DNA from: Bacillales bacterium UBA3789
Lineage (GTDB): Bacteria; Bacillota_I; Bacilli_A; RF39; UBA660
DNA: 64,000 bases
Assembly (NCBI GenBank): GCA_002369415.1
Contig: DFEZ01000011.1
Location: forward strand, 145,410-209,409
Direction of reading: 5' to 3'
Part shown: positions 1 through 64,000 of the stretch, piece after piece
Layout: each line of letters opens with the position of its first letter
How positions within the stretch are numbered: position 1 is the first letter of the stretch
The notes under the pieces: model-generated
Databases searched by the model: none
Seen by the model: only the letters and a program-made list of their open reading frames with translations
What the model was told of the DNA's origin: nothing
Position numbers and translations under genes: made by a program

Positions 1-795
1 AACAACACTTGCAATATAGTAAGGTTGCCCTTCATTATCTATTTCAAAGTTAACTGAATCAAAGTTAAATGTTGGATAAGATAATTGTAGTTTACGATAT
101 ATATTTTCATTAAATAAACCACTCTCTACATATTTCATTCCTTTATCTAGCTTTACTAGTTTAGCTTTACCATTTGTAGAATTTACAATTATATATCCTT
201 TTACTCCATTTTTTCTATTAGTAATCCATTTAATTACACCATTATATTCTAGAGGGGTAACTCTTACTATTTCGTCATTATAGTTTATTTGTGTATAATC
301 ATTACTTACATCAAATTGAGATACTAATTCACTCATTTGACCCATTACTCTATCACCTATTTTTTCTGATGAATCTCTATCAAGTAATGGCATTTTATTA
401 AAATCTGCTTCTTTTATTTCTGTTGTGAAATCAGCAGTTTCATCTACGGTGATTCTTTGATAATATGCTTTTGACTGAAACAATGGTGAAAAGATTAGAT
501 TAATTACAATTATAAGTATTATTAAAATTGGTACTATAAGAATAAACTTCATGTAATTAAACTTATTTGTAATTATCTTCTTTCTATTAAATAATTCTTC
601 TAATGTTAATCCTACATTAAATATAGAATAACAAACATAAAACACTACGACTAATAATAGTAAAAAGAACCAAAATTCCATATTATGAATATTAATTGCT
701 GGATAAAACATATAATAATATATTCCTCCTGCAATTAAAGTAATTAATAGAGAAATAATAAATCCTTTTACTGTTTTATTTTTCTTTTTATTCAT
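1..795 (-). CDS. Hypothetical membrane protein, 3'-partial (runs off window start): N-terminal TM helices then a predicted extracytoplasmic domain
   Basis: Stop-free minus-strand frame from ATG at 795 (MNKKKNKTVKGFIISLLITLIAGG...) to position 1. RBS AGGAG 7 nt upstream. Absent from the ORF track because it has no stop inside the window. Confidence 0.5.
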   Translation of the reverse strand, partial: MNKKKNKTVKGFIISLLITLIAGGIYYYMFYPAINIHNMEFWFFLLLLVVVFYVCYSIFNVGLTLEELFNRKKIITNKFNYMKFILIVPILIILIIVINLIFSPLFQSKAYYQRITVDETADFTTEIKEADFNKMPLLDRDSSEKIGDRVMGQMSELVSQFDVSNDYTQINYNDEIVRVTPLEYNGVIKWITNRKNGVKGYIIVNSTNGKAKLVKLDKGMKYVESGLFNENIYRKLQLSYPTFNFDSVNFEIDNEGQPYYIASVV

Positions 796-898
796 ATCAT
801 CACTCCTTATTAATATTATATCAAATTTAAGAGATATGTAAATTTGTTTTTTAGAGCGTTTTGTGGTATAATATGCGCATATTTAAGGGGGTTTTAGT

Positions 899-1732
899 AT
901 GAATGAAGATTTCATAGAAGCTATGCCTGTTATTACTAATAATGATGGTTCAGGAATACTTTTTCATTCATATGATAAAGTCTATCCATATACTACAGAA
1001 GTTATATCGGGATATATGCCTAATTGTACTGGTGCAACTATATTAACTGTTGCTGGAAGTGGAGATCATTTTTTAAATGCTGTATTAATGGGTGCTAAAA
1101 GAGTTGATTCATTTGATATTAATAAACTAGCATTACTTTATCAAAAACTTAAAAGAGCTGCAGTTCTTGCTTTATCAAAAGATGAGTTTTATGATTTTAT
1201 GACAAGAGATGCTAGAAAATATTTTCCTAAAGTTGCTCAATACTTAGATAGTAATTCTATTGAGTTTTGGAGTGAATATTTAAAATACTTTGTCTATGGG
1301 ACAGGTATTCAAGGTACTCCTATGTTTTATCCGAGAAGTCATGGTAGTGATTACCTTAAAATGAATAATTATATGCAACAAGGTAATTATGATTTATTAA
1401 GAGATAGACTTGGAAGAGCTACTTTAGATGATGAATTTCATATGGATATAGATAAATTATATATAGGAAATAAATATGATAAGATATTTCTTTCTAATAT
1501 AATTAACTATAAGCCTTTGAAAGATGATTTTGCTGAAACTATTGGTAGACTAATAGATTATAATTTAAATACAGGTGGAGAAATCTATTATGGTTATTTT
1601 TATCATAATCATCAAGATGATATTGATTTCTATTTAGATTGTTTTCCTTCAACTGAGATTATTCCAGTTGATAGTACTACTTTTAAAGGTGAAAAAGATC
1701 ATGTTTTAGTATATAAAAAAAGAAGTCATTAG
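899..1732 (+). CDS. Hypothetical protein; weak resemblance to the DUF3419/BtaA-type SAM-binding fold (TVAGSGDHFLNAVLMGAKRVDSFDIN)
   Basis: 277-aa ORF preceded by GGGGG RBS. The motif match is weak and by eye only. Confidence 0.4.
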   Translation: MNEDFIEAMPVITNNDGSGILFHSYDKVYPYTTEVISGYMPNCTGATILTVAGSGDHFLNAVLMGAKRVDSFDINKLALLYQKLKRAAVLALSKDEFYDFMTRDARKYFPKVAQYLDSNSIEFWSEYLKYFVYGTGIQGTPMFYPRSHGSDYLKMNNYMQQGNYDLLRDRLGRATLDDEFHMDIDKLYIGNKYDKIFLSNIINYKPLKDDFAETIGRLIDYNLNTGGEIYYGYFYHNHQDDIDFYLDCFPSTEIIPVDSTTFKGEKDHVLVYKKRSH

Positions 1733-1740
1733 ACTTCTTT

Positions 1741-2487
1741 TTATTTTATTACTGCACTATTTATTATGTCTTTAATTACTTCATCATTAAAGTACTCTAA
1801 GTTATATACTCTAATTACATATAATTTACCTTTTTCAATTAAACTAATTTGTTTCATATCATCATCTACAAATATATAACCGGTTCTATCTCCTTCAATA
1901 TAATAGATTTTATCTAATGAAGGTAAATTATATTCAATAAAGTTATAGAAATATTCTTCTTTAATCTTTGTAGTTGGTGTAAAAATATTATAATCTTTCT
2001 TTTCTCTTGTTCTTATATATTTAATTAAATCTACATCATTTTTTATATCATGTTTTTCTAAGAACTTGTTTCTACTTGTTTTAGAAATATATATTGGGAA
2101 GTGATTTAGTTCTACATAAATACTATCACTATTATAATTATTAATTTCATCTATTCTAGTTTGGAAGATACCAATCATTAAAGCAGTATTTTTATCCATA
2201 TTAGAATTAACATAATACTTATAATTATAATCTGAATCATCTAATTCAAAATCTTCTACATAATTCTTAATTTTAAAGTTTTTATATTCTAAGTAATTTG
2301 TTTCATTAATTTGATCTTTATTATATTTTTCTGAAGTAATAACTTCACCTATTCCATATGTCTTATTAGTAATGTCATTATTCATAAAATTGTCTGACAT
2401 ATAAACTATTCCAAATTTAAATAATACAAATAATACTATATAAAAACATAATAATTTTAATATTAAATTCCAATTGATTTTTTTCAT
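1741..2487 (-). CDS. Hypothetical membrane-anchored protein (N-terminal TM, Asn/Tyr-rich ectodomain)
   Basis: 248-aa ORF; hydrophobic N-terminus LILKLLCFYIVLFVLFKFGIVY. Confidence 0.45.
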   Translation of the reverse strand: MKKINWNLILKLLCFYIVLFVLFKFGIVYMSDNFMNNDITNKTYGIGEVITSEKYNKDQINETNYLEYKNFKIKNYVEDFELDDSDYNYKYYVNSNMDKNTALMIGIFQTRIDEINNYNSDSIYVELNHFPIYISKTSRNKFLEKHDIKNDVDLIKYIRTREKKDYNIFTPTTKIKEEYFYNFIEYNLPSLDKIYYIEGDRTGYIFVDDDMKQISLIEKGKLYVIRVYNLEYFNDEVIKDIINSAVIK

Positions 2488-2541
2488 TATCTCACCATTC
2501 TCATTATATTAAAAATAAAAAGAAGTTGCAAGAACTTCTAA

Positions 2542-3354
2542 TTATATAAAATAAATAATTGTAAACAAAGCAATCGCAAATAAGTATACTGAGAATGCCC
2601 ATAATTTACCATTAATAAGTGTTTTTGTTAACCATTTATATGAGAAATAAGTTGTTACAAATGCAAATACCATTCCTAATGAATAATATAGTAATAAACT
2701 TAAATCAATTCCTGCAGTAATTACATCTCCAACACCTAATATCATAGTACCAACACTTACAGGTAAATATAACATAAATGTATATTTAAGAGCAGAATTT
2801 CTATTTAGTCCGCATAATAGACACGCTACTAAGACAACACCACATCTTGAGATTCCAGGTACAATTGATACCGCTTGGCAAAGACCAATTAGTATTGCAT
2901 CCATGTATGTAATATCTCCATCATCTTTATCTCCGTCTTCATTCATTACAAGTATTAATGCAAGTGCTGTAACAATAAATCCAAATCCTACAATAAATAC
3001 ATTTTTACTTAATAAATCAGATAAGCTTTGATTAAATATAATTCCTATTACACTAACTGGAATTGTACTTATAATCATTAATAATAGATATTTTAATCTC
3101 TTTTTATCTTTTTGTCTCTTAGTTTTAAAATAATTAATTGATCCTTTTATAATATCTATAATATCTTTTCTTAAAATAATTAATATTGCGATGAATGATG
3201 CAAAGTTAAGAAATATTTCTAGATTTAGATCACTAAATAATGATGTATTAAATAATGCTTTACAAACATAAATATGTCCACTACTTGAAATTGGTAATGG
3301 TTCAGTTATACCTTGAAGTATACCTAAAAATATATATTTAATGATGTCCATCAT
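2542..3354 (-). CDS. uppP: Undecaprenyl-diphosphatase (UppP/BacA)
   Basis: N-terminal GILQGITEPLPISSSGH signature of the BacA family; polytopic membrane protein of about 270 aa. Confidence 0.9.
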   Translation of the reverse strand: MMDIIKYIFLGILQGITEPLPISSSGHIYVCKALFNTSLFSDLNLEIFLNFASFIAILIILRKDIIDIIKGSINYFKTKRQKDKKRLKYLLLMIISTIPVSVIGIIFNQSLSDLLSKNVFIVGFGFIVTALALILVMNEDGDKDDGDITYMDAILIGLCQAVSIVPGISRCGVVLVACLLCGLNRNSALKYTFMLYLPVSVGTMILGVGDVITAGIDLSLLLYYSLGMVFAFVTTYFSYKWLTKTLINGKLWAFSVYLFAIALFTIIYFI

Positions 3355-3387
3355 ACCACTCCTATTCTACTTTAATTATAACATAAT

Positions 3388-3963
3388 CTAAATGAATATA
3401 AAGAATAATCCTAATAATATCAATGAAATTATGTCAAATGAATTTAATATTTTATTTTTAGTAATTGTTCCTACTATGTCACTAATAATAAATGAAACAT
3501 TACTTCCTAACATTAAATAATAAAGATAATTGTTTCCTACTATGTTAATTGTAATGACATTTACCATTAAAAGGATTAAAGTTTCAAATACATATTTTAT
3601 TTCTATTTGTTTATTAATAGAATTAATTATTATTAATAATATTCCTAATACTATTACAAAGCTAAATAATATCCATTTAAATAGGTTATTTAACATTAAT
3701 AGTATAAATATACTTACTAGTACTAAACTTAGATCCTTGAATGATTCTGATAGTCTTCTTAGTGCTTCATTATTATCTTTTCCTGTATAGATACTTTTTA
3801 AAATAAAATATATAAATATAGTTACAAATAATAATATTAAGAAAACTATACTATTATGTTTTAATGATTGAAATATTATTATTAATGTCATTAATACTAT
3901 AGTTGCAATTGAACTAAATATTGAGATTATTCTATTATATATACTTTTCTCCATATTAATCAC
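3388..3963 (-). CDS. Hypothetical polytopic membrane protein
   Basis: 191 aa, multiple hydrophobic helices; stop overlaps the downstream rdgB start. Confidence 0.4.
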   Translation of the reverse strand: MINMEKSIYNRIISIFSSIATIVLMTLIIIFQSLKHNSIVFLILLFVTIFIYFILKSIYTGKDNNEALRRLSESFKDLSLVLVSIFILLMLNNLFKWILFSFVIVLGILLIIINSINKQIEIKYVFETLILLMVNVITINIVGNNYLYYLMLGSNVSFIISDIVGTITKNKILNSFDIISLILLGLFFIFI

Positions 3964-4540
3964 CTAATTCTTTTAATAATAATTCTAATGCTCTTCCTCT
4001 ATGAGATACATTATTCTTTTCTTCTTCTGTTGCTTCTCCAAATGTTTTGTTTAAATCTTTTGATAAAAATATTGGATCATATCCAAAGTCTAATTTACCT
4101 TTTTCTTCATCAATAATTGTTCCTTCTGTTTTACCTACAAATTCTTTATATGTTCCATCTGGATGATATAGAATTAAACAACAGATAAAGTATGCTGATT
4201 TATCTTTTCCTTTTAATTCTTTTCTTAATTTATCTCTATTAGCTTGATCATCATGATTACCTGCATATCTTGCACTATATATTCCAGGAGCTCCATCTAG
4301 TCCATCACAACATAATCCTGAATCTTCTGCAATTACATCTAGTTCTTTATTAATACTTTTTAAATATTCACTTATTGTCTTTGCTTTAATAAGTGCATTT
4401 TCACTAAATGTTTCTCCGTCTTCTACTATATCATCTTTGTATCCAATTTCTTCCATTGATACAACTTTATAACCTTTTAATATTTCATTTACTTCTTTTA
4501 TTTTATGTTTATTATTACTTGCTAAAACTATTTCTTTCAT
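3956..4540 (-). CDS. rdgB: Non-canonical purine NTP pyrophosphatase (dITP/XTP pyrophosphatase, Ham1/RdgB family)
   Basis: MKEIVLASNNKHKIKE... start matches the (A/S)(T/S)xNxxKxxE Ham1 motif; 194 aa. Confidence 0.8.
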   Translation of the reverse strand: MKEIVLASNNKHKIKEVNEILKGYKVVSMEEIGYKDDIVEDGETFSENALIKAKTISEYLKSINKELDVIAEDSGLCCDGLDGAPGIYSARYAGNHDDQANRDKLRKELKGKDKSAYFICCLILYHPDGTYKEFVGKTEGTIIDEEKGKLDFGYDPIFLSKDLNKTFGEATEEEKNNVSHRGRALELLLKELGD

Positions 4541-4624
4541 ATAAACTCCTTCGACATATACTATAATATAAAATTCTTATTATTACAAACGAAAACACAT
4601 ATATTATATGTGTTTTTTATACAA

Positions 4625-5314
4625 TTAATCTACAAATTCATCTAAATCATATAGTTTTCCATCTTTAGTTTGAACTATAGTTGTAGTATATCCAGTTGTT
4701 CCAGCTGCAACATTAATTGAATAATGTTTAACTATATTATTTATATCTTTAATATCCTTAAGATCTTTATAGTTTAGTGTTTGAACTGCATTATACTCAT
4801 TTATGTATTTTGCTGTTCCATCTTCTAATAAAAACACAATTCTTGAACTTGATACTTCTTGACCAAATGGAGCTTCAAATACTTCAACAACATTTTTGTC
4901 AAAATCTATTGCTATTTCATCAGTATCAGATTGATTTTTATTAGCATTTATAGATGTTCCATGTGTTTTTATTACAGCACCCCAATATATTCTGGCATGT
5001 ACAATTTTATTGTTTGTTGAATCAATTTGATAAGATACACCATTAATTGATCCATTTACTATTTCATTATTATATGTTACTCCGTTTTTCTTGTTTTCTA
5101 TTTTATTACCATCATAGAATAACGGACTTTTTTCTTCTGATATAGTTTTATTTTTTTCTTGGACCATTTTACTATCTGATCCTTTTCTTTGTTTTACTAC
5201 ATCATTTGCTATTCTACTTGCACCAGCTAAGTATCCTCCTAAAGTAGCTGCTACCAATAGTATCACTATTAGTACTGTTACTAATATCCATGATTTTTTC
5301 TTTTTCTTTTCCAT
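4625..5314 (-). CDS. Hypothetical membrane-anchored secreted-domain protein
   Basis: Lys-rich N-terminus plus a single TM (WILVTVLIVILLVAATLGGYLAG), then a soluble domain. Confidence 0.4.
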   Translation of the reverse strand: MEKKKKKSWILVTVLIVILLVAATLGGYLAGASRIANDVVKQRKGSDSKMVQEKNKTISEEKSPLFYDGNKIENKKNGVTYNNEIVNGSINGVSYQIDSTNNKIVHARIYWGAVIKTHGTSINANKNQSDTDEIAIDFDKNVVEVFEAPFGQEVSSSRIVFLLEDGTAKYINEYNAVQTLNYKDLKDIKDINNIVKHYSINVAAGTTGYTTTIVQTKDGKLYDLDEFVD

Positions 5315-5329
5315 TTTATCCCTCCTTCC

Positions 5330-6778
5330 CTATTTCTTTATTGCTTTTAATATATTGTTTAATAAACCTTTTGTTTGAATTAAACTATATAGAGAATTAT
5401 CATCTGAAACACATTTTATTGCTGTAGTTAGTATTTCATTTGTTTCTCCTGGAAGTAACATATATTTACTATGTGGATATGTATAATCTATAAAGAATAT
5501 TGGTATTTGCATTTGATAATCTAATGTTACTTGCTCAGTATTATAATCTGCTAATGGTAATGTTTTCTTTAAACCATATAGAGATGTTATAAATAATGAA
5601 TGTTTATTAATACATATTTCATCTAAGTATCCAATAATAATATCTAATCTTGCTAACTGTTCTTTTAAATTATTTATTGTTTTAGATACATCCATATGAT
5701 AATCGAATATTATTACATCATATGGAGAATTATCAATTAGGCCTCTTACTATTTCTTTGTTATACATATTATTATCTTGTTTCATAAAAACTATATTTGG
5801 ATTATTTACTTGATTTAATCCGTTTGCATAGAAGTTTACTTGTTGAATGTTTGCTTCATCACAAATTAGTAATACTTTTTTATTTACTTTAGCTAATATA
5901 TTAGCAAGACTACTTTCATAATTAATATTACTACTAAAATATAGAATATTATATGCTGAATATAATTGGATTAAAGAGAATATATTTAACTCTGCTTCTT
6001 CTTTAAATACTTCTTTAGCATTTGCCATTATTGCAGTAATTAAATTATCATAATTTTCTCTTCTTGTATTAAAGAATAGAATTGTATCTCTATTTGTAAT
6101 AGTACAATCATTTGTAGTAGTGAATCCTTCTACATTACATGGTACAATGCCTGCTTCTTCAAGAAGTTTAATTTTCTTTTCTGTTTCAGCCCATCTTTCA
6201 CATGAACAATAGAATAGCATTTTCTTTAGATACATGAATTTTTCTTTATCATTGGCATCACTAATATAATTTTTACCCATTACGAATCCAACTGTAATAT
6301 GTTCATTTAAATGGTATTTAATATAATTAATAATATTTATTAATTTAGGATATTCTGATAAATCTAATTGAGGTAATAATAAGTGCATATATATTCTTTC
6401 ATCTTTATCAAGAGATAGAGTATTTACAAAGTTATTTATTTGTTCTACAACTTTTTCACTTCTTGGTTCAACAAAAATATGCGTTTTTGTTGCTGGAATA
6501 TTAATTTTATCTTGGAATGTTACATATGCAGGATTAGTTGCAAGTGTTTCTCCTAATACTCCACTTTGAATATAATCAAGTTCCATTTTATATGGATCAC
6601 CTAAAAAGAATTGTTGATATGCTCCTTTTGCTTCTAGTGAGTTTGTTACTGCAGTTGTAAAAAAGGCTGTTTGCTTTAATGTAGATAAATGTGGCATACA
6701 TTCATCTATAGAAATACTATAACTTCCTGGTCTTTCAATACCTAAACCATTAAGTAAAAATACTACACTCTTCTTCAT
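5330..6778 (-). CDS. Hypothetical cytoplasmic protein; N-terminus faintly resembles cofactor-independent phosphoglycerate mutase (VVFLLNGLGIERPGS vs ILDGFG) but lacks the catalytic GNSEVGH motif
   Basis: 482-aa ORF with no TM segment; the family assignment is speculative. Confidence 0.3.
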   Translation of the reverse strand: MKKSVVFLLNGLGIERPGSYSISIDECMPHLSTLKQTAFFTTAVTNSLEAKGAYQQFFLGDPYKMELDYIQSGVLGETLATNPAYVTFQDKINIPATKTHIFVEPRSEKVVEQINNFVNTLSLDKDERIYMHLLLPQLDLSEYPKLINIINYIKYHLNEHITVGFVMGKNYISDANDKEKFMYLKKMLFYCSCERWAETEKKIKLLEEAGIVPCNVEGFTTTNDCTITNRDTILFFNTRRENYDNLITAIMANAKEVFKEEAELNIFSLIQLYSAYNILYFSSNINYESSLANILAKVNKKVLLICDEANIQQVNFYANGLNQVNNPNIVFMKQDNNMYNKEIVRGLIDNSPYDVIIFDYHMDVSKTINNLKEQLARLDIIIGYLDEICINKHSLFITSLYGLKKTLPLADYNTEQVTLDYQMQIPIFFIDYTYPHSKYMLLPGETNEILTTAIKCVSDDNSLYSLIQTKGLLNNILKAIKK

Positions 6779-6853
6779 ATTATCACCTATAATATATTAT
6801 ACCAAATTAAAGTTTAATTTAATTAAAAAACGTAAAATAAATATTATTTTACG

Positions 6854-7609
6854 TTAATTATCTAATCTTGGAGTTAATATTTCATAACCATCTTCTGTAA
6901 CTAAAATTGTATGCTCATAGTGAGCTGCTGGACTTTTATCTAAAGTCTTAACTGTCCAGTCATCTTCCATTACATATACATCTCTATGACCAAATGTTAA
7001 CATTGGTTCAATACAGATACACATTCCTGGTTTTAGTTTAGGTCCCATTCCAGGGTAGCCAAAGTTCGGAACTTCTGGATCTTCATGCATGTCTCTTCCA
7101 ATACCATGCCCGCATAATTCTCTTACTACTCCTAAATTATGTTCTTCAGCATACTTTTGTACTGCATATGAGATATCACCAATTCTATTTCCTGGTTTTA
7201 CTTGCTCTACTCCTACGTATAGAGCTTTTTCTGTGTGTTCCATTAAATACTTTTTATCATCATCAATTTCTCCTACAGCATATGTCCATGCTGCATCTCC
7301 TTGATAACCTTGATATCCAATTACAACATCAATTGTAATTATGTCTCCATTTTTTAATTTATAATCATTTGGAATACCATGAACTACTGTATCATTAACA
7401 CTTGTACAAAGAGTTGCTGGATAACCTTCAAATCCTTTACAAGTTGGTACTGCATCCTTTGATAGTATAAAGTCTTCACAAAGTTTATCTAACTCTTTAG
7501 TAGTTATTCCCTCTTTAATATATGGCTTTATATATTTATGCATTTCAGATACAAGCATTCCTGCTTTTCTCATTAATTCTATTTCTCTTTCACTTTTAAT
7601 TGTTATCAT
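6854..7609 (-). CDS. map: Methionine aminopeptidase, type I
   Basis: MITIKSEREIELMRKAG..., conserved metal-binding Asp/His/Glu pattern; 251 aa. Confidence 0.9.
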   Translation of the reverse strand: MITIKSEREIELMRKAGMLVSEMHKYIKPYIKEGITTKELDKLCEDFILSKDAVPTCKGFEGYPATLCTSVNDTVVHGIPNDYKLKNGDIITIDVVIGYQGYQGDAAWTYAVGEIDDDKKYLMEHTEKALYVGVEQVKPGNRIGDISYAVQKYAEEHNLGVVRELCGHGIGRDMHEDPEVPNFGYPGMGPKLKPGMCICIEPMLTFGHRDVYVMEDDWTVKTLDKSPAAHYEHTILVTEDGYEILTPRLDN

Positions 7610-7636
7610 AAAATCACCACTCTCATTATATATCGT

Positions 7637-9889
7637 TTATTCAATTCCTTCAATTAAATATTTCATTATAGTTGTCTTTCTTATGTCAGAATTTGTATTC
7701 TTAGACGCTTTATCTAATGCTTTAATATCTCCAATTATATATAATCTTTTCTTAGCTCTTGTTACTGCTGTATAGATTAATTTTTGATAAAGCATTTTAT
7801 TATATCCTTTAACTATTGGTATTACTACTACATCAAATTCTGAACCTTGTGACTTATGTATACTTATTGAATAAGCCAATCTAAAATTAATAAAATTAGC
7901 TGGAGTATATTTTACTATATTTGAATCAAAATCAATATATATTTCTTTTTTAGGAGATAAGTTAATTCTATTAATTAGTCCAATATCACCATTATATACA
8001 TTATCATCAGGCATATTAGTTAATTGAATAACTTTATCATTTTCTCTAAATGTAACTTCTCCAATTTTATTTTCTTTTTTATCTTTACTTTTTGGATTAT
8101 AAATAGTTTGTACTCTATTATTAATTTCATCAATACCATTTAATCCTTTATACATAGGAGCAAGTATTTGAAAATTTCTATAATTTAGATCAATATATGT
8201 AGTTGCTATCTCACAGATATTATCAATTACTTCACTATCAGGACATTCTATAAATGTAAGATCATCATCTACATTAAATATATCTTTATTTATACTTTTA
8301 TTTCTAATATCATAAGCTAAACTAATAATATTAGAATCTTTTCCTTGTCTATATAATTCTTTTAATTCTACTACTTCTAGCATTTTAGACTCTATTAAAT
8401 CATGTAATACTTGTCCTGGACCAACTGATGGTAATTGATGATCATCTCCAATCATTACAATTTTACAACTACTAGATAATCCTTTAATTAAAGCATCTAA
8501 TAAATATGTATCTATCATACTTGATTCATCTATTATTACAAATTCTACTTTACTTTTATTATATTCATTTACTTGGAATTTGTTATTTTCTTTATTCCAT
8601 TTTAAGAATCTATGAATTGTACTTGCATTAAATAGAGTTGCTTCTGATATACGTTTTGCTGCTCTACCAGTTGGTGCAAGTAAAGCTATTTGTTTAGTTA
8701 ATTTCTCATATGGTAGTTTATTCATCATTCTATATAATTCTACAATTGCTTTCATAATTGTAGTTTTTCCTGTACCTGGACCACCAGTAATTATTAAGAA
8801 ATCTCTTTTATAAGCTTTTTTAATTGCTTCTAATTGATCTTTATTATATTTAATATCAAAGAATTCTTCTAAATCATTAATAGTTTCATCTATCTTTTTA
8901 GCAGGTAATTCTTTATTATTATTTAGCATTCTTAATCTTTTTACAATATTACATTCAGCATCATACATATCTCTTAAATAATATCTATCACTTTTAATTA
9001 CTATATCTAAATCTAATTCTAATTCTTTTATAGCACTATTAAACTCGCTTTCTTCAATAGATACTCCTAATACTCTTGGAAGTAGTATTGCTAAATCTTT
9101 CTTTGAATAATATGAATCTCCATAAGTATTACTTACTTCATTCATTATATAAATAATAGATGATTTTACTCTATTTATATCATCTTTAGGAATACCATTT
9201 CTTAAAGCAATAACATCTACTTTTTTAAATCCTATATCATAGATATCTTTAATTAGTCTATAGATATTTTCTTCAATTATATCTTTTGTTTTATTTTTAT
9301 AAGTATTATAAATTAACATAGCATCTCTTGTTGAAAAGCCTTTATCTGTTAAATAGATAATTGTTTCATAAGATGATTCATATTCTTTTAATTTATCATG
9401 TAATAGATTGGCATTCTTTTTAGTTATTCCTTGTACTAGAATTAAATCTTCAGGTTTTTTTAATATTACATTTAATGTATCTTTTCCAAATGCATTAACA
9501 ATATTTTCTGCTTTCTTTTTACCTATACCTTTAAATAATCCTCCAGTTAAGAATTCAATAATTGAATCTTTTTCTTCTGGTTTACATCTTTCATATGAAT
9601 TTACTTGGAATTGCTCTCCATATTTATCATGATGAACTAATTCTCCATAAAACATATAGATATCAGTATTATTTAATTCATGAAAATAACCAGTAAAAGT
9701 AATACTTCTTCCTATATAATCAGAAAGTTTTTCATCGTTTGTATCTCTAACCTTAAAAATACCGATAATGTAACCGGTATTACTTTCATAAATACTACGT
9801 GAATATGTTCCTTTTATATAAGTTGAAATATCAATCACTTCCAGTCTAAATACGCTTTTTAGTATATAGTACATTTGTATGTTTGTCAA
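7637..9889 (-). CDS. recD2: RecD2-like ATP-dependent DNA helicase (RecD/TraA family)
   Basis: Walker A ITGGPGTGKTT, helicase motifs LLAPTGRAAKR and DESSM, N-terminal HhH region; 750 aa. Confidence 0.85.
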   Translation of the reverse strand: MTNIQMYYILKSVFRLEVIDISTYIKGTYSRSIYESNTGYIIGIFKVRDTNDEKLSDYIGRSITFTGYFHELNNTDIYMFYGELVHHDKYGEQFQVNSYERCKPEEKDSIIEFLTGGLFKGIGKKKAENIVNAFGKDTLNVILKKPEDLILVQGITKKNANLLHDKLKEYESSYETIIYLTDKGFSTRDAMLIYNTYKNKTKDIIEENIYRLIKDIYDIGFKKVDVIALRNGIPKDDINRVKSSIIYIMNEVSNTYGDSYYSKKDLAILLPRVLGVSIEESEFNSAIKELELDLDIVIKSDRYYLRDMYDAECNIVKRLRMLNNNKELPAKKIDETINDLEEFFDIKYNKDQLEAIKKAYKRDFLIITGGPGTGKTTIMKAIVELYRMMNKLPYEKLTKQIALLAPTGRAAKRISEATLFNASTIHRFLKWNKENNKFQVNEYNKSKVEFVIIDESSMIDTYLLDALIKGLSSSCKIVMIGDDHQLPSVGPGQVLHDLIESKMLEVVELKELYRQGKDSNIISLAYDIRNKSINKDIFNVDDDLTFIECPDSEVIDNICEIATTYIDLNYRNFQILAPMYKGLNGIDEINNRVQTIYNPKSKDKKENKIGEVTFRENDKVIQLTNMPDDNVYNGDIGLINRINLSPKKEIYIDFDSNIVKYTPANFINFRLAYSISIHKSQGSEFDVVVIPIVKGYNKMLYQKLIYTAVTRAKKRLYIIGDIKALDKASKNTNSDIRKTTIMKYLIEGIE

Positions 9890-9904
9890 ATTAAAAGAAA
9901 TGAT

Positions 9905-11185
9905 TTATTTAACCATTTCTCCTATACAATATGGATAATCTACACTAGTAATTTTTACATTAGTAAATTCATTTATTGGAGATTCTCCTTCAAATTTAAC
10001 ATGTAAAAAATTCCCTGTATGACCAATAGATGATCCTTCTTTATGTTCTTCTACTAGTACTTCTACTTCTCTTCCTATAAATTTTTCCATATATTTAATT
10101 TCTAATTCTTCTGATACTTCAATTAGGCGTCTTGCACGATCTTTTTTCTCTTTATTATCAATTTTATTATCTAAAGCAGCTGCACGTGTTCCTTTTCTTT
10201 CACTAAATGGAAATACATGTAATTTAGAGAATTCTATTTCTCTGCAAGTAGCAATTGTTGTTTGAAATAATTCTTCAGTTTCTCCTGGAAAACCAACAAT
10301 TACATCAGTACTTATAGATATTTCTGGACGAATACTTCTAATTTCTTTAATTTTATTTTTAAAGTAATCTAAATCATATTTTCTATTCATTGCTTTTAAT
10401 ATTTCATTAGATCCAGCTTGAATAGGAATGTGTAAGTGATCTACTATTACTTTAGATTTCTTTAATAAGTTAAGAACTTCATCATTTAATTCAGTACATT
10501 CAATTGATGATATTCTTAATCTTTCTAATCCTTTTATTTCTACTAGTTTATTTAATAAATCAGAAAAACTTGTATCTAAGTCTACCCCATAACTTCCTGT
10601 ATGTATTCCAGTTAATACTACTTCTTTATAGCCATTATTTACTAAGTCAGTAATTTCTTTTATTACTTTATCTTCATCCTTACTTCTACATTTTCCTCTT
10701 GCGAATGGAATAATACAATAACTACAGAAGTTATCGCAACCATCTTGTATTTTTACAAAAGCTCTAGTTCTACCAGGAAACTCATTAATATACATATCTT
10801 CAAATTCATCTAGACGTTTGTCATATAAATCAATAATTTGTTCTTTGTTTCTTAGATAGTCCAGTATAAGGTTTACTATTTTAGATTTATCTTTATTAGC
10901 TAGAATAATATCTAGACCTTGTTCATTATAATCTTTATTTGTTGCGATAAAACATCCCATTGCTACTACACATGCATTTGGATTTCTATTAATAGCTTGT
11001 CTTATCATTTTTCTTGATTTAGAGTCACTATTATTAGTTACAGTACATGTATTTATTATATATACATCACATATTTCATTAAAATCTTTTATTTCAAAGC
11101 CTGCTTTTTTTAGTTCATTAATTACATATTCACTTTCATATGTATTAACTTTGCAACCTAAAGTACATATACCAACACTTTTCAT
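9905..11185 (-). CDS. mtaB: tRNA methylthiotransferase (radical-SAM MTTase, MtaB/MiaB family)
   Basis: N-terminal MTTase Cys triad (C..C..C), radical-SAM CDNFCSYC, TRAM-like C-terminus. Start placed at ATG 11185 (MKSVGICTLGCKVN), which has a GGGTGA RBS, rather than the track's GTG at 11194. Confidence 0.8.
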   Translation of the reverse strand: MKSVGICTLGCKVNTYESEYVINELKKAGFEIKDFNEICDVYIINTCTVTNNSDSKSRKMIRQAINRNPNACVVAMGCFIATNKDYNEQGLDIILANKDKSKIVNLILDYLRNKEQIIDLYDKRLDEFEDMYINEFPGRTRAFVKIQDGCDNFCSYCIIPFARGKCRSKDEDKVIKEITDLVNNGYKEVVLTGIHTGSYGVDLDTSFSDLLNKLVEIKGLERLRISSIECTELNDEVLNLLKKSKVIVDHLHIPIQAGSNEILKAMNRKYDLDYFKNKIKEIRSIRPEISISTDVIVGFPGETEELFQTTIATCREIEFSKLHVFPFSERKGTRAAALDNKIDNKEKKDRARRLIEVSEELEIKYMEKFIGREVEVLVEEHKEGSSIGHTGNFLHVKFEGESPINEFTNVKITSVDYPYCIGEMVK

Positions 11186-11242
11186 TCTGATCACCCTTTT
11201 TCAAATACGTTCATATTATAACATATTTAATTATATTAATCT

Positions 11243-11268
11243 ATAAAAAAACTCGATTGCTCGAGTTA
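11243..11268 (-). terminator. Intrinsic terminator (AACTCGA-ttgc-TCGAGTT + T-run on minus strand)
   Basis: GC-containing 7-bp stem overlapping the stop codon of the upstream gene. Confidence 0.55.
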
Positions 11269-12231
11269 ATTCAATTTACTTTGTAATTCTTTCAGTGACA
11301 TTAAGAATTCATTTGTCTTCTTAACTTCTTCATCTAATTTTTCATAATTAGCTGTATTTTCTAATTCTATTGTCTCTGCTTGTTCTTCTTTATTTTCTAT
11401 TCCAAATATTGGTGAAATAATTGGACTAGAATGGAACTTAGTATTTTCTTCTGCTTCAATCTTAACACCAGATGCTTCTTCAAATTCTTTTGTATCTTCT
11501 AGTTCCTTTTCAGGTACTACTTTATCTATCTTGAATGATTCAACTATATTTTCAACTTTCTTATTCATTTTAGCTTCTAAATCACTTAAAGATATTGGTT
11601 CATTACCTTCATCTTGATATTGAGTTATTTCATTTTGAGCATACATATCTTTTGCTTTAGTTACTAATTCTTGTAGAGAAATAATAGCATTTTCTTCTTG
11701 TTCTGTTTCATAGTTAGTTAATGCGATATTTTCAATATTTTCTTGTTCTTGCTCTCTTTTTAATGCTTCAGTAATCTTCTTTAATTCTAGTTTAGCAGTT
11801 TCTTGATCTGGTTCAATAGTAGTATATTGTAATTCTTCTTCTTGTTTTTCTTCTGGTTCTTCTTTTTCTTCACTTACTTCTATATCATCAAATACAAGTG
11901 GTTTTTCTACTGTCTCTTCTGGTAGTTTTACCTCTACTGGATCAACTCTAAACTCTTGAGTATTTTCAAGCATTTCTAAAACGCTAGAAGACTCTTCAAT
12001 TGGTTCTAGAACTGGAACATCATAATTTACTTCTTCTACTCTTTCTTCAGGTTCTATTTCTTGTATTTCTTCTACTAATTTATTTAATTCTTTTGTATTA
12101 TGTCTCTTTCTTAGTTTATCATTATTAACTTCAACAATATATACAATTATACATGCGAGGCATGCTAAGCTAGCTACGATATAAACAATTATACTTTGAC
12201 TAGATGTTAAAAATTCTATTAAATCGTTCAT
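11266..12231 (-). CDS. Hypothetical acidic (Glu-rich) membrane-anchored protein
   Basis: N-terminal TM (IVYIVASLACLACIIVYIV), then a highly acidic, low-complexity region with E/K-rich coiled-coil character. Confidence 0.45.
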   Translation of the reverse strand: MNDLIEFLTSSQSIIVYIVASLACLACIIVYIVEVNNDKLRKRHNTKELNKLVEEIQEIEPEERVEEVNYDVPVLEPIEESSSVLEMLENTQEFRVDPVEVKLPEETVEKPLVFDDIEVSEEKEEPEEKQEEELQYTTIEPDQETAKLELKKITEALKREQEQENIENIALTNYETEQEENAIISLQELVTKAKDMYAQNEITQYQDEGNEPISLSDLEAKMNKKVENIVESFKIDKVVPEKELEDTKEFEEASGVKIEAEENTKFHSSPIISPIFGIENKEEQAETIELENTANYEKLDEEVKKTNEFLMSLKELQSKLN

Positions 12232-12431
12232 TTATGTCACCTCTTACCATTATAATTTTATCACACTATTTAAATCTGTTGTTGTTATAAATCTACTAAA
12301 TATTCTTTTTTTTAGATTTTTTACAAATCTTTACTTTTAGTCAATTACCTTAACTAATAAAATCATAACACAATTTTCTATTTAATAACAATACTTTTAA
12401 AGAAAAAAAGGAGATGATAAACAAACTCCTC

Positions 12432-14459
12432 TTAATTGTATATTATTAGTTCATGCTGACATCTAGTACATGCTACATATAATAAGTTTCTTTCATTCTT
12501 CTTATAAGTGTTCTTTCTATCATTATAGATAATTACACTATCAAATTCTAATCCTTTAGATACATATGCTGGTATAATTATTAATTTCTTATTAAAGAAC
12601 TTACTATTAGCATCTACTAGTGAAATATCTATTTCATCTTTAATTAAATTATATATTTCTTCTGCTTCTCTATCATCTTTTGTAATTAAAGCAGTAGACT
12701 TATATTCTTTTTGTAGATAATTGATATCTTCTACTAGTCTTTCCTTTAAATCAGTTACTCCTTTTCTTACAATAACTGGTTTATTATTATCTTTTCTAAT
12801 TGCATTAGAGTGTTTTAGATTTAATATCTTATTTGTATAATTAATTATTTCTGGAGATGATCTATATGTTTTTAATAATTCAATATATTTAGTATCTCCT
12901 TTAAATAAGTCTTTTAAATCTTCTAATGAATTATAGTGATAATATGGATTTATATTTTGATTAATATCTCCTAAGATTGTAAAGTCTGCTTTTCTAAATA
13001 TTTTATTAATAATTATATATTGCAATCTATTATAATCTTGTGCTTCATCTATTACTACTTGTTTAATATTACCTTCATATAAGAATCCTTCTAGAGAACC
13101 TTTAATATAAGCATATATAAGAGCATCTTCATAGCTTATAGAATCTTTATTTACATAACTAGCAGCTTCTTTTTCAGTCATTTTAAAACTACAATAGGGA
13201 CTTGTAAAGAAGTCTATAAAGATCTGTTTATAATCCTTTTTGAAGTTCGCATTCTTATACATTAACTTTGAGAAGGTTTTAGTTTTTTTACTACTACCTT
13301 TATAGAAATTAGAACTTAGTTTATCTGCCATTTCATCTAATCTTTCAAATAATGGTAGATTCTTATATCTATTATGTAACATTTCATTTAAATCATCTTT
13401 TAATACTATGTTATTTTCTTCTCTAAAGTCATTTATAAATTGACAATTACCTATATAGTTTTCTAAGTATTCGTCTATATCTTTTATAATCTCATCACTT
13501 TGTTTATATTCTACTAATTCTGGATATGTTTCTTTATAAGAATAATATCTTGATACAAAGTCAGTAAAGCTTTCAATACTTTCAAATTCTGTTAGAAAGC
13601 TCATTAAATAATCTGCGAATGTTGTTTCTAAAGTATTATCTTCTCCTAAAGATGGTAATACTTCAGATATATATTCAGCAAATATATTATTTGGTGAGAA
13701 GATTAATACATTATTACTATTTAAGTTTTTTAATCTATATAATAAGAAAGCTATTCTATGTAGAGCAACAGTAGTCTTTCCAGAACCTGCTATTCCTTGT
13801 ACTATTAGATTATTATCTTCTATATTTCTTATTACTTTGTTTTGTTCTTGTTGAATTGTATTAACTACATTTCTCATTCTTTCTGATGATTCTTCTGCAA
13901 GTACTTCTTGTAGTACTTCATCATTTATATTTAGATTATTATCAAATACTCCTAATAGTTTATTATTTTCAATTTTATATTGTCTTTTTCTTTTTAGTTC
14001 TCCTTTAAATGTTCCTCCGGGAGCTTCATAACTACATGGACCTATTTCATAATCATAAAACAAACTACATATTGGACTTCTCCAATCATATAAAATATTA
14101 TTTTCATTTTTATCTTTTAAATAAGTTAGTGACATATAAATATTATTAATTTCACCATCATCTGCTTTAAATACTATACTTGCGAAATATGGTTTTTTTC
14201 TAATCTTACATAATCTATCAAAGTATCTTTTCTTTTGAAATACTTTTTCTGCTTCCATTTGAGTAGCAGCCATTACTTGGATAGATTCACCTTCATCAAA
14301 ACTATTAGCATTTTCCCACATCATTTTTTTGAATTCTACTAATTTATCTTGATCATCTTTTACTTCAAATCCTAAATCATCTAAAGTATTTCCTAATAAC
14401 TTGTTTACTTTCTTTAGAATTTGTTCTTCTTTTTTATATTCTGTTTCACTAATTGCCAT
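12432..14459 (-). CDS. helD: UvrD-like DNA helicase, HelD (helicase IV) family
   Basis: Walker A GIAGSGKTTVALHRIAFLL in mid-protein after a long N-terminal domain, UvrD-like motifs (VIDEAQD, TKTYRSS); 675 aa. Confidence 0.65.
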   Translation of the reverse strand: MAISETEYKKEEQILKKVNKLLGNTLDDLGFEVKDDQDKLVEFKKMMWENANSFDEGESIQVMAATQMEAEKVFQKKRYFDRLCKIRKKPYFASIVFKADDGEINNIYMSLTYLKDKNENNILYDWRSPICSLFYDYEIGPCSYEAPGGTFKGELKRKRQYKIENNKLLGVFDNNLNINDEVLQEVLAEESSERMRNVVNTIQQEQNKVIRNIEDNNLIVQGIAGSGKTTVALHRIAFLLYRLKNLNSNNVLIFSPNNIFAEYISEVLPSLGEDNTLETTFADYLMSFLTEFESIESFTDFVSRYYSYKETYPELVEYKQSDEIIKDIDEYLENYIGNCQFINDFREENNIVLKDDLNEMLHNRYKNLPLFERLDEMADKLSSNFYKGSSKKTKTFSKLMYKNANFKKDYKQIFIDFFTSPYCSFKMTEKEAASYVNKDSISYEDALIYAYIKGSLEGFLYEGNIKQVVIDEAQDYNRLQYIIINKIFRKADFTILGDINQNINPYYHYNSLEDLKDLFKGDTKYIELLKTYRSSPEIINYTNKILNLKHSNAIRKDNNKPVIVRKGVTDLKERLVEDINYLQKEYKSTALITKDDREAEEIYNLIKDEIDISLVDANSKFFNKKLIIIPAYVSKGLEFDSVIIYNDRKNTYKKNERNLLYVACTRCQHELIIYN

Positions 14460-14558
14460 CTTATCACCAACTTTACGTACATTATAAATATATCATAAAA
14501 TAAGATAATTCTTAGTAAAAAGAGTTAAATTTAACGTAAAATAAAAGGATAGTTTTCA

Positions 14559-15248
14559 CTATCCTAATAACAATGTTACTAAATCAAGAGAAATTAATAT
14601 TAATATAACTATCCATGATGCTTTACTTATTTCAATTCTTTTGAAATCTTTAAATATATAATCTTCTTTTTTGTAGTCTTTTGTCTCTTTTAATTTTAAG
14701 AATATACTTTTTCTTTTACTTAGATCTTCATTTGAAATAAGTACAAATTCATCTGGTTCACCTGATTCACTATAAGTTACATTCTTAATTCTTAATATAT
14801 AGAAGAACATTACTAAGTCCATTGATGCGCCCATTATATTTAATACTGATAACCATGTTAATACTGGTATGTTAAATACTATACCTATTACATAGGTTAT
14901 TACTCCTATTACCATAAATGGCATTTGAAGAGAAATTAGTATATTCTTTTTAGTTAGTTCTTGATATGACATACAATAGAATATTCCTTTTTCTAAGGCA
15001 GCACCTAACTTAATATTCTTTAGTTTAGAACCTGCAAGAACAAATCCTACTCCATGTAATAATTCATGTAGAAAGAAATATCCTACTAATAAACATAATA
15101 AGAATGGTGTTTGATATGCCTTAAATAATGTTGCTCCATCTATTAACGTTGTTACAAAAACTAGAAGTAAGAATACAACAATACTAAATATACTAGCAGT
15201 TGTTATATTCATTTTAAATACATAGGCTTTTTTATTAGAGGTTTTCAT
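14559..15248 (-). CDS. Membrane protein with HExxH motif (DUF3267-like putative zincin peptidase)
   Basis: HELLHGVGFVLAG motif sits between TM helices; 229 aa. Confidence 0.45.
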   Translation of the reverse strand: MKTSNKKAYVFKMNITTASIFSIVVFLLLVFVTTLIDGATLFKAYQTPFLLCLLVGYFFLHELLHGVGFVLAGSKLKNIKLGAALEKGIFYCMSYQELTKKNILISLQMPFMVIGVITYVIGIVFNIPVLTWLSVLNIMGASMDLVMFFYILRIKNVTYSESGEPDEFVLISNEDLSKRKSIFLKLKETKDYKKEDYIFKDFKRIEISKASWIVILILISLDLVTLLLG

Positions 15249-16611
15249 TAATAACTCCTATAAATTCATCTTGTAGTTCTTTTAATCTTGCCTCAGTTGA
15301 TGCTTCAAATCTTGCTGTTAAGTTTGGTCCAGTATTACTTGCTCTAACTAATGCCCATCCATCTTTAAATAACACTTTAACTCCATCTATTGTTAAATAA
15401 CTATAGTTCTTTGATTTAGCATATTCTTCTACTTTTTTAACTACACCGAATTTTCTATCATCTGATGATTTAAATTTTATTTCTTCAGTTGAATAATAAT
15501 CATTTAAATCATTTAATAATTGATGTAGATTTTTATCAGTAAATGATAAAATTTCTAATAGTCTTAATCCTGCATATAGTCCACTATCAAATCCTGGCCA
15601 TCTATCTCTAAAGAATACGTGTCCAGATAATTCTCCTCCAAATGGAAGATCCATATCTCTTACTGCTGCCTTAATATAACTATTTCCTGTTCTATATGTA
15701 ATTACTTTTCCTCCAGCTGCTTCTATAGCATCTGTTAATGTCTTAGAACATTTTACATCTACTAAGAATTCTTTCTTAGGAACTTTATTAATAATATCTC
15801 TTATAATTACAATCATATAGATATCTATTGGGATAAACATTCCTGTTGGAGAAATAATACCAATTCTATCTCCATCTCCATCAAATGCAATACCAATATC
15901 TGCTTTTTCTTCTAGAACTTTATCTTTTAATTGTTTTAGATTATCTTCTACAAATGGATCTGGATGGTGACTTGGGAAGTGTCCATCACTTTCTTCATTT
16001 ATAAATACTAAATCTATTGGGAATAATTCATAAATCTTTCTCGCAATAATTCCAGTTGTTCCATTTCCTGGATCTATTACTGCTTTTACTCTTCTTTCTC
16101 CAAAGTGAAGATTTGTTTTAAATAATTCTATATAATCATTTGTAATATCATATTTATATAATTTACCTTTACCTTTATTAAATATACCTTTTCTTATGAA
16201 TGCTAAGAAATCTTGAATTTCTTGTCCTTTACAGTTACCACTTTCATCAAAGGCAAATTTAAATCCATTATCGTCTTTTGGATTATGTGAAGCTGTTACC
16301 ATTACTCCACTACAAATATTTAATTTAATACATGCATAGTAATACATTGGTGTTGTACATAAGCCTATTGAAATTACATCTATTCCTGTTTCTCTTATAC
16401 CTGTAATTAATGCTGCATATAGTGATTCACTACTTAACCTATTATCATGTCCTACAACACATTTTTGTTTTCCAATATTCTTTATATGACTACCGAATCC
16501 TAAACCAATTGTATAAGCAGTACTTTCATCTAATTCTGTTGGATATATACCTCTTATATCATACCCTCTAAATATATTTGAATTTATATTTTTCTTATAT
16601 ATGTAATCCAT
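15235..16611 (-). CDS. Phosphoglucomutase/phosphomannomutase family alpha-D-phosphohexomutase
   Basis: Active-site TASHNPKDDNGFK phospho-Ser loop, GIAFDGDGDR metal-binding loop, GELSGH sugar-binding loop. Confidence 0.85.
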   Translation of the reverse strand: MDYIYKKNINSNIFRGYDIRGIYPTELDESTAYTIGLGFGSHIKNIGKQKCVVGHDNRLSSESLYAALITGIRETGIDVISIGLCTTPMYYYACIKLNICSGVMVTASHNPKDDNGFKFAFDESGNCKGQEIQDFLAFIRKGIFNKGKGKLYKYDITNDYIELFKTNLHFGERRVKAVIDPGNGTTGIIARKIYELFPIDLVFINEESDGHFPSHHPDPFVEDNLKQLKDKVLEEKADIGIAFDGDGDRIGIISPTGMFIPIDIYMIVIIRDIINKVPKKEFLVDVKCSKTLTDAIEAAGGKVITYRTGNSYIKAAVRDMDLPFGGELSGHVFFRDRWPGFDSGLYAGLRLLEILSFTDKNLHQLLNDLNDYYSTEEIKFKSSDDRKFGVVKKVEEYAKSKNYSYLTIDGVKVLFKDGWALVRASNTGPNLTARFEASTEARLKELQDEFIGVINENL

Positions 16612-16677
16612 ATCTTATCCTCCTATTATTAATTCTATCATAAAAACAATAAAAAAAGAACTAAAAGTTCTTTCTTA

Positions 16678-17529
16678 TTAATTTGTTATTTCAGTAAAAT
16701 AATAATTATTACTATTATCAAGTTTAAAATTAAATCTAAAGTGTTCAAATTCTTTGTAATTGTCTTCTGTCATAAATTTATTACCTAAAGTAAAGTCATC
16801 TATATCTATTCTATTATTTAAATTGAAATCTTTATATGCAGCATAACCACTATCTTCTTCTTGTACATATCCAAAATATACATCTACATAAGCTATATCT
16901 TCTAATTTCCTATAATTTGTTTTATAGACATATACTGATACATTTGATGTTCCGCCACAAGTTGGATCTAGAGCATAAAATAATTTATTATTATCATCAT
17001 AATAATATCCGAAACAACCCTTTACATCTTCTAGAGTGTATTCTATATCTCCAAATAGTATTTTAAAGTACTTTTCTACTTCACTTGAATTTATTTGTTT
17101 TACTGAGTCTATTCCCATAAATCTAATAGTTGAATCTACATCTTCTATTCCTGTTACTTTAATTTTTTGAGGTGAGAATTTACCTCCATAGTTTAGAAAA
17201 TCTAGAATTATTCTTAATCTTGTTTCATTATCTAGATTATTAAAGATATCTCCTCTTTCTGATGTATCTCCTCTTCTTAGATCATATGCACTAATATAAT
17301 CTGTTTTTATTTCTCTTCCATATAATAAGTAATCTATTTTATTAGATAGATCTCTTTTTACACTTGTATCATTTATATCTACTTCTATTTTTAGTTCACT
17401 TTGAGCCTTTCTAATGATCTTAGATGGAATCTCTCTATTTTTAGATATATATATACATGCACATATACATATTATAAATATAATAATTGAAAATACTAGA
17501 GCACCTTTTCCTTTACTTTCTTTCATCAT
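16678..17529 (-). CDS. Hypothetical membrane-anchored protein
   Basis: N-terminal TM (ALVFSIIIFIICICACIYI) plus a 250-aa extracytoplasmic domain. Confidence 0.4.
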   Translation of the reverse strand: MMKESKGKGALVFSIIIFIICICACIYISKNREIPSKIIRKAQSELKIEVDINDTSVKRDLSNKIDYLLYGREIKTDYISAYDLRRGDTSERGDIFNNLDNETRLRIILDFLNYGGKFSPQKIKVTGIEDVDSTIRFMGIDSVKQINSSEVEKYFKILFGDIEYTLEDVKGCFGYYYDDNNKLFYALDPTCGGTSNVSVYVYKTNYRKLEDIAYVDVYFGYVQEEDSGYAAYKDFNLNNRIDIDDFTLGNKFMTEDNYKEFEHFRFNFKLDNSNNYYFTEITN

Positions 17530-18220
17530 TATTAGCCTCCTTTGATACTATGTTTTCAATATCTTTTATATTCTTATTATCTTTTGTAATAGATGGGTAT
17601 GATTTAAATATTCTTCTATATAAGAAACTATGTTTTTTAAAGTTTTCTTTTATTTCTTTCTTTATTGCTTTAGTAGCATCTTTATGAAAATATTCTTGTG
17701 TATTTAATTGTAATTTAATTAATGTATATAAAGTAACCATCATATCTATTATAAATATAATCATTAATACTATACTTATTGTCATTATTGTAGTCTTTGA
17801 TAATGAATCAATAAAACCAAATACTACTGGATTAAATATCTTTAATACAAAGATTGATGCTACTCCAAAACCAATGGCATTTTGTAGGCAGACTCTTCCA
17901 TTAAGATTAAACTTCTTATCATAGTAGTTCCACCATCGTAGTTTAAATATTTTTTCTAATATATAACTTGATAAATATTCAAGTATTGTACAAAATACCA
18001 TACTTAGAATAAATAATGCTAGTAAGTCATTTTCATATTTAGCTAGACCATAATTAATTATTATTCCTCCAAATCCAAAGATTGGTAAATATGGTCCAAT
18101 GAAGAAACCTCTATGTAGAGATATTCTTTTATAATTAATTAGAATACTTACTGTTTCTATTAAGAATCCTAACATCGCGTAAATCATAAAGCGGAGATAA
18201 AAGTATAAAAATCCGTACAT
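17513..18220 (-). CDS. Hypothetical polytopic membrane protein (resembles the DUF1113 'putative ABC-transporter type IV' family)
   Basis: Six hydrophobic helices and a GFLIE motif; family call tentative. Confidence 0.35.
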   Translation of the reverse strand: MYGFLYFYLRFMIYAMLGFLIETVSILINYKRISLHRGFFIGPYLPIFGFGGIIINYGLAKYENDLLALFILSMVFCTILEYLSSYILEKIFKLRWWNYYDKKFNLNGRVCLQNAIGFGVASIFVLKIFNPVVFGFIDSLSKTTIMTISIVLMIIFIIDMMVTLYTLIKLQLNTQEYFHKDATKAIKKEIKENFKKHSFLYRRIFKSYPSITKDNKNIKDIENIVSKEANNDERK

Positions 18221-18279
18221 TATGCATCACCTTATAATTATTATATCAAAAAATAAAAATAATAGATAATCTATTATTT

Positions 18280-18798
18280 TTATATTATATTTTTTAATAC
18301 ACCAAAAGATATTATCATCATAATGATACTTGCCATTACAATACCTATCATTGCAGCTAAGAATGATTTCTTTCTATCCATTTCAAGTACTGCAGCAATT
18401 AGACAACCTGTCCATGCACCTGTTCCAGGAAGTGGAATACCTACAAATAGAACTAATCCTAAGAATCCATATTTTTCTATTTGTCCTTTATGTTTTTCAA
18501 TCTTTTTATCTAACCATTTAGCAACTCCATTTAGTTTTTTACTCTTACTTTTACGCATGAAGTCTAATATTTTAGTTATAAACCATAATATGAATGGTAC
18601 TGGAATAATATTACCAATCATAGTAATTATATAACTTTCTAATGGTTTTAATCCTAATAAAGCTGCAGCAATTAATCCACCTCTTAATTCTAGAATTGGC
18701 ATCAATGAGATTATAAACACTATTAGTTGTTTACCGAAAGGGATATTTTGAAATCCACTCATTACGCTTATTAATCCATTAACTATACTCTCTACCAT
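18280..18798 (-). CDS. Small membrane protein (COG2426-like putative small multidrug export protein)
   Basis: 172 aa with 4 TM segments and an ELRGGLIAA motif; tentative. Confidence 0.35.
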   Translation of the reverse strand: MVESIVNGLISVMSGFQNIPFGKQLIVFIISLMPILELRGGLIAAALLGLKPLESYIITMIGNIIPVPFILWFITKILDFMRKSKSKKLNGVAKWLDKKIEKHKGQIEKYGFLGLVLFVGIPLPGTGAWTGCLIAAVLEMDRKKSFLAAMIGIVMASIIMMIISFGVLKNII

Positions 18799-18809
18799 TT
18801 TTCCTCCTA

Positions 18810-20426
18810 TTAATTCTCAAGTATTGGCATTATTAATGGAACTATATGTTTCTTTCTTGATAAGCATCCTTCAACAAAGTATCCTTCTGGTACATCTTTG
18901 TTATAAGCAATATCAATTATATTTTTACCTTTAGTATTATATATTACATAACTTCCATCTTTAATAATATCAGTTACATATAAAGCAACTAATGTGAAAT
19001 TGTTTGCTTCTGCAACTTTATCTAATACTTCTACATATTGATCTATTTCTTTTTCTATTTCTTCAAAATTCATTGTGAAATATTGTCCTATAGAGAACTT
19101 CTTATCATTAATAGTAAATAATTTATAATCTTGATATAGAACATCTTCTTTACTCATACCTTCTAATGAAGTTCCTGATTTTAATAGATTCATTCCATAT
19201 TCATGATAATCAACTTCTGCTATTCTTGATAGTTCTTCTACTGCTATTCTATCTCTTGAAGTCGCAGTTGGACTTTTTAATATTAATGTATCTGATAAAA
19301 TTCCTGTAAGTAATGCTCCTGCAATCTTCTTTGGAATTTCAATATTTGTTTCTTTAAAGAATGTATATACTATTGTACAAGTTGATCCAACAGCCATATT
19401 TCTAAAGTTAATTGGATTAGTAGTTGTTATACTTCCTAAAGCATGATGATCAAATATTTCTAAAATATCTGCTTCTTCTATTCCATCTACACTTTGTAAT
19501 GGTTCATTATGATCTACTAGTATTACTTTCTTTGGATGTTTTTCAGATAAATCTGTAATTTTTAATAAACCTAAAACATGATTTTTCTTATCTAGCACTG
19601 GGTAATTTGTATGTTTTAATTTATTATTTATATCTATTACATCACTTACAAAATCTGTATCATAAAAACTTGTTGGATTATAAATTCTAATCATTGTTTT
19701 TATGTAGTTTGATAAAGCTACTAATCTTGATACTCGATAAGTATCAAATGATGTTCTTATTATATTAACATTATTTTGTTTTGCTAATTCTACGTGTTCA
19801 TCTTTAATCATAGAGTTACCTGTAAGTATAATTAGTTTTACTCCAGAGTTAACAGCATATTCTATAACACTATGTCTATCTCCTACAATTAAAATATGAT
19901 TTCTTTCTAGATTTACATTAGACATAAATGTTGTACTACGATAAGCAGCAACTATTAATTTACCTACTATATCATTACTACATCTATTTATTTCTTCACC
20001 TTTTAGCACTTTTAAAATATTATCATAAGAAGTGTATAGGTCTTCTACATCTTCATTAATAATCGAATAAGACAAATCTTTAATAGTTACTAATCCTGAG
20101 AATGTTCCATCACTTTTACATACAGGAATACCAGTTAATTCTGATTTTAACATTTCTTGATAACCATCATAAATACTTTCTGTATCCTTGATATAGAATC
20201 CTTTGTGATAATTTACATCTTTTAATTGTAATTTAACATCATTTAAATACTTAGGTTGATCTATATTAAAATAATTCAATGCGTATGTTGATTCTTTATT
20301 TATAGTACCTAATACTCTTGGTTCTGTGTTATCTCCTAATTGATTCTTTAAGTAAGATAATCCTATAGCAGACATAACTGAATCAGAATCTGGTTTTTTG
20401 TGACCAAAAATATAAGTCTTTTTCAT
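18810..20426 (-). CDS. ppaC: CBS-domain-containing manganese-dependent inorganic pyrophosphatase (family II, DHH-CBS-CBS-DHHA2)
   Basis: N-terminal IFGHKKPDSDSV DHH motif, internal CBS pair, C-terminal DHHA2 (GSTCTIV ... LSDTL); 538 aa, typical of CBS-PPases. Confidence 0.8.
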   Translation of the reverse strand: MKKTYIFGHKKPDSDSVMSAIGLSYLKNQLGDNTEPRVLGTINKESTYALNYFNIDQPKYLNDVKLQLKDVNYHKGFYIKDTESIYDGYQEMLKSELTGIPVCKSDGTFSGLVTIKDLSYSIINEDVEDLYTSYDNILKVLKGEEINRCSNDIVGKLIVAAYRSTTFMSNVNLERNHILIVGDRHSVIEYAVNSGVKLIILTGNSMIKDEHVELAKQNNVNIIRTSFDTYRVSRLVALSNYIKTMIRIYNPTSFYDTDFVSDVIDINNKLKHTNYPVLDKKNHVLGLLKITDLSEKHPKKVILVDHNEPLQSVDGIEEADILEIFDHHALGSITTTNPINFRNMAVGSTCTIVYTFFKETNIEIPKKIAGALLTGILSDTLILKSPTATSRDRIAVEELSRIAEVDYHEYGMNLLKSGTSLEGMSKEDVLYQDYKLFTINDKKFSIGQYFTMNFEEIEKEIDQYVEVLDKVAEANNFTLVALYVTDIIKDGSYVIYNTKGKNIIDIAYNKDVPEGYFVEGCLSRKKHIVPLIMPILEN

Positions 20427-20469
20427 TACCCTTCACTTCTTTCTTAAACATTATATCATGTTCTTTTAA

Positions 20470-20493
20470 AATAAAAAAGAGCATTGCTCTTTA
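20470..20493 (-). terminator. Intrinsic terminator (AAAGAGCA-t-TGCTCTTT)
   Basis: Hairpin plus T-run downstream of the HD-domain gene. Confidence 0.55.
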
Positions 20494-20994
20494 GTTTTTG
20501 AATTTTATAAAGCTTATTATTGCCATAGTAATTACATTTGTTGTTCTAGCAAGACTATTTGCTGATGAATAACATCTTTCATAAATAGATGCTATATTAT
20601 CAACTGTATCTACTATCCAGCCCTCTAAATACTTAGGTGGTATAAAAGTAACTGGAAACATATGTCTTAATATTATATCTTTTTGAAATTCATTAATCTT
20701 AAAATAAAATTCTGCATTTTCTGCTGCATATTTAGGATGATGTATTAATCTATCAATACCATTTTCTTTTTCTACTTCATCTAAGAAGAAATCATGTAAT
20801 AATGCAGCAATTGTTGCTTCTTTATAATTTAATCTTAATTTCTTACAAACTTTAAATGTATAATATGCTACTCTTATTGAATGCTCAAGTCTTGTTATAC
20901 CATGATGTTTATATTTACTCATCTCTTGAACTTTTGGATGCATTAAGTATTCATTTATTAAATTGTCAAATTCTTTATCAAAGTACATAAGCAT
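20491..20994 (-). CDS. HD-domain phosphohydrolase
   Basis: H...HD motif: HSIRVAYYTF ... ALLHDF. Confidence 0.6.
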   Translation of the reverse strand: MLMYFDKEFDNLINEYLMHPKVQEMSKYKHHGITRLEHSIRVAYYTFKVCKKLRLNYKEATIAALLHDFFLDEVEKENGIDRLIHHPKYAAENAEFYFKINEFQKDIILRHMFPVTFIPPKYLEGWIVDTVDNIASIYERCYSSANSLARTTNVITMAIISFIKFKN

Positions 20995-21079
20995 TCTCCT
21001 TACATAAATATATTAACATATTATTATGTAAATATGTTGTATAATCGTTGTAAATTTACTATATTTGACAATAAAAGAA

Positions 21080-22372
21080 TTAGACTAATTCACTTAGAAT
21101 TTTATCTAATTCTTCTTCATCTTCTTTACTTGTTTCTTCTATATCATTTTCTTTATTAAACCATGCTGGAATGTTTTCTGGTTTTGTAGTTTTTTCTTCT
21201 TTTGGTTTAATCATTTTCTTCATCTTTTTATGTTCTTTTTCAGTTACTCTCATTGCTTCTTCTACTGTTTCTATATTTAATCTTTTCCACTGACCAGCAA
21301 TTGTTTCTACATAACTTTTCTTCAATTGTTCATTATTTACCTTTAATACATAACTTATAAGAACATTTACAACTCCAGGATTTAGTTTTTGATCTATTAA
21401 TAGACTTTCTATTAATTTCTTATCTCTATCAGTTGGTTCTGCTCCTTTATATTTAGCTTTTAATAACTGATATGGAGTCATATTTTCAAAAGCATAGACC
21501 ATTTTAGCCCATTTAGAGTTATCTCCTTCTGGTTTCTTTAAAAATTCTGGCTGTTTATTATAAATAAGTGTTGGTAGATTACCACTATTTTCAAATTTAT
21601 AATAGTCTCTACAATTCTTTCTTAAAATTGTTTTATCAATTAATCCTTTTTCATTAATAGAGTCTCTTACTAGACCTTGCATATCTAATGTATTTAGATT
21701 ATATATAAAACTTAAATTATTTATTAATTCTTTTGTATCTTCATTAAAACATTTATCATTTAATCTACTACTTGGAATACTACTAATAATCATATTAAAG
21801 TCTATTCCTCTATTAATAATTATATTATTAGAGTCTTTCTTAGTTATATCTTCATTCATTTCTAATAGAGTTCCTTGTACTGATGAGAACACTTCATCAA
21901 ATGATGCAGTTATATCTTCATAATCTTTAAAATTATATCTTGGAACTTTAAAATAATTTAGTACTTTTTCATATTCTTTTTTACCTAAATTATTATATAA
22001 AACTATATTTAGAATTGGATGATTAAAGAATTCATCTGCAGTAATAGGTGAATATATTAAATAGACAAATTGATTAACATTATCTTTCTTAACATATGTT
22101 TTTAATAGTCCTATTGCTTCTAGTTTTTCTCTTGCAATTACTATATCTTCTAGTCTTAATTGCATAGTAGACATTAAATGATGATGAGTTAGATCTTCTG
22201 ACATTATTTCTTGCTTATCTAAGTCATCTAATAAAGTATTATAAAGTGCTACTGCACTATATCCAATTATAGGTTGATATAACATTGTTATTAGTTTTTT
22301 ATCTTTATCTGTAATAATAGTTTTATTTATTACTGTATAAGTATCTGCAGGTAAAATAGATAAGTTTTTCAT
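21080..22372 (-). CDS. dnaB: Replication initiation and membrane attachment protein (Bacillus DnaB family, DnaD-like domain)
   Basis: N-terminus LITMLYQPIIGYSAVALYNTLLDDL matches Bacillus DnaB IITQLYQPLIGPVAFSLYMTLWGEL; acidic C-terminus; 430 aa. Confidence 0.55.
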   Translation of the reverse strand: MKNLSILPADTYTVINKTIITDKDKKLITMLYQPIIGYSAVALYNTLLDDLDKQEIMSEDLTHHHLMSTMQLRLEDIVIAREKLEAIGLLKTYVKKDNVNQFVYLIYSPITADEFFNHPILNIVLYNNLGKKEYEKVLNYFKVPRYNFKDYEDITASFDEVFSSVQGTLLEMNEDITKKDSNNIIINRGIDFNMIISSIPSSRLNDKCFNEDTKELINNLSFIYNLNTLDMQGLVRDSINEKGLIDKTILRKNCRDYYKFENSGNLPTLIYNKQPEFLKKPEGDNSKWAKMVYAFENMTPYQLLKAKYKGAEPTDRDKKLIESLLIDQKLNPGVVNVLISYVLKVNNEQLKKSYVETIAGQWKRLNIETVEEAMRVTEKEHKKMKKMIKPKEEKTTKPENIPAWFNKENDIEETSKEDEEELDKILSELV

Positions 22373-22407
22373 GTTATCACCACCTATATATTTATACTAC
22401 AATAAAT

Positions 22408-22436
22408 AGAAAAAAAAAGAAAGATAATCTTTCTTT
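22408..22436 (-). terminator. Intrinsic terminator after pilD (AGAAAGAT-a-ATCTTTCT)
   Basis: Hairpin plus 9-nt T-run on the minus strand. Confidence 0.55.
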
Positions 22437-23202
22437 AAAATGATTTAATAATTTCTATTATTATTGGTAGATTTAATCTAGTAAAATATATGAACATAAA
22501 GCTAATAAGTAAGAATGGTCCAAATGGTACTAGATTCTCTTTCTTTAGTGCTAATATTATTAAAGATATAGGTAAAGCTAAGATACTTGCGATAAAGATT
22601 ACTACTAATCCTAATAATGGGTTAATTAATAATCCAAAGACAAACATTAATTTAATGTCTCCTCCACCTAAACTTTCTTTTCTAAATATTAGGTTTCCTA
22701 ATAACATTATTCCAAACATAAATCCAAATAATATTAGACCATATCCTAAACTAATAAGAGCACTTTTAATTCCATAATTTATGATATTTATTATAGTAAA
22801 GTATATTGAGAAAAATATTAATACTTCATCTGGAATAATAAAATAAGATATATCTGAAATAGAAATAATTATTAGCATTGCAACTATTCCTAAAGCAATT
22901 AATAATTCAAATGAGAATCCAAATACATAAAAACTTAAGGCAAATAGTATTCCTGTAAATATTTCCATATATGTTGATAATGAATTTATCTCTGAATGGC
23001 AATATCTACATTTACCTCTTAGGAATAAATATGATAATACTGGTATCATATCTAGAAGAGATAATTCATGATTACAGGTGTCACAGTGACTTCTTGTTTT
23101 TATAAAATCTTCATGATTAGGTAATCTTAGGCCAATTACAGTAAAGAATGATCCAAAAACAGTTCCTAAAATAAAGAAGATAATTAAGTATACTACGTTC
23201 AT
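22435..23202 (-). CDS. pilD: Type IV prepilin peptidase (A24 family; PilD/ComC-like)
   Basis: N-terminal TM, cytoplasmic tetra-Cys zinc motif (HCDTCNHEL ... GKCRYCHSEI), polytopic C-terminal peptidase domain with conserved Asp (ISDISYFIIPDE ... GGGDIKL). Confidence 0.85.
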   Translation of the reverse strand: MNVVYLIIFFILGTVFGSFFTVIGLRLPNHEDFIKTRSHCDTCNHELSLLDMIPVLSYLFLRGKCRYCHSEINSLSTYMEIFTGILFALSFYVFGFSFELLIALGIVAMLIIISISDISYFIIPDEVLIFFSIYFTIINIINYGIKSALISLGYGLILFGFMFGIMLLGNLIFRKESLGGGDIKLMFVFGLLINPLLGLVVIFIASILALPISLIILALKKENLVPFGPFLLISFMFIYFTRLNLPIIIEIIKSF

Positions 23203-23212
23203 AATTACCTCC

Positions 23213-24655
23213 CTATTTAATTTGACTATAAATTGAGAACATTGGTTGAATTATTGATACTAAGATAATACCAACTACTACTGCTAAGAAACAGATAAGT
23301 ATAGGTTCAACTAAACTTTTCATCTGATCAATAACGTTTTTATGTAACATTTGGAAGTGTTGAGCAACTTTTTCCATCATCGTTCCTAATTGACCAGTTG
23401 TTTCACCGGTAACAATCATCTCATATGCAACAATTGGAATTGCCCATTCTCCTTTAAATGCAGATGATATTGAATCTCCTCTACCTAAGTTCTCTAATGT
23501 TCCTGAAATAATTCTCTTATATACTTCATTTGATGTAATCTTAGATAAGATTTCCATTGAGTCTGTAATAAATACTCCATGGTTTAATAATGATGCAAAA
23601 GTCTTTGTGAAGTTTGCTATTTCATTATAAATAATAATATCTTTAATTACTGGTAAATGCATCAAGATTATTTGGACTGTTTCTCTAAATTTTTGAGATT
23701 TAGTAAATGCTTCATAGAAAACAAATACTATTGCAAATATAACTATTAATAGCACCCACCATTTTTGTGATATAAATTCACTAGTTGAAACAATTATTTT
23801 TGTTAACATAGGTAGTTCTGCACCATTATCTTCAAACATTGATGTGAACTGAGGAACTAAGTAAGTTAACATGAATATTAAAACTCCAAATGCTATTGTT
23901 AATACGACAATCGGATAAGTCATTGCTGATTTCATTTGTTTTCTTGTTTGATCCATTGATGTATAATACTCAGCCATATCATCTAAGATAGAAGGTAAAT
24001 CTCCTGTCATTTCAGCAGTCTTTACCATATTAACTAATAATTTTGGATAAACTTTATCTTGCATTAACATTGCATCTGATAAGTCTTCTCCTTTTAATAA
24101 TTGATATACCAATTGATTAAAGCTTTTCTTTAATCCTGGCTTTGTAGTTTGTTTTGCTAAGATTCTAACTGAATCTACTAGAGGAATACCTGATTTAATA
24201 TATGTAGATAATTGAGTTAGTGTAAATGATAGGTCACTTGCACCGATTCTACCATTTCCTCCGATATCTACATCGAATTTTCCTCTTTCTTTTATCTCTA
24301 AAACTTCATAATCTTGTCCTAATAAGAAGTTTCTAACATCATTTTCTGATTCTGCTTCAAAAGTACCACTTTCTTTTTTACCTACACCATTAATAATTGT
24401 ATATCTATAGTCATGAACTGGTCTTTTTACTTTTTCATTTGAATCAAGTGCTGTTGGTTGAGCTGCTAAAGTTACACTTGTATCTTGTGCCATACCATCA
24501 GCTGTACCAGAATTACTTCCTGGCATTATATTATTATAGATATTTTGTGGAGGTTGAGTTGCTTGTACTGGTTGAGTTGCTTGAACTTGTTGTTGTACTG
24601 CTGGCTGTTGTGTTGCTGTTAATTGTTGTGCATTTGCATTTGATTTACCAAACAT
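23213..24655 (-). CDS. pilC: Type IV pilus / competence pseudopilus platform protein (GspF family; PilC/ComGB-like) with Gln/Thr/Pro-rich N-terminal extension
   Basis: Two GspF cytoplasmic repeats (LSFTLTQLSTYIKSGIPLVDSV ... ; FTKTFASLLNHGVFITDSMEIL ...) and three TM segments, ending ...PMFSIYSQIK. The N-terminal 70 aa are low complexity (QQPAVQQQVQATQPVQATQPPQ). Confidence 0.8.
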   Translation of the reverse strand: MFGKSNANAQQLTATQQPAVQQQVQATQPVQATQPPQNIYNNIMPGSNSGTADGMAQDTSVTLAAQPTALDSNEKVKRPVHDYRYTIINGVGKKESGTFEAESENDVRNFLLGQDYEVLEIKERGKFDVDIGGNGRIGASDLSFTLTQLSTYIKSGIPLVDSVRILAKQTTKPGLKKSFNQLVYQLLKGEDLSDAMLMQDKVYPKLLVNMVKTAEMTGDLPSILDDMAEYYTSMDQTRKQMKSAMTYPIVVLTIAFGVLIFMLTYLVPQFTSMFEDNGAELPMLTKIIVSTSEFISQKWWVLLIVIFAIVFVFYEAFTKSQKFRETVQIILMHLPVIKDIIIYNEIANFTKTFASLLNHGVFITDSMEILSKITSNEVYKRIISGTLENLGRGDSISSAFKGEWAIPIVAYEMIVTGETTGQLGTMMEKVAQHFQMLHKNVIDQMKSLVEPILICFLAVVVGIILVSIIQPMFSIYSQIK

Positions 24656-24734
24656 TTTATCAACCTTCCTTTCTATCTTATCTACTTTATTATAACATAT
24701 CTTTTTTTAATAAAATACTATTTTTTGTTTTTTT

Positions 24735-25880
<1,146 letters not shown>

Positions 25881-25911
25881 TCAATTCGTTATAATTATAT
25901 ATTATTTTTAA

Positions 25912-25943
25912 TAGAAAAACAAGAAACACTATCTGTGTTTCTC
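25912..25943 (-). terminator. Intrinsic terminator after the Gre-like gene (AGAAACAC-tatct-GTGTTTCT)
   Basis: 8-bp stem and T-run. Confidence 0.55.
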
Positions 25944-26921
25944 ATTTTCTAATGTATTAGTATTGTCTACTGTTAATACAATACCATTTAGAGATGATTG
26001 GTTACTTCTTCTTAATTTGAAACTATCTCCTGCTTTTTTACCGTAAAGTGCTTGGCCTAAAGTAGAGATTCTTTCTACGTAGTCTGAATTAACTTCTGTT
26101 GAGACAGCTTCATTTATTAGTTCGAAATCTCTTTCTTCTGAAGTTCCGTCTTCATTTCTAATCAATATACTTACAATTGATCCAATACCTATAGTGTTAT
26201 CTTTAGGAGGTTCTACTAAGGTATTCTCTTTTAGGTATCTTTCTAAATATGCTTTTCTTCTTATTTCTGAAGGTGTAGCATTTCTACCTATCTTGTTGAT
26301 TTCTTCATTTATTAAAAACAATTGACTAATTGTATATTGATGTCTCTTTTTATATTCTTCAGGATTATTTGTCAAATCATGAATATCTTTTCTTGCTTGG
26401 CGAGATAATCTATTTTTTCTTGCCCTCTCAGTTATAAAACTATCATAATGAGATTTAATTTTATCTATTTCTTCTATTGTTAATGATATTTGTCTTCCTG
26501 TTGAAGATACTTTATATGTTACAGTTGCTCCTTCTTCTTTACCAAATACAGCCATTCCAAAGTCGCTTGATAATCTTGCTTCATCGCTTGAATATGATGG
26601 AGTTCCTGCATCAATTAACATTACATCATCTATATCTCCATCTGAAAATCTTACTTTAACTCTTGTTCCAACATTTACGTAATCGAATGTTCTTCCTCTT
26701 AAATACTTAGATGTTGCTAATGCATCTGTTACATTATCTAATTCTTCTTTATTTCTATATAGTTCATCAACTAAATTTGAATCATCGTAAGCTGGTAAAC
26801 CTATTCCTTCAATTGCAGACTTTTCTCTACTTGAAAGCATCTCACGATATCTCTTTCTATTTTCTAGTAACTCCTTTTTCTTTCTTCTTAAATATTTTAC
26901 TTGTTCTGCCACTAGATACAT
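25929..26921 (-). CDS. GreA/GreB-family-like protein with two tandem Gre C-terminal (FKBP-fold) domains after an N-terminal coiled-coil
   Basis: Two copies of the Gre C-domain signature: VGTRVKVRFSDGDIDDVMLID...SSDFGMAVFGKEEGATV and IGSIVSILIRNEDGTSEER...ISTLGQALYGKKAGDSF. Confidence 0.45.
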   Translation of the reverse strand: MYLVAEQVKYLRRKKKELLENRKRYREMLSSREKSAIEGIGLPAYDDSNLVDELYRNKEELDNVTDALATSKYLRGRTFDYVNVGTRVKVRFSDGDIDDVMLIDAGTPSYSSDEARLSSDFGMAVFGKEEGATVTYKVSSTGRQISLTIEEIDKIKSHYDSFITERARKNRLSRQARKDIHDLTNNPEEYKKRHQYTISQLFLINEEINKIGRNATPSEIRRKAYLERYLKENTLVEPPKDNTIGIGSIVSILIRNEDGTSEERDFELINEAVSTEVNSDYVERISTLGQALYGKKAGDSFKLRRSNQSSLNGIVLTVDNTNTLENEKHR

Positions 26922-26995
26922 TTCAATTTCCCCCTTAAAATGCGTGTATTAGATATACTATCACAAAAAAAGATTATGTCAATATATCATAATCT

Positions 26996-28021
26996 TTATT
27001 TTATAAACATTGCATCTCCAAAGGAGAAAAATCTGTATTTTTCATCTACTGCGACTTTATATGCATTTAGTATTTTTTCTCTTCCTGCTAGAGTAGAAAC
27101 TAACATTACTAAAGTTGATTTTGGTAAATGGAAGTTTGTTATTAATGCATCAATTGCTTTAAATGTGTATCCGGGATATATAAATATATTAGTCCATCCA
27201 GAGCACTCTTTAAATTCACCATATAAGTTCATTATAGTTTCTAATGTTCTTGTAGATGTTGTTCCTACGGCAATTATTCTTTTTTTATTCTTTTTAGTTT
27301 CATTTAATTTATCAGCTACTTCTTTAGACATAGTATAGAACTCACTATGCATTTCATGATCTTCTACTTTTTCTACTGTAACTGGTCTAAATGTACCTAA
27401 ACCAACATGTAATGTTACATAGCAAATATTAATACCTTTATCTTCTATTTTCTTTAATAGTTCTTTAGTAAAATGAAGTCCTGCAGTTGGTGCTGCTGCA
27501 CTTCCAACTTCTTTAGCATATACTGTTTGATAGCGAGATTGGTCTTCTAATTTTTCATGTATATATGGAGGAAGTGGCATAGTACCTAATTCTTCTAATA
27601 TTTCTAATAATATTCCATTATAAATAAGTTCAAAATGACGAATACCTTCATCTAATTCTTTAATACATTTAGCTTTTAATTTTCCGTCTCCAAATGATAC
27701 TATTGTTCCTACTTTAATACGTCTTGCTGGTTTTACTAAGCATTCCCATTCATCATCTTTAATATTTTTTAATAATAATATTTCTATTACTGCATTAGTT
27801 TCTTCTTTTACACCTATTAGTCTTGCAGGCAAAACTTTAGAATCATTTAATACTAAAGTATCTCCTTCTTCTAAGTAATCTATAATATTATAAAATCTTT
27901 TATGTTCAATATTTCCTGTTTCTTTATCTAGAACTAATAATCTAGATTCATCTCTTTTTTCTATAGGAGTTTGAGCAATTAATTCTTCTGGTAATTCATA
28001 ATCAAAGTCTTCTACTTTCAT
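26996..28021 (-). CDS. queA: S-adenosylmethionine:tRNA ribosyltransferase-isomerase
   Basis: [31 protein letters not shown] canonical QueA N-terminus; 341 aa. Confidence 0.9.
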
Positions 28022-28065
28022 ATATTTCCCTCCATAACTACGCTTAATTATAACATATTTTATTA

Positions 28066-28094
28066 ATAAAAAAAAGAGAAATTACTTTCTCTTT
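28066..28094 (-). terminator. Intrinsic terminator after ruvB (AAGAGAAA-ttac-TTTCTCTT)
   Basis: Hairpin plus T-run. Confidence 0.55.
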
Positions 28095-29089
28095 TCTATT
28101 CCTAATATTTCATATGCTTTATCAGTTACTACTCTACCTCTTGCAGTTCTTTTTAATAATCCAACTTGTAATAAGTATGGCTCATATACATCTTCTATTG
28201 TTGTAACTTCTTCACCTATTGAACTACTTAGTGCTTCTATACCAACTGGTCCACCATTAAATTTATTAATAATTGCAAGTAATAATTCTCTATCTGTATT
28301 ATCTAATCCCATTTCATCTACTTGTAGTCTATTTAAAGCATCTTTTGTAGTCTTAATGTCAATTGTATCTTTTTTCTTTACCATAGCAAAGTCTCTTACT
28401 CTTTTAAATAATCTATTAGCTATTCTTGGAGTACCTCTGCTTCTCATAGCAAGTTCTACTGCAGCTTCATCATCTATTGGCATATCTAATACTCTTGATG
28501 TTCTTTTTACTATATCAGTTAATTCATCTACTGTATAGAATTGTAATTTATTAACTATTCCAAATCTATCTCTTAATGGTGCTGAGATATCTCCTGCTCT
28601 AGTTGTTGCACCTACTAAAGTAAATGGAGGTAGATCAATCTTTATATTTCTACTATTTCCTTCACTACCAACTATTATATCTAGAGAAAAGTCTTCCATG
28701 GCAGGATACAATATTTCTTCTATATATCTTGGCATTCTATGAATTTCATCTATAAATAATACATCTCCTGCTTCAAGTGAAGATAGTATTGCAGCTAAGT
28801 CTCCTGCTTTTTCTATACTTGGACCTGATGCAGTTTTAATATTAGTTCCAAGTTCATGAGCAATTATAAAAGCTAGAGTTGTTTTTCCTAATCCAGGAGG
28901 TCCATATAATAAGACATGATCTAGAGACTCTTTTCTCATCTTAGCAGCTTCTACAAATACTTTAATATTTTCTTTAACATCAGTTTGTCCAATATATTCA
29001 TCTATAGATTCTGGTCTTATTGTATTATCTAGTGTTTTATCATCAAATAAATTATAATTTGTAACTACACTTTCATCTTCTCTACTCAT
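28082..29089 (-). CDS. ruvB: Holliday junction branch migration DNA helicase RuvB
   Basis: AAA+ Walker [10 protein letters not shown], Walker B LFIDEIHR, sensor and arginine-finger motifs; 335 aa. Confidence 0.95.
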
Positions 29090-29441
29090 GAAATCCCTCC
29101 TATATATATTATACGTATCAATTTAATTATAAAACAAAAAAGTTCGATAAGCAAATGTTATCGAACATATTTTCAAATATTACTTTTCAGTTACATAATG
29201 ATATCCAAATATTGTAATACCTATTGTAATTGCAAGCATTGAAAGAATTATATTAATTGTTGGTACTCCCATAAATGTATCTTTTTCTATTTCAATAGTA
29301 TAGGTTAATAATACTTCGTTACTATCATTTAATGTTTTTACTAATACTTTACTTCCATCTTTTAAATCTTTATTTCCTTCTACTTTATAAGTAAACTCAT
29401 CTGAATCTAGATTTACTCCTATATTTAATTCTTTCGAATCT

Positions 29442-30020
29442 TTATCTTAATAATAGTTTTAATGCATCTTTTACTTGTTCTTCTATTGGTAGTGATGTAT
29501 TTACTTTAGCTAGTACTGGTTTTAATTCTTTTTCTTTGTATCCTAAACCTACTAATACTTCTTTTAATTCATTAGTTGTTTCCATTTCATCTTCAGATAT
29601 ACCTGTACCAATAAATTCTAATTTTCCTTTTAGATCTAAGATAATTTGTTTTGCTAATTTATCTCCTATCTTAGGGAATTTTTTCAAATATAAGATGTTT
29701 TCTCTTTCAATAGCGTCCATTATTCCATCAGTTGATCCAACTGCTAAAATAGGAAGTGCCATCTTACATCCTAAACCTTTAACACTTATAAGTTTTAAGA
29801 ATAATTCTTTTTCTTCTATTGTTTTAAATCCATATAAAGCATTAATATCTTCTGCGATTTGTTGATATACAAACACTTTATATTCATTACCTATTTCAAA
29901 TGAGTATGGATTTGATACATATATTAAATATCCTATACCATTATTATCTACTACAATGGCATTATTTTTTATATCAGTTATTATTCCTTTTATGTAGTCA
30001 TACATCTTAATCATCTCCAA
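29442..30020 (-). CDS. ruvA: Holliday junction DNA helicase RuvA
   Basis: MYDYIKGIITDI... OB-fold N-terminus, HhH motifs (LISVKGLGCKMALPIL), C-terminal RuvB-interaction domain; 192 aa. Confidence 0.9.
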   Translation of the reverse strand: MEMIKMYDYIKGIITDIKNNAIVVDNNGIGYLIYVSNPYSFEIGNEYKVFVYQQIAEDINALYGFKTIEEKELFLKLISVKGLGCKMALPILAVGSTDGIMDAIERENILYLKKFPKIGDKLAKQIILDLKGKLEFIGTGISEDEMETTNELKEVLVGLGYKEKELKPVLAKVNTSLPIEEQVKDALKLLLR

Positions 30021-30037
30021 ATTAATTATAAACTATA

Positions 30038-30934
30038 TTAAAATAATTGTCTAAATTTTTTATATTCTTTATAGGTTGCTACCTCTTCTAATTGTTCTGG
30101 TATTTCTCCTATATAATCTCTTGGATTCATATTATCTTTTCCTGTATATATATGAAAGAACATATAGATTAATTCTTTTGGAATACCAAGACCTTTTAAG
30201 TAGTCTAAATAGTCATAATACTCTGATACTTCTGCTCTATAAATTGGATGTCTTGCTAAAGTATTTAGAATAATCATATTATAGCAATATAAATCTGTAT
30301 TATCAGATGGTATTATTATTCCTGAGTCTGTTCTTCTATATTTATTTGGTACATGATCTAGATTTGGATTTCTTAATAAATAATATGCCATATCTGATGG
30401 GTCTGTTCCTGATATATATGAACTATCTAAGTCAACTACTCTTATATTATCATCCTGATCTATTATAAAATTATATTCATTTAAATCACATAAATTCATC
30501 TTAAAATATTCATCTGAAGTTCTTTGTAGTTTATCAAGTAAATCTCCTAATTTTCTTAGGTAATATTTCTTTGCTTGAAAGGTTACAAATGGACTATTAA
30601 GTAGAGAACCTAAATTCATATGTCCTTCAATTAGTGGCATTGCAAAACCAGCAGTTTTTCCATCTACATTAACTACACTATCAGGTATTATTAATTCACT
30701 CATATTAGAATAAGTATCAGATCTATTAAGTCTATCAACTGTGTTCATTTTTCTAGACATTACTTCTTCATTATCTTGTTCATCAAGATACTTAAATAAC
30801 ATTCTAGATCCATTTTTTGTTCTTATTTTTTTATTAAATATTAACATATAAGATTCACTATTTAATACCCCTGAATCTAATTCTAATGGTTTTAGTCTTC
30901 TTACTTGATACATTCTTAAGTTAATTACGTTCAT
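30038..30934 (-). CDS. Hypothetical protein with protein-kinase-like catalytic motifs (atypical kinase/phosphotransferase fold)
   Basis: LCDLNEYNFIIDQDDNIRVVDLDSS resembles an HxDxxxxN catalytic loop plus a DxD/DFG-like metal-binding motif; N-terminal Lys-rich segment. Confidence 0.35.
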   Translation of the reverse strand: MNVINLRMYQVRRLKPLELDSGVLNSESYMLIFNKKIRTKNGSRMLFKYLDEQDNEEVMSRKMNTVDRLNRSDTYSNMSELIIPDSVVNVDGKTAGFAMPLIEGHMNLGSLLNSPFVTFQAKKYYLRKLGDLLDKLQRTSDEYFKMNLCDLNEYNFIIDQDDNIRVVDLDSSYISGTDPSDMAYYLLRNPNLDHVPNKYRRTDSGIIIPSDNTDLYCYNMIILNTLARHPIYRAEVSEYYDYLDYLKGLGIPKELIYMFFHIYTGKDNMNPRDYIGEIPEQLEEVATYKEYKKFRQLF

Positions 30935-30992
30935 AGTACCACCACAGTTTTGTATTATAAGCTATTTTAATCAAAATAAAAAGAGTAATTTC

Positions 30993-31925
30993 TTACTCTA
31001 ATGTACATAAGGTACCTATTCCAGTATAATAATCCATGCTTTCTATTTCATCATCATATAGGACCATATAATCTATTTCTTCATTTCCGGCTTTTGGTGT
31101 AGATCTTTTTAGGAATTTTTCTCCTAAAGAGCACTCTGTTTTATTTTCAGTAAAAGTAAACTTATTATAATTATATTTACTAGTTAACCATTCATTAAAT
31201 GTCATTCCATCTTTAAATCTATAAGTTGTACATTGATTATGTTCAATATAACTACATATATTAAATGTTGGTACATCTTTTTCTATAACTATATTAGCAT
31301 TTATTTTTAATTTAAATTGTTCTAATGCAAATACTGATATTGGAATTAGAGATAAGCACATTATAATAATTAAAGCAGTATCTTTTTTACCATATTTAAT
31401 TACCATATATACTCCAAAACCTATCATTATTAAACTAATAATAGATAGAACTATATTTGAATGGCCTGTTTTGGGGTTATTTGTTAAATTAGCTAGATTT
31501 AACTGCATTACTCCGTTATTATTATAAACATTATTTTCAAACATATTATCATCTACTTCTTTAGTATATGTTGCTGTTACATATAATGTTTTCTTTGAGT
31601 TAGCTTTTAATATACTTTCTCCATCCATTTTAAAATCATATGTTATATAGTCATTACCTTTAAATTTTAAATCATCACTAATAACTAAATCATCAGATGA
31701 TGAGTTTTCTACTTCTATTTTATATTTTATAAAGTCATTTACTTCAAAGAAAGTAGTATCTACTGAAAAAGATAGTCCATCTACTGTTGGATCTTTATTA
31801 ACTAGTGTATTATCTGAGATATCATCTATTTCAATATTAGTTATTGAGATATTATTATCTGCATATACTACTACATATGAAAATATTAAAACTATTAATA
31901 CTATTAAAGTTAATATCTTTTTCAT
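30993..31925 (-). CDS. Hypothetical membrane/secreted protein (signal peptide, two ectodomains separated by an NPKTG + TM + KYGKK segment)
   Basis: N-terminal signal MKKILTLIVLIVLIFSYVVVYA; internal NPKTGHSNIVLSIISLIMIGFGVYMVIKYGKKD. Confidence 0.4.
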   Translation of the reverse strand: MKKILTLIVLIVLIFSYVVVYADNNISITNIEIDDISDNTLVNKDPTVDGLSFSVDTTFFEVNDFIKYKIEVENSSSDDLVISDDLKFKGNDYITYDFKMDGESILKANSKKTLYVTATYTKEVDDNMFENNVYNNNGVMQLNLANLTNNPKTGHSNIVLSIISLIMIGFGVYMVIKYGKKDTALIIIMCLSLIPISVFALEQFKLKINANIVIEKDVPTFNICSYIEHNQCTTYRFKDGMTFNEWLTSKYNYNKFTFTENKTECSLGEKFLKRSTPKAGNEEIDYMVLYDDEIESMDYYTGIGTLCTLE

Positions 31926-31965
31926 ATTACCACTCCTATCATAAGTACATTATAATATACTTTTA

Positions 31966-31997
31966 ATAAAAAAAGAAGATTAAATTAATCTTCTTTT
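31966..31997 (-). terminator. Intrinsic terminator after yebC (AAGAAGATTAA-at-TTAATCTTCTT)
   Basis: 11-bp stem plus T-run. Confidence 0.55.
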
Positions 31998-32707
31998 AAA
32001 TTATAATATACGTCTTGAACATCATCTAGGTCTTCTAGTGTATCTACTAGTTTCATTACTTTTTCTTGACCTTCTTCATCTAGTTCTACTTCCATATTTG
32101 GAATATATGTTAATTCACATTCTAAGAATTCTTTAACATCTGCTGCTTCTAAAGCATCTCTTACTGCAGTAAATGTATTTTGATCAGTTGTAATTAAGTA
32201 ATTTCCTTCTACTGATTCAAAATCTAGTGCTCCTGCATCAAGTGCAGTCATCATCATAGTATCTTCATCATATTCTCCAGGAATTACTATTGATCCTTTT
32301 CTTTCAAACATATAACTTACTGAACCGTCTGTTCCTAAGTTTCCACCTGCTTTAGTGAATGCTGCTCTTACTTGTGAAGCTGTTCTATTACGGTTATCTG
32401 TTAAACAATCAACCATAAAAGCAACTCCTCCATGTCCATAACCTTCATATCTTACTGATTCGAAGTTTGCATCACTTCCAGCTCCAGTAGCTTTTTCTAT
32501 TGCTTTTTGTATATTATCTTTAGGCATGTTTTGAGCTTTAGCTTTATCAACTGCTAAACGTAATGCCGCATTTTGACTCGGATCGGGACTTCCTCCTTTT
32601 GCAGCTACCATTATTTCTTTAGCTAACTTTTGGAATACTTTTCCACGAGCTGCATCAATTAATCCTTTTTTTCTATGAATTGTAGCCCACTTTGAATGTC
32701 CACTCAT
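31985..32707 (-). CDS. yebC: YebC/PmpR-family probable transcriptional regulatory protein
   Basis: MSGHSKWATIHRKKG... invariant N-terminus of the YebC family; 240 aa. Confidence 0.9.
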   Translation of the reverse strand: MSGHSKWATIHRKKGLIDAARGKVFQKLAKEIMVAAKGGSPDPSQNAALRLAVDKAKAQNMPKDNIQKAIEKATGAGSDANFESVRYEGYGHGGVAFMVDCLTDNRNRTASQVRAAFTKAGGNLGTDGSVSYMFERKGSIVIPGEYDEDTMMMTALDAGALDFESVEGNYLITTDQNTFTAVRDALEAADVKEFLECELTYIPNMEVELDEEGQEKVMKLVDTLEDLDDVQDVYYNLKED

Positions 32708-32791
32708 AATAATACCTCCACTTCCAGTAATATGATAACATATTTCTTTGTTTTTTTAAATATTTTTGATAATATATATGTAGGTGATAGT

Positions 32792-33112
32792 ATGTATTTG
32801 CTTGTTAATAACAAAAGAATTAAAATTAAAGAGTATACTAAGTTTAAAGATAGATTTAAAACATTTAAGTTTTACTTAGAACCAATCGATTTTGGAATTA
32901 AATTACCTAAAAAGAAAAGAGCAACGACTACTTTCTTTTGTCAAAGAGTAGATATTTGTTTTACTGATAAAGATGAAAAAATACTATATCTATATGAAGA
33001 TGTTAGAAGTGAAAAAAGAATATTCAAGTTAAAATCTAAAAATATATATTATCTTCCATTAAATACAGTTAAATATTTAAAAGTAGGAGAAAAATTAAAA
33101 ATAATAAAATAA
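32792..33112 (+). CDS. Hypothetical small basic protein
   Basis: Start trimmed to ATG 32792 (MYLLVNNKRIKIK...), which has an AGGTGA RBS; the longer track ORF from 32696 overlaps the yebC start with no RBS. Confidence 0.4.
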   Translation: MYLLVNNKRIKIKEYTKFKDRFKTFKFYLEPIDFGIKLPKKKRATTTFFCQRVDICFTDKDEKILYLYEDVRSEKRIFKLKSKNIYYLPLNTVKYLKVGEKLKIIK

Positions 33113-33138
33113 AAAGAGATATTAATCTCTTTTTTTAT
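33110..33138. terminator. Bidirectional intrinsic terminator between the convergent 32792 gene and the Hpt-REC gene
   Basis: AAAAAGAGATATTAATCTCTTTTTTT, almost identical to the pyrH/addA terminator. Confidence 0.6.
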
Positions 33139-33932
33139 GCTTTTCCTTTAACTATTAATGTCTTTTCAATTACCATTTTAACATTTTGATCATTAAATGG
33201 TTTACTTAACATATCAACTATATCATAAGTAAATGCTCTATCAATTGTTTCTTTAGATGAGTCTCCTGAAATGATTGATACTGGCATTTTTTGTAATAAT
33301 TGGTTTTCTCTCATATATTCTAGTACAGCAAATCCATCTTTTACTGGCATATTTAAATCTAGTAAAATACCAACTATATTGTCATTATCTTTATTAGCAT
33401 CAATTATTCTAATAGCTTCTTCTCCATTTTTTGCAGTTCCAACATTATATTTCTCTGCAAAGATTCTTTTTACGAAGTTTCTTACTATATTAGAATCATC
33501 TACAACTAATATTGTTTCAGAATTATATTCATCTTCATTTTCACTTATTACTGGCATTTTAATTTCTTCTTCATTACCATTCATATATTCTTGAATTAAT
33601 ACTATTGCTTTATTTGTTTCATTAATTAAGTCATTTATATGCTCTGTTACGTAGTATAGGTCCCCTGCTTTACTTTTTAATTCATGTTCATAAGCCATAT
33701 CAGCTAGTTTAGTAAATCCAAAGTACTTAGCATCACTCTTCATTGAGTGAACATATATTGCGTAGTTAGGCATATCTTTGTTTTGCATAAAGGTAATTAA
33801 ATCTTTAATTTTAGAATGAATACCTACAAGAAATTCTCCAATTGTATCATTGTATGTATTGATATCTCCAAATAGTTCTAAACTCTTCTTAATGTCTACT
33901 CCGTTCTTTTCTAAAAACTCTATACTCTTCAT
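33135..33932 (-). CDS. Hpt (histidine phosphotransfer) domain - response regulator receiver domain fusion protein
   Basis: N-terminal helical domain with Hpt signature HSMKSDAKYFG (phospho-His). C-terminal CheY-like REC domain (ILVVDDSNIVRNF ... LLDLNMPVKDGF ... SGDSSKE) with phospho-acceptor Asp in LLDLNMP. Confidence 0.6.
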   Translation of the reverse strand: MKSIEFLEKNGVDIKKSLELFGDINTYNDTIGEFLVGIHSKIKDLITFMQNKDMPNYAIYVHSMKSDAKYFGFTKLADMAYEHELKSKAGDLYYVTEHINDLINETNKAIVLIQEYMNGNEEEIKMPVISENEDEYNSETILVVDDSNIVRNFVKRIFAEKYNVGTAKNGEEAIRIIDANKDNDNIVGILLDLNMPVKDGFAVLEYMRENQLLQKMPVSIISGDSSKETIDRAFTYDIVDMLSKPFNDQNVKMVIEKTLIVKGKA

Positions 33933-34001
33933 ATAAACACCTCTATTTTTACTCTATTAAAATTATAACATAAAAAATAGAAAATATTACAATATTTTCT
34001 A

Positions 34002-34730
34002 TTATTTTACTCCACTATTATTATTTCTCCTATTATAAATAATTGGATAATCATAGTATGGCTTATCAAGTCTAGTTTTTACAAGTTGTCCCATACCTTT
34101 TTCTTCTACTTGTCTTTCTGCATAAAGAATTGTTGAATCTATCCACTCATCATCTGATTCATAAAAATCAAATTCATCACCGTGAGGGCCACCTTCACAT
34201 AGTCCAAGTATAAAGTCTGTTCCATATACTCTAACTATGTCTATTAAATCGTTTGCTCCACCGCATGGCTTTAAGGCTACAAATAAGTCAACTTCTCCCC
34301 AATTAAATGTTTTATCACGGACTTTTGCTTTATCTCTTACTATAGTCATCTTATCTGTATCTTGTTTATATTTAGAAATAAGTGGGTCAAATAAAATTAT
34401 TCTTCCGTTTTTCATTTGTTTTGAAATTCTCTCACCTAATCTTGGTAGTATACCAGAGCCAATTTCCACTATAGTCTTATCTCTAAAATCCGGATGAACT
34501 TCTTCAAGTAATTTTATAAAATCTAGATATAAATTTCTGTCATCTGGAATCAATCCCAATTCATCAAGCATTTCTCTTATCAAATCATTATCTAAATTTC
34601 TATCAGTTGGTCCCATTCCAAATGAATTTCTTAAATATCTTTCTTGATATTTATCGAATTCTCCTGGATAAGTAGTTAAATGTTTATTTAATAACATGCA
34701 ATTATGTATCGGATTACTTCCGGTTGCCAT
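34002..34730 (-). CDS. Hypothetical protein, possible Rossmann-fold (class I methyltransferase-like: IVEIGSGILPRLG)
   Basis: Start set at MATGSNPIHN (GGGGGA RBS), 75 nt inside the longer track ORF that would overlap the upstream gene. Confidence 0.4.
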   Translation of the reverse strand: MATGSNPIHNCMLLNKHLTTYPGEFDKYQERYLRNSFGMGPTDRNLDNDLIREMLDELGLIPDDRNLYLDFIKLLEEVHPDFRDKTIVEIGSGILPRLGERISKQMKNGRIILFDPLISKYKQDTDKMTIVRDKAKVRDKTFNWGEVDLFVALKPCGGANDLIDIVRVYGTDFILGLCEGGPHGDEFDFYESDDEWIDSTILYAERQVEEKGMGQLVKTRLDKPYYDYPIIYNRRNNNSGVK

Positions 34731-34791
34731 ATTATCCCCCCAAAAAACAGGTTTTATTATAACATATATTCTATATTTTTCAATGCTTTTT

Positions 34792-35484
34792 TTATAATTT
34801 AACATCTACCATTACTGGGTAATGATCACTTATATTTAAATCTTCTATTACTTTCTTATCTAATAACTTAAATTCATTCGATAAAAATATATGATCAATT
34901 TCTCTTTTATACTTAGAGATTTTTAAAGTTTTATGATTAAATTCAACTCTATAGATACCTTTTTCTTTTAAAGAATCTTCAAATTTATTAAATATTTCTT
35001 TATTATTTTTTAAGTTGAAATCACCCATTAATACTATTAGGTTATCATCATGAGCAATTAAATCATATATCTTGTTTAATTGCTTTTCTTTTACTCTTTG
35101 GTTTCTTACTTCTAAGTGAGTATTATATATACTTATTAATTTACCTTCATATTCTATTACAACTTTAGTTAATATTCTTTTTATAGGTGAGGGAAAAAAA
35201 GGAAGACGATATGTCTCCTTTTCTATAACCTTTTTATTTGTAATTATTGGAGTCATTTCATTAATGTGTCTTAATATGAATCTTGAATAAAATCTATATT
35301 TTCCAAAGTAACTATAATCATTATCTATTCTTTTACATATATCTTTATCACATAAATAGAATACTTCTTGTAGACCTAAGATATCTATATTATTATCTTT
35401 CAAATACTTCATAATATCTTTAGTCTTATTTATATTATATTTTCTATAATTATTTTGAATATTAAATGAACTTATTCTTAACAT
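34792..35484 (-). CDS. Endonuclease/exonuclease/phosphatase (EEP) family protein
   Basis: LGLQEV, LMGDFN and SDHYPV motifs of the EEP fold. Confidence 0.7.
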   Translation of the reverse strand: MLRISSFNIQNNYRKYNINKTKDIMKYLKDNNIDILGLQEVFYLCDKDICKRIDNDYSYFGKYRFYSRFILRHINEMTPIITNKKVIEKETYRLPFFPSPIKRILTKVVIEYEGKLISIYNTHLEVRNQRVKEKQLNKIYDLIAHDDNLIVLMGDFNLKNNKEIFNKFEDSLKEKGIYRVEFNHKTLKISKYKREIDHIFLSNEFKLLDKKVIEDLNISDHYPVMVDVKL

Positions 35485-35498
35485 AGAATCACTTTCCT

Positions 35499-36773
35499 TT
35501 AATCTTTGAAGTCGAAATAGAACTTTAATATTCTAACTTGATCTCCTTCTTCTGCGCCTAATTCTCTTAGTTTATCATCGATACCCATTCTTCTTAATTT
35601 TTTAGCAAATCTATATACTGCTTCATCACTAGTGAATTTAGTCATTTTAAATATCTTTTCTACTTCATCACCTGATATTACCCATGTACCATCATCATCT
35701 CTAGTAATTGTGAATGGTTCTTCTTTCTTAAACTTATATAGTATATGACTTTCTATTTGTGAATCGTCATATAATGGATTAGATGGTATTGTATCTAGTA
35801 TATCTGCTAATCTATTGATTACTTTATCTAATCCTTTATTAGTAGCAGCACTTACTTCAAACACTTCTAAATCTACTTTCTTTTTGAATTCTTCTAAGTT
35901 TTCTTTTGCATTAGGTAGATCCATCTTATTAGCTATTACTATCATTGGTTTTTTCATTAATTTTTCATTGAATGCTTCTAATTCTTTATTTATTAATACA
36001 AAGTCTTCATATGGATCTCTTAATTCAGAGCCAGACATATCAACTACATGAGCAATTACTCTTGTTCTTTCAATATGTCTTAAGAATTTATCTCCTAAAC
36101 CTTCTCCAAGAGATGCTCCTTCTATTAATCCCGGAAGGTCTGCCATTACAAAACTTCTATTATCACTTGCTCTTACTACTCCTAAGTTTGGAGATAGTGT
36201 TGTAAAGTGATATGCTGCAATCTTTGGACGAGATGCAGAAACACATGAAATAATTGTACTCTTACCTACTGATGGTAATCCTACTAATCCTACATCTGCT
36301 AATAATTTAACTTCTACTTTTAAGTTTTTCTTTTCTCCTTCTTCTCCATTTTCAGAGTAGTCTGGAGCTGTATTTGTTTGGGTTTTAAATGCAGTATTAC
36401 CTCTTCCACCTCTTCCGCCTTTAGCAATAATTTCTTCTTGGTTTTTATGAGATAGGTCTGCAATTATTAAACCCGTATCCATATCAGTTACAACAGTTCC
36501 TAAAGGTACTTTTACAACAGTTGGTTCTGCTCCCTTACCATTTTGGTTCTTTCCTCTACCATTTTCTCCTTTAGGTCCTTTAATTGTTTTTTGATATCTT
36601 AAATCTAGTAATGTATGTAGTCCTTCATCTACTACGAAGATTATATCTGATCCATGTCCACCATTTCCTCCATATGGTCCTCCCATAGGTACGAATTTTT
36701 CTCTTCTAAATGCTGTACATCCGTCTCCACCATTACCTGCTTCAACTTTGATCATTACCTCATCTACAAACAT
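35499..36773 (-). CDS. obg: GTPase Obg/CgtA
   Basis: MFVDEVMIKVEAGNGGDGCTAFRREKF Gly-rich Obg fold, G1 GLPSVGKST, G3 DLPG, G4 NKMD, C-terminal OCT domain. Confidence 0.95.
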   Translation of the reverse strand: MFVDEVMIKVEAGNGGDGCTAFRREKFVPMGGPYGGNGGHGSDIIFVVDEGLHTLLDLRYQKTIKGPKGENGRGKNQNGKGAEPTVVKVPLGTVVTDMDTGLIIADLSHKNQEEIIAKGGRGGRGNTAFKTQTNTAPDYSENGEEGEKKNLKVEVKLLADVGLVGLPSVGKSTIISCVSASRPKIAAYHFTTLSPNLGVVRASDNRSFVMADLPGLIEGASLGEGLGDKFLRHIERTRVIAHVVDMSGSELRDPYEDFVLINKELEAFNEKLMKKPMIVIANKMDLPNAKENLEEFKKKVDLEVFEVSAATNKGLDKVINRLADILDTIPSNPLYDDSQIESHILYKFKKEEPFTITRDDDGTWVISGDEVEKIFKMTKFTSDEAVYRFAKKLRRMGIDDKLRELGAEEGDQVRILKFYFDFKD

Positions 36774-36793
36774 TGTTTCACCTCCCTGTTTTA

Positions 36794-38728
36794 TTATGCA
36801 GCAATTTGTAATTGATTTGCATTTTGATCTTGCATTTGTTGTTGTAATGCTTGAACTTGTTGTCTACTTGTTTTTATTTGTGTACTACCTGTAACAGTTA
36901 TTTTATTTCCTGGTCTACTTAGTATATCGAATAGTGTTCTATTAAATTCACTCTTACTACGATATCTACCAGCTTTGAATTCATGGAATGCTGCTTTTAT
37001 TTTATTAAACATTCCACCCATTTCTCTTTCTTTTGTAGCTATTGCTTCTAAATCATCAGCCTGTTCTCCATATACTTCAGCTTTACTTTCAAAATGCCTA
37101 TTAATCATTCCTCTCTTCATCTCAACGAACATCTTAGGTGTCATTACTCTCTTCTGGAATCCTTCTATTTTAGTTTGTGCATTTTGAATGCCTTTTATTC
37201 TATATTTTAGTCTTGTTATTTTTCTATCTATACTTCTCTTTTGATATTCAGTCTTTAGACCTTTTTTTAATTCTTCTAATTCTTGTATTTGTTTTCTTAT
37301 TTTTATAATTTTAGCGCTTCTACTGTTATACATTTCATCTAAGCCATTTACTATAACGTTATCATCATAACTTAGATTTAATTCTCTTAGTCTTGCTATT
37401 TCTTTATCAATTTCTCTTGCTCTAGTTTGATACATCATATCAATAGGACCAATACCAGTTCTTTTTCTTAAGTATCTACTTTTCTTAATTTCTAGTTTTT
37501 TTATCTTTTCTTTTATTAAACTAGAATAAGTAGTTTCATGTTGATCATCGAAAATAGCTTCTTCTCTTTCTTTAAGAGCATTACGTAGTTTTTCTCTTAA
37601 TTCTTTGTTTTTAATTTCTTTAATTAAATCATTTATTCTATCTGCATTTTTTGGATCATGAAGTTCACTTTTTATTCTTGCAACTGCAAATCTAAATAAT
37701 TTATCCTTTTCTTTATCATCTAGCTTATCATAATTTTTATCTAAATATCTTACTATATCTTCAATTTCTTTACTATTAAATTGAACTTTTTCGTGTATAA
37801 TTCTACTTTCTAAATCTATTCTTAATGAATAACCTGACTTATTTATTTTATCTAATACATTAATTGTTTCATCTGAATCTTTTTCATCTCTTAATAATGC
37901 AATAACATTTTTAGTTATGATTTCTATATAATCATTATATTTACTTTGTTCAATTGTTTTATCTTTATCTAATAACTCTAATAATTCTATTATTTGAGTA
38001 CTAGATAATTTAACATCAACTCTTGGATATTTTTTATAAATATCATAAGCAAATTCATAATTATTAATTACTGGGAATGATTTATCTTCTCCCATTAAAT
38101 CCATTAGTTTAAATAATGTTTCTAGATCTTCATCTTTATTCTTTTTATAATCTTCTATATCCATACTATCAAGTTTAGCAATTAAAGAATCTCTTACGGC
38201 TTTAGCCATATCACTAATATTACTATTCTTGAAATTATTACTTTGTCTTAGTATTATTACTCTATTTCTTAAAGAATTAAATTTTGCAACTTCGTTTACT
38301 CCTAATCTATATTGCATACTTGATGGATTAGTATTTTCAATTCCATCATAGTTAATTGCTTGTAGATTTTGATCTTCATCAAGTTTTAATAATTTTGCCA
38401 TTTCTAATCTTGTTTTAAATAATTCTGCATTATATGGAGGAATCTGTGAAGTTAAGCTACTTAATTTATCAAGTTGCTCTTGTGATAAATTCATTGTTGT
38501 AAAATCTTCAGTTTCTATTCCTGTATAATTAATTCTTCTATATTCTGCACTGTTTTCAAATCCTATTATTGTTGCAATTTCATATCTTACACTATATATT
38601 TCCAGAGTTTTTAATTCATCTTCAACTTTTTTTATTTCTATTGAACTAGATGATGAAACATTTTTTAATTCTTGTAATTGTTGTTGTTTATATTTAATTA
38701 GTATTCTTACTTGTTCAATATTATACAT
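36794..38728 (-). CDS. Hypothetical large coiled-coil protein with Gln-rich C-terminus
   Basis: 644 aa, heptad-rich and K/E-rich throughout; ends QQVQALQQQMQDQNANQLQIAA; no TM segment. Confidence 0.45.
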   Translation of the reverse strand: MYNIEQVRILIKYKQQQLQELKNVSSSSSIEIKKVEDELKTLEIYSVRYEIATIIGFENSAEYRRINYTGIETEDFTTMNLSQEQLDKLSSLTSQIPPYNAELFKTRLEMAKLLKLDEDQNLQAINYDGIENTNPSSMQYRLGVNEVAKFNSLRNRVIILRQSNNFKNSNISDMAKAVRDSLIAKLDSMDIEDYKKNKDEDLETLFKLMDLMGEDKSFPVINNYEFAYDIYKKYPRVDVKLSSTQIIELLELLDKDKTIEQSKYNDYIEIITKNVIALLRDEKDSDETINVLDKINKSGYSLRIDLESRIIHEKVQFNSKEIEDIVRYLDKNYDKLDDKEKDKLFRFAVARIKSELHDPKNADRINDLIKEIKNKELREKLRNALKEREEAIFDDQHETTYSSLIKEKIKKLEIKKSRYLRKRTGIGPIDMMYQTRAREIDKEIARLRELNLSYDDNVIVNGLDEMYNSRSAKIIKIRKQIQELEELKKGLKTEYQKRSIDRKITRLKYRIKGIQNAQTKIEGFQKRVMTPKMFVEMKRGMINRHFESKAEVYGEQADDLEAIATKEREMGGMFNKIKAAFHEFKAGRYRSKSEFNRTLFDILSRPGNKITVTGSTQIKTSRQQVQALQQQMQDQNANQLQIAA

Positions 38729-38732
38729 TCAA

Positions 38733-39011
38733 TTACCTTTTATTCATCAATGCATCGATTTCTCGATTCATTAAATCTCTTACTTTTCTTTCTTCCTCTG
38801 GATCAGTTATTTTTTCAAATTTAAATTCTTTTTCTGATATTTGATTTAAAATAGATAAATATGAATATAAATTATCTTTATCAGCCACTTCACCTTTTGT
38901 ATATAAAACATATTCATGATTATATTCTTCTAACTGATAAAAATCTAATATTTCTACTTCTGTCAATTGTCCATCTTCATCGTAAACAGTCAATTTATTC
39001 ATATCATACAC
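38733..39011 (-). CDS. DUF1292 (UPF0473)-family small protein
   Basis: VYDEDGQLTEVEILDFYQLEEYNHEYVLYTKGE...ITDPEEERKVRDLMN matches the DUF1292 pattern (...DE-G-E..FEVL..FE...YVVL...DEEE...V). Confidence 0.55.
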   Translation of the reverse strand: MYDMNKLTVYDEDGQLTEVEILDFYQLEEYNHEYVLYTKGEVADKDNLYSYLSILNQISEKEFKFEKITDPEEERKVRDLMNREIDALMNKR

Positions 39012-39042
39012 CTCTATGATAATTATACATTATTCTTTACGA

Positions 39043-39068
39043 TAAAAAAAGAACCAAATGGTTCTTTA
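39043..39068 (-). terminator. Intrinsic terminator after rpmA (AAAGAACC-aaat-GGTTCTTT)
   Basis: GC-containing hairpin plus T-run. Confidence 0.6.
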
Positions 39069-39070
39069 CA

Positions 39071-39361
39071 CTATTCTGCTACTGGATAAACAGAAGCTTG
39101 TTTCTTATCTTTTCCTAAACGTTCAAATTTAACTATTCCGTCTACTGTAGTATAAATACTATCATCATTTCCACGACGAGTATTTGTTCCAGGGAACATT
39201 TTAGTTCCTCTTTGACGATATATTATAGAACCAGCTGTTACGAATTCACCGTCAGCTGCTTTAGCTCCTAATCTACGACCTGCAGAATCACGACCATTAG
39301 ATGTTGATCCTTGCCCTTTATGGTGAGCAAATAATTGGATATCTAATTTTAAAAATTTCAT
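39071..39361 (-). CDS. rpmA: 50S ribosomal protein L27 with N-terminal cleavable propeptide
   Basis: [11 protein letters not shown]|[15 protein letters not shown]...; the conserved mature N-terminus AHKKG follows an 11-aa Firmicutes-type extension. Confidence 0.95.
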
Positions 39362-39372
39362 AATTCTCCTCC

Positions 39373-39675
39373 TTACTTAATTTCAATGTTTTCTGGATAA
39401 TTTCCAGATAATTCTTTTAAAAGACTAATCATATTATTGATTAATGCTTGAGTAATTTTATCATCACTCTTTACATCAATTGTCATACCTTTTTTACTAA
39501 CTAAATAAGTAATACTATTATTATCTATTGAAAGGATACCATTTACTGTAGTTGTAACTATACTGCTACATGCACTACAAACTATATCTTTTCCATAGTC
39601 ATCGAACATTGCATGTCCTAAAATAGTAATCTTTTTATATTTAGCACTTTCTTTAACAACTTTTACAGTAATCAT
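39373..39675 (-). CDS. prp: Ribosomal-processing cysteine protease Prp (YsxB family)
   Basis: 100 aa with catalytic His/Cys dyad context ([21 protein letters not shown]), located between rplU and rpmA. Confidence 0.85.
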
Positions 39676-39678
39676 AAA

Positions 39679-39978
39679 TTATCCAATTTTAGTAATTTTG
39701 ATTTTTGTATAAGGTTGTCTATGACCTTGTTTTACACGATTAGATCTATCTTTTTGTTTATACTTGAATACTTTGATTTTTTTAGCTTTACCATTCTTGA
39801 TAACTTCACCTTGAACAGTAACACCAGTAAGATAAGGATTACCTACTTTCTTATCAAGCATTAATACTTGATCGAAATTTACTACATCACCAGATTCGCA
39901 ATCTAATTTTTCAACATAAATTTCAGATCCTTCTGCAACATAATATTGCTTTCCACCAACTTTAATTACAGCGTTCAT
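39679..39978 (-). CDS. rplU: 50S ribosomal protein L21
   Basis: MNAVIKVGGKQYYVAEG... canonical L21; GGAGG RBS. Confidence 0.95.
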   Translation of the reverse strand: MNAVIKVGGKQYYVAEGSEIYVEKLDCESGDVVNFDQVLMLDKKVGNPYLTGVTVQGEVIKNGKAKKIKVFKYKQKDRSNRVKQGHRQPYTKIKITKIG

Positions 39979-40082
39979 CTAATTTTACCTCCTTTTAAAT
40001 ATACTTAAGACTCGCTTTTGAGGTACGAAAATCGTTTAAAACCTTTTCAATGCGGTTTGAGCTTGAGGCGTCAAACACATAG
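39979..40082 (-). promoter_or_regulatory. Structured 5' leader of the rplU-prp-rpmA operon (candidate L21 leader autoregulatory RNA)
   Basis: Roughly 100-nt UTR between a consensus promoter and the rplU RBS. It is conspicuously GC-richer than surrounding DNA (gcggtttgagcttgaggcgtcaaac...) and contains complementary segments. Confidence 0.5.
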
Positions 40083-40111
40083 ATTATAACATGGAGAAGC
40101 CTTATTGTCAA
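40083..40111 (-). promoter_or_regulatory. Consensus sigma-A promoter for rplU operon (TTGACA-17 nt-TATAAT)
   Basis: Minus strand reads TTGACAataaggcttctccatgtTATAAT. The -35 is the reverse complement of 40106-40111 and the -10 of 40083-40088. Confidence 0.7.
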
Positions 40112-40132
40112 ACGCTTTCAAGGTAATTATAA
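40104..40132 (+). promoter_or_regulatory. Candidate promoter for pyrH (TTGTCA-17 nt-TATAAA), its -35 overlapping the -35 of the divergent rplU promoter
   Basis: Plus strand reads TTGTCAaacgctttcaaggtaatTATAAA. Confidence 0.45.
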
Positions 40133-40185
40133 AAGATTATTATAGAATTTTTATCTATATCTATGTTAGAATCAATATAAAGGAG

Positions 40186-40893
40186 TTGATTATTACGAAA
40201 TATAAGAGAATTTTATTGAAATTAAGCGGTGAAGTGCTTGCTGGAGATAAGAAAACAGGTATCGATTTTGAAAGAACTTTAGAACTTGCTAGAGAAATTA
40301 AAAAATGCCACGATGAAGGTTATGAAATTGGAATAGTTGTTGGTGGAGGTAATTTCTGGAGAGGTAAAAGTAATGAGTATATGGACAGAGCTACATCAGA
40401 CTATATTGGTATGTTAGGAACTGTTATGAATGCTCTTGCTTTAGGAGATGCTTTTAAACAAATTAATTGTCCTGTCAGAGTTCAAACTGGCGTTGAAATG
40501 AGACAAATTGCTGAATTCTATATTAAAGATAGAGCAATTAGACATATGGAGAAAGGAAGAATAGTAATATTTGGTTGTGGTACTGGAAGTCCATTCTTCT
40601 CTACTGATACAGCATCTGCTTTAAGAGCTGCTGAAATAAATGCAGATATACTAATCAAAGGAACTAAAGTAGATGGAGTTTATGATAAAGATCCAATGAA
40701 ACATAAAGATGCCAAGAAATATGATGAAATTTCTTATATAGACGTTTTAAATAAAAAATTAAATGTAATGGATTCTACAGCAATTAGTCTATGTATGGAA
40801 GAAGGTATTCCTATACTAGTTGTTAATATAAATGAAGAAAACATTATGTTAGATGCTATTAATGATCCAAAGATTGGAACACTTGTAAAATAA
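40186..40893 (+). CDS. pyrH: UMP kinase
   Basis: KRILLKLSGEVLAG ... GGGNFWRG ... FGCGTGSPFFSTDTASALRA motifs. The homology-defined N-terminus (ITKYKRILLKLSGE) has no properly spaced ATG. Candidate starts are TTG 40186 (abuts the GGAG) or ATT 40189/40192. The track's ATG at 40105 would add an implausible 28-aa extension. Confidence 0.8.
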   Translation: MIITKYKRILLKLSGEVLAGDKKTGIDFERTLELAREIKKCHDEGYEIGIVVGGGNFWRGKSNEYMDRATSDYIGMLGTVMNALALGDAFKQINCPVRVQTGVEMRQIAEFYIKDRAIRHMEKGRIVIFGCGTGSPFFSTDTASALRAAEINADILIKGTKVDGVYDKDPMKHKDAKKYDEISYIDVLNKKLNVMDSTAISLCMEEGIPILVVNINEENIMLDAINDPKIGTLVK

Positions 40894-40921
40894 AAAGAGA
40901 TATTAAATCTCTTTTTTTATT
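40894..40921. terminator. Bidirectional intrinsic terminator between convergent pyrH and addA
   Basis: AAAAAGAGATATTAAATCTCTTTTTTT: 8-bp stem flanked by A-run and T-run. Confidence 0.6.
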
Positions 40922-43900
40922 TCTTTAAATACTTCATCTATTATTGAATATAAATAACACCCAGTCTTTTTATTTGTCTTTTCTTCAATATATTTTCTAT
41001 ATCCATTAAGTTGTTTAATATAGTTTTCATCATCAATATTTTTTAATTTATAATCAATAATAATCATTTTATCTGAACATTCAATAAGTAAATCTATTAT
41101 TCCATGAGAAATATTATTATCTTCTTTATAAACAAATTCATACTCTTTATACATCTTATTATTAAGATTATCTTGGATTAAACTATTACTAATAAATTTA
41201 GATATTTTATTTCTAATAAATTCATCTTCTATTATATTCTCATCATAATTATTAAAGTCAATTTCTTCTAATAATTCATGTACTTTAGTACCATATTCCA
41301 ATAGTTCTTTTTCTTCTTTTGATATTAAATGAAGACTTTCTTTAGAGTAATGACTCTTCTCTACTTCATTAGAATTTATAGATATTTCTTTTACTATAAG
41401 TTTGTCTTCGTCTAACTCTAAATCATTAGACTCTTTCTTTATTGTTAATAAATAATCTTTAGTTCCTTCTATATCTGTTTTAACAATATATGGAAGTAGT
41501 ACTGAATAGATACTTTTCATAATAGATAAATAAGAATTATAATTTTCTCTTTCATAAGATGGTACTAAATCAAATACTTCTTTTTCTTCTTCTAGTTCTG
41601 GCATTACTATTATCATTTTTTCTTTTGCTCTAGTAAGTGCTACATATAAGACTCTTATTCTTTCAGATATTTCTTCCTTTTTATTATTAATTTTTAATAA
41701 TTTCTTTAAAATAGTATCCTTAAAATACTCATCTACTTTAGGAAGAATAATTCCATATTTATTATCAAATAATATCCTTTCATTTAGTTCACTAATATTA
41801 AATCTACTTGAGAATCCAGCAAAGTAACATATTGGGAATTCAAGACCTTTAGACTTATGAATAGTCATGATCTTACAACTATTACTAGAAGATGTATTCA
41901 TATTAAAACTAAGATCATAATCATTTTTGAATATATCTTCTAAGTAATTAATAAAATCATAAATAGTCATTCCTTCTTCTGAATATGAGTTTATTAAATT
42001 ATAAATATATTCTGCTCTTACTCTATAAGATTTTACATTACCAACACTAAGTAGTTTTTCTTCATAATTAACTTTATCAAGAACTAATCTATAAAACTCT
42101 GTTGGAGTTAAATAATCTATAGATTTAGATAAATCTAAACAAATAGAATATAACTCACTATCTTTAAAATTATCATTAATAAAGTAATTATATATTTCTT
42201 CATCACTTATTTTATAAAGAAAACTTCTACTTATAGATGTGAAATTATACTTAAAGTCTACATCATATCTATTTTCTCTAATACAAATTATTAATTTTAA
42301 TAGATTTCTAATTACAAATATATCTTGATCATTACTTAAAGACTCTTCTTTTAAAATTGATATTGGTATATGAAGATACTCAAATACTTTTTTATATAAA
42401 TCAAAGTTCTTACTTTTATCTAATAAAATTACAAAGTCATTATATTCTACATCTCTTAGAATTAAATTATCTTTATCAAATATTTGGAACTTATTTTCTA
42501 TTTTGTTTTTAATATCATTTCCAATTATAAATGCTTCTTCTTCATCTTTAGATACATTTAATTCTTTTTCATTATAAGTAATAATATCCATATCATAATT
42601 TTGATCAGTTTTTCCTTCATTAATATATGTATTATTACCAAATATCATTCTATGACTTACTTTGTATTCTGCTCCACCTATTTCATTATCCATGAATAAA
42701 TCAAATAATAAGTTTATATTTTTTAAGACATTTTCTCTAGATCTAAAGTTCTTTAATAGATCTATTTTTACTCCTTGATTAGAATTACTATATAAATCAT
42801 ATTTCTTTTTAAATATATATGGATTGGCATTTCTAAAACGATATATTGATTGTTTTATATCTCCAACCATATAAACGTTATTCTTAGATATAAGTCCAAT
42901 AAATCTTTCTTGAGTATCATTAGTATCTTGATATTCATCTACTAGTATTTCATTAAAACTATTAGTTAATTCTTCTCTTATGTTTTCATTTTCTAATACT
43001 ACTTTTATTGCGAGATATGCTATATCATTAAAACTAAACATTTCATTTTCTAATTTATAAGTATTTAGTCTTTTATTTAATTCTTTTAATATTTCTACTA
43101 TTACTTCTACATTATCCTTAGTAGATAATAATTCTTCTTTTATTTCTTCTTCTGAGTCATAAATACAGTATTCTCTAATTTGTTTAACTATATCAAAAAT
43201 TGTAGTTTTAATTCTTTTACCTTCATCAGGACTATTTTTAGGTACTACTACTGTTTTTACATCTATATTTTTAAAATCATCGTATGATTTTGCTCTTAAA
43301 AGACCAGATAAAGAGTCTTCTACTTTAGATATAAATTCTCCATCGAAGTATTCATTTAATTCTTTAAGTAAGTCTCTTATAGTATTCTTTTTAGACATAA
43401 GAATAGATGTATATTCTTTTATATATTCATTTATTTTGTAATCAGTAAATTCATTATTAAAATATTCATTTAAGAAATCATCTTTATCATATTTTAATTC
43501 TACTTTTTTATATACATTTAAAATACTATCTTTTAGACTTTTATCATCTTTTAGACAAAAATCATTTATTAGTTTTAAGAATTTTTTCTTTGGAGATAGA
43601 TAATATTCATCAAATATTTCATCTAATATTTCTTTTTTCTTTATATCTATTATTACTTGATCTGTTATTTTAATCTTATTAGTAATATTTAAGTATGTAT
43701 GATATTTCTTTACTATTGATAAAGCAAATGAATCAAATGTTGTGATGAATGCTGAATCAAGAAGATCTTTTTCTTTTTCAAGTCCTTCTGTTTTATTAAT
43801 AGTCTTTCTTATTCTTTCTTTCATTTCAGCTGCTGCGGCATTAGTAAAAGTTAATACTAATAGTTCGTTAATATGAACTCCACTTAATAGTTTTCTTTGT

Positions 43901-44007
43901 ACTCTAGCAGTTAATACTGCAGTTTTACCTGAACCTGCTCCTGCAGATACAATAATATTAGTTCCTTCGGTATTGATTGCTTGTTCTTGTTCTTCAGTCC
44001 ATGCCAT
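40903..44007 (-). CDS. addA: ATP-dependent helicase/nuclease subunit A (AddA)
   Basis: MAWTEEQEQAINTEGTNIIVSAGAGSGKTAVLTARV UvrD-like N-terminus; C-terminal RecB-family nuclease region; 1034 aa. Confidence 0.85.
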   Translation of the reverse strand: MAWTEEQEQAINTEGTNIIVSAGAGSGKTAVLTARVQRKLLSGVHINELLVLTFTNAAAAEMKERIRKTINKTEGLEKEKDLLDSAFITTFDSFALSIVKKYHTYLNITNKIKITDQVIIDIKKKEILDEIFDEYYLSPKKKFLKLINDFCLKDDKSLKDSILNVYKKVELKYDKDDFLNEYFNNEFTDYKINEYIKEYTSILMSKKNTIRDLLKELNEYFDGEFISKVEDSLSGLLRAKSYDDFKNIDVKTVVVPKNSPDEGKRIKTTIFDIVKQIREYCIYDSEEEIKEELLSTKDNVEVIVEILKELNKRLNTYKLENEMFSFNDIAYLAIKVVLENENIREELTNSFNEILVDEYQDTNDTQERFIGLISKNNVYMVGDIKQSIYRFRNANPYIFKKKYDLYSNSNQGVKIDLLKNFRSRENVLKNINLLFDLFMDNEIGGAEYKVSHRMIFGNNTYINEGKTDQNYDMDIITYNEKELNVSKDEEEAFIIGNDIKNKIENKFQIFDKDNLILRDVEYNDFVILLDKSKNFDLYKKVFEYLHIPISILKEESLSNDQDIFVIRNLLKLIICIRENRYDVDFKYNFTSISRSFLYKISDEEIYNYFINDNFKDSELYSICLDLSKSIDYLTPTEFYRLVLDKVNYEEKLLSVGNVKSYRVRAEYIYNLINSYSEEGMTIYDFINYLEDIFKNDYDLSFNMNTSSSNSCKIMTIHKSKGLEFPICYFAGFSSRFNISELNERILFDNKYGIILPKVDEYFKDTILKKLLKINNKKEEISERIRVLYVALTRAKEKMIIVMPELEEEKEVFDLVPSYERENYNSYLSIMKSIYSVLLPYIVKTDIEGTKDYLLTIKKESNDLELDEDKLIVKEISINSNEVEKSHYSKESLHLISKEEKELLEYGTKVHELLEEIDFNNYDENIIEDEFIRNKISKFISNSLIQDNLNNKMYKEYEFVYKEDNNISHGIIDLLIECSDKMIIIDYKLKNIDDENYIKQLNGYRKYIEEKTNKKTGCYLYSIIDEVFKEIKKEI

Positions 44008-46310
44008 TACTCATCACCCCCTAAGAAATCTAAATTATCTTGTTTTTCTAAGTATTTAATATTATCTGGCTTCATGTAACATAAGTCTTTATACTGACAG
44101 AATTTACATGATATATTATCATTTCCATAGACTTTTGGATCTATATCAAACTTAGCAGATACTATATCTTTAGCATTTTCTTCTATTTTATTTTTTGTAA
44201 ATTTAATTAAATCAAACATAGTCTCATCATTAATTAGTTTAGTATATGATGAGAATCCTTTATCATCAGAATACTTCATACTTTTAATAAGTTCACTATC
44301 AGTATATGTTGAATCAAATCTTTCTAAGATATCTGTTTTATCAGTTGAATATCCTTTTAATAAGTATTTATCTTTAATATCTTTTTCTATATTCTTAGAC
44401 CATGTTGGATAATCATATAATATATTTTGATAATATATTCCAGTAAATATTGGATTTGATATTTCTTTTGAAAAATTAATTAAATAAAGGTATGCAGGTA
44501 ATTGCATATGAAGACCATATTTCATTGGTTCAATATTAGTATCAATAGTTCCTGTTTTATAATCTATTATTGAATAGTATGTATCTTCCATATTTTTATA
44601 ATACATAATCTTATCTATATAACCAATAAATTCAATTGAAATATCATTACTAATTGGAACAGTAAATTTCTTTTCATAATAAGCTTCATCATATCCAGTT
44701 AATAATTGTTGTTTCTTTAATACTTCTATAAAGTTTTCTAAATCTTTTCTTATTCTAACTAGTAATATTTTCTCTTTTAAGCTTAATTCTTTCTCTTCTA
44801 TATATTTGGTATACTCTCTATTAAAATCAAAGCCAGGAGTTAAATAAATAGATAATATCTTATGATATAGAGAACCAATGTAGGCTGCAAAAGAATCTTC
44901 ATAGATATTAAGTTTTAATACATAATTAATATAGTATTTAAAACGACATTCATTATAAGTATTAATTGATGTATATGATAGTCTTAATGGATAAGGCAAG
45001 TTCTTTAAATATGTATCATTATTAATACCAGTAAAGTTATTATCAAATTCTTTATAGTTAATATCATAATGAGTATTTAATTCTTTTAAATGTTTTTTCT
45101 TTTCTCCATATAAATAATAGTAATCAAGCATTTCACCTAATCTTATCTTATTATAAGTATTAGAAAGGGACCAATTATCATTATCTATATGATCTACATC
45201 TATACTTAGTTCATTTATAAGAGGAGATCTGTAAAAGGAGTTAAATGGTGTATTTAATTTATAACTTAAATATAGATTATTTATTCTACTTAATAGATAA
45301 CTTACTATATTCTTTTCTCTTGTATTTAGATAATCTGTTTTATACATATCAACTTCATCTTTCATAGAATCTGTAATATACTCAATATCTTTTCTCATTA
45401 CTGGTAATATATCTTGATTAAATCCTATTAAGAATACATGATCATCTTCCATAAATTCATATTTATATAAGTCTCTTATATTAACAGCATTATCTAATAA
45501 TATAGAGTCACTCTTAGTATTCTTTAATTTATCTATTAATAATTTATTATAAATAGGATCTTCCTCATCAATACTCGATAATTCTTCTAATATATTTATT
45601 ATCTTTTTATTTATACTATTTTTACTTGGATCATTTAAATCTAATTCTTTAGTTAATAAATAATCTTGTACTATTTTATTTCCATAAATAGTATCATTAA
45701 ATTCTATATTTATTGGGATATTATAATATTTAAATAGATTCTTAATTATATATAAATAATCATTAGATACATTAGTTAAATATATTTTATTTATATCTAC
45801 TCCACTATTTAATAATTCTATTATCTTTATACATACATAGTTTATTTCTTCTTCAATTGTGGTAAATTCTAATACTTTGTTTTTTATTTCTACTTTTGGA
45901 ATATCTAATTTATAATTAAGTGCTAATTCTTCATATTTATCTAAATCATAGTAATTGGATACTTCAATAGTTTTATCTTTAATATAGTCTTTAAACAACT
46001 TATTAAATACTAGTAACTTATTATCTATTAGTTCTTTTTTTATATCTCTTAAGAATAATAGTTTTTTATTATTATAGTCTTTATTAATATCTATTACATA
46101 TAAGTTATTTAAGTATACTTTAGCAACATCTAAATTAAAATTATATTTATTCATTAAGTAGTATATAGCATTATCATTATATGAGAAAAAATAATTATTT
46201 ATATATTCATTTTTAGTCATAAATTTAATACTATGTAGTTCATTACTATTATTTAATTCTTCTAGTATTTTTAGTTTTGTTTCATTTGGACATACTATTA
46301 TTTTTTCCAT
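44007..46310 (-). CDS. addB: ATP-dependent helicase/deoxyribonuclease subunit B (AddB/RexB)
   Basis: Directly upstream of, and overlapping, addA. C-terminal nuclease domain with Fe-S Cys cluster (CRFKYY ... CKFCQYKDLCY); 767 aa. Confidence 0.7.
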   Translation of the reverse strand: MEKIIVCPNETKLKILEELNNSNELHSIKFMTKNEYINNYFFSYNDNAIYYLMNKYNFNLDVAKVYLNNLYVIDINKDYNNKKLLFLRDIKKELIDNKLLVFNKLFKDYIKDKTIEVSNYYDLDKYEELALNYKLDIPKVEIKNKVLEFTTIEEEINYVCIKIIELLNSGVDINKIYLTNVSNDYLYIIKNLFKYYNIPINIEFNDTIYGNKIVQDYLLTKELDLNDPSKNSINKKIINILEELSSIDEEDPIYNKLLIDKLKNTKSDSILLDNAVNIRDLYKYEFMEDDHVFLIGFNQDILPVMRKDIEYITDSMKDEVDMYKTDYLNTREKNIVSYLLSRINNLYLSYKLNTPFNSFYRSPLINELSIDVDHIDNDNWSLSNTYNKIRLGEMLDYYYLYGEKKKHLKELNTHYDINYKEFDNNFTGINNDTYLKNLPYPLRLSYTSINTYNECRFKYYINYVLKLNIYEDSFAAYIGSLYHKILSIYLTPGFDFNREYTKYIEEKELSLKEKILLVRIRKDLENFIEVLKKQQLLTGYDEAYYEKKFTVPISNDISIEFIGYIDKIMYYKNMEDTYYSIIDYKTGTIDTNIEPMKYGLHMQLPAYLYLINFSKEISNPIFTGIYYQNILYDYPTWSKNIEKDIKDKYLLKGYSTDKTDILERFDSTYTDSELIKSMKYSDDKGFSSYTKLINDETMFDLIKFTKNKIEENAKDIVSAKFDIDPKVYGNDNISCKFCQYKDLCYMKPDNIKYLEKQDNLDFLGGDE

Positions 46311-46334
46311 ATAATCACCTATTTAATTATAACA

Positions 46335-46362
46335 TAAAAAAAGAGAACTTAACGTTCTCTTT
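46335..46362 (-). terminator. Intrinsic terminator after the 46361 gene (AGAGAAC-ttaac-GTTCTCT)
   Basis: Hairpin plus T-run; closes the giant-pilin-1 / 46361 transcription unit. Confidence 0.5.
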
Positions 46363-47098
46363 AAATTCTTTCTAAGCCACTATCTAAATAAAAATCTTCT
46401 CCAGGTATTTTAAATGCAATTACAAGGTTACCACCTTCACTATAAAATAGTATTACATCATTATAGTTATTTTGTAATTCATATTCTTTATTTTCATCTT
46501 TATTTAATCTTTCTGTTGCATCTTTAATTGTTTTAGCAATTTCTTCATCTTTTACTTGTTCAATTTCTCTTATTTCTTCTTGAGTTAATAATCTCTTTTC
46601 TTTTTTATCATAAGTAAATGCTTCATAACTCAATGATTTTCTTTCTTCTGTACAATAATCTGTTTGTTTTCTATGTACTCCAATTGAAATTATGAAATCA
46701 TTCTCAAATGGAGCAAATCTTACTTCATTATATAATCTGTAGTTATATTTACTTCTTGCTTTATCACAAGTACTATCATTCATATCTGATTTCTTTGCTT
46801 CTTCAAATAATCTTAATGTTTCTTTATTAACTCTTTCTAGTTCTTTATTTAATACTTTATAATCATATTTTATTTTTATTAAATCATAATAATCATATAC
46901 TGGTCCTTGACAATCTTCAAGTGAATTCTTTTTACATACTTTTAATTTATTAGAATTGTCATAATCCCAGAAATTTTTATTTTCTACTTCTTGTTCTTTT
47001 GATGTAAATTTATTAAAACCAAATACACCTAATATGATTAATAATATTAATACAACTACTGAAATAATTATTTTATTTTTATTTTTATTCTTTTTCAT
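46361..47098 (-). CDS. Hypothetical membrane-anchored protein, immediately downstream of giant pilin-like gene 1
   Basis: MKKNKNKNKIIISVVVLILLIILGVFGF signal-anchor; only 38 nt from the pilin-1 stop, so likely co-transcribed. Confidence 0.45.
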   Translation of the reverse strand: MKKNKNKNKIIISVVVLILLIILGVFGFNKFTSKEQEVENKNFWDYDNSNKLKVCKKNSLEDCQGPVYDYYDLIKIKYDYKVLNKELERVNKETLRLFEEAKKSDMNDSTCDKARSKYNYRLYNEVRFAPFENDFIISIGVHRKQTDYCTEERKSLSYEAFTYDKKEKRLLTQEEIREIEQVKDEEIAKTIKDATERLNKDENKEYELQNNYNDVILFYSEGGNLVIAFKIPGEDFYLDSGLERI

Positions 47099-47136
47099 AG
47101 TTTTACCTCTCTTTTATTTAAATAGTATACATAATC

Positions 47137-50100
47137 CTATCCTGGGCATGTAGAGTATGGGCAGACTGTATTATATCCACCTATACAGTTACGATAGATA
47201 TGTACCCAGTGACAATTACCATTCCAACATTGGTATGGAGTTTCTACATATCCATATAAATCTCCATAATACCAACTTGTATCTTCTGAAATAACATATA
47301 CTCTATCGTTACGTCCACCTAATGAGTGATAGATTGTACCAACGAAAGTACTATCATCTTTATAAGAACTATTATAAATTGCAGTCATTCCGGCACGACA
47401 CGCTGTTTTCCAAACACATCCTTTTGGATTATTTTCACCACAACATGATTGTGTAGTATTATATCCACATTTTGCTACGCTTCTATTTCCTGCTTTATCT
47501 ATTACAAGCATATAATTATAATATGTTGTTCCTCCACATGCTGTATTCAAAGCAGATGAACTTGACCATCCATTTGACCAAGCTATATCATTAGGATTTG
47601 AATAGTCTACTGTAGTTGCCATATAGTATCTAGCAGAAATACCACTGTATTCTACATTATTTATCTTATCATGTGATCCTGTATCACTCATTGATGATCC
47701 ACTTATACCACAAAGTGGAGTTGGAGGTTCAGGGTCCACAGGTGTATTACATGTTTTTGCAGCACATGATTCTTCGTTACCAGCTTTATCTTTTATTGTA
47801 AATGCTGGAACAGCTGTTGTCTTTCGTGCTGTATTTAGTGCAATTTCACCTTTAGCGGAATCGTCTGCAATACCACTTTCATTATCTGTTCCACCATATG
47901 TAAGTTTTAAATTTTTATTATTAGTCCATGAAGTAATACTACAATTTGCATATGAACATTTAGGAAGCACTGCATCTATTTTAACAACTTGATTATTTGG
48001 ACACGCATCTGAAACGTTACCAGCAACATCTTTAAATGTATAAGCTACTCCTGCTCCATTTGGTCCTCCATTAGATATATTTATACTTGTAGTTGTTGTA
48101 TATTTATGTGATTTTGTCTTTGATGCACAAGTACTTCCACCATCTTTATCACTACATTTACTTGTAACTACTACATAGTCACCTTTTTTCAACCATGTAT
48201 TTGATGGTGTTGTTGGTTGACCACTTGAATTATATTCAGCTTTTGTTGTTGAACATGTTGGTTTTGTGTAATCTATTTTTACTATTCTATTTGCAGGACA
48301 TTTTGTTGTATTGTCAGCATTATCTTTTACTGTTCCACCTTCATCTTTACCAGCTGCTCCTGCAGTTGTTGTTACTATTTCAAAATTATATAGATTAGAT
48401 AATGTTTTATATTCTTCATGACATCCTGAAACTACACTTTTTTGTGCCTTATCATTACATGTTGCTGTTACAGTTGCTGTTTCACCTTTCATTAACCAAC
48501 CATCTTCTGTGTTGTTATGTGTTTTTCTATCTCCTCCAGAATAAGTAACTTTTGTTGTACAATCAGGAGCTTTATGGTCTATTTTTATATCTTTAGTTGC
48601 TGCACAATTCACTGTATTTCCAGCATTATCAGTGAACGATCCACCTTTTCCTGCTCCTGCTGCTCCACCATTACTTATGTTAATATCATCTTTATATTCA
48701 TGTGAAAATACTTTTGAACTACACTCACTTATGCTTAATATTCCTTCTTTTTTTACATCATCACATGTTGCTGTTACAACAACCGTTTCACCTTTTCCTG
48801 CCCAGTCTGATTTAGAGAATTCTCCATCTCCTTCTGCTCCTTTTTCGTGATTCATTGTTCTTTCAACAGTACATTTTGGAGCTACTGTATCTAACCAAAT
48901 CTCTGGCTTGTGTGCAATATATCCTGAACAGTTATTGGCATTATCACACAATGCAAATTCAATCTTATCTTTTCCTTGATAATCCTTTGAGAATACGAAG
49001 GCTGTTTGATCTTTATCTCCATAATATTCGTTTTTATTTGTATCACTTGCTTCATTAACTAATAGTTTACCATTTAAATCATATACATTGTATTTTCCTT
49101 TATAGAAACCTGATACATTATCGTTTTTAAAGTTATTTGCGATATATGCTTTTACATATTTATTTGTCCATGTAGCTGGACTATAATCATTTCCGTTTTG
49201 AGCTCTTATATCATTCTTTTGAAGATATGAAGTATTTACTGTTAATCTTCTAACATTTGGTGCTGTCTTATCTACATATGCATTGATGTTTACGACTGTT
49301 TTATTTCCAGCTCTATCATATACTGTTAATTTACCCCATCTAACTCCATCTGTAGGTAATCCAATATCTATTGAATATGTATTATCATCAATGAATTTGT
49401 TTGTTGGAGTTTGAAAATCACCTAAGTCACTATCATCATTTGCATCTGATACTTTTTTCTCATCTGCAGTATATGTAGTTTTAGATTTTACTCCAGAAAC
49501 ATTTGTTTCCCATGTCCATGAAGCTAATTCGATATTATCTTTTGTAGTAACATGAATGACTGGTCCGTCTGGAGAATTACTTCCATTAAACCATTTGTTT
49601 TCATCTGCACCAGCATCAATTTTATATGTATTAAAATCTATTGTTCCTGAATTGTTTCTTCTATTACCATTTGCATCTAGTCCACCAACTGTCTTAGATG
49701 CAACTACTGGTTCATTGTCTCCTGCTTTTGCTTTAACTGTTACATTTACTTCTGGTTCTAGAATATCAACGTTTACTCTAACTAAACATCTATAGTCACC
49801 AGTTTCATCTCTTCTGTGGTTTGCATCTCCCGCATCATTCCAATCATCTGGAAGACTATCTTTTACTGGTCCATCATTTCCTGCATTATCCTTAATATAA
49901 ATCCAGGCATATTTTGCACCATATAGATATGGTTGAGTTCCATTAACTGTTTGATTATTTGGCCATGTTTGAGTAAATATTTCTCTTAAACATTGACTTC
50001 CATCACCATCTGAACATTTAATTTGAATACTCTTTCCTCTTCCGGCTTTTTCATATGCAGCACGGTTATACCATTCTCCTGGTTTTGCTTGAGTAAATTT

Positions 50101-50895
50101 AAGTAAGTTAGCACTATTATCTTCACAATATGGTGGTATTGTATCTTGATAATCTGCATAACTTCCTGTACCTGTTTCAGCATGTTCATCTAAACTTCCA
50201 CCTGTTGTGTTTCTTGCTAATACTGTTAATCTTACTGATGTTATACCTGTTAAATCAATATATTTTTTAATCTTTTCACTTACGTTTATTTCTGTTCTAT
50301 TTTCTCCATTTAAGACTCCAGAATTATACACTTCTTGGTAATCTGTTTGAGCATCACGTTTTGTAGAAATAACATATGTATAAGATGTAATTTCTGTATT
50401 CTTATTTGTTGCTGATCCTAATATTGTAAATGAGAAACTTGCAACACCAACGTCATTAGAATCAGAGAAAATAATTCCGTTCTTTAATACTGGTGGATCT
50501 ATTGCCTCTTCTATTGGAGGAACTTCACTACCACAATATACATGAGGCTTATAATCATAGGAATTCTTTCCTGTTTTAATTACCTCAATAAATGAATTCT
50601 CCATACAATTTTTACCATCATCACGAATAATATCTTCTGTTAGATATTTTGTATCTTTTAATTCTTGAAATGGTATTTTTATTGACTCTCCAATTCCTTT
50701 TGGAGCCAATTCTTTATTTGCTTGTAAGTAGCTTTTTGCAGCTAAAGTTGCTGATTTTACTTCTGTTATATTTTTTTCATTTTTAGATTTATCAATTACT
50801 CTAGATACTGCAAATATAGTTACTGATGCTAGTATTCCTAAAATAACTACTACTGCTAATAATTCTACTAATGAGAAACCCTTTCTATTATTCAT
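47137..50895 (-). CDS. Giant modular type IV pilin-like protein 1 (prepilin-type N-terminal cleavage/methylation domain + pilin head + Ig-like D-x-A-G-N modules + 4 Cys-bracketed tandem repeats + Cys-rich C-terminal domain)
   Basis: MNNRKG|FSLVELLAVVVILGILASVTIFAV class III signal (G-1, F+1, E+5); pilin head with Cys pair CMENSF...YCG; 1252 aa; own promoter TTGTAT-17-TATAAT at 50918-50946. Confidence 0.8.
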   Translation of the reverse strand: MNNRKGFSLVELLAVVVILGILASVTIFAVSRVIDKSKNEKNITEVKSATLAAKSYLQANKELAPKGIGESIKIPFQELKDTKYLTEDIIRDDGKNCMENSFIEVIKTGKNSYDYKPHVYCGSEVPPIEEAIDPPVLKNGIIFSDSNDVGVASFSFTILGSATNKNTEITSYTYVISTKRDAQTDYQEVYNSGVLNGENRTEINVSEKIKKYIDLTGITSVRLTVLARNTTGGSLDEHAETGTGSYADYQDTIPPYCEDNSANLLKFTQAKPGEWYNRAAYEKAGRGKSIQIKCSDGDGSQCLREIFTQTWPNNQTVNGTQPYLYGAKYAWIYIKDNAGNDGPVKDSLPDDWNDAGDANHRRDETGDYRCLVRVNVDILEPEVNVTVKAKAGDNEPVVASKTVGGLDANGNRRNNSGTIDFNTYKIDAGADENKWFNGSNSPDGPVIHVTTKDNIELASWTWETNVSGVKSKTTYTADEKKVSDANDDSDLGDFQTPTNKFIDDNTYSIDIGLPTDGVRWGKLTVYDRAGNKTVVNINAYVDKTAPNVRRLTVNTSYLQKNDIRAQNGNDYSPATWTNKYVKAYIANNFKNDNVSGFYKGKYNVYDLNGKLLVNEASDTNKNEYYGDKDQTAFVFSKDYQGKDKIEFALCDNANNCSGYIAHKPEIWLDTVAPKCTVERTMNHEKGAEGDGEFSKSDWAGKGETVVVTATCDDVKKEGILSISECSSKVFSHEYKDDINISNGGAAGAGKGGSFTDNAGNTVNCAATKDIKIDHKAPDCTTKVTYSGGDRKTHNNTEDGWLMKGETATVTATCNDKAQKSVVSGCHEEYKTLSNLYNFEIVTTTAGAAGKDEGGTVKDNADNTTKCPANRIVKIDYTKPTCSTTKAEYNSSGQPTTPSNTWLKKGDYVVVTSKCSDKDGGSTCASKTKSHKYTTTTSINISNGGPNGAGVAYTFKDVAGNVSDACPNNQVVKIDAVLPKCSYANCSITSWTNNKNLKLTYGGTDNESGIADDSAKGEIALNTARKTTAVPAFTIKDKAGNEESCAAKTCNTPVDPEPPTPLCGISGSSMSDTGSHDKINNVEYSGISARYYMATTVDYSNPNDIAWSNGWSSSSALNTACGGTTYYNYMLVIDKAGNRSVAKCGYNTTQSCCGENNPKGCVWKTACRAGMTAIYNSSYKDDSTFVGTIYHSLGGRNDRVYVISEDTSWYYGDLYGYVETPYQCWNGNCHWVHIYRNCIGGYNTVCPYSTCPG

Positions 50896-50917
50896 ATCAT
50901 CACCTACTATACAAATA

Positions 50918-50946
50918 ATTATAAAATATTTTTAATTTTTATACAA
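50918..50946 (-). promoter_or_regulatory. Candidate promoter for giant pilin-like gene 1 (TTGTAT-17 nt-TATAAT)
   Basis: Minus strand reads TTGTATaaaaattaaaaatatttTATAAT, 23 nt upstream of the ATG; RBS AGGTGA. Confidence 0.5.
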
Positions 50947-50985
50947 TATAAAAAACTAAATTTTGGCAATTTAGTTTTTTTTAAT
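50945..50985 (-). terminator. Intrinsic terminator after giant pilin-like gene 2
   Basis: AAAACTAAATT-ttggca-AATTTAGTTTT 11-bp stem followed by T-run. Confidence 0.6.
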
Positions 50986-50986
50986 T

Positions 50987-53900
50987 CTATCCTGGGCAAG
51001 TGGCATATGGACAGGCACTATTATTTCCTCCTACACAGTTTGGCCATATATATGCATATGGGGCATTTCCTGCAGGATACCATGATATATTACCACAAGG
51101 TGAATAAATATATAATTTCTTAGAAGCAGAACCTTCTATTAAATATAATCTATCACTACATGATGAGTCTTTTTGATGATATACAGTACCGGCATATGTT
51201 GTTTTTGCTTCACTTGTATAGATGAATGTTCTTCCGTTACGACACGCTGTCTTCCAATTACATCCCCATGGATTAGATTCACCACAACAAGAACCTGTTG
51301 TATATGAACCAGTACATACAAATGATTCTGAGTTACCTGCTTTATCAATTACTTTAATGTGACCATAGTAAGTAGTACCACAACTTGTTCCTAATGCATT
51401 TGATGATTTCCATGCATTTGATGAAGTTGATTGCTTACTACTTGAAGTACTTGATATGTATACGACAGATGATACTCCACTATGTGAATCACTCTTAGAA
51501 TTTACATTAATTTTATTTCCTGACACTGAACATGATCCAGTTGGTTTTGTTTTATCAACTAAAACATTACAACTTGGAGTACATTTTCTTTCGTTACCAG
51601 CAATATCTTTAATTATATATTCATCAAGAGTAAATGATTTAGTTGTTTCAGTAATTGTTCTATCTTTTAGTGTAGTTGCACAACCACTTCCATTTGTATC
51701 TTGGCAACCATATTTAACTGTTCTATTTTGATTTGTCCATGATGTATTATTACAATTTTCTGTATAACAACTTGGTGCTACTGCATCTATTTTTACTGTC
51801 TTATAACCACACATTTTTGTATTTCCAGCTGTATCTGATACCGATTTAGCAACGCCATCTCCTCCAGCTCCAGCTGTTGTTGTATTAATTAGTTTATCTG
51901 TTTGATAAAGTTTGCTGAATGTTTGAGTTGCACATTCACTTCCACCTTGATCAGAACATGTTGCTGTTACTCTTGCAGTTTCTCCTTTACTTAACCAGCC
52001 AGATTCAGTATTATCATGAGTTTTCTTATCTCCACCTTCATATGTGATTGATAAGTTACATACTGGATCAGTTTGATCTATTTTAACTGTTTTATTTGCA
52101 TCACAATTAGTTACATTATCTGCGGCATCTTTTACTGATCCGCCGTTTCCAACATCTATTGCTCCAGCATTATTTATATTTGTTTCTGTGCTATATGTTT
52201 TTGAAAATGGTTGAGTAACACAACCAGAATTAATATCTTTAGTCTCACTACATTTTGCTGTTACTACCGCTTGTTCTCCTTTACTTAACCAACCAGTTGA
52301 TGATAGTTTTCCATCACCTTTGCTGCTATCTGTTACTTCATATTTAATTGAAGTTGTACAAATTGGTGCAGTGTGATCTATTTTTACTGTTTGATTTGCT
52401 GAACAAGGTGCTTCATTTCCAGCATTATCTTTTACTGTTCCACCTTCATTATTACCAGCTGCTCCTGCAGTTGTTGTACTAATTGAATCTTTATATTCAT
52501 ATGAAATCTTTTCATCAACACAACCACTACCTGATTTACCAGCATTTTGATCTGAACATGTACCTGTAACTGTAATTGTTTCTCCTATTCCAGCCCATTT
52601 TGCATCAGATAGATATCCATCTACTTCATCAATAGTCTTATTAACATTTTGACTTACTGAACATACTGGATCTATTGTATCTAACCAAATTTCTTTTACT
52701 TCACTATAAGTTGAACAGTTATTTGCTTTATCACATATTCTATATCTTACACTGTTCTTTCCTTGATAGTTTGAATCAAATGTAAATTCAGTATCTCCTT
52801 TTTTAGTAGCATTATCATTTAGAGAAATTCCATGTCCTCTAACTTCAAATTCTGCTTTGTCAAATCCAGATATTGTATCTTTATGATAGTCTTTATTAAC
52901 GTATGTTTTTACATATTTATTAGTCCATGTTTTAGATTGATAATCTTTATCTTCATCTGCTCCAATATTATTCTTTTTAAGTGTTTTAGTAATTACAGTT
53001 GCTGGTGTATCAGGTCTTGTTCTATCAATATTTGCATAGATGTTAATAACTGTTTTATTACCAGCTCTATCATATACTGTTAATTTACCATATCTTATTC
53101 CTTCACCTTTTAATTGAACAACAAATTCAGATGAAGTTAATCCATTATCATTAATACTTAAGTCTTGTTCTGGGAATGATTCTTCTTTACTATCTGGGTT
53201 TCCTACTTTTATATCTTTAATTATATTTTTATTTTTAACATAATCAGATTTTGATACTCCAGTTTCATTTGTTTCCCATGTATATTTATATAGATGAAGA
53301 TTATCATTTACTTTGATCTTGTATGTTACTCCATCTTTATGTTCTTCATTAAACCAGATCCAGTTTTCATCTCTTGGAGATTTATTTAAATTATATGAAT
53401 TTGCTGTAATAGATGCTATATCATCATACTCATTATAATTTTCATCTGCTCCTCCAGCAGAAACTGTTTTAATAATATTATCATTTGTAATTGCTGTTAC
53501 TTCTACTCTTGGAGATAAGATGTCTACATTAACTCTTACACGGCAGCTTGCTTTTGTTTCTGCATTTGTAAGAGATGAGTTATTTGCATTATCTTTTACT
53601 TCTATATATGCATATTCTGCTCCCCAATAGTAATGTTTTTCTCCTCTATAAATATCATTATTAGGGAATGATTTAGTAAATGTAGTTCTTAAGCAACCAC
53701 TACCTTCTCCATCCCCACATGTTGCTGTTATCTTTCTATATCCGCCTTTAAGGCTTTCAATTGTATGTTTATTTGTCCATTCATTTGGTTTAGCTTCATT
53801 ATCTATTTTTATACATTTAGGAGATATTGTATCTCCATAGTCTCTTTCACTATCTATACCAGTTTGTTTTGTTATTGATGTTATACCACCTTGTTCATTT

Positions 53901-54601
53901 ATAACTGTAATATTAACTCTTACTGATGTTACTGAAACTATATCAACATAATCTACTAATTTATAAGATTTAATAATTTTAGTATTGTGATTTCCTGGAA
54001 CAGATCCACTATTATAAACTTCTTGATATGAAGTATTATCCTCTAACATTGTAGATATTGTGAAACTATAACTATCTATTTCTAATGGATTGTTTTTATC
54101 TTCTGATCCTTCCATTGTCATTGTAAAACTTGCTGATGAAACATCATCGGCATTTGAAAAATCAAATTTTGTTATTACTGGTGAAATTGCTTCTATCTCT
54201 GCTGGTGCTTTTTCATCACCACAATATAGATATGCAGTATAAGAATAGTCAGTTCCTTCTGATTTATAAACTCTAACAAAGCTTTCTTTCATACAAGTTT
54301 CTCCTCTAGAGTTTTTTAAATCACTAGTAATATACTTTGTATCTTTTAATTCTTTAGCAGTAATTATTTTATGTTCACCAATTGCTTTAGGTGCTTGATC
54401 TTTATTGTCTTGTAAATATTGTTTAGCTGCTACTAGCAATGTATCTTTTGCTTCAATATTTGTTTCATTTCTTGCTTTTTCAATATACTTACTTACAGCA
54501 GTTATTCCTACAACTGATAAAATCCCTAATATTACTATTACGGCTAATAATTCAACTAATGTGAACGCTTTACTACTTTTAGTTTTTTGTTCTTTACCCA
54601 T
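50987..54601 (-). CDS. Giant modular type IV pilin-like protein 2 (paralog of protein 1, same architecture)
   Basis: MGKEQKTKSSKA|FTLVELLAVIVILGILSVVGITAV prepilin N-terminus (E+5); head Cys pair CMKESF...YCG; 1204 aa; ends ...CPYATCPG like protein 1's ...CPYSTCPG. Confidence 0.8.
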   Translation of the reverse strand: MGKEQKTKSSKAFTLVELLAVIVILGILSVVGITAVSKYIEKARNETNIEAKDTLLVAAKQYLQDNKDQAPKAIGEHKIITAKELKDTKYITSDLKNSRGETCMKESFVRVYKSEGTDYSYTAYLYCGDEKAPAEIEAISPVITKFDFSNADDVSSASFTMTMEGSEDKNNPLEIDSYSFTISTMLEDNTSYQEVYNSGSVPGNHNTKIIKSYKLVDYVDIVSVTSVRVNITVINEQGGITSITKQTGIDSERDYGDTISPKCIKIDNEAKPNEWTNKHTIESLKGGYRKITATCGDGEGSGCLRTTFTKSFPNNDIYRGEKHYYWGAEYAYIEVKDNANNSSLTNAETKASCRVRVNVDILSPRVEVTAITNDNIIKTVSAGGADENYNEYDDIASITANSYNLNKSPRDENWIWFNEEHKDGVTYKIKVNDNLHLYKYTWETNETGVSKSDYVKNKNIIKDIKVGNPDSKEESFPEQDLSINDNGLTSSEFVVQLKGEGIRYGKLTVYDRAGNKTVINIYANIDRTRPDTPATVITKTLKKNNIGADEDKDYQSKTWTNKYVKTYVNKDYHKDTISGFDKAEFEVRGHGISLNDNATKKGDTEFTFDSNYQGKNSVRYRICDKANNCSTYSEVKEIWLDTIDPVCSVSQNVNKTIDEVDGYLSDAKWAGIGETITVTGTCSDQNAGKSGSGCVDEKISYEYKDSISTTTAGAAGNNEGGTVKDNAGNEAPCSANQTVKIDHTAPICTTSIKYEVTDSSKGDGKLSSTGWLSKGEQAVVTAKCSETKDINSGCVTQPFSKTYSTETNINNAGAIDVGNGGSVKDAADNVTNCDANKTVKIDQTDPVCNLSITYEGGDKKTHDNTESGWLSKGETARVTATCSDQGGSECATQTFSKLYQTDKLINTTTAGAGGDGVAKSVSDTAGNTKMCGYKTVKIDAVAPSCYTENCNNTSWTNQNRTVKYGCQDTNGSGCATTLKDRTITETTKSFTLDEYIIKDIAGNERKCTPSCNVLVDKTKPTGSCSVSGNKINVNSKSDSHSGVSSVVYISSTSSSKQSTSSNAWKSSNALGTSCGTTYYGHIKVIDKAGNSESFVCTGSYTTGSCCGESNPWGCNWKTACRNGRTFIYTSEAKTTYAGTVYHQKDSSCSDRLYLIEGSASKKLYIYSPCGNISWYPAGNAPYAYIWPNCVGGNNSACPYATCPG

Positions 54602-54628
54602 ATCTTTTCACCCTATTTTTACTATTAA

Positions 54629-54660
54629 ATTATATCAAAAACAGAGTATATAAATCAATA
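54629..54660 (-). promoter_or_regulatory. Candidate promoter for giant pilin-like gene 2 (TTGATT-18 nt-TGaTATAAT, extended -10)
   Basis: Minus strand reads TTGATTtatatactctgttttTGATATAAT, about 28 nt upstream of the ATG; RBS AGGGTGA. Confidence 0.5.
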
Positions 54661-54672
54661 AAAAAAAAGAAA

Positions 54673-54882
54673 CTATTCAGCTTCTTTTTTTTCTACTTCT
54701 ACTTTTCCCTTATAGTTACCGCATTTTGGGCAAACTCTATGAGGTTTGATCATTTCTCCACATGATGGACATTTTGTCATTCCTGGAACTTCCATAGCGT
54801 TATGACTTCTTCTTAATCTCTTTCTTGTCTTTGAAACTTTATGGAAAGGAACTGCAAACATTTGAATATCTAATTTCATCAT
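54673..54882 (-). CDS. rpmF: 50S ribosomal protein L32 with unusual 9-aa N-terminal extension
   Basis: [27 protein letters not shown]...CPSCGE...CPKCG zinc ribbon. Strong AAGGAG RBS 9 nt upstream of the first ATG; the internal Met8 has no RBS. Confidence 0.85.
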
Positions 54883-54888
54883 CTTATC

Positions 54889-55368
54889 TCACTCCTTATC
54901 AAATTCTTTTAATAAATCACTGAATGGATTGTTAGATTTATTTAACTCATCTTCATCTATAAGTCTCCATCCATCTCCATGAAATTTACTGAGATCATCG
55001 ACCTTAGTAAATTGTAAGGGGACCTCTAGTACAATATTTTCCCATAAAAACTGAAAAATATCAAGTATATTTTCTCTTTTTTTGCAGTTTTCATCGATAA
55101 TATCATCATATTCTATAGAAAATGGATAGCTTACTTCTTCTAAACTTATTGAATCTGGTATTTTCATTTCACCATTTATCTTACATTCAATGTAGTCTTC
55201 TAATTCACCATCTTCATCTTCTCTTCTTACTATTTTACCTTCTACTTTAATATCATTCAAAGAGATAATATCTGTATTTTCATAATATTCTTTTGGAATA
55301 CTATAGGTATTAGTAATATCTATCATCTTTTCGGTATTACTATGTAATAAACTTAAATCTATATCCAT
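54889..55368 (-). CDS. yceD: YceD/DUF177-family protein (large-subunit ribosomal accumulation protein; conserved partner of rpmF)
   Basis: Position immediately upstream of rpmF; C-terminal NPFSDLLKEF matches the DUF177 C-terminal motif. Confidence 0.55.
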   Translation of the reverse strand: MDIDLSLLHSNTEKMIDITNTYSIPKEYYENTDIISLNDIKVEGKIVRREDEDGELEDYIECKINGEMKIPDSISLEEVSYPFSIEYDDIIDENCKKRENILDIFQFLWENIVLEVPLQFTKVDDLSKFHGDGWRLIDEDELNKSNNPFSDLLKEFDKE

Positions 55369-55377
55369 ATAATCACC

Positions 55378-55965
55378 CTATCTATTCATAGCTATCTTTG
55401 TATCGTCTTCTATTACTTGGATTATTCCATGATAATGACTATCACTTGGAACAATACTATCTTTATCTATCCAAACTCTTATTGTAATAGTTTTTTCATC
55501 TAACGCTTCTATTTCACTATCTAATAGTATTTTATCTTCTAATTCAGATAAGTAATATATTTCATTTGATTTATTATCCTCTTTTACAGATATTTTTATA
55601 TCTTCTTTAGGTATTTGTTTATCATCACATCTATCACTAATTATACTTTCTATATCATCTAGTATTTTTACTTTATAATTAACATTTTCAGTTAAGTTGT
55701 TCTTAATAGATAATACATATGAATTTGATGATAATCCAACTGAGTCAGTTACAGGAGTTGCTTTTGTAATAGATATTTTATCTCCTGATTTTTCATGATA
55801 AGAAATATCTAATGAATCAGAACTAAAATCTATGTCACTACTTCCTGTATATTTATTATATATATATAATGTTGATACTACTGCTACTAATAAAACACAA
55901 GCAATTTGTAGTATGCTTTTAATTAAAAATTTCTTCATACCTGATTTATACATGTTACACCTCAA
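55378..55965 (-). CDS. Hypothetical membrane-anchored protein
   Basis: N-terminal TM (FLIKSILQIACVLLVAVVSTLYIY) and an extracytoplasmic domain. Confidence 0.4.
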   Translation of the reverse strand: MRCNMYKSGMKKFLIKSILQIACVLLVAVVSTLYIYNKYTGSSDIDFSSDSLDISYHEKSGDKISITKATPVTDSVGLSSNSYVLSIKNNLTENVNYKVKILDDIESIISDRCDDKQIPKEDIKISVKEDNKSNEIYYLSELEDKILLDSEIEALDEKTITIRVWIDKDSIVPSDSHYHGIIQVIEDDTKIAMNR

Positions 55966-56024
55966 ATATATATTATATTCTTTTTATTTATTTTTCAATT
56001 AAATAAATGTTATTACTTGTAAAT

Positions 56025-56927
56025 TTACTTAATTATTTTATCAAATACTTCATAGACTGTATCTAAGTCTTTACAACTTACTATGAATCTTCCTGTATGG
56101 CAGAAAGTTAATCCTTTTATGCCAGATACTTCTTGTAGGTCTTTTCCTTCAAGGCCTGCCCATTCTTCTGGAAAATCTAATCTTGCTGTCTTATCTTCTG
56201 TCGATTTAGGTAATGTTTTAATAGCGTATCCTCCTCTATTAGATGGGAATGCTATAAATAATAAATTACTTGTTTTATCACTATTTAAGATAGTCTCCTC
56301 ATATGGAAGATAAGTATTTAATATTATAAACTTATCATTTTCAGTTAAATCGCCTAATAATTCATTTATTTGTTTTTCTGCATATACTTTTCCATTTATA
56401 TATAATATTTCTTCTTCAAGTATTGATCTTGCTAATTTAACTGCTTTTTCAAATTGAGTTGATTCATCTTCATCAGCTAAATAACTTGGATTAAATATTT
56501 TAATTATTCCTGGAAGAGTCTTTACATTATATTTTGCTTCTATTTTAGGAAAGAATCCATTATCATCAGCATCAATATATTCTACTAAATCTTTATCTAT
56601 TCCTAAAAATACATCTTCTACATATTCTATATCTTGCTTTTTTAAGAAGTCTCTTCCAAATTCTTGCCAAAGTAGACCAAAAGCACAGTAAGTTATTCCA
56701 TTATCTCTTTTTACTGCTTCTGGTTGATGATGATCATATTTACCACGACCAACATCATATACTAATGTATTTGGATTAATATTATCTGGAACTAGATTTG
56801 TTCTAAAAACATTTCTTTCTCCTAAATGCATGTCTAAAAAAGCTGTTGCAAAAACTTCGTCTGCATGCATTGTTCCACTATGTGTAATACAATTTGCTTC
56901 TTCCACTTTTTTAACTACTCTTGCCAT
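56025..56927 (-). CDS. MYG1-family metal-dependent hydrolase/exonuclease (UPF0160)
   Basis: THSGTMHADEVFA N-terminal motif (compare THNGTFHCDEA of MYG1); 300 aa. Confidence 0.65.
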   Translation of the reverse strand: MARVVKKVEEANCITHSGTMHADEVFATAFLDMHLGERNVFRTNLVPDNINPNTLVYDVGRGKYDHHQPEAVKRDNGITYCAFGLLWQEFGRDFLKKQDIEYVEDVFLGIDKDLVEYIDADDNGFFPKIEAKYNVKTLPGIIKIFNPSYLADEDESTQFEKAVKLARSILEEEILYINGKVYAEKQINELLGDLTENDKFIILNTYLPYEETILNSDKTSNLLFIAFPSNRGGYAIKTLPKSTEDKTARLDFPEEWAGLEGKDLQEVSGIKGLTFCHTGRFIVSCKDLDTVYEVFDKIIK

Positions 56928-56935
56928 TATATCAC

Positions 56936-57601
56936 CTAATCTCTATTTCTAAACATTAATACTAATCTCATTACTTCTAATAGTGCTGCTGCAGCTGATG
57001 CAACATATGTTAGTGCTGCAGCTGTTAGCATTTTTCTACAATTACTATGTTCTATGTCATCTACAAGATTTAATTCTTTTATTTGTTTTAAAGCTCTACT
57101 AGATGCATTAAACTCAACTGGTAATGTTATTAATTGAAAAGCTAAGATTACAACTTCAAATATAATACCTAGCCATATTAAATTTAATAATCCTAATATT
57201 GCTCCACCTGCAATAGCAATATATCCTGCGTATGAAGCAATATTTACTATTGGAATTAATGATCTTCTTATTCTTAAAAATAAATATCCATTTTTATCTT
57301 GAATTGCGTGACCACATTCGTGAGATGCAACACTAATAGATGCTAAAGATTTTCCTTCATAGATATCAGTAGATAATCTTACTGTTTTAGTTCTTGGATC
57401 ATAATGATCTGTTAGTGTTCCTTGTATCTTTTCTACTTTAACATCTAAATCATTTTCTTTAATTATCTTTTTAGCCACTTCATATCCTGTAATTCTTTTT
57501 CCTGATTCAATTTTACTTGTCTTTTTATAACATGAATTAATATATGCTTGAGAGCCTAAAGTAATTAATAAAGTTAGTCCTAATACTAAATAATAACTCA
57601 T
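56936..57601 (-). CDS. Zinc metallopeptidase (YugP/Zn_peptidase_2-like membrane protein)
   Basis: HECGHAIQ HExxH motif; N-terminal and C-terminal TM segments; 221 aa. Confidence 0.65.
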   Translation of the reverse strand: MSYYLVLGLTLLITLGSQAYINSCYKKTSKIESGKRITGYEVAKKIIKENDLDVKVEKIQGTLTDHYDPRTKTVRLSTDIYEGKSLASISVASHECGHAIQDKNGYLFLRIRRSLIPIVNIASYAGYIAIAGGAILGLLNLIWLGIIFEVVILAFQLITLPVEFNASSRALKQIKELNLVDDIEHSNCRKMLTAAALTYVASAAAALLEVMRLVLMFRNRD

Positions 57602-57626
57602 ATAATCATCCCTTCTATCTATAACA

Positions 57627-59216
57627 TTATATCATATATTTACTTATTATTTTTTCAAATACTTTTAATCCATCCATAGCAGCAGTGGTAATTCCTCCTG
57701 CAAAACCTGCTCCTTCTCCTGATGGATATAGTCCTGGAATTGCTTCTAAATCTTCATTTCTTTCTATAACTACTGGTGAACTTGTTCTTGATTCTATTCC
57801 ACTTAATACAGCATCATCCATTGAAAAACCTTTTATCTTTTTATTAAATTCTGGAATTGCTTCTTTTATTGATTCATTAATATAATCTGGTAATAATTCA
57901 TTAAGATTACTTAATGTATATTTACCTTTAATATTAGGTATTACTTCTCCAATAGATGTTGATTTAATATTATTTTTATAATCTTTATATAATTGAATTG
58001 GAATAAATCCATTACCTAATTCATAAGCTTTTCTTTCTAATTTTCTTTGATATTCTATTCCATCTAGTGGATTAGAACCAAAGTCTTCTTTAGATATAGT
58101 AACAACCAATGCACTATTTGAGTTTTTCTCATCTCTTTTATAGTTACTCATTCCATTTACTGCGATTTGTTTTTCTTCACTAGAGGCATTTACTACAAAA
58201 CCTCCTGGACACATACAAAATGAATAAACTCCTCTACCAGATTTAGTTTGATATGTTAATTTATAACTTGCTGGTGGAAGATATTTATACATTTCTCCAT
58301 ATTGGTTTTTATCTATAATACTTCTTGGATGTTCTATACGTAGTCCTATTGCAAAGTTTTTAGCTTTCATACTTATTCCTTTATCATATAACATATAAAA
58401 AGTATCTCTTGCTGAGTGACCTATTGCAAGTACTACTATATCTGAAGAAATAGTACCCTTATTATTAATTATGACTCCTCTACATTTATTATCTTCAATT
58501 ATTAGATCAGTAACAGTAGAATTATATTTAAATTCTCCTCCTAATGAAATTATTTTGTTTCTAATGTTTATTATTACATTTCTTAATATATCAGTACCAA
58601 TATGAGGTTTATTTAAATACATTATTTCTTCAGGAGCACCATTTTCTACAAATATTTCAAATACTTTTTTCATTCTATTATTAGAATCTTTTGTTAGAGT
58701 ATTTAGCTTTCCATCACTAAATGTACCTGCTCCACCCTCTCCAAACTGTATATTTGAATTTATATTTAATTTATTATTTAAGAAAAAATCTTCTATAGTT
58801 TTTACTCTATCTTCTACTTTTTCTCCTCTTTCTATTATTAATGGTTTATAGCCCTCTAAAGCAAGCATATAAGCACAAAATAAGCCACAAGGACCACTTC
58901 CTACTATAATTGGTCTTTTTGAAAGTTTCACGTCTCCAGAAGGCTTAAAAGCATATTCTTCATTAGGTGTTTTTAAAATATCGTTTGACTTATTCTTTCT
59001 TAAGATCTTATCTTCATCAATTACTTCTACATCTACTTCGTAAACATAGTTAATATTAGTTTTATCTCTTGCATCAATACTTAGTTTGTTTATTTTATAC
59101 TTAGATATTGATAAGGATGGGATATGTAATTTATTAGATATTTTATTTAATAAATAATCTTTATTATCTTTAGTAATTGGTACTTTTATTTGTCTTACTC
59201 TAATCATTATTATCAC
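57627..59216 (-). CDS. FAD-dependent dehydrogenase (COG2509-type NAD(FAD)-utilizing protein)
   Basis: IIVGSGPCGLFCAYMLALEGYKPLIIERG dinucleotide-binding motif; 529 aa. Confidence 0.65.
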   Translation of the reverse strand: MIIMIRVRQIKVPITKDNKDYLLNKISNKLHIPSLSISKYKINKLSIDARDKTNINYVYEVDVEVIDEDKILRKNKSNDILKTPNEEYAFKPSGDVKLSKRPIIVGSGPCGLFCAYMLALEGYKPLIIERGEKVEDRVKTIEDFFLNNKLNINSNIQFGEGGAGTFSDGKLNTLTKDSNNRMKKVFEIFVENGAPEEIMYLNKPHIGTDILRNVIINIRNKIISLGGEFKYNSTVTDLIIEDNKCRGVIINNKGTISSDIVVLAIGHSARDTFYMLYDKGISMKAKNFAIGLRIEHPRSIIDKNQYGEMYKYLPPASYKLTYQTKSGRGVYSFCMCPGGFVVNASSEEKQIAVNGMSNYKRDEKNSNSALVVTISKEDFGSNPLDGIEYQRKLERKAYELGNGFIPIQLYKDYKNNIKSTSIGEVIPNIKGKYTLSNLNELLPDYINESIKEAIPEFNKKIKGFSMDDAVLSGIESRTSSPVVIERNEDLEAIPGLYPSGEGAGFAGGITTAAMDGLKVFEKIISKYMI

Positions 59217-60420
59217 CTATATCAGTACCTGATAATATTCCAGATATCCAACAATTAATTAGATTGTATCCTCCACAATTACCATTAATATCTAATAATT
59301 CTCCAATTATATATAAGTTCTTTTCTTTTAAAGATTCAAATGTATTAGGATTTATTTCTAATAGAGATACTCCTCCATTACATATTTGACTATTATCGTA
59401 ACCTTTAGTAGATGCTATTTCTACTTTAAAGAATCTTAAGCTATTTATCAGTTTGATTTTATCTTCATTACTTAGTTCATTATATTTAGTATTATCATTT
59501 ATATTATTATATTTTAATATTACTTTTACTATCTTATTATTTAAGAATCCTTCTAGTAATTCTTTTATGGTTTTATTACTATGTTTATTATTATAATCAT
59601 TTAACCATACTGTTACTGGTATATTTATAAAAGGAATAAAGTTAATTTTAATTACTTCTTTCTTTCCTTCATCTAATCCTCTTACTAATTTATTGCTTAG
59701 ATTAAATACACATATTCCTGAAATACCATAATCAGTTAATTGTAATTCTCCTTTTTCACTAGATATATATTTATCATCTTCAAATAATTCTAATTCTACA
59801 TCTGTTCTTACTCCAGACCAATCTTTATATTTTTCTTTAGTTTCTAATTGGACTAATGCTGGCAAAGGTTTAATAATAGTATGATTAAATTTCTTTAATA
59901 GTTCATATCCAAAACCATCACTACCAGTCTTTGGATAAGCTTTTGATCCAGTAGATATTACTACTACATCACATTCTATTTCAGTATCATTATAACTAAT
60001 AATATATTTATTATTATTTTTCTTTATATCTTTTACTAAACTATTTAAATATACTTTAATATCTTTATTTTTTAATTCTAATTCTAATTGCTCTTTAATA
60101 GTAGTTGCTTGATTAGAATATGGATACCAGTACCCATTCTTTACTTTTGGAACTATTCCTATTTCATTAAAGAATTCTCTTACTTTATCTATATTATTAT
60201 TTGTAATTATATTTTCTAATATATCTTTATTACTAGATTCATAATTATCTAAAATTATTTCATCATTAAAATAATTACATTTACCATTTCCAGTCATTAG
60301 TAATTTCTTTAATAAAGTATTATTTCTTTCTAGAATTATGACTTCATTATTATTTTTCTTTGCATGAAGAGCACATACTACACCGCTTGGTCCTCCTCCA
60401 ATTATAACAATTCTTTTCAT
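59200..60420 (-). CDS. HI0933/BaiN-like flavoprotein (aminoacetone oxidase family FAD-binding)
   Basis: MKRIVIIGGGPSGVVCALHA ... LMTGNGKCN motifs; overlaps the downstream flavoprotein gene by 17 nt, so the two form an operon. Confidence 0.7.
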   Translation of the reverse strand: MKRIVIIGGGPSGVVCALHAKKNNNEVIILERNNTLLKKLLMTGNGKCNYFNDEIILDNYESSNKDILENIITNNNIDKVREFFNEIGIVPKVKNGYWYPYSNQATTIKEQLELELKNKDIKVYLNSLVKDIKKNNNKYIISYNDTEIECDVVVISTGSKAYPKTGSDGFGYELLKKFNHTIIKPLPALVQLETKEKYKDWSGVRTDVELELFEDDKYISSEKGELQLTDYGISGICVFNLSNKLVRGLDEGKKEVIKINFIPFINIPVTVWLNDYNNKHSNKTIKELLEGFLNNKIVKVILKYNNINDNTKYNELSNEDKIKLINSLRFFKVEIASTKGYDNSQICNGGVSLLEINPNTFESLKEKNLYIIGELLDINGNCGGYNLINCWISGILSGTDIGDNND

Positions 60421-60533
60421 AGTTCCAACTCCTTTTATCGTTCATATTATATCATATATAATTATATTTTTCATTATTATGATAGCATAAATTATTTTTC
60501 GTGTTATAATTATTTCGAATAGTAGGTGTTGAA

Positions 60534-62189
60534 ATGAGAAAAAGAAGAAGATTAAAAAAGAAAGTTATTATTCCAGTAATAATTTTATTTATTTTATTAG
60601 TATGTGGTCTATCATTTATATTAATCACAACTAATAATAAGAATACTTTAAAAGGAATAAAAAAGAATTATGGAGAGTTTGTTAAAACTACTAAGACTGC
60701 TTCATTATATGATAAGAATCATAAGAAAATTGGTAGTATTAAAAAAGATTATGAATTAGAATTAGTTAAGATTAAAAAACTAAGTAATAAGAATAAATTT
60801 ATTAATATTAAAGATACTGATTTATTTGTTAGTTATAAAGATATTACTAAGATTAAAAAGATTAATAAAGAAACTAATAATACTAATTATATTATGTTAA
60901 ATAAGAATATTAAGACTACTAGTAAAGTTACTTTATATAAAGGTAAAAAGAGAGTTATTACTTTAGATAAAGGTATTAATACTCCTATTCTATATATGGA
61001 TAATGATAATTATTATGTTTATTATTTAAATAGTTTATTTAGTATAAAGAAGAATAAAAGTATTAAAACAGTAGAATCTAAAAACAGTAAAGATACTAAT
61101 ACTAGTCATGTAAGTGTATTAAACTTTGATAATATTAGTAATGTATGTGGAGATGACAATTGTGTACCTAAACTAGTTGCTAAAATGGAACTAGAGAAAT
61201 TAAAAAAAGAAGGTTACTACACTATTTCAGTTGATGATTTTATTAATTATATTAATGGTAATGTAATGCTTAAAGATAAAGCTATTTTAATTACAACTGG
61301 TAATGTTAATGATATTGTTAAGGGATTTAATGATACATTAGGTTTTAATATTACTAAGATTGAAAATGAGAATTTAAAATTTAATTTTAATAATAATACT
61401 AATAATACTGAGACTAAAACAGATAGTATTAATGTATATAATGTTAAGAGATATACATCTTATGATGAAGTATTAAGAATGGCACAAGGTGAAAATGTAG
61501 TCGAAGCAAATACTAATTTAAATAAGGATGTTAGTGTTCCAGTACTTAACTATCACTTCTTCTATGATCCAAGTTTAGGAGAAGAATGTAATGAGACAAT
61601 TTGTTTGGATGTTGCGAAGTTTAGAGAACATCTACAATATTTAAAAGATAATAACTTCTATGCATTAACTTCTGGAGAATTTGCTGATTGGATTTATGGT
61701 AACTTAGATGTTCCTGAAAAAACTGTTCTAATTACAATTGATGATGGTGCGATGGGAACTGGTAAACATAATGGTAATAAGTTAAATCCATTACTTGAAG
61801 AATATGAATTACATGCTACTCTATTCTTAATTGCTGGATGGTGGGATATTTCAAATTATGTTGGTCCATACCTAGATATTCAATCACATACATTTGATAT
61901 GCATAATTATGGTGATTGTGGTAGAGGTCAATTAGTATGTGCTGATTATGCTAAAGCAAAGGCTGATGTACAAAGATCATTAGATATAATTGGAAATAAT
62001 ACAACTTTCTGTTATCCATTCTATAGTTATGATGATGAAGCAATTCAAGCATTAAAAGATTTAGGATTTAAAGTTGCATTTGCTGGTGGAAGTAGAAACG
62101 CTACTAGAAGTAGTAATAAATATATAGTTCCAAGATATCCAATTATGAGTTATATAACAATGGATCAATTTAAAAATATGGTAAATTAA
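60534..62189 (+). CDS. Membrane-anchored polysaccharide deacetylase (CE4 / NodB-homology domain; PgdA-like)
   Basis: N-terminal TM, Lys/Asn-rich linker, C-terminal NodB motifs (VLITIDDG ... HATLFLIAGW ... QSHTFDMHN). Confidence 0.7.
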   Translation: MRKRRRLKKKVIIPVIILFILLVCGLSFILITTNNKNTLKGIKKNYGEFVKTTKTASLYDKNHKKIGSIKKDYELELVKIKKLSNKNKFINIKDTDLFVSYKDITKIKKINKETNNTNYIMLNKNIKTTSKVTLYKGKKRVITLDKGINTPILYMDNDNYYVYYLNSLFSIKKNKSIKTVESKNSKDTNTSHVSVLNFDNISNVCGDDNCVPKLVAKMELEKLKKEGYYTISVDDFINYINGNVMLKDKAILITTGNVNDIVKGFNDTLGFNITKIENENLKFNFNNNTNNTETKTDSINVYNVKRYTSYDEVLRMAQGENVVEANTNLNKDVSVPVLNYHFFYDPSLGEECNETICLDVAKFREHLQYLKDNNFYALTSGEFADWIYGNLDVPEKTVLITIDDGAMGTGKHNGNKLNPLLEEYELHATLFLIAGWWDISNYVGPYLDIQSHTFDMHNYGDCGRGQLVCADYAKAKADVQRSLDIIGNNTTFCYPFYSYDDEAIQALKDLGFKVAFAGGSRNATRSSNKYIVPRYPIMSYITMDQFKNMVN

Positions 62190-62212
62190 AAAAGCAGTAT
62201 AAACTGCTTTTT

Positions 62213-62899
62213 TTATTCTACTAATAATCCCATAACTAATTGATATTTATGATTAGGATCTCCATTAGAACAAGTTTGAAGTATTATTACATGAGATTCT
62301 TCTTCTAACTCAATATCACTATGTATATTTGATTTATTCTTTAATTTATTTAAATGTTCTTTATAAGTAAGTCCATTAAAACTCTTTAGATTTACATAAT
62401 CAAAATCTTGTGTTTCTATATAACTAGAAAAGATTTCATATTTATATTTTTTATCATTTGTATAAAGATAGATATATTTATTATTTTCATAAAATTCTTG
62501 ATTATTATAATTAGATAGTTTATTAAATGATAGAGTTATTTCCATATCACTGTGACCATATACTAGTAGTTTTTTATCATTTAATAAGTCATTTCTATAA
62601 TCTAAGAATGTAGCACCATAGATGTCTTCTTCTTTTTTTATATTATGATTTAAATAATAATCATTATCAGATGTTTGTAGTAATATTTCTTTAAATAAAT
62701 TAGGTATTTCTATTACACCTACTATATCATCATTGTTGTATTCTTTTTTTAATTTATCTACTATCTTAGTATCTTCCTTAACTTCTGGAATATTTATTTC
62801 CGGTTTATAATCATATTTTCTATCTACTGATTTAATACCTATAAAGAATACTGAAATGATTAGAATTAATAGTAAGAGTACTCTTAATACTTTCTTCAT
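62213..62899 (-). CDS. srtB: Class B sortase
   Basis: N-terminal TM, YGH His motif (LLVYGHSDM), KYKYEIFSSY beta-strand pattern, LQTC catalytic Cys motif; co-linear with S. aureus SrtB. Confidence 0.65.
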   Translation of the reverse strand: MKKVLRVLLLLILIISVFFIGIKSVDRKYDYKPEINIPEVKEDTKIVDKLKKEYNNDDIVGVIEIPNLFKEILLQTSDNDYYLNHNIKKEEDIYGATFLDYRNDLLNDKKLLVYGHSDMEITLSFNKLSNYNNQEFYENNKYIYLYTNDKKYKYEIFSSYIETQDFDYVNLKSFNGLTYKEHLNKLKNKSNIHSDIELEEESHVIILQTCSNGDPNHKYQLVMGLLVE

Positions 62900-62971
62900 G
62901 TAACCACTCCATTTACGAACATATTATAACATATATAAATAAAAAAAACCAAGCAATGCTTGGCTTTTTTA

Positions 62972-64000
62972 TTAATCCTCTAATTTCTTTCTAAATATTA
63001 CTGCAATTAAACTTGATACGAATAATACGAATAATTCAATTAAACTTCCTTTATTATTATATCCAATACCTGTATTAGGTGGAGTTATTTCTGGAACAGG
63101 TCCATTATATTTATTAGTAATATCAAATCCATTGATTATAGTTTCATAATTAGCTACTTTAATTTCATTAATTGAATAAACTATTTCAATTCCTTGATCT
63201 CTATATTTATATAATGGATTTCCATCATAATCTTCATAGAATGTATAAACCCATCCATTTTCAGCAGTTAATTCTGCAGTTCCGATTTCTTCACCATCAG
63301 CGTATAAGATTATAGTTATTAAAGCAGGTCTTGATGAATATTTATTGTCTTCATCATCCCAAGTTTTAGTTACAGTTATTTGTCCATCATTATCTGGATC
63401 ATCATCGTCTTCATTTATTAGCTCTGGAATATGAGTATTTTCTAATTCACCATCGAATTCATATGTGTCTCCGTCAGTGTATTCTTCACCCTCATGAGTA
63501 TTATTAACTGGAGTAACTTCTCCTGGAGTATAGTAAGGTACTGCCTCTTCAGAAATTGTATATTCAACTGGTTGTCCATTCATGTATTTTGGTAAATTAG
63601 TGAATGTATGTGTCCATTTGTTGAAGTCTTCAGCTTCTTCAATAGTAATTACAGTTGGCTCTCCATAAGCTTCTCCGTTTGCTAATAATTGAACTGTGAT
63701 TGATTCTGGTCTCTTACCATCTCTATCGTAATCATCATTCCAAATCTTAGAAATTGTATAATTAATAACTTCTGGAGTATGTGTATTAACGATATCTAAT
63801 GATTTAAGATCATCTGTTCTTTCATATTTTTCACTGTCGCAAGTTTCTGCAACTGTGTAATCTATTACTTCACCATTTGCATATTTTGGAACTTCTGGGA
63901 ATGTTACTGTCCATTGATTACCTTCTGATAATACGTCAGTAAATTCTGTTGGTTCTCCATTTGCTAGTAAAGTTACTGTAATATTTTCAGGTCTCATACC
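62972..64000 (-). CDS. Cell-wall-anchored adhesin with Cna B-type repeats and C-terminal PPNTG sorting signal (5' end beyond window)
   Basis: At least 3 Cna-B repeats (RPESITVQLLANGE...NKWTHTF..LPKY.NGQPVEYTISE). C-terminus is PPNTG + hydrophobic helix + RKKLED. Confidence 0.7.
   Translation of the reverse strand, partial: GMRPENITVTLLANGEPTEFTDVLSEGNQWTVTFPEVPKYANGEVIDYTVAETCDSEKYERTDDLKSLDIVNTHTPEVINYTISKIWNDDYDRDGKRPESITVQLLANGEAYGEPTVITIEEAEDFNKWTHTFTNLPKYMNGQPVEYTISEEAVPYYTPGEVTPVNNTHEGEEYTDGDTYEFDGELENTHIPELINEDDDDPDNDGQITVTKTWDDEDNKYSSRPALITIILYADGEEIGTAELTAENGWVYTFYEDYDGNPLYKYRDQGIEIVYSINEIKVANYETIINGFDITNKYNGPVPEITPPNTGIGYNNKGSLIELFVLFVSSLIAVIFRKKLED

What the first reader, a model, noticed from the sequence alone, without database searches (positions are those of the whole stretch)
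47137..54601. Two tandem, paralogous giant (1252 aa and 1204 aa) type IV pilin-like proteins
Both ORFs open with a textbook class III (prepilin) signal: a short basic leader, Gly or Ala at -1, Phe at +1, Glu at +5, then about 20 hydrophobic residues (MNNRKG|FSLVELLAVVVILGILASV and MGKEQKTKSSKA|FTLVELLAVIVILGILSVV). A roughly 100-aa pilin-like head with a conserved Cys pair follows (CMENSFIEV...YCG and CMKESFVRV...YCG). After that come more than 1000 residues of extra modules. Ordinary type IV pilins and pseudopilins are 100-200 aa. Modular pilins carrying one grafted domain are known in Gram-positive T4P (for example the bimodular S. sanguinis pilins), but a pilin scaffold carrying about seven Ig-like modules, four tandem repeats and a Cys-rich terminal domain is far outside that range. 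Each gene has its own promoter-like element and terminator. The pair sits where Firmicutes normally carry plsX/fab genes downstream of yceD-rpmF, which suggests an accessory insertion. This is the best candidate in the window for an undescribed adhesive pilus or fibre-tip system.
Basis: partly seen in the sequence, partly recalled or inferred. Interest (0 to 1): 0.9.

Follow-up and report, generated by a model that had tools for sequence, protein, structure and literature searches.

The report
Two giant modular type IV pilins
Two neighbouring genes in an uncultured sheep-rumen bacterium encode 1,200-residue proteins that start like ordinary pilus subunits but carry a long chain of nine Ig-like modules ending in a small swappable binding domain, an extreme and undescribed version of the known trick of grafting adhesive modules onto a pilin.

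Summary
The two ORFs are real: minus strand, 1,252 and 1,204 aa, 42% identical. Both pass the curated prepilin models, and Glu+5 is invariant in 79 relatives. AlphaFold2 (pLDDT 80) predicts a 50-residue alpha1 helix, a small disulfide-bonded head, nine all-beta modules (six from one repeat family, including four tandem repeats) and a 105-aa Cys-rich tip.

The same window encodes a prepilin peptidase and a PilC-type platform protein. No assembly ATPase lies in the 64 kb, but a PilB-type ATPase adjoins family members in a related contig.

The proteins belong to a family of more than 100 almost unannotated metagenomic proteins, 86 of them 1,000 aa or longer. Head and stalk are conserved and the tips are polymorphic. 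A related genome shows gene conversion of the distal end between the tandem copies.

Best reading: giant modular minor pilins acting as long-reach adhesins on a type IV filament. Filament display and ligand are inferred. This is a new variant of a known kind (modular pilins; largest previously noted, 860 aa).

The parts
50987..54601 (-). pilin2: 1,204-aa giant modular prepilin (leader MGKEQKTKSSKA|F, Ala at -1)
   Evidence: ORF. N_methyl and TIGR02532 above cut-off. Full-length AF2 model with pLDDT 80.4. The exact sequence occurs in NCBI, ENA and Logan contigs, in a cluster of 8 members.
54209..54601 (-). pilin2 pilin module (residues 1-131): class III signal, alpha1 helix, small beta head with the C103-C127 pair
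   Evidence: AF2 gives helix 16-65 and strands 77-81, 108-115 and 118-124. The head profile hits only type IV pilins and pseudopilins in the PDB, 21 hits. Stand-alone 122-148-aa pilins match the whole head.
51305..54208 (-). pilin2 stalk (residues 132-1099): nine all-beta modules M1, M2, M3, M4, R1-R4 and M9
   Evidence: AF2 secondary structure. Foldseek matches multi-Ig fibres: GhpA, titin, MpIBP and S-layer proteins. hhalign shows that M2, M4 and R1-R4 form one module family.
51548..52672 (-). pilin2 tandem repeats R1-R4 (residues 644-1018)
   Evidence: hhalign probability is 99.5% for R1/R2, 99.2% for R1/R3, 99.1% for R2/R3, and 97.7-98.3% for R4 against R1-R3.
50990..51304 (-). pilin2 tip (residues 1100-1204): Cys-rich small beta-barrel, SH3b-like, ending in ...CPYATCPG
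47137..50895 (-). pilin1: 1,252-aa giant modular prepilin (leader MNNRKG|F)
   Evidence: ORF. N_methyl 30.2 bits and TIGR02532 27.1 bits. 42% identical to pilin2. Only 55% identical to its L001 orthologue, against 81-93% for flanking genes.
50521..50895 (-). pilin1 pilin module (residues 1-125), with the C97-C121 pair
   Evidence: Alignments A1 and A3. 46% identical to a 122-aa stand-alone pilin in L015.
47461..50520 (-). pilin1 stalk (residues 126-1145), same nine-module layout; tandem repeats R1-R4 at residues 672-1056 (window 47728-48882)
   Evidence: Colinear alignment with pilin2. Boundary motifs (V/I)D-x3-P. Module identities.
47140..47460 (-). pilin1 tip (residues 1146-1252): same tip family as pilin2 but only 49-51% identical
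   Evidence: Alignment A2. Module identities.
50945..50980 (-). AT-rich terminator-like hairpin plus U-tract after pilin2
   Evidence: Fold of -11.3 kcal/mol, z -4.77, 0 of 200 shuffles as stable. Sequence read.
54629..54658 (-). Promoter-like element between rpmF and pilin2 (TTGATT-18-TATAAT with an upstream TG)
   Evidence: Consensus scan, 10 of 12 matches. This is a pattern match only.
46361..47098 (-). 245-aa membrane-anchored protein, apparently co-transcribed with pilin1; function unknown
   Evidence: 38-nt gap with no hairpin. Terminator at 46340-46362. Conserved after the giants in L001 (73%) and L004 (33%). No Pfam or PDB relative.
22435..23202 (-). Prepilin peptidase / N-methyltransferase (PilD type), 255 aa
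   Evidence: PF06750 A24_N_bact at 1.7e-29 and PF01478 Peptidase_A24 at 2.5e-13. The Cys4 motif and both Asp motifs are visible in the sequence.
23213..24655 (-). PilC/GspF-type platform protein, 480 aa, with a Q-rich N-terminal extension
   Evidence: PF00482 T2SSF matched twice, 2e-50. GspF model 306 bits and PilC 257 bits, against ComGB 143 bits.

Best explanation
Both genes encode giant modular type IV (minor) pilins.

Shown:
- Each protein has a canonical class III signal peptide.
- Each has a complete small pilin module: alpha1 plus a disulfide-bonded beta head.
- Nine Ig-like beta modules follow, then a roughly 105-aa Cys-rich tip.

Inferred mechanism:
1. The prepilin is inserted into the membrane.
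2. The PilD-type peptidase encoded 24 kb away cuts the leader after Gly or Ala at -1 and methylates Phe+1.
3. A PilB-type ATPase working with the PilC-type platform extracts the alpha1 helix from the membrane and docks it into the core of a type IV filament. The invariant Glu+5 pairs with the N-terminus of the subunit above.
4. The bulk of the protein most likely restricts the giants to the tip complex, or to sparse positions in a filament built from a small major pilin encoded elsewhere.
5. The stalk would be roughly 35-40 nm long if each module spans about 4 nm. It holds out a small beta-barrel tip that binds a ligand. The ligand is possibly a glycan or cell-wall polymer, given the resemblance to SH3b cell-wall-binding domains.
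6. Tips are exchangeable cassettes. Family members share head and stalk but carry unrelated tips, and tandem paralogues exchange their distal ends by gene conversion. This diversifies ligand specificity, antigenicity, or both.
For: - **Prepilin signal:** above curated cut-offs in both proteins. Glu+5 is invariant and Gly-1 and Phe+1 are at least 90% conserved in 79 relatives.
- **Role of Glu5:** it is used for subunit docking in the filament core, and only the capping subunit lacks it (PMC10191384).
- **Pilin relatives:** the head profile retrieves only type IV pilins and pseudopilins from the PDB.
- **Stand-alone heads:** pilins of 122-148 aa are homologous to the entire head. One sits directly upstream of an 875-aa family member.
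- **Predicted structure:** lollipop head plus nine beta modules, pLDDT 80.4.
- **Stalk fold:** Foldseek matches multi-Ig fibres.
- **Machinery in the window:** PilD-type peptidase and PilC-type platform.
- **ATPase in a relative:** a PilB/GspE-type ATPase adjoins large family pilins in L014.
- **Scattered genes in relatives:** T4P genes are dispersed in a related gut lineage, with a 150-aa N_methyl protein 10 kb from the ATPase.
- **Tip polymorphism:** shown.
- **Gene conversion:** a tract over the distal modules in L001, at 84/73/89% identity against about 45% elsewhere, with a 71-nt exact match.
- **Fast divergence:** pilin1 is 55% identical to its orthologue, against 81-93% for neighbouring genes.
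- **Precedent:** modular pilins PilB and PilC of S. sanguinis and CofB (PMC8179133).
Against: - No T2SSE ATPase, PilM/N/O or small major pilin lies in the 64-kb window. The rest of the genome could not be reached.
- Pilin2 and its orthologues have Ala or even Thr at -1 instead of Gly. This may impair cleavage.
- No experiment shows processing, methylation or filament incorporation.
- The ligand is unknown.
- Nearly all of the 1,200 residues lie outside the pilin module. Passage of such a subunit through a Gram-positive wall is unexamined.
Confidence: 0.58

Rival explanations
1. Membrane-anchored fibrillar adhesins that never enter a filament. The class III signal is cleaved, or left intact, and the hydrophobic alpha1N simply anchors a roughly 40-nm Ig-like stalk in the membrane. 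The stalk spans the Gram-positive wall and exposes the tip at the cell surface.
For: - In all five fully inspected family loci the only prepilin-type genes are giants. No small pilin or ATPase lies beside them.
- Up to five giants occur in a row in L004.
- A few tip carriers have a plain transmembrane anchor instead of a pilin N-terminus: P0243, P0254, P0266 and P0273.
- The stalk length would suit wall crossing (inference).
Against: - An invariant buried Glu+5 and a near-invariant Gly-1/Phe+1 in 79 sequences are needless for a simple anchor, and a buried charge there would be unfavourable.
- The head is a complete pilin module shared with stand-alone small pilins.
- A platform protein and a peptidase with a methyltransferase domain are kept in the genome.
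- An ATPase is linked to family members in L014.
Confidence: 0.25
2. The giants are themselves the major, polymerising subunits and build a 'bottle-brush' type IV filament. Every subunit would project a 40-nm Ig-like arm, analogous to giant flagellins.
For: - No small pilin lies in the window or next to the giants in L001-L004.
- Glu+5 is retained in all members.
- There are several paralogues per genome.
Against: - Steric crowding and passage through the wall seem prohibitive (inference).
- Related lineages do encode small pilins with the same head.
- Published modular pilins are low-abundance, probably tip-located subunits (PMC8179133).
- Fast divergence and tip swapping fit a low-copy adhesin better than a structural polymer.
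Confidence: 0.07
3. A polymorphic-toxin-like delivery system. The conserved head and stalk would deliver a variable C-terminal effector, and the small downstream ORFs would be immunity proteins.
For: - Conserved N-terminal 1,000 residues with unrelated, exchangeable C-termini.
- Small ORFs follow several giants: 142, 143 and 148 aa, and the 245-253-aa protein.
Against: - The window-type tip is a 105-aa disulfide-rich beta-barrel resembling binding domains, not an enzyme.
- No ORF lies between pilin2 and pilin1.
- The 245-aa protein is a conserved membrane protein (73% and 33% identity). It does not co-vary with the tip.
- The other tips are Cys-rich repeats, not toxin folds.
Confidence: 0.04
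4. Assembly or annotation artefact: fused ORFs or pseudogenes.
For: Metagenome contigs often break inside these genes.
Against: - Intact colinear orthologues of the same length occur in independent assemblies and samples: 1,204, 1,203 and 1,205 aa, and 1,252, 1,255, 1,235 and 1,259 aa.
- Both ORFs are uninterrupted.
- The structure prediction is confident across module boundaries.
- Codon usage is native.
Confidence: 0.01

Closest known systems
Modular minor pilins PilB (vWA module) and PilC (lectin module) of Streptococcus sanguinis type IV pili (Raynaud et al. 2021, PMC8179133; PMC9934059)
   Same: Monoderm host. A small N-terminal pilin module with a class III signal peptide is joined by a short linker to non-pilin adhesive modules. 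They are proposed to be tip-exposed and to act directly as adhesins.
   Different: - The S. sanguinis pilins carry one grafted, database-recognisable domain. These proteins carry about ten grafted modules (nine Ig-like plus a tip), none recognised by Pfam at threshold.
- These proteins are 1,200-2,000 aa. The 2021 survey's most extreme case was 860 aa.
- The tips here are polymorphic and are exchanged between tandem paralogues.
- The genes here are not in a pil operon.
CofB / TcpB / LngB, the large tip-located minor pilins of type IVb pili
   Same: A pilin module is followed by a beta-repeat linker region and a C-terminal beta-sandwich binding domain. They sit at the tip and initiate assembly (as summarised in PMC8179133 and PMC10191384).
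   Different: They are about 420-520 aa, from Gram-negative T4b systems, encoded inside the pilus operon, trimeric, and have no long Ig-like stalk. No sequence similarity was detected.
SH3b cell-wall-binding domains of phage endolysins and autolysins (e.g. phiSM101 Psm 4krt, PlyPSA 1xov, A500 6hx0, AtlE R2ab, lysostaphin)
   Different: - There is no SH3 Pfam match.
- Foldseek is not significant.
- The tip is stapled by 10 Cys and has a conserved CC-x-(E)SN-P-x-GC...CR-G...C-x-Y-x-x-CPG signature not seen in SH3b domains.
- This is fold resemblance only.
Fibrillar adhesins and fibres built from tandem Ig-like domains (Aureispira GhpA grappling hook 9fly/9flp, MpIBP 4p99, PrgB, S-layer proteins)
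   Same: Best structural matches to the stalk are long chains of beta-sandwich modules presenting a distal binding end.
   Different: Those proteins are exported and anchored by other routes (T9SS, T1SS, sortase, SLH). None has a pilin module. Identity is only 8-12%.

Membership tests
Type IV pilin / type 4 filament subunit | Class III signal peptide: short hydrophilic leader ending in Gly (or Ala), Phe+1, Glu+5, then about 20 hydrophobic residues | tested here: met
   PF07963 at 30.2 and 23.5 bits (cut-off 21.2). TIGR02532 at 27.1 and 21.7 bits (cut-off 16.3). E+5 is invariant in 79 sequences. Caveat: pilin2 has Ala at -1, and one orthologue has Thr.
Type IV pilin / type 4 filament subunit | Lollipop fold: extended alpha1 helix of about 50 residues packed on a beta-sheet head, often with a C-terminal disulfide | tested here: met
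   AF2 gives helix 16-65 and strands 77-81, 108-115 and 118-124 (a prediction). The Cys pair C103/C127 is at least 90% conserved. The head profile matches only pilins in the PDB, mainly through alpha1.
Type IV pilin / type 4 filament subunit | Dedicated prepilin peptidase in the genome | tested here: met
   Window 22435-23202: A24_N_bact plus Peptidase_A24, with the Cys4 and two Asp motifs.
Type IV pilin / type 4 filament subunit | Platform protein and extension ATPase in the genome | tested here: inconclusive
   A platform protein is present at 23213-24655. No T2SSE ATPase lies in the 64 kb. The rest of the 213-kb contig and the genome could not be retrieved. A PilB-type ATPase adjoins family members in L014.
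Type IV pilin / type 4 filament subunit | Leader cleavage, N-methylation and polymerisation into a filament | not testable with these tools
   This needs biochemistry and EM.
Modular pilin (sensu Raynaud et al. 2021) | N-terminal pilin module fused through a short linker to one or more modules not specific to T4P biology | tested here: met
   Head 1-125/131, then a Pro-rich linker, then nine Ig-like modules and a tip. Stand-alone pilins equal to the head alone exist.
Com (competence) pseudopilus pilins ComGC-GG | Match to ComG equivalog models, with ComGA/ComGB-type machinery | tested here: not met
   All ComG models score far below their cut-offs, 13-21 bits against 49-80. The platform scores GspF 306 bits and PilC 257 bits, against ComGB 143. 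The related ATPase scores PilB 449 bits and GspE 465, against ComGA 267.
SH3b (bacterial SH3) cell-wall-binding domain | SH3-like beta-barrel recognised by SH3_3/SH3_5-type profiles, or a strong structural match | tested here: inconclusive
   [not shown]
Bacterial Ig-like domains (Big_3_2 / Big_13 / HYR) | Profile match above the gathering score | tested here: not met
   In the window proteins only a sub-threshold Big_3_2 hit was found, 15.7 bits against 23.3. Some relatives carry precomputed PF12245, PF19077 or PF02494 hits. The fold is Ig-like by Foldseek. The D-x-AGN...(V/I)D-x3-P motif resembles HYR and Big domains; that point rests on my own knowledge.
Sortase-anchored (LPXTG) pilins and adhesins | C-terminal LPXTG motif, hydrophobic stretch and basic tail | tested here: not met
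   Both proteins end in ...C-P-Y-x-T-C-P-G, with no sorting signal. A separate sortase and Cna_B locus lies at 62213-63997.
Polymorphic toxin systems | Variable C-terminal toxin domain with a cognate immunity gene immediately downstream | tested here: not met
   The tip is a small disulfide-rich binding-type barrel. No ORF follows pilin2. The downstream 245-aa protein is conserved (73% and 33% identity) and does not track the tip.

The most novel reading that the evidence does not exclude
These proteins may be retractable 'grappling hooks'. A type IV filament, or the giants themselves polymerised into a bottle-brush, would present 40-nm Ig-like arms whose SH3b-like tips grip the cell-wall polymers of other bacteria. 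That would let a small-genome rumen bacterium attach to partner or prey cells. Tip cassettes shuffled between tandem paralogues by gene conversion would retarget the hook. This would be a new mode of interbacterial attachment and a new class of pilus-borne variable receptor-binding proteins.
Probability: 0.12. Interest if true: 0.85.

Novelty: new variant of a known kind. Interest (0 to 1): 0.6.

Why it matters
- Type IV filaments are nearly universal, and how they gain new functions is an active question. The published answer is grafting one functional module onto a pilin.
- This family pushes that principle much further. It adds about ten modules and 1,000-2,000 residues, a long spacer stalk and interchangeable tips. 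It comes from abundant but uncultured gut and rumen Bacilli, whose surface biology is essentially unknown.
- It also shows that domain-database surveys miss the largest modular pilins, because none of the grafted modules has a signature.
- If the tips bind cell-wall or dietary glycans, they would be natural variable-specificity binding modules. They would also point to how reduced-genome gut bacteria attach to partners or substrates.

Tried and rejected
1. **ATPase in the window organism.**
   - Six-frame Walker A and phmmer scans of the window found none.
   - Extending beyond the window ends through exact-protein look-ups returned only short contigs. The 213-kb NCBI contig was not retrievable.
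   - A homologue search with the L014 ATPase core was saturated by one abundant gut lineage at 93-100% identity, so it never reached the window lineage.
2. **BLASTP self-comparison for internal repeats** returned only the trivial hit. It was replaced by profile-profile comparison of alignment slices.
3. **The word-indexed homologue search with the tip profile** found only two fragments. The exhaustive HMM search was needed.
4. **The metagenome scan** keyed only on the pilin N-terminus, so it returned a mixture of small and large pilins from many organisms. It was useful for stand-alone head homologues and for L014, but not as a census of the family.
5. **Whole-family profile against PDB sequences** matched only alpha1. 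The stalk has no sequence relative, apart from a marginal R28 hit at E 0.04.
**The AFDB fold library** was unavailable.
7. **Horizontal-transfer idea** (raised GC of the pilin genes). Rejected: GC3 is native, and the excess is at codon position 2.
8. **Polymorphic-toxin idea.** Rejected; see the rival explanations.
9. **Rfam scan of the window** gave no hits.
10. **Organism naming through cluster annotations** yielded only 'Bacilli bacterium' and 'uncultured Bacillales'.

Full report
**1. Observation**

Two uninterrupted ORFs lie head to tail on the minus strand at 50987-54601 (pilin2, 1,204 aa) and 47137-50895 (pilin1, 1,252 aa). They align end to end at 42% identity.

Both exceed the curated cut-offs:

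| Model | pilin1 (bits) | pilin2 (bits) | Cut-off (bits) |
|---|---|---|---|
| Pfam N_methyl (PF07963) | 30.2 | 23.5 | 21.2 |
| TIGR02532 | 27.1 | 21.7 | 16.3 |

A six-frame motif scan finds no other prepilin-type N-terminus in the 64 kb.

**2. Anatomy**

A 79-sequence family alignment shows the following:
- Glu+5 is invariant.
- Gly-1, Phe+1 and the two head cysteines are at least 90% conserved.

AlphaFold2 on pilin2 residues 1-1200 with that alignment gives mean pLDDT 80.4. The model contains:
- a 50-residue helix (residues 16-65);
- a small beta head (strands 77-81, 108-115 and 118-124);
- nine all-beta modules;
- a C-terminal domain.

The module boundaries I derived for pilin2 are:

| Module | Residues |
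|---|---|
| head | 1-131 |
| M1 | 132-258 |
| M2 | 259-362 |
| M3 | 363-528 |
| M4 | 529-643 |
| R1 | 644-744 |
| R2 | 745-844 |
| R3 | 845-941 |
| R4 | 942-1018 |
| M9 | 1019-1099 |
| tip | 1100-1204 |

Pilin1 is colinear. Modules are delimited by a recurring (V/I)D-x3-P motif.

Profile-profile comparison of alignment slices shows:
- R1-R3 are clearly homologous (99-99.5%).
- R4 (98%), M2 (97-98%) and M4 (95-97%) belong to the same module family.
- M3 shares only its C-terminal part.
- M1, M9 and the head are unrelated types.

Foldseek of the full model returns chains of Ig-like domains: the Aureispira GhpA grappling-hook fibre, titin, the MpIBP ice adhesin, PrgB and S-layer proteins. At the sequence level the stalk has no relative among solved structures. 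It has only sub-threshold Pfam hits.

**3. The pilin module is a complete pilin**

- A profile of the first 130 or so residues retrieves 21 PDB sequences at E of 0.01 or better. All are type IV pilins or pseudopilins, aligned mainly through alpha1. Examples are Geobacter PilA-N, S. sanguinis PilE1, Myxococcus PilA, PAK, gonococcal pilin, PpdD, Thermus PilA4/5 and GspG.
- Among loci fetched from metagenomes there are stand-alone pilins of 122-148 aa that match the giants' head over their whole length. One is L015, 46% identical over 121 residues.
- In L016 such a 138-aa pilin sits immediately upstream of an 875-aa family member.

This is the 'pilin plus grafted modules' design defined for S. 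sanguinis PilB and PilC (PMC8179133).

**4. The tip**

The last 100-105 residues run from CC(G/S)ESNP-x-GC to a C-terminal C-x-Y-x-x-CPG. They form a discrete module with ten Cys.

- Modelled alone, it is a confident small beta-barrel (pLDDT 85, pTM 0.75).
- Z never exceeds 6.0, and Foldseek finds nothing significant (best E 0.19).
- I therefore treat 'SH3b-like' as a fold resemblance and a lead to the ligand, not as membership.

An exhaustive HMM search of 1.84 billion representative proteins finds the tip only 43 times, always at the extreme C-terminus. Nearly always the carrier has a prepilin N-terminus, on proteins of 589-1,260 aa.

**5. The family**

The full-length search returns 115 relatives. 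86 are 1,000 aa or longer, and the longest is 2,021 aa. Almost all come from metagenomes. The only names attached are:
- 'type II secretion system protein [Bacilli bacterium]';
- 'type IV pilus assembly protein PilA' (JGI);
- 'prepilin-type N-terminal cleavage/methylation domain-containing protein' (JGI).

Coverage of pilin1 by these relatives is about 100 of 115 over residues 1-950. It falls to 16-27 over the last 150 residues. Head and stalk are conserved and the tip is polymorphic.

| Tip type | Members (of 115) |
|---|---|
| Window type | about 19 |
| 6-8 copies of a C-x4-CG(V/I)-x2-Y-x2-C repeat | about 40 |
| Ending in ...MGW(I/F)E | a few |
| Something else | the rest |

**6. Locus history**

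The evidence points the other way.

- The order HI0933-like, FAD protein, Zn-peptidase, MYG1, 195-aa TM protein, YceD, L32, giant pilin(s) recurs in L001, L003, L004 and L010.
- In L001 and L004 the 245-aa protein follows the giants, and in L001 addB and addA come next.
- The housekeeping proteins of these relatives are 51-93% identical to the window's.
- Copy number varies, reaching five giants in L004.
- GC3 of the giants (0.095-0.117) equals that of their neighbours. Their higher overall GC comes from codon position 2.

The giants do evolve quickly. Against L001, flanking proteins are 81-93% identical, pilin2 is 78% and pilin1 is 55%.

The divergence is mosaic:
- L001's pilin1 orthologue is about 70% identical to pilin1 in head-M2 but 38-47% in R4-tip.
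- Its R4, M9 and tip are 64%, 60% and 80% identical to pilin2.
- Within L001 the two tandem paralogues are 84%, 73% and 89% identical over R4, M9 and tip, against 37-55% elsewhere. They share a 71-nt exact DNA match.

This is a gene-conversion tract over the distal end. In the window the two genes keep distinct distal ends (42-51% identity).

**7. Machinery**

The window encodes two type IV pilus machinery components about 24 kb from the pilins.

*Prepilin peptidase with methyltransferase domain, 22435-23202:*
- A24_N_bact at 1.7e-29 and Peptidase_A24 at 2.5e-13.
- The four Cys and both catalytic Asp motifs are present.

*Platform protein, 23213-24655:*
- Two T2SSF domains.
- It resembles GspF/PilC models over their full length more than ComGB (306 and 257 bits against 143).

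No T2SSE ATPase lies in the window. I could not reach the rest of the 213-kb source contig.

In related material:
- L014 carries two large family pilins next to a 769-aa T2SSE ATPase (E 1.5e-118). That ATPase is PilB/GspE-like rather than ComGA-like.
- In the abundant gut lineage that owns this ATPase the gene stands alone, with a 150-aa N_methyl protein 10 kb away.

T4P genes are therefore scattered in these genomes. The absence of an ATPase from one 64-kb window is weak evidence.

**8. Transcription signals**

- A good promoter-like element lies between rpmF and pilin2: TTGATT-18-TATAAT with an upstream TG. Overall, such matches are not enriched over shuffles.
- An AT-rich 13-bp hairpin with a U-tract follows pilin2 (-11.3 kcal/mol, z -4.8).
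- Nothing comparable follows pilin1. Only 38 nt separate it from the 245-aa gene, which is followed by a clear terminator.
- The likely units are pilin2 alone, and pilin1 together with the 245-aa gene.

**9. Mechanism**

*Shown:*
- prepilin signal;
- pilin module;
- Ig-like stalk and polymorphic tip;
- peptidase and platform in the same genome region.

*From established knowledge (PMC10191384):* Glu5 pairs with the N-terminal amine of the subunit above in the filament core, and only the capping subunit lacks it. Modular pilins are thought to be tip-exposed (PMC8179133).

*Inferred:* the giants are processed by the peptidase. They dock through alpha1 and Glu5 into a type IV filament, at or near its tip or sparsely along it. 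They act as long-reach adhesins whose specificity resides in the exchangeable tip.

The invariant Glu5 is the main argument against the chief rival, a plain membrane-anchored fibril. That rival cannot be excluded. No small pilin or ATPase was found beside any window-type giant. A few tip carriers use an ordinary transmembrane anchor.

The polymorphic-toxin, bottle-brush and artefact readings are less likely, for the reasons given under the rival explanations.

**10. Comparison and novelty**

These proteins work like modular minor pilins (S. sanguinis PilB and PilC; CofB and TcpB). They meet the definition of that class.

They differ in four ways:
- **Scale:** about ten grafted modules and 1,000-2,000 aa. 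The most extreme case in the 2021 InterPro survey was 860 aa.
- **Signatures:** no grafted module is recognised by a domain signature, so such surveys miss them.
- **Tip:** the tip module is pilin-specific and polymorphic, with evidence of cassette exchange.
- **Genomic setting:** a conserved slot after rpmF, away from the machinery.

Searches for 'giant pilin(s)', 'large pilins', 'megapilin' and for modular pilins with SH3 found no description.

The host is an uncultured low-GC member of the Bacilli from the sheep rumen. Its proteins recur in AUXO01 and SRR873604 (PMC4158751).

**Verdict:** a real feature, a new variant of a known kind, and moderately high interest. Filament display and the ligand are still to be shown.

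Noticed in passing
window 23213-24655 (-); L014 4708-7017 (-): The PilC-type platform has an N-terminal extension of about 80 aa rich in Q, T and P. The PilB-type ATPase linked to family pilins in L014 has a C-terminal tail of about 350 aa rich in Q, P and V. The tail length varies (593-720 aa proteins) among strains whose catalytic cores are 93-100% identical. Low-complexity tails on cytoplasmic T4P machinery are unusual.
   Followed up: partly
window 62213-62899 (-) and 62972-63997 (-): A sortase gene is preceded by a Cna_B-repeat protein that runs off the window end (797 aa in L010). The same genome therefore also has a sortase-anchored adhesin or pilus.
   Followed up: partly
window 46361-47098 (-): A 245-aa membrane-anchored protein is apparently co-transcribed with pilin1. 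It is conserved downstream of the giants in L001 (73%) and L004 (33%). It has no Pfam or PDB relative and may be an accessory factor.
   Followed up: partly
window 55378-55965 (-): A 195-aa N-terminally anchored protein lies between the MYG1 gene and yceD. It is conserved at that position in L001, L003, L004 and L010 (51-79% identity), has no family hit, and its function is unknown.
   Followed up: partly
window 30993-31925 (-): A 310-aa ORF has a signal peptide and a sortase-signal-like stretch (NPKTG, hydrophobic segment, KYGKK) in the middle of the protein, followed by about 110 more residues. It has no family hit.
   Followed up: no
window 36794-38728 (-): A 644-aa ORF rich in K and E looks coiled-coil-like. 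It has no Pfam match and sits upstream of obg.
   Followed up: no
family proteins P0011-P0056 (e.g. P0043, L002 10001-13423): About 40 of the 115 family members carry a different tip. It consists of 6-8 copies of a 13-14-residue Cys-rich repeat, C-x4-CG(V/I)-x2-Y-x2-C, ending in CWH(Y/F). A third tip type ends in ...GNS..P.Y...MGW(I/F)E. None is characterised.
   Followed up: partly
L020 2513-9293: A 1,075-aa family pilin lies directly after two thioester-domain (TED) plus SpaA-domain adhesin genes. This juxtaposes two different surface-adhesin systems.
   Followed up: no
L004 6620-23558: One JGI contig carries five giant pilin genes in a row (1,080, 1,185, 1,190, 1,006 and 1,192 aa). They are interrupted by a 253-aa homologue of the window's 245-aa protein and by an HTH_38 gene on the opposite strand, which may be a transposase or integrase-type regulator.
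   Followed up: partly
L010 10765-12666: Independent metagenome contigs end inside pilin2. This fits assembly breaks caused by strain-level variation or internal repeats in these genes.
   Followed up: no

What the first reader, a model, noticed from the sequence alone, without database searches (positions are those of the whole stretch)
47716..48900. Four Cys-bracketed tandem repeats of about 100 aa inside giant pilin 1, with the same array in pilin 2 at 51557-52687
Pilin 1 residues about 666-1060 and pilin 2 residues about 639-1015 each comprise four consecutive repeats. Each repeat follows the pattern (I/V)D-x-(T/K)-x-P-x-C ... W(L/A)xKGE-x-(V/A)-VTAxC-(S/N/D)D ... (S/E)C ... Gly-rich loop (GGAAGAGKGG or AGAAGNNEGG) ... 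(K/T)D-x-A-(G/D)-N ... C ... VKID. Examples are IDHKAPDCTTKVTYSGGDRKTHNNTEDGWLMKGETATVTATCNDK and IDQTDPVCNLSITYEGGDKKTHDNTESGWLSKGETARVTATCSDQ. The regularly spaced Cys residues suggest one or two disulfides per module. The D-x-A-G-N and x-D-x-T-x-P boundary motifs recall bacterial Ig-like/HYR-type adhesin domains. The repeat family does not match any named domain I can recognise by eye.
Basis: seen in the sequence. Interest (0 to 1): 0.65.

Follow-up and report, generated by a model that had tools for sequence, protein, structure and literature searches.

The report
Disulfide-stapled Ig-like stalk in giant pilins
Two neighbouring 1,200-residue type IV pilin genes of an uncultured gut or rumen bacterium each carry a run of small antibody-like beta-sandwich modules, each probably locked by two disulfide bonds, and these most likely form a stiff stalk that holds a cysteine-rich end domain away from the pilus or cell.

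Summary
The repeats are real and lie at the stated coordinates. Each pilin has three clear modules of about 100 aa (pilin 1 residues 668-972, pilin 2 residues 640-937). A fourth unit of 77-80 aa is a shortened relative without the Gly-rich loop, seen only by profile-profile comparison. Another relative lies outside the stated range (pilin 1 residues 247-375).

Four Cys are almost invariant across 797 distinct copies. The two middle Cys are lost together 76 times and singly at most twice. This argues for an inner disulfide (Cys2-Cys3) and an outer "bracket" disulfide (Cys1-Cys4).

No Pfam, NCBIfam or PDB sequence model reaches threshold. AlphaFold models are confident and all-beta. The multi-module model matches tandem Ig-like extender arrays of giant adhesins (GhpA, SiiE, MpIBP). 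A related two-Cys subfamily links weakly to HYR and Big_13.

The domain occurs in 407 cluster representatives, mostly pilins, with 1-11 copies per protein. Copy number does not vary between strains, and DNA identity between copies is only 60-75%.

Best reading: a new, doubly disulfide-bonded subfamily of bacterial Ig-like domains that forms a rigid stalk in modular type IV pilins. This is a new variant of a known kind and of moderate interest.

The parts
47137..50895 (-). Giant modular type IV pilin 1 (1252 aa). Layout: class III signal and pilin module (residues ~1-135), beta modules M0-M3, repeats R1-R3, M7, M8, then a C-terminal Cys-rich domain.
   Evidence: ORF. N_methyl scores 30.2 bits against a cut-off of 21.2. 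TIGR02532 scores 27.1 against 16.3. The sequence G|FSLVE has Glu at position 5. 115 homologues were found.
50987..54601 (-). Giant modular type IV pilin 2 (1204 aa), a paralogue with the same module order. Its leader ends in Ala (KA|FTLVE).
   Evidence: 42% identical to pilin 1 over the full length.
48583..48894 (-). Pilin 1 repeat R1 (A4, residues 668-771), with four Cys at 675, 711, 725 and 764.
48277..48582 (-). Pilin 1 repeat R2 (A5, residues 772-873), with four Cys at 779, 813, 825 and 866. This is the unit modelled alone.
   Evidence: Translation checked. AlphaFold pLDDT 87.6, seven strands..
47980..48276 (-). Pilin 1 repeat R3 (A6, residues 874-972), with four Cys at 881, 914, 923 and 965.
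47740..47979 (-). Pilin 1 shortened fourth unit M7 (A7, residues 973-1052). It has no Gly-rich hairpin. The inner Cys pair is replaced by Gly/Ile, and an extra Cys sits near each end (C-x4-C ... C-x4-C).
   Evidence: hhalign against the repeat profile gives 94.9-98.2%. Alignment.
52382..52684 (-). Pilin 2 repeat B4 (residues 640-740).
52082..52381 (-). Pilin 2 repeat B5 (residues 741-840).
51791..52081 (-). Pilin 2 repeat B6 (residues 841-937).
51560..51790 (-). Pilin 2 shortened fourth unit B7 (residues 938-1014). It keeps the inner Cys pair and has an extra Cys near each end.
   Evidence: Translation checked..
49771..50157 (-). The pilin 2 equivalent is at 53528-53845.
   Evidence: hhalign 79.3% (close set) to 96.9% (family). 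HMM score 12.8 bits, above all 500 shuffles.
47449..47739 (-). Pilin 1 module M8 (residues 1053-1149), a beta module ending in D-K-A-G-N. The pilin 2 equivalent (51293-51559) gives a sub-threshold Big_3_2 hit.
   Evidence: pLDDT is about 90 in the 593-residue model.
47140..47448 (-). Pilin 1 C-terminal Cys-rich domain (residues 1150-1252, 11 Cys, ends ...CPYSTCPG), the presumed distal end of the stalk. The pilin 2 equivalent is at 50990-51292.
   Evidence: In the 26 proteins of my set that have it, every significant hit lies at the extreme C terminus. AlphaFold confidence is low, pLDDT 33-60. No Pfam hit.
46361..47098 (-). 245-aa protein with one N-terminal membrane helix and four Cys, directly downstream of pilin 1. 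It is probably co-transcribed and is conserved in the same position in relatives.
   Evidence: ORF. Same position in L019, L018 and L020. A terminator-like hairpin at 46340-46362 lies after it, and a promoter-like site at 54629-54658 lies before pilin 2.
22435..24655 (-). Prepilin peptidase (22435-23202) and a PilC/GspF-type platform protein (23213-24655), the only type IV filament machinery found in the window.
   Evidence: A24_N_bact 1.7e-29, Peptidase_A24 2.5e-13 and T2SSF 2e-50.

Best explanation
The repeats are a previously unmodelled subfamily of bacterial Ig-like beta-sandwich domains, distantly related to the HYR/Big_13 group. They build a rod-like stalk in two paralogous modular type IV pilins.

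Shown here:
- Each protein starts with a class III signal peptide and a small pilin module.
- It continues through roughly nine to ten beta modules.
- It ends in a Cys-rich terminal domain.

Inferred:
- The prepilin peptidase encoded 24 kb away cleaves the leader.
- The pilin module is inserted into a type IV filament. As proposed for other bulky modular pilins, this is most probably at the tip or only sparsely along the shaft.
- The chain of modules projects the terminal domain some 35-40 nm, assuming about 4 nm per Ig-like module.
- Each ~100-aa module is locked by two disulfides. The inner one (Cys2-Cys3) ties the end of strand 2 to the following loop. The outer 'bracket' (Cys1-Cys4) ties the start of the first strand to the turn before the last strand.
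- The bracket encloses about 88 of 100 residues, so pulling force would bypass most of the fold. This would make the stalk nearly inextensible and protease-resistant in the gut.
- In effect this resembles the isopeptide-locked domains of sortase pili and the Ca2+-stiffened BIg rods of SiiE and MpIBP.

Copy number (1-11 across the family) would set the reach on evolutionary rather than strain time scales.
For: Pilin identity:
- N_methyl and TIGR02532 score above their cut-offs and Glu5 is present.
- The N-terminal helix matches solved pilins.
- A prepilin peptidase and a T2SSF platform protein lie in the same window.

Repeats:
- establish the three clear repeats.

Disulfides:
- Four Cys are invariant in 111 of 113 copies.
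- Patterns among 797 distinct copies are CCCC 473 and CxxC 76, against CxCC 1.
- M7 units gain an extra Cys near each end together (listing), which suggests the two ends are adjacent in space.
- The proteins have 36 and 38 Cys (even numbers, 2.9-3.2%). Most other ORFs in the window have 0-2%.

Fold:
- Single repeat: pLDDT 87.6, pTM 0.79, seven strands.
- Residues 660-1252: pLDDT is about 90 across R1-R3, M7 and M8.
- Foldseek matches this model to tandem Ig-like extender arrays: GhpA 9flw at 2.4e-7, SiiE 2yn3 at 3.7e-7, MpIBP 4p99 at 1.3e-5, a LapA-type extender 6xi3 at 3e-4, plus SraP, cadherins and titin.

Association with pilins:
- 407 representatives match at E<=1e-3.
- 99 of the 139 new ones have a class III signal motif, and many of the rest are fragments.
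- Copy number is 1-11.

The modular-pilin concept and proposed tip location come from PMC8179133.
Against: - No disulfide was observed. The tools return no model coordinates, so S-S distances could not be measured.
- The organism is an uncultured low-GC gut or rumen bacterium, presumably anaerobic. No thiol oxidase was identified.
- No GspE/PilB-type assembly ATPase was found in the window or within 10 kb of the pilin genes in 19 related loci. Filament assembly is therefore unproven.
- The single-repeat model has no significant PDB match (best E 2.1). The fold assignment rests on the multi-domain match, where TM-scores are low (0.2-0.35) because the rods bend differently.
- The strongly conserved Gly-rich hairpin (A-G-A-x-G-x-G-x-G-G, 83-96% conserved) is more than a passive spacer needs. 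It may mark a binding or junction function.
- Pilin 2 has Ala rather than Gly at position -1.
Confidence: 0.6

Rival explanations
1. Membrane-anchored surface adhesin. The pilin-type signal serves only as a cleavable membrane anchor. The proteins are never polymerised and stand on the cell surface as single ~40-nm stalks, held by the N-terminal hydrophobic helix.
For: - No assembly ATPase is near the genes in the window or in 19 related loci.
- The genes sit in a housekeeping neighbourhood (yceD-rpmF upstream, addBA downstream) that is conserved in relatives.
- An ectodomain of more than 1100 aa is very bulky for a filament subunit.
- A conserved co-transcribed membrane protein of 245 aa lies downstream and could be a partner.
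Against: - Glu5 and the full N_methyl motif are conserved across the family. That is expected if polymerisation matters.
- A platform protein and a prepilin peptidase are encoded in the window.
- Bulky modular pilins such as S. sanguinis PilB are incorporated into filaments (PMC8179133).
Confidence: 0.2
2. The repeats themselves are the ligand-binding units, giving multivalent binding of a glycan or protein. The conserved Gly-rich hairpin and the disulfide-held loop would form the binding site, so the repeats are not a passive spacer.
For: - The hairpin A-G-A-x-G-x-G-x-G-G and the D-x-A-G-N turn are among the most conserved positions.
- Both are modelled at pLDDT ~96.
- The hairpin and the inner disulfide are both missing from the 76 CxxC-type copies listed.
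Against: - The best structural matches are extender regions of adhesins, not their ligand-binding regions.
- D-x-A-G-N recurs in every module type of these proteins, and in SiiE BIg and ChiA1 FnIII. It is therefore a structural motif.
- Copy number is variable and the units are interchangeable, which is typical of spacers.
- A separate conserved terminal domain exists.
Confidence: 0.15
3. Periscope-type length switch. The array expands and contracts by recombination between near-identical repeats, so that strains vary the length of the stalk.
For: Copy number differs among distant family members, from 1 to 11. The half-repeat relationships between the two paralogues are mosaic.
Against: - DNA identity between copies is only 60-75%, and Tandem Repeats Finder detects no ~300-nt array.
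- In four 90%-identity clusters, every member on an adequate contig has exactly the same length: 1252, 1204, 1235 or 1205 aa.
- Orthologues down to 55% identity keep three repeats plus M7.
Confidence: 0.03

Closest known systems
Modular type IV pilins (Streptococcus sanguinis PilB with a vWA module and PilC with a lectin module; ETEC CofB); Raynaud et al. 2021, PMC8179133
   Same: A class III signal peptide and small pilin module are followed by non-pilin modules grafted on the C-terminal side. The presumed role is presenting a functional module on a type IV filament. The organisms are monoderm.
   Different: The proteins here are far larger (1204-1252 aa). The most extreme multi-domain case cited in that survey was an 860-residue protein. 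The graft here is a chain of roughly nine to ten beta modules plus a Cys-rich end domain, and none of these has a database signature. There are no functional data.
BIg/Ig-like extender regions of giant adhesins: SiiE (2yn3/2yn5), MpIBP RII (4p99), LapA-type extender (6xi3), GhpA (9flw)
   Same: Head-to-tail arrays of ~90-100-aa beta-sandwich modules forming a rod. These are the best Foldseek matches, at E 2e-7 to 3e-4. A D-x-A-G-N ... V-x-V-D-x-T motif is shared with SiiE at a weak sequence level.
   Different: - Those proteins are type I-secreted (SiiE, MpIBP) or otherwise non-pilin proteins of diderm bacteria.
- They are stiffened by Ca2+ at the domain junctions (my background knowledge of SiiE and MpIBP). 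Here two disulfides per module are inferred instead.
- Sequence identity is 12-15%.
- There are far fewer copies here.
HYR domain (PF02494) and the neighbouring Pfam families Big_13 (PF19077), Big_3_2 (PF12245), DUF7743 (PF24893) and Big_9
   Same: - A module of ~80-100 aa with an Ig-like fold.
- It opens with D-x-x-x-P-x-C and closes with D-x-A-G-N-x-x-x-C. That the HYR consensus has the same bracket is my recollection, not a test.
- A two-Cys relative in homologue P0115 passes the HYR cut-off.
- Other relatives give sub-threshold Big_13, DUF7743, Big_9 and HYR hits.
   Different: - None of the window's repeats, nor 61 family copies, reaches any Pfam threshold. The only HYR hit is E=9 in one copy.
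- The repeats have an extra inner disulfide, a long variable loop between strands 1 and 2, and a conserved Gly-rich hairpin.
- The Pfam-recognisable Big_3_2/Big_13 hits in homologues fall on module M3. M3 is not detectably related to the repeat (hhalign 0.5-2.5%).
Isopeptide-locked CnaB/CnaA domains of sortase-assembled Gram-positive pili (e.g. Spy0128)
   Same: A covalent intradomain cross-link joins the first and last strands of each Ig-like module in a pilus protein. This is expected to shunt mechanical load. The comparison is functional and is my inference.
   Different: The chemistry differs (Lys-Asn/Asp isopeptide versus disulfide), as do the assembly route (sortase versus type IV machinery) and the domain family. 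The window also encodes a separate sortase and a Cna_B protein at 62213-63997.
Periscope proteins
   Same: A stalk of tandem Ig-like repeats whose number sets how far a surface protein reaches.
   Different: Periscope arrays have near-identical DNA repeats and vary between strains. Here copies are 60-75% identical at DNA level, and length is fixed within 90% clusters.

Membership tests
Type IV pilin / type IV filament subunit | Class III signal peptide: a short polar leader, Gly at -1, a hydrophobic N-terminal helix and Glu at +5 | tested here: met
   Pilin 1: N_methyl scores 30.2 bits (cut-off 21.2) and TIGR02532 scores 27.1 (cut-off 16.3); sequence MNNRKG|FSLVE. Pilin 2: 23.5 and 21.7 bits; sequence ...SSKA|FTLVE, with Ala at -1, conserved in its orthologues.
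Type IV pilin / type IV filament subunit | A prepilin peptidase and assembly machinery are present in the genome | tested here: inconclusive
   A prepilin peptidase (A24) and a T2SSF platform protein are at 22435-24655. No GspE/PilB ATPase motif or domain was found in the window or in 19 related loci. The rest of the genome is not available.
Type IV pilin / type IV filament subunit | Polymerised into a filament | not testable with these tools
   This needs microscopy or biochemistry.
HYR domain (PF02494) | Pfam HMM score at or above the gathering threshold (21.7 bits) | tested here: not met
   None of 61 repeat copies reaches it; the best is E=9 in one copy. Neither whole pilin gives an HYR hit. 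A two-Cys relative in homologue P0115 (residues 709-783) scores 25.0 bits over profile positions 2-80 of 81.
HYR domain (PF02494) | Ig-like beta-sandwich of about 80 residues with one bracketing Cys pair | tested here: inconclusive
   The fold is all-beta and Ig-like by the multi-domain Foldseek match. The window repeats have two Cys pairs and are ~100 aa. No solved HYR structure was matched.
Big_13 / Big_3_2 / DUF7743 / Big_9 (Pfam bacterial Ig-like families) | Pfam HMM score at or above the gathering threshold | tested here: not met
   The repeats give no hits. Two-Cys relatives score 13-23 bits against cut-offs of 23.6-27. In pilin 2 the only such hit is Big_3_2 at 15.7 bits on module B8.
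Tandem Ig-like extender of giant adhesins (SiiE/MpIBP type) | Head-to-tail array of Ig-like sandwiches with structural similarity to solved extenders | tested here: met
   Foldseek on the 593-residue model: 9flw 2.4e-7, 2yn3 3.7e-7, 4p99 1.3e-5, 6xi3 3e-4, with probability 0.91-1.00.
Tandem Ig-like extender of giant adhesins (SiiE/MpIBP type) | Ca2+ sites at the inter-domain junctions that rigidify the rod | not tested
   No coordinates or ion prediction were available. The invariant Asp in I-D-x-x-x-P and in D-x-A-G-N could serve this role, but that is speculation.
Periscope-type variable-length repeat array | Near-identical DNA repeats and copy-number variation between strains | tested here: not met
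   DNA identity is 60-75%. No ~300-nt tandem array was detected. Lengths are identical within four 90% clusters.
Doubly disulfide-bonded domain (the claim made here) | Cys1-Cys4 and Cys2-Cys3 are bonded | tested here: inconclusive
   Co-loss statistics support the pairing: CxxC 76, CxCC 1, CCxC 0 among 797 copies. Paired gain of an extra Cys near each end in M7 also supports it. No coordinates and no chemistry were available.

The most novel reading that the evidence does not exclude
These proteins may define a distinct class of type IV filament subunit in uncultured, small-genome gut and rumen Bacilli. In this reading the pilin carries its own covalently locked, inextensible stalk of ~40 nm, built from a dedicated disulfide-clamped domain family found almost only in pilins. 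The stalk would present a Cys-rich terminal adhesin. The organisms would then need an extracytoplasmic disulfide-forming system despite an anaerobic, Firmicutes-type lifestyle, in which exported Cys is usually avoided. The disulfide clamp would be the type IV pilus counterpart of the isopeptide locks of sortase pili.
Probability: 0.3. Interest if true: 0.6.

Novelty: new variant of a known kind. Interest (0 to 1): 0.42.

Why it matters
Modular pilins are thought to explain how simple type IV filaments acquire many functions. Most extra modules still have no database signature.

This work defines one such module:
- It is a ~100-residue Ig-like domain with four invariant Cys.
- It is present in about 400 protein clusters, nearly all pilins of uncultured gut and rumen Bacilli.
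- It occurs in 1-11 copies per protein.

The definition gives annotators a new domain family. It gives structural biologists a compact, confidently modelled target. It also yields a testable mechanical hypothesis: a disulfide clamp between the first strand and the last turn makes a pilus-borne stalk inextensible. Finally, it flags heavy use of disulfides by exported proteins of an anaerobic low-GC lineage, which runs against the usual avoidance of Cys in such proteins.

No new kind of system is implied. The pieces (pilin, Ig-like extender, covalent clamp) are all known ideas in a new combination.

Tried and rejected
- Self-BLAST of the whole proteins returned only the identity hit. I had to cut modules at the h-D-x-x-x-P boundaries first.
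- The single-repeat model against PDB with Foldseek gave nothing significant (best E 2.1).
- A profile search of PDB sequences with the repeat alignment returned zero hits at E<=10. The two-Cys subfamily profile gave only ChiA1 FnIII at E 0.076 and SiiE at 0.64.
- Pfam and NCBIfam scans of 61 copies gave only noise.
A full-length alignment worked.
- The idea that all modules belong to one family was rejected. M2 and M3 share only the terminal D-x-A-G-N motif with the repeats (hhalign 0.5-35%).
- The periscope or strain-variable length idea was rejected.
- A link to the TANB77 'conserved pilin' paper was checked and dismissed. Those pilins are 143-236 aa.
- A search for an assembly ATPase by Walker-A motif and by Pfam found none among the window ORFs tested.
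Full report
**What is in the sequence**

The finding lies inside two adjacent minus-strand genes: 47137-50895 (pilin 1, 1252 aa) and 50987-54601 (pilin 2, 1204 aa). The two proteins are 42% identical over their full length.

Both begin with a class III (prepilin) signal.
- Pfam N_methyl scores 30.2 and 23.5 bits against a cut-off of 21.2.
- NCBIfam TIGR02532 scores 27.1 and 21.7 bits against a cut-off of 16.3.
- Glu is at position +5 in both.
- The N-terminal helix aligns to solved pilins.
- Pilin 2 has Ala instead of Gly at -1, and this is conserved in its orthologues.

No other Pfam or NCBIfam model reaches threshold anywhere in either protein.

**Checking the repeats**

A boundary motif, hydrophobic-D-x-x-x-P, and a D-x-A-G-N motif recur about eight times in each protein. 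Cutting at the boundaries gives modules M1-M3, three ~100-aa units, an ~80-aa unit (M7), M8 and a C-terminal domain.

The three ~100-aa units are residues 668-771, 772-873 and 874-972 in pilin 1, and 640-740, 741-840 and 841-937 in pilin 2.
- They match one another at BLASTP E 1e-10 to 4e-25, apart from one directional A6-B4 alignment at E 0.4.
- A profile made only from the pilin 2 units scores 82, 88 and 52 bits on the pilin 1 units.
- The maximum in 500 shuffles is 9.2 bits.

- It lacks the W-L-x-K-G-E segment and the Gly-rich loop.
- It is insignificant by BLASTP or simple HMM.
- Profile-profile comparison nevertheless aligns it end to end with the repeat. Probability is 94.9% using only close orthologues and 98.2% with the wider family.

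M1 (pilin 1 residues 247-375) is a further distant relative, at 79-97% probability. M2 and M3 are not related to the repeat (0.5-35%).

The family also extends outside the stated range.

At DNA level the copies are only 60-75% identical, spaced 300-306 nt apart. Tandem Repeats Finder sees no array. The duplications are old.

**The cysteines**

In 113 distinct full-length copies from 115 homologues, 111 have exactly four Cys, at profile columns 8, 44, 56 and 95.

Among 797 distinct copies from the wider family:

| Pattern at the four columns | Copies |
|---|---|
| CCCC | 473 |
| CxxC | 76 |
| CxCC | 1 |
| CCxC | 0 |

- The two inner Cys are thus gained and lost as a pair.
- This is the signature expected if they bond to each other, which leaves Cys1 and Cys4 as the outer bracket.
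- In all seven M7 orthologues examined, an extra Cys appears near each end together (C-x4-C ... C-x3-4-C; listing). This again suggests the two ends are neighbours in space.
- The proteins have 36 and 38 Cys (2.9-3.2%). Most other ORFs in the window have 0-2%.

The bonds themselves are inferred. The tools do not return coordinates, so I could not measure distances.

**Fold**

AlphaFold2 on one repeat, with a 61-sequence alignment of copies, gives pLDDT 87.6, pTM 0.79 and seven beta strands. Only the strand 1-2 loop is uncertain. That model has no significant Foldseek match in the PDB (best E 2.1).

A model of pilin 1 residues 660-1252 has pLDDT of about 90 across R1-R3, M7 and M8, and 33-60 in the C-terminal domain. 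It matches tandem Ig-like arrays:
- GhpA fragment 9flw, E 2.4e-7.
- SiiE BIg domains 2yn3/2yn5, E 3.7e-7.
- MpIBP extender 4p99, E 1.3e-5.
- SraP, a LapA-type extender (6xi3), cadherins, PrgB Ig-like domains and titin.

**Relation to named families**

- Pfam and NCBIfam scans of 61 copies give only noise. HYR appears once, at E=9.
- A PDB sequence search with the profile gives nothing.
- A two-Cys (CxxC) subfamily is homologous to the repeat (hhalign 97.9%).
- That subfamily gives sub-threshold hits to Big_13, DUF7743, Big_9, HYR and Cadherin_5.
- It also gives weak PDB hits to the ChiA1 FnIII domain (E 0.076) and SiiE.
- One such domain, in homologue P0115 at residues 709-783, passes the HYR cut-off over the whole model (25.0 bits against 21.7).
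- Where homologues carry Pfam Big_3_2, Big_13 or DUF7743 hits, these fall on module M3, just before the repeats.

The repeat is thus a distant relative of the HYR/Big_13 neighbourhood, not a member by curated criteria. It is distinguished by the inner disulfide, a variable loop between strands 1 and 2, and a conserved Gly-rich hairpin (A-G-A-x-G-x-G-x-G-G, 83-96% conserved).

**Distribution**

- The full-length protein has 115 homologues, all from metagenomes or MAGs. A few are annotated as pilins or type II secretion proteins.
- An exhaustive profile search of 1.84 billion cluster representatives finds 407 proteins at E<=1e-3 and 186 at E<=1e-10.
- Of the 139 new ones listed, 99 have a class III signal motif. 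Most of the rest are fragments or have mis-called starts.
- Copies per protein range from 1 to 11. Most ~1060-aa relatives have one full and one short copy, and 1600-aa relatives have five or six.
- Named genomes are MAGs labelled uncultured Bacilli, Bacillales, Mollicutes or Erysipelotrichaceae, from sheep rumen and ileum, Hadza and other human gut samples.
- Within four 90%-identity clusters, every member on a long enough contig has the same length. Orthologues at 55-78% identity keep the same module count. There is no strain-level expansion or contraction.

**Context**

The order yceD, rpmF (54673-54882), pilin 2, pilin 1, a 245-aa single-pass membrane protein, addB, addA is conserved in relatives.
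- A promoter-like site with an extended -10 element lies at 54629-54658, before pilin 2.
- A terminator-like hairpin lies at 46340-46362, after the 245-aa gene. This suggests a three-gene unit.
- One related contig carries five giant paralogues.
- A prepilin peptidase (22435-23202) and a T2SSF platform protein (23213-24655) lie 24 kb away.
- No GspE/PilB ATPase was found in the window or near the genes in 19 loci.

**Mechanism**

Shown: pilin-type N terminus, a chain of Ig-like modules, four invariant Cys with paired loss, and a conserved terminal Cys-rich domain. In the 26 proteins that have it, that domain's significant hits are always at the extreme C terminus.

Inferred:
- After leader cleavage, the pilin module enters a type IV filament. 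As argued for other bulky modular pilins (PMC8179133), this is probably at the tip.
- The modules form a stalk of roughly 35-40 nm that presents the terminal domain.
- The outer disulfide joins the start of strand 1 to the turn before the last strand, enclosing about 88 of 100 residues. Tensile force would then bypass the fold.
- The inner disulfide and the Gly-rich hairpin probably stiffen the same pole of the domain, next to the junction with the preceding module. This last point is a topological inference from the strand order, read as a fibronectin-type sandwich.

The arrangement works like the isopeptide locks of sortase pilins and the Ca2+-stiffened rods of SiiE and MpIBP.

Rivals:
- A non-polymerised membrane-anchored adhesin (0.2).
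- Repeats that themselves bind ligand (0.15).
- A periscope-like length switch (0.03, essentially refuted).

**Verdict**

The feature is a new, disulfide-rich subfamily of Ig-like extender domains in unusually large modular type IV pilins. This is a new variant of known kinds, of moderate interest, with clear experiments available.

Noticed in passing
window 47140-47448 (pilin 1 residues 1150-1252) and 50990-51292 (pilin 2 residues 1104-1204): C-terminal ~100-aa domain with 11 Cys (12 in pilin 2). It starts S-C-C-G-E-x-N-P-x-G-C and ends C-P-Y-x-T-C-P-G. It has no Pfam hit and low AlphaFold confidence. It is present in 26 proteins of my set, with its significant hits always at the extreme C terminus. 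It is probably the functional tip of the stalk.
   Followed up: partly
window 46361-47098 (-): A 245-aa protein with an N-terminal membrane helix, four Cys and no family assignment, directly after pilin 1. It is conserved in that position in relatives (L018, L019, L020) and is followed by a terminator-like hairpin at 46340-46362. It may be a dedicated partner of the giant pilins.
   Followed up: partly
window 54569-54571 (pilin 2 residue 11) and orthologues in L002, L004, L005, L006, L013, L019: Pilin 2 and its orthologues have Ala instead of the canonical Gly at position -1 of the prepilin cleavage site (K-A|F-T-L-V-E). Pilin 1 keeps Gly.
   Followed up: no
window 22435-24655 (-): A prepilin peptidase (A24) and a PilC/GspF-type platform protein sit as an isolated pair between a DnaB_2-domain gene and tgt. 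No assembly ATPase is adjacent, and none was found among the window ORFs tested.
   Followed up: partly
window 48277-48582 compared with 51791-52684: Mosaic relationships between repeats of the two paralogues. The N-terminal half of pilin 1 R2 is closest to the third repeat of pilin 2 (67% identity). Its C-terminal half is closest to the first repeat of pilin 2 (53%). This hints at past exchange between repeats.
   Followed up: partly
L018 (JGI 3300035498 contig, 73 kb), 6620-23558: A related contig carries five giant paralogues (1080, 1185, 1190, 1006 and 1192 aa) in one cluster behind yceD-rpmF, interrupted by an HTH_38 gene. This is a local expansion of the family.
   Followed up: no
window 62213-63997 (-): A sortase and a protein with three Cna_B domains. 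The same organism therefore probably also makes sortase-anchored, isopeptide-type surface proteins alongside the disulfide-rich pilins.
   Followed up: no
window 4625-5314 (-): A 229-aa protein with an N-terminal membrane helix gives a weak, sub-threshold hit to the FimA4 pilin C-terminal domain (E 7.8e-4, 19.5 bits against a cut-off of 27).
   Followed up: no
window 48001-52000: The pilin genes are the most GC-rich stretch of the window (0.32-0.33 against 0.21-0.30 elsewhere). This fits their Gly/Ala/Cys/Thr-rich composition rather than an obvious foreign origin.
   Followed up: no

Follow-up and report, generated by a model that had tools for sequence, protein, structure and literature searches.

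Introduction

Modular pilins, in which functional modules are grafted onto a type IV pilin and are probably located at the tip of the filament, are an established concept (PMC8179133). Two examples from Streptococcus sanguinis are PilB, which carries a vWA module, and PilC, which carries a lectin module (Raynaud et al. 2021, PMC8179133). The largest modular pilin in that survey is 860 amino acid residues in length (PMC8179133). The tip minor pilins CofB and TcpB, from the type IVb pili of ETEC and Vibrio cholerae, are built from a β-repeat spacer and a C-terminal β-rich head, and the CofB-type head, which is not recognizable by sequence signatures, serves as an adaptor for another protein, CofJ (PMC8179133). 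VARTIG of the Thermococcales is a large secreted Ig-domain protein, the C-terminal ~200 residues of which are hypervariable through recombination (Makarova et al. 2021, PMC8416519). Genes for membrane proteins specific to each subfamily lie directly downstream of the VARTIG gene, and VARTIG contains no recognizable toxin domain (PMC8416519).

The concept of modular pilins is a recent one, and few heads have been characterized (vWA, lectin, and CofB-type). Described here is a previously undescribed terminal module carried by two giant pilins that are encoded in a 64-kb stretch of DNA, hereafter referred to as the window. Literature searches on giant pilins returned nothing on the family to which this module belongs.

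Results

Two giant pilins encoded in tandem

The two pilins are encoded by tandem ORFs on the minus strand (Table 1). An earlier note on this DNA had described Cys-rich C-termini for both, and these do exist: the regions in question are the 3' ends of the two ORFs, and the peptides quoted for them, together with the motif CC-G-E-x-N-P-x-G-C-x-W-K-T-A-C-R, match the translations exactly. A plus-strand reading of these regions was ruled out, its translation being full of stops.

Table 1 Positions of the pilin genes, their modules, and other relevant genes within the window.
Feature	Position	Strand	Description and basis
Giant modular pilin 1	47137..50895	-	1252 aa; scaffold homologues and prepilin profiles
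Prepilin leader and hydrophobic α-1N of pilin 1	50806..50895	-	MNNRKG/FSLVELLAVVVILGILA...; PF07963, TIGR02532, PDB pilin matches
Last Ig-like stalk module of pilin 1	47443..47712	-	aa 1062-1151; P-x-C ... D-x-AGN ... C repeat pattern, Cys co-variation
Terminal Cys-rich module of pilin 1	47140..47442	-	aa 1152-1252, CGENNPKGCVWKTACR...NCIGGYNTVCPYSTCPG; translation, family alignment, invariant columns
Giant modular pilin 2	50987..54601	-	1204 aa; paralogue of pilin 1, 42% identity
Prepilin leader and α-1N of pilin 2	54494..54601	-	...SSKA/FTLVELLAVIVILGIL...; PF07963, TIGR02532
Last Ig-like stalk module of pilin 2	51287..51532	-	aa 1024-1105; translation, Cys co-variation
Terminal Cys-rich module of pilin 2	50990..51286	-	aa 1106-1204; translation, family alignment
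Conserved partner	46361..47098	-	245 aa; N-terminal membrane anchor, outward-facing domain (predicted), four invariant Cys
Prepilin peptidase, PilD-type	22435..23202	-	PF06750 and PF01478; about 24 kb away
Type IV filament platform protein, PilC/GspF-type	23213..24655	-	480 aa; two PF00482 domains

From N- to C-terminus, both proteins consist of a prepilin leader with a hydrophobic α-1 helix, a small two-Cys pilin domain, a scaffold of ~450 residues, a series of Ig-like modules, and the head. Their proposed identity as pilins is borne out by matches above the cut-off to both PF07963 (30.2 bits for pilin 1 and 23.5 bits for pilin 2, cut-off 21.2) and TIGR02532 (27.1 and 21.7 bits, respectively, cut-off 16.3). 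The PDB matches of pilin 1, to geopilin and PilE1, cover residues 2-58, namely the α-1 region alone. Each leader has the form of a class III signal, the marks of which are a short basic leader with a terminal Gly, a hydrophobic or aromatic residue at +1, Glu at +5, and a stretch of ~20 hydrophobic residues. The residue at the -1 cleavage position is Gly in pilin 1, Ala in pilin 2, and Thr in a relative of the latter (P0002), and with Ala or Thr at this position such proteins may be cleaved poorly. Cys 97 and Cys 121 of pilin 1 are conserved, as would suit a pilin domain of small size. The pilin module is followed by more than 1100 residues of non-pilin sequence, as befits a modular pilin.

The ~450-residue scaffold is common to many other large pilins, and the N-terminal 560 residues of pilin 1 are shared with 59 of them. 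The stalk of both proteins is a series of Cys-stapled Ig-like modules of ~80-105 residues each. Scaffold homologues display Pfam matches to Big_13 and Big_6; a Pfam search with the window pilins themselves gave no significant match to a Big family (the best was Big_3_2 with E = 0.44). The two pilins are paralogous across their entire length, and the identity in the last 113 residues (50%) exceeds the whole-length average only modestly. Over the last ~75 residues it is 31% only.

In addition to the pilins, the window encodes a prepilin peptidase and a filament platform protein. For the latter, the TIGR02120 and PilC NCBIfam models outscore ComGB, with all scores lying under the equivalog cut-offs. 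When the window ORFs of 90 residues or more were compared with Pfam, no T2SSE-type assembly ATPase was found in the 64 kb, nor was there a major pilin or any other prepilin motif. Scans for Rfam families and tRNAs gave no match in the window. The pilin genes lie among housekeeping genes (rpmF ... addBA) and not inside a pilus operon, and this rpmF-addBA locus is a conserved core-genome slot and not an accessory island. Given the lack of a major pilin and of a T2SSE ATPase in the 64 kb, and given the housekeeping neighborhood, the incorporation of the pilins into a filament is an assumption, and we infer that the head would cap a fiber on the same footing.

The terminal module and its cysteines

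The Cys-rich region had been regarded as a single domain of 190 residues with some 14 cysteines. It is, in fact, a composite of the last Ig-like stalk module, with its D-x-AGN signature, and a terminal module of ~100 residues, and the count is 12 cysteines in each protein. The last 113 residues contain ten cysteines (8.8%) as compared to a Cys content of 0.98% across the 52 remaining window ORFs (binomial P ~2e-7). Six core cysteines of the terminal module occupy invariant or near-invariant columns of the family alignment, in which there is also an invariant His. To these six, pilin 1 adds one lineage-specific pair (QCWNGNC) and pilin 2 a different one (SSCSD / SPCGN). Most members bearing the module end right after an invariant C-P-G. 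An internal loop is hypervariable, with its length varying by 20-60 residues across the family.

Judged by co-variation, the CC motif is the boundary between the last Ig-like module and the terminal module. The first of the two cysteines belongs to the stalk module and co-varies with the Cys of its C-G-x-T-Y-Y motif (both are present in 16 sequences and both absent in two), whereas the second opens the head. The head would thus be covalently stapled to the stalk. A similar relationship holds for the Cys at the start of the last stalk module and the Cys following AGN, which are both present in 12 sequences and both absent in four. Thrombospondin-repeat inserts in homologues duplicate the CC junction.

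The total number of cysteines is even in 14 of the 16 full-length family members. Those from the G-C-x-W Cys to the C-terminus number five, or seven where an extra pair occurs, and the extra cysteines come two at a time, at three alternative sets of positions. These even totals, the paired gain and loss, and the co-varying presence of cysteines indicate that those of the terminal region are likely to form disulfide pairs. Firmicutes reportedly avoid Cys in exported proteins as a general rule, an observation attributed to Daniels and colleagues in 2010, and dense extracellular Cys in a Firmicute-type organism runs counter to that exclusion. The 64-kb window showed no gene resembling Dsb or VKOR.

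Relatives of the terminal module and its predicted fold

A HMMER scan of 1.84 billion proteins with a profile of the terminal module yielded 22 true relatives only; the set scanned consists of representatives, and the relatives make up 22 clusters. Pilin-2-type and more distant relatives were recovered at E = 1e-31 to 1e-5. Two further matches (P0004 and P0019) were rejected as concatenated eukaryotic protocadherins with summed weak repeats. A word-indexed protein search with the 138-residue C-terminus gave no relative, and the same search with the 22-sequence profile gave just two known ones; such an index misses the family, and it took the full HMMER scan to recover it. A scan of a genome collection with the CCGE and GCxWKTAC patterns led to no confirmed relative.

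In nearly all of the 22 relatives, the module is positioned at the extreme C-terminus of a protein of 780-1260 residues with a prepilin motif, from metagenomes. The suggestion that it lies distal to the pilin anchor thus holds: in full-length prepilin relatives it is always at the extreme C-terminus, far from the pilin helix. The module is also found behind other types of stalk, behind TSR repeats, or behind a plain transmembrane helix. A TSP_1 domain (PF00090) lies directly upstream of it in one homologue (P0012), with a score above the Pfam cut-off, and a TSR could be recognized by eye in front of it in five others (P0007, P0010, P0015, P0018, and P0024), bounded by the same CC junctions. 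In two short ORFs on very short contigs (P0006 and P0013), the module directly follows a plain transmembrane helix, an arrangement in which it would sit at the membrane surface and not at a distal tip. A candidate stand-alone module (P0048) was rejected as a frameshift fragment behind a 777-residue ORF.

The terminal module has no sequence match in Pfam, NCBIfam, or the PDB. Pfam searches at E <= 10 with the module, with 21 members of the family, and with the stalk gave nothing meaningful, and a profile search of the PDB with the module gave chance matches to TCR and AMA1 only (E about 0.4). An AF2 model of the 204-residue region, calculated with a two-sequence alignment, had a pLDDT of 31. 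The better of two models, at a pLDDT of 55, is of low confidence and contains six short strands. The module, at ~100 residues, is predicted to be β-rich. A Foldseek search with that model gave no match at E < 0.7, the best, non-significant neighbors being small barrels of the Sm/Hfq and SH3-like types. What had been proposed was a disulfide-knotted extracellular module of a lectin- or toxin-like kind. The conservation of the cysteines and their paired occurrence stand up to scrutiny; a likeness to a lectin or toxin family, in contrast, was found neither in Pfam, NCBIfam, and the PDB nor by Foldseek with the pLDDT 55 model.

A membrane-anchored partner

Downstream of pilin 1 is the gene for a membrane-anchored protein (Table 1) that belongs to a family of ~216-245 residues. 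Members of this family follow module-bearing pilins in eight loci. The gene is located downstream of CPG-module pilins in the window and in L001, L005, L006 (twice), L009, L010, L011, and L015. Pilins with other heads lack it and are followed by unrelated small membrane proteins instead. Judged by gene order, this membrane-anchored protein is a dedicated partner with which the head forms a genetic pair. No separate partner gene accompanies pilin 2. The partners in the window and in L001 are orthologous (73% identity), although the head types of the adjacent pilins differ. No relative of the partner was found in Pfam or the PDB. A Dsb-like oxidoreductase was rejected as an identity for it, as no CxxC thioredoxin motif could be seen by eye. 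The partner probably assists in folding or assembly, or else acts as a cognate receptor.

Exchange of heads

The body of pilin 1 in L001 is orthologous to that of window pilin 1 (59%), but its last ~280 residues are 75-83% identical to its own paralogue as compared to 33-54% to window pilin 1. In L006, the paralogues are 63% identical in the body and 36% in the head. Between orthologues the ends are the most conserved (85-93% at the N-terminus and 84-88% in the head) and the stalk the least (63-82%). As judged from these identities, gene conversion has swapped the head between paralogues along with the one or two stalk modules that precede it. The pilins thus display, as do polymorphic toxins, a variable and recombining C-terminus on a long exported protein, the conversion tract in L001 being the last ~280 residues.

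Other head types stand in place of the terminal module in related pilins, and pilins with such alternative heads occupy the same rpmF-addBA slot. Among the 59 proteins with the common N-terminal 560 residues, two bear the terminal module, ~30 have other very Cys-rich tails, and others have non-Cys heads. In some sister pilins the tail is extremely rich in CxxC, and as many as 26 cysteines occur within 100 residues. The Cys-rich tail of the L002 pilin was considered as a relative of the module and was rejected (hhalign probability of 0.1%). In sum, these very large pilins of uncultured low-GC Bacilli make up a superfamily that has gone unannotated, with at least 59 clusters on the 560-residue scaffold, and their distal ends are interchangeable and mostly Cys-dense. 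The module of the window pilins represents one well-defined type with its own membrane partner.

Discussion

We consider it somewhat better than an even prospect that the Cys-rich region acts in recognition, as the head at the distal end of two paralogous modular type IV pilins of giant size. The leader would be cleaved by the PilD of the window, and the α-1 helix would secure the protein either in a type IV filament, probably at the filament tip, or just in the membrane. The stalk would hold the head tens of nanometers off the cell. The head itself would be a putative recognition or binding module in which a conserved, disulfide-fixed core presents a hypervariable hairpin between the last two strands. 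Several observations weigh against this reading, namely the Ala and Thr residues at the cleavage position, the short ORFs in which the module adjoins a plain transmembrane helix, the housekeeping neighborhood with neither a major pilin nor a T2SSE ATPase in the 64 kb, and the general avoidance of exported Cys by Firmicutes.

The module might instead play a structural or assembly role alone, as a disulfide-locked C-terminal cap or as an oligomerization or docking domain without an external ligand, which is unlikely though deserving of serious thought. It would then end and stabilize the Ig-like stalk or be gripped by the membrane partner during export or folding, functions to which we assign the same low probability. 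The termination of most members right after C-P-G and the stapling of the head to the last stalk module agree with such a role, as do the alternative tails of the superfamily, most of which are likewise simply very Cys-rich; a dedicated helper would also fit the strictness with which the partner, a membrane-anchored protein, goes with the module, and short transmembrane-anchored versions of the module exist. A cap, however, is not expected to keep a hypervariable loop, nor to diverge past the body between paralogues (36% versus 63%) and yet stay conserved between orthologues, and the adhesive TSP1 repeats that adjoin the module in homologues point to binding. The exchange of heads and the pairing with a partner open up, in turn, the possibility that a pilus-based system here mediates recognition or antagonism. 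Together, the giant pilins and the partner proteins might form a pilus-borne polymorphic recognition system for kin or self/non-self discrimination, or for contact-dependent antagonism, between uncultured low-GC bacteria of the gut or rumen type. This is rather improbable, but if true it would be a pilin-anchored analogue of CDI and polymorphic toxin systems or of the archaeal VARTIG. That the head is an extracellular effector or a self/non-self determinant, with the partner as its immunity protein or receptor, in a polymorphic-toxin-like or kin-recognition system, strikes us as decidedly improbable. The layout is a hallmark one: the protein is long and filamentous, its C-terminus is variable and recombines, and a small gene lies directly downstream. 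This layout parallels those of VARTIG and of polymorphic toxin systems (PMC8416519). Moreover, heads are swapped by gene conversion, alternative heads occur in the same rpmF-addBA slot, and the type of small membrane protein encoded downstream tracks the type of head. Yet Pfam and NCBIfam gave no signature of a toxin or an enzyme, a multi-disulfide domain of 100 residues is unlike translocated toxins, and no toxin domain with a co-switching immunity gene could be recognized: the partner stays orthologous between the window and L001 despite the differing adjacent heads, pilin 2 lacks a partner of its own, and the locus is a conserved core-genome slot.

Two other readings concern the chemistry and fold of the module. 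In the one, its cysteines are not in disulfides but serve as ligands of metal, as in Zn or Fe sites that would suit an anaerobic habitat, or take part in other cross-links. The host, of the low-GC Firmicute type, is probably an anaerobe, the window showed no disulfide oxidoreductase, and both the CxxC-rich tails of sister pilins and the invariant His would suit metal sites. Here the cysteines are gained and lost strictly in pairs and not in fours, their totals are even in 14 of 16 members, and they co-vary pairwise across module boundaries, all of which is the signature of disulfides and makes metal binding very unlikely. In the other, the module is a cell-wall-binding, SH3b-like small β-barrel that tethers the C-terminus to peptidoglycan, such that the protein spans from the membrane to the wall and does not reach a fiber tip. 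The core C-R-x-G-x-T-x-I-Y ... G-T-V-x-H ... D-R-L-Y-[IL] ... V-Y-I-Y resembles bacterial SH3 strands by eye, the low-confidence AF2 model and its non-significant small-barrel neighbors lean in the same direction, and the unrelated head of the L002 pilin shows a faint match to SH3_3 (E = 0.068). Against this, no SH3 family was matched at E <= 10 in 21 members save for one SH3_retrovirus at E = 0.12, the PDB provided no sequence match, the fold matches have E > 0.7, and hhalign separates the module from the L002 tail, so that we give a wall-binding barrel hardly any credence.

Returning to the recognition head, the module and its partner offer a concrete, testable pair for exploring what such pilins recognize in gut or rumen communities. 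Like PilB and PilC of S. sanguinis, the window pilins combine an N-terminal pilin module with a C-terminal graft, for which display at the tip is expected, in monoderm bacteria. They differ in being 1200-1250 residues long, with ~900 residues of scaffold and Ig-like stalk before the head. In addition, the head has no InterPro or Pfam signature, the genes lie outside a pil operon, and a dedicated membrane partner is encoded downstream. The succession of pilin module, spacer, and C-terminal head without a sequence signature is also that of CofB and TcpB, to which there is no detectable sequence similarity; these fall far short of the window pilins in length and have no Cys-rich head, and CofJ is secreted whereas the partner in the window is membrane-anchored.

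An Ig-like repeat stalk with a terminal domain is likewise characteristic of the fibrillar stalk-and-head adhesins of Gram-positive bacteria, and Big_13 (PF19077) and Big_6 occur in scaffold homologues. The polarity is reversed, however, with an N-terminal pilin helix in place of a C-terminal LPXTG, a C-terminal head, and a Cys-stapled stalk. Unlike their TSR-bearing homologues, the window pilins have no TSR, and the terminal module itself is not one. Finally, a variable, recombining C-terminus on an Ig-type protein and a downstream membrane protein recall VARTIG, by layout and with no homology claimed; the window system differs from it in being bacterial, in its type IV pilin helix anchor, in its rpmF-addBA housekeeping slot, and in having a six-Cys head that is not an Ig domain.

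The pilin genes and their surroundings

Pilins 1 and 2 are encoded by tandem ORFs on the minus strand, whose 3' ends are the two regions singled out in the earlier note; read on the plus strand, those coordinates yield frames full of stops. The peptide strings quoted there occur verbatim in both translated ORFs. The proteins are paralogous along their entire lengths (42% identity), and both are prepilin-type proteins. Each begins with a class III signal, KG/FSLVELLAVVVILGILA in pilin 1 and KA/FTLVELLAVIVILGIL in pilin 2, and exceeds the curated cut-offs of PF07963 and TIGR02532. Similarity to solved pilins, among them geopilin and PilE1, is limited to residues 2-58. Glycine is near-universal at position -1 of prepilin cleavage sites. 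Pilin 2 and its orthologues carry an alanine there (pilin 2 residues 12-13, 54565..54570, minus strand), the database homologue P0002 has a threonine, and a second homologue, P0022, was likewise flagged for this position. Given the alanine, cleavage of the leader in pilin 2-type proteins may be open to doubt.

The GC content of the window is 22-33%. The gene order is Zn-peptidase, MYG1, a 195-aa membrane protein, YceD, rpmF, pilin 2, pilin 1, a 245-aa protein (the partner), AddB and AddA, such that the pilin genes have housekeeping neighbors. The 195-aa protein, which is membrane-anchored and of no known family, keeps its position upstream of yceD in the related loci L001, L006, L009, L010, L011, L014 and L015. 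An AT-rich hairpin and a T-run directly follow the pilin 2 stop codon, and pilin 1 is preceded by a promoter-like site (region 50896..50986, minus strand); another promoter-like site, of the extended -10 type, lies between rpmF and pilin 2 (region 54602..54672, minus strand), and a terminator-like hairpin follows the partner gene. Because of these signals, two transcription units are suggested, one of pilin 2 alone and one of pilin 1 with the partner.

Some 24 kb away from the pilins, DnaD-like and TGT housekeeping genes flank an isolated pair of genes, one for a prepilin peptidase of the PilD type and one for a platform protein of the PilC/GspF type. The pair (22435..24655) has neither an ATPase nor a small pilin as a neighbor, and neither a T2SSE ATPase nor a further prepilin motif was found within the 64 kb. 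A sortase gene and the gene after it, whose product carries three Cna_B domains and extends to the window edge, probably belong to a separate locus for a sortase-dependent adhesin or pilus. Three other ORFs (644, 482 and 321 aa) match no Pfam family at E <= 0.01, and the longest likewise matches no NCBIfam family.

Coordinates of the features discussed (L-numbered rows refer to contigs of relatives)
Feature	Coordinates	Strand	Remarks
Pilin 1	47137..50895	-	1252 aa
Pilin 1, last stalk module	47443..47712	-	aa 1062-1151
Pilin 1, terminal module	47140..47442	-	aa 1152-1252
Pilin 2	50987..54601	-	1204 aa
Pilin 2, last stalk module	51287..51532	-	
Pilin 2, terminal module	50990..51286	-	
Partner, window	46361..47098	-	
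Partner, L006	13123..13848 and 17218..17922		
Partner, L009	11241..11936		
Partner, L010	13275..13982		
Partner, L011	13064..13789		
Partner, L015	12472..13122		
195-aa protein	55378..55965	-	
Hairpin, T-run and promoter-like site between pilins 2 and 1	50896..50986	-	
Promoter-like site before pilin 2	54658..54629	-	extended -10
Terminator-like hairpin	46340..46362		
PilD-type peptidase	22435..23202	-	
PilC/GspF-type protein	23213..24655	-	480 aa
Sortase and Cna_B protein	62213..63997	-	
644-aa ORF	36794..38728	-	
482-aa ORF	5330..6778	-	
321-aa ORF	11266..12231	-	

Architecture and rarity of the terminal module

The cysteine-rich C-terminal feature of both pilins is real. Indeed, the last 113 aa contain 10 cysteines (8.8%) versus 0.98% in the other 52 ORFs of the window (P about 2e-7). 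The earlier note had described a single domain of ~190 aa with about 14 cysteines; the similar, cysteine-rich ends stand, the count is 12 in each ~190-aa region, and the region is not one domain. The stalk is built of repeated, bounded modules of ~80-105 aa, starting with (K)ID-x-x-x-P-x-C and ending with D-x-AGN-x(3-6)-C, and therefore the 190 aa comprise two modules, namely the last of the stalk and a separate terminal module, or head, of ~100 aa. Precomputed matches to Big_13 and Big_6 exist in scaffold homologues; in the window pilins themselves the best Big match was only Big_3_2, at E = 0.44.

In an alignment of 21 sequences, C21, C27, R28, G30, T32, C98, C106 and C111 of the head are invariant, and C13, W23, T25, G47, H51, Y61, I94 and P112 nearly so. 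A hypervariable stretch of 20-60 aa separates the conserved D-x-L-Y-[IL] and V-Y-I-Y-x-N-C motifs, and C-P-G is the exact C-terminus in most members.

The head has no match in Pfam, NCBIfam or the PDB. When 1.84 billion cluster representatives were scanned in full by HMMER, using a pilin 1 plus pilin 2 profile, 24 hits resulted, two of which were spurious protocadherin concatenations. The 22 true relatives are unnamed metagenome or MAG proteins, most of them 780-1260 aa long with a prepilin motif and the module at the extreme C-terminus. Only this index-free scan recovered the family; a word-indexed search of 5.8 billion proteins missed nearly all members, which exact look-up shows to be in that collection. 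In two short ORFs, P0006 (L005, 31..453) and P0013, the head directly follows a plain transmembrane helix, but both contigs are under 1.5 kb and assembly artefacts are possible. In L005 a partner homologue and another prepilin come next.

Evidence for cysteine pairing

The number of cysteines is even in 14 of 16 full-length family proteins (chance P about 0.002, although these proteins share ancestry). From the G-C-x-W cysteine to the module end there are five, or seven with an extra pair that occupies three different sets of positions according to lineage. The cysteine opening the last stalk module and that following AGN are both present in 12 sequences and both absent in four. Similarly, the C-G-x-T-Y-Y cysteine and the first of the CC motif are both present in 16 and both absent in two, which have a different stalk type before the head. 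In the homologues P0007, P0010, P0012, P0015, P0018 and P0024, thrombospondin type 1-like repeats, which are unusual in bacteria, sit precisely at the CC junction preceding the head, with CC flanking the insert on both sides; P0012 exceeds the Pfam TSP_1 cut-off. On the basis of the counts, the paired presence and absence and the flanking of inserts, we conclude that CC marks a module junction, the first cysteine probably closing the preceding module and the second opening the head, and that the head proper has six core cysteines.

Exchange of heads

The locus is syntenic in L001 (a "Bacillales" MAG), L006 (GCA_011262095.1) and the metagenome contigs L009, L010, L011 and L015, and the number of giant pilins in the rpmF-addBA slot ranges from one to three. 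The body of L001 pilin 1 (9441..13271) is orthologous to that of window pilin 1 (59%), whereas the last ~280 aa of the protein are closer to L001 pilin 2, its paralogue (75-83% identity), than to window pilin 1 (33-54%). This end, about two stalk modules and the head, is a gene-conversion tract from the neighboring gene. The L006 paralogues share 63% in the body and 36% in the head. Between the window and L004 orthologues, identity is 85-93% over the N-terminal ~380 aa and 84-88% in the head, and lower, 63-82%, in the stalk.

With the N-terminal 560 aa of pilin 1 as query, 59 further large pilins (410-948 aa) were retrieved, only two of which carry the head by local hmmsearch. Approximately 30 have other very cysteine-rich tails (9-26 per last 100 aa), and the remainder include non-cysteine β-rich, β-helix-like or glycine-rich heads. 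Because the shared scaffold bears such differing tails, the head is one of several exchangeable types borne by a common carrier. Among the scaffold homologues (P0066, P0083, P0073, P0076-78, P0104, P0106 and others), extremely cysteine-dense tails, with up to 26 in the last 100 aa, display motifs such as CNCxxCNC and ...TCYR, and another group ends in W-x-x-W-x-x-W ... C-R-T-L-Y-Y; none is annotated.

The partner and possible functions

The partner (~216-245 aa) has an N-terminal membrane anchor, an outward-facing domain and four invariant cysteines. Its gene, always located directly behind a pilin with the CPG-type head, follows head-bearing pilins in the window, L001, L005, L006 (twice), L009, L010, L011 and L015; none lies near P0022, at a different locus. 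With no match in Pfam or the PDB, it represents, as judged from its sequence, a new protein family. Behind pilins that carry other heads lie small, unrelated ORFs with a membrane anchor (L13_143, L14_149, L15_108), L15_108 giving only a 23-bit match.

The earlier proposal of a lectin- or toxin-like tip domain is partly supported: the evidence favors an extracellular, distal head with paired cysteines, whereas the Pfam, NCBIfam and PDB searches lend no support to a lectin or toxin. Four other readings are possible but less likely, as specific evidence counts against each: a polymorphic effector or recognition pair, a purely structural or assembly cap, an SH3b-like wall anchor, and metal binding by the cysteines. 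The gene pairing of head and partner resembles polymorphic toxin/immunity or VARTIG-like organization (PMC8416519). A strict toxin-immunity relationship, however, is at odds with a partner that stays orthologous between the window and L001 (73% identity) though the adjacent head type differs, with a pilin 2 lacking its own partner copy, and with the absence of a toxin signature.

Direct observation covers the order of domains, the scarcity of the head, the cysteine statistics, the exchange of cassettes, the other head types, the linkage to the partner and the presence of PilC and PilD. The pilin module bears a lengthy stalk of Ig-like modules, topped by a new, cassette-like head that is probably stapled by disulfides. 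The head may be located in a filament or at its tip, project from the surface and bind a ligand, and the partner would probably be a folding or assembly helper or a cognate receptor. The best-supported reading is that pilins 1 and 2 are giant modular type IV pilins, as Raynaud et al. (PMC8179133) use the term.

Follow-up and report, generated by a model that had tools for sequence, protein, structure and literature searches.

In S. aureus, S. pneumoniae, and other Firmicutes, ribosomal protein bL27 carries an N-terminal leader that is removed by the cysteine protease Prp, as in MLKLNLQFF↓ASKK of S. aureus (the arrow marks the cut), and a 2022 review gave the motif of L27 as MLxx(D/N)LQ(F/L)F'A(S/H)KK. 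The 7-mer KLNLQFF suffices for Prp binding, with P1-P3 as the main specificity determinants: cleavage is lost when the P3 Gln is replaced by Ala or Glu, and it is blocked when the P1 Phe is changed to Ala. At P5, where the published determinant is Asn or Asp, the Asn forms an intrapeptide hydrogen bond in the substrate. Ile at P4 is found in a minority of the published L27 tags (Erysipelothrix, Thermotoga lettingae), and the validated S. aureus substrates diverge after the cut (ADQS, ASNN, ASKK). Prp also acts on proteins of staphylococcal phages: capsid, scaffold, and tail proteins that are not homologous to one another are cleaved at this motif, including the capsid protein gp47 and the scaffold protein gp46 of 80α, the capsid protein of phage 80, and the major tail protein of φ13. 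Among host proteins, FlhB was proposed as the second Prp substrate in the 2022 review, in which L32 appeared only as a tunnel protein, and a 2025 preprint stated that it was unclear whether Prp has further substrates; no link between L32 and Prp was found in the 8 million papers and preprints that we searched. N-terminal processing of L32 itself has long been known from mitochondria, where bL32m (MrpL32) has to lose an N-terminal region before it can join the large subunit. In that system, a 71-residue presequence is degraded processively by the ATP-dependent m-AAA protease until degradation halts at the folded zinc domain; the cut is thus set by structure.

The window, that is, the whole stretch of 64,000 nucleotides analyzed here, contains an rpmF ORF (54673..54882, minus strand) whose translation is a 69-residue L32 starting MMKLDIQMF↓AVPFHK (table 1). 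A sequence-only reading of this DNA had claimed that nine additional residues stand ahead of the normal L32 N-terminus, and the comparison with known L32 proteins bore this out. The Pfam profile Ribosomal_L32p (PF01783, E 2.6e-22) matched residues 10-64 at profile positions 1-55 of 56, residue 10 being profile position 1, and all of the solved bacterial L32 sequences (31/31) aligned only from query residue 10, which makes residues 1-9 extra; several of the deposited chains start exactly with Ala-Val-Pro. The protein was assigned to bL32 by this profile match, by its Cys4 zinc ribbon (CPSC…CPKC), and by the yceD-rpmF gene order, which is the same in related contigs. A tblastn search of the whole window found no second L32 copy, and none of the assemblies is represented more than once among the 80 related GTDB loci.

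Table 1. Positions of the rpmF and rplU-prp-rpmA features in the window
Feature	Position	Strand	Evidence and remarks
rplU (L21), first operon gene	39679..39978	-	Pfam PF00829, E 1.2e-33
Prp cysteine protease (family C108), proposed processing enzyme	39373..39675	-	Pfam PF04327, E 1.2e-21
L27 propeptide, codons 1-11 (…KLDIQLF-type)	39329..39361	-	
Mature L27 (AHHKG…)	39074..39328	-	Pfam PF01016, E 1e-31, from residue 12; stop codon 39071-39073
yceD (DUF177), directly upstream of rpmF	54889..55368	-	Pfam YceD, E 2e-05, below the curated cut-off
Shine-Dalgarno sequence AAGGAG of rpmF	54892..54897	-	9-nt spacer, then ATG 54880..54882; overlaps the last two yceD codons
L32 propeptide, codons 1-9 (MMKLDIQMF)	54856..54882	-	Without counterpart in the Pfam L32 profile or the solved chains
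Predicted Prp cut	Phe9 (54856-54858) / Ala10	-	Sequence motif
Mature L32 (AVPFHK…EAE, 60 aa)	54676..54855	-	Pfam PF01783, PDB alignments; stop codon 54673-54675

We proposed that this pre-L32 carries a copy of the genome's own L27 tag, and that Prp probably cuts it between Phe9 and Ala10 to free canonical L32. In the proposed sequence of events, rpmF would be translated from the upstream ATG into pre-L32 with its 9-residue propeptide; Prp from the rplU-prp-rpmA operon would bind P7-P1 (K-L-D-I-Q-M-F) and cut after the Phe; and the resulting N-terminus, AVPF…, would be the one that ordinary bacteria obtain by removal of the initiator Met. The canonical L32 would then enter the 50S subunit. We infer both the cleavage and its timing. 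A likely purpose would be that the L32 tail at the N-terminus stays outside the pre-50S particle for as long as Prp has not acted, as is thought for L27; equally, the tag may be nearly neutral, having to stay cleavable or be precisely deleted once it was acquired. The co-ordinated maturation of L27 and L32 that the sequence-only reading went on to suggest is conjectural. As the sequence-only reading predicted, cleavage after the Phe would leave exactly the start of the leaderless relatives and of the solved L32 chains.

The view that the leader is a Prp recognition motif was upheld by a comparison of 121 L32 proteins, in which the near-invariant positions proved to be the published determinants. 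Phe at P1 was present in 121/121, Gln at P3 in 120/121, Asp or Asn at P5 in 120/121 (D92/N28), and Ala at P1' in 120/121; Ile at P4 (120/121), which is common to the L27 tag, and Leu at P6 (119/121) were also conserved, and the variable positions were P8, P7, and P2. As expected of a Prp substrate, the tag lies at the extreme N-terminus with a length in the range of ~8-14 residues and follows the pattern L-(D/N)-(L/I)-Q-(F/L/H)-F↓A, with its P1 Phe, P3 Gln, and P1' Ala. Two features fit less well: the P2 Met (61/121) is outside the validated P2 residues (F, L, H), and Val-Pro at P2'-P3' is outside the validated L27-type substrates, although phage examples do have Pro at P3'. Since the validated S. 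aureus substrates already differ after P1', an AVPF prime side would be compatible in principle. When a relaxed motif pattern was scanned over 2.49 million six-frame residues (the window and 80 related loci, about 1.2 Mb), the 27 matches comprised 25 L32 N-termini, the N-terminus of the window L27, and one chance site inside an ORF; the match between the L32 and L27 tags is far beyond chance.

Compared with bL27 of S. aureus, the L32 leader is of the same length (nine residues in both) and shares the motif x-L-(D/N)-(L/I)-Q-hydrophobic-F↓A; in both cases the cut exposes, or would expose, the N-terminus of leaderless bacteria, and Prp is encoded in the same genome. The two proteins differ in their location, L32 adjoining uL22 in the tunnel community of the 50S subunit and L27 lying at the peptidyl transferase centre, and in their prime sides, which are AVPF in L32 and A(S/H)KK in L27. 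They also differ in that the cleavage of L32 is deduced from sequence, and in that the L32 tag occurs in a patchy set of uncultured Bacilli, whereas the long form of L27 is near-universal in Firmicutes.

The L27 gene (rpmA) lies at 39071..39361 on the minus strand, ~15.5 kb from rpmF. The resemblance that the sequence-only reading had seen between the L32 leader and the L27 propeptide of the window consists in a common KLDIQ-x-F↓A, and the Prp gene was found, as described there, between rplU and rpmA. Over its whole length, the window Prp could be aligned with S. aureus Prp (4PEO/7KLD), and it kept the GHA…D-I-V-C residues, H21, D30, and C33 corresponding to SaPrp His22, Asp31, and Cys34; an intact catalytic His/Cys pair is therefore encoded in the same genome as the tagged L32, the same-contig evidence for this being that of the window. 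The order rplU-prp-rpmA-obg with an AHHKG-type tagged L27 was present in 10/10 related contigs, which do not overlap with the L32 loci and come from a different species at ~76% DNA identity. Within 10 kb of L32, neither L27 nor Prp was found in the 80 GTDB loci, and the L32 genes with variant tags are on a 527-bp contig or on contigs without L27 (P0249, P0095). The L27 tag of the lineage is of the KLDIQLF type, with Ile at P4 in 120/120, and the L32 leaders likewise have Ile at P4. Because this residue is a minority elsewhere and invariant in the L27 of the lineage, L32 appears to copy the local dialect of the tag. In this respect, L32 differs from FlhB, a membrane export-gate protein with a loose motif in many species: the N-terminal L27-like motif of FlhB also led to its proposal as a second host substrate from sequence similarity alone, but the tag of L32 reproduces the L27 tag of its own genome almost exactly. 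That the L32 and L27 tags descend from one DNA sequence was considered on the basis of the shared AAATTAGATAT(T/C)CAA…TTTGC and was set aside as uninformative, since such a match is expected from codon bias at ~26% GC.

In a collection of 5.8 billion proteins clustered at 90% identity, 120/120 of the best L32 clusters had the leader, and so did 24 of the best 80 GTDB loci (one genome per species). When 1.84 billion representatives were searched exhaustively with a profile, 2,977 L32 matches were obtained, the best 150 of which include about a dozen leader-bearing clusters (50% identity); in a few of these the P4 residue is Leu (MKLDLQLF) or the tag is degenerate (MKLNITLFG). The length of the leader, nine residues in the window, was 8-11 residues in relatives. 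The 24 leader-bearing GTDB loci all come from MAGs of uncultured bacteria of the gut or rumen, whose labels are Bacilli, Mollicutes, Tenericutes, or Ca. Fimihabitans (Mycoplasmatota incertae sedis at NCBI). Relatives with a nearly identical L32 core start M-AVPF without a leader, and this leaderless form was also found, among the GTDB loci, in Staphylococcus, Marinococcus, Clostridia, and loci labelled Erysipelotrichaceae. In the comparison that the sequence-only reading had suggested across Erysipelotrichia, Clostridia, and Bacilli, the leader was found in uncultured gut Bacilli, but not in the Erysipelotrichaceae-labelled loci or the Clostridia; the lineage is one of uncultured gut Bacilli ('Mollicutes/Tenericutes' MAGs) and not of established Erysipelotrichia.

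Several individual loci were of separate interest. One leader variant, MKLNITLFG-ALPF (P0250), has lost the P3 Gln and is possibly a decayed or uncleavable tag, and three others have Leu at P4, namely MKLDLQLF, MLSLNLQMF, and MKFNLQMF (P0249, P0095, L031:745-942). In the P0095 lineage, SpoIIGA and a sigma factor adjoin rpmF, which places the leader also in a probable spore-former. L32 loci of the low-GC-Bacilli type were present in MAGs named Muribaculaceae (L014, L015, L024) and Paratractidigestivibacter (L019), names that stand for Bacteroidota or Actinomycetota; the contigs have probably been mis-binned.

The 5' ends of 24 leader-bearing genes (window and GTDB loci) were aligned with those of 11 close leaderless relatives. 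Judged from this alignment, the leader is best described as an 8-codon insertion immediately 3' of the initiator ATG, which refines its first description as an N-terminal extension. Its distribution among close relatives is patchy: the leaderless genes L022, L025/26, and L027/30 are nested among leader-bearing genes, and the two kinds were interleaved in a neighbor-joining tree of YceD and L32, which is a weak marker and gave a poorly resolved tree. They were also interleaved in a tree, likewise poorly resolved, of the ~400-aa gene adjacent to rpmF (14 taxa), which is a Pfam HIGH_NTase1 match in a related contig. Synteny with the larger genes of the window was confined to L001-L005.

The patchy presence among close relatives argues against an indispensable function of the leader. 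It may be, and we consider this a realistic possibility although not the favored one, that the leader is translated and removed by Prp but has no regulatory role. The 8-codon insertion would then have introduced a hitch-hiking tag, which persists because an uncleavable leader is harmful, so that the motif is either kept or precisely deleted. The nesting of the leaderless genes is consistent with such a history, as is the fact that they differ only in the clean absence of the 8 codons. However, at least 24 GTDB species and more than 100 clusters (90% identity) have kept the leader, which would be unexpected if deletion were easy and cost-free, an objection limited by the uncertain count of losses, the trees being drawn from weak markers. 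In bL32, the N-terminal part forms an extended tail that runs into rRNA, and an uncut leader may therefore be harmful; for that reason, the strict conservation of the tag could be explained even without a regulatory use. In addition, phage 80α tolerates a pre-cleaved or uncleavable capsid protein, so the tag alone implies no regulatory role, and with this tolerance and the patchiness of the trait, a near-neutral ratchet, in which the tag is either cleaved or deleted, has to be weighed seriously beside a checkpoint. A true assembly checkpoint, in which Prp would gate the entry of both bL27 and bL32 by way of the L32 propeptide, seems to us rather unlikely. During assembly, bL32 takes its place beside uL22, and the two must be bound before uL2 joins.

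We regard it as improbable that the leader is translated and retained, giving a mature L32 with nine additional residues. Cleavage is predicted here from sequence comparison, and the L32 proteins of Thermus and Deinococcus carry about 3 additional N-terminal residues, so small additions are tolerated; but retention would give no reason for the conserved P1 F, P3 Q, P5 D/N, and P1' A or for the use of the lineage's L27 variant. Moreover, deposited ribosome models build bL32 from Ala2, suggesting that the canonical N-terminus has a fixed position in the particle; in the literature searched, the location of this N-terminus is touched on only indirectly. Still less probable is the removal of the leader by a protease other than Prp, such as an Rrp-like Ntn hydrolase or a general peptidase. 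Although in S. pneumoniae TIGR4 a further protease of different specificity (Rrp) can process L27, the conserved positions of the L32 leader are specific to Prp, the window has its own prp gene, and the invariant P1 Phe would not be explained by Rrp, which still cuts the F-to-A mutant. Given this second protease, pre-L32 may have candidate enzymes besides Prp.

The alignment of 5' ends also bears on the start codon. In the window, the DNA confirmed the AAGGAG ribosome-binding site with its 9-nt spacer at the upstream ATG and the lack of a Shine-Dalgarno sequence before Met8. The TGA stop of yceD (54889-54891) abuts this site (GGAG-TGA), and the arrangement GGAGTGA-N4-5-ATG gave equal spacing to the first ATG in the 24 leader-bearing and the 11 leaderless genes. 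Among the 24 leader genes, the P2 ('Met8') codon was ATG in 13, TTA in 9, CTT in 1, and TTG in 1, and the P2 residue across the 121 L32 proteins was M61/L53/F6/I1. Because the codon was TTA, CTT, or TTG in 11/24 genes and the residue was Leu, Phe, or Ile in 60/121 proteins, an internal start cannot be the general rule. Furthermore, the peptide was retained through synonymous codon swaps (AAA/AAG, GAT/GAC, ATT/ATC, TTA/TTG/CTT, and TTT/TTC), and the synonymous and non-synonymous pair differences were 62:23 at P6, 60:23 at P4, and 44:0 at P1. These results agree with the upstream ATG as the true start, as the sequence-only reading held, and show that the leader is real, translated, and under purifying selection as a peptide. 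It is very improbable, then, that no leader is made and that translation starts at the internal Met (MFAVPF…), leaving the upstream codons untranslated, even though PGAP calls a 62-aa L32 from MFAVPF for MBR6949100.1 and MDO5392981.1 (P0421 and P0422), where an internal ATG exists; for MBR4694252.1 (P0391), where no internal ATG exists, PGAP retains the leader (68 aa). Since annotation pipelines trim the leader wherever an internal ATG is available, it is partly hidden in public databases.

In the window, the stops of the 45 ORFs of at least 200 codons were 35 TAA, 10 TAG, and 0 TGA, and yceD was the only clear gene with a TGA stop. Genetic code 4, with TGA as sense, was examined because the MAGs are labelled Mollicutes and because the yceD TGA and rpmF share a frame in the window, L001, and L004, the TGA being followed in the window by GAT AAG ATG. 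This code was rejected, since no in-frame TGA was found within real minus-strand genes of the window as against 92 TGG codons; TGA is a stop, though a rare one, in this DNA. We find it hardly credible that TGA is read through or reassigned to give a YceD-L32 polyprotein with the motif as an internal site that frees L32: the absence of TGA from the ends of the long ORFs, the in-frame codons after yceD, and a 90% L32 cluster that includes YceD sequences, hinting at predicted fusions, would favor it, but the same lack of in-frame TGA speaks against it, as do the conserved ribosome-binding site of rpmF itself and the different frames of yceD and rpmF in most relatives, with TGA-TAA tandem stops. 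The YceD sequences that share this 90%-identity cluster with L32 are 159 aa long (P0401, P0403), and a YceD-L32 read-through fusion, predicted by a pipeline with genetic code 4, presumably links the two kinds of sequence. Directly downstream of rpmF, two giant proteins of 1252 and 1204 aa are encoded (47137..50895 and 50987..54601, both on the minus strand). Pfam matches them only at the N-terminal prepilin methylation motif (PF07963), and relatives have 830-850-aa versions in the same neighborhood; they look like pseudopilins of highly unusual size.

In IMG/VR phage contigs (L086-L156), the pattern K-[LF]-D-I-Q-x-F-A was matched 71 times, the match lying at an ORF N-terminus in at least 50 cases, or about 64 when non-ATG starts were allowed, and the residues following the Ala were highly diverse. 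Ten representatives comprised major head proteins (phrog_10, 544, 212), tail proteins (phrog_372), and a tape-measure protein. The tag thus behaves as a portable signal, and these matches suggest that the processing of phage structural proteins by host Prp reaches well beyond staphylococcal phages and includes tape-measure proteins. Like the tags of the staphylococcal phage proteins, the putative tag of L32 is carried by a non-homologous protein of a large complex, the common part being only the P side and the Ala at P1'; unlike them, L32 is a housekeeping protein of the host.

Taken together, the comparisons make L32 the first candidate for a second ribosomal substrate of Prp, in which a known tag would have reached a new substrate class. 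L32 would be the cleanest natural candidate yet for a second host substrate, FlhB having been the only prior host candidate, and its tag suggests that the Prp signal can move to host housekeeping proteins, beyond those of phages. Synthetic genes allow the L32 tag to be tested without culturing the organism. The tagged L32 may also be seen as a bacterial counterpart to the mitochondrial processing of L32, with which it shares the protein family and the N-terminal region. A maturation of the MrpL32/m-AAA type is not what we found, however: the bacterial leader is nine residues long, has a strictly conserved sequence motif, and would be cut by a small cysteine protease at a site defined by sequence; the likeness is one of analogy or convergence, not homology. 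If Prp does gate the entry of both bL27 and bL32, the N-terminal processing of bacterial L32 would have evolved independently of that in mitochondria, and inhibition of Prp would hit two steps of 50S maturation at once.
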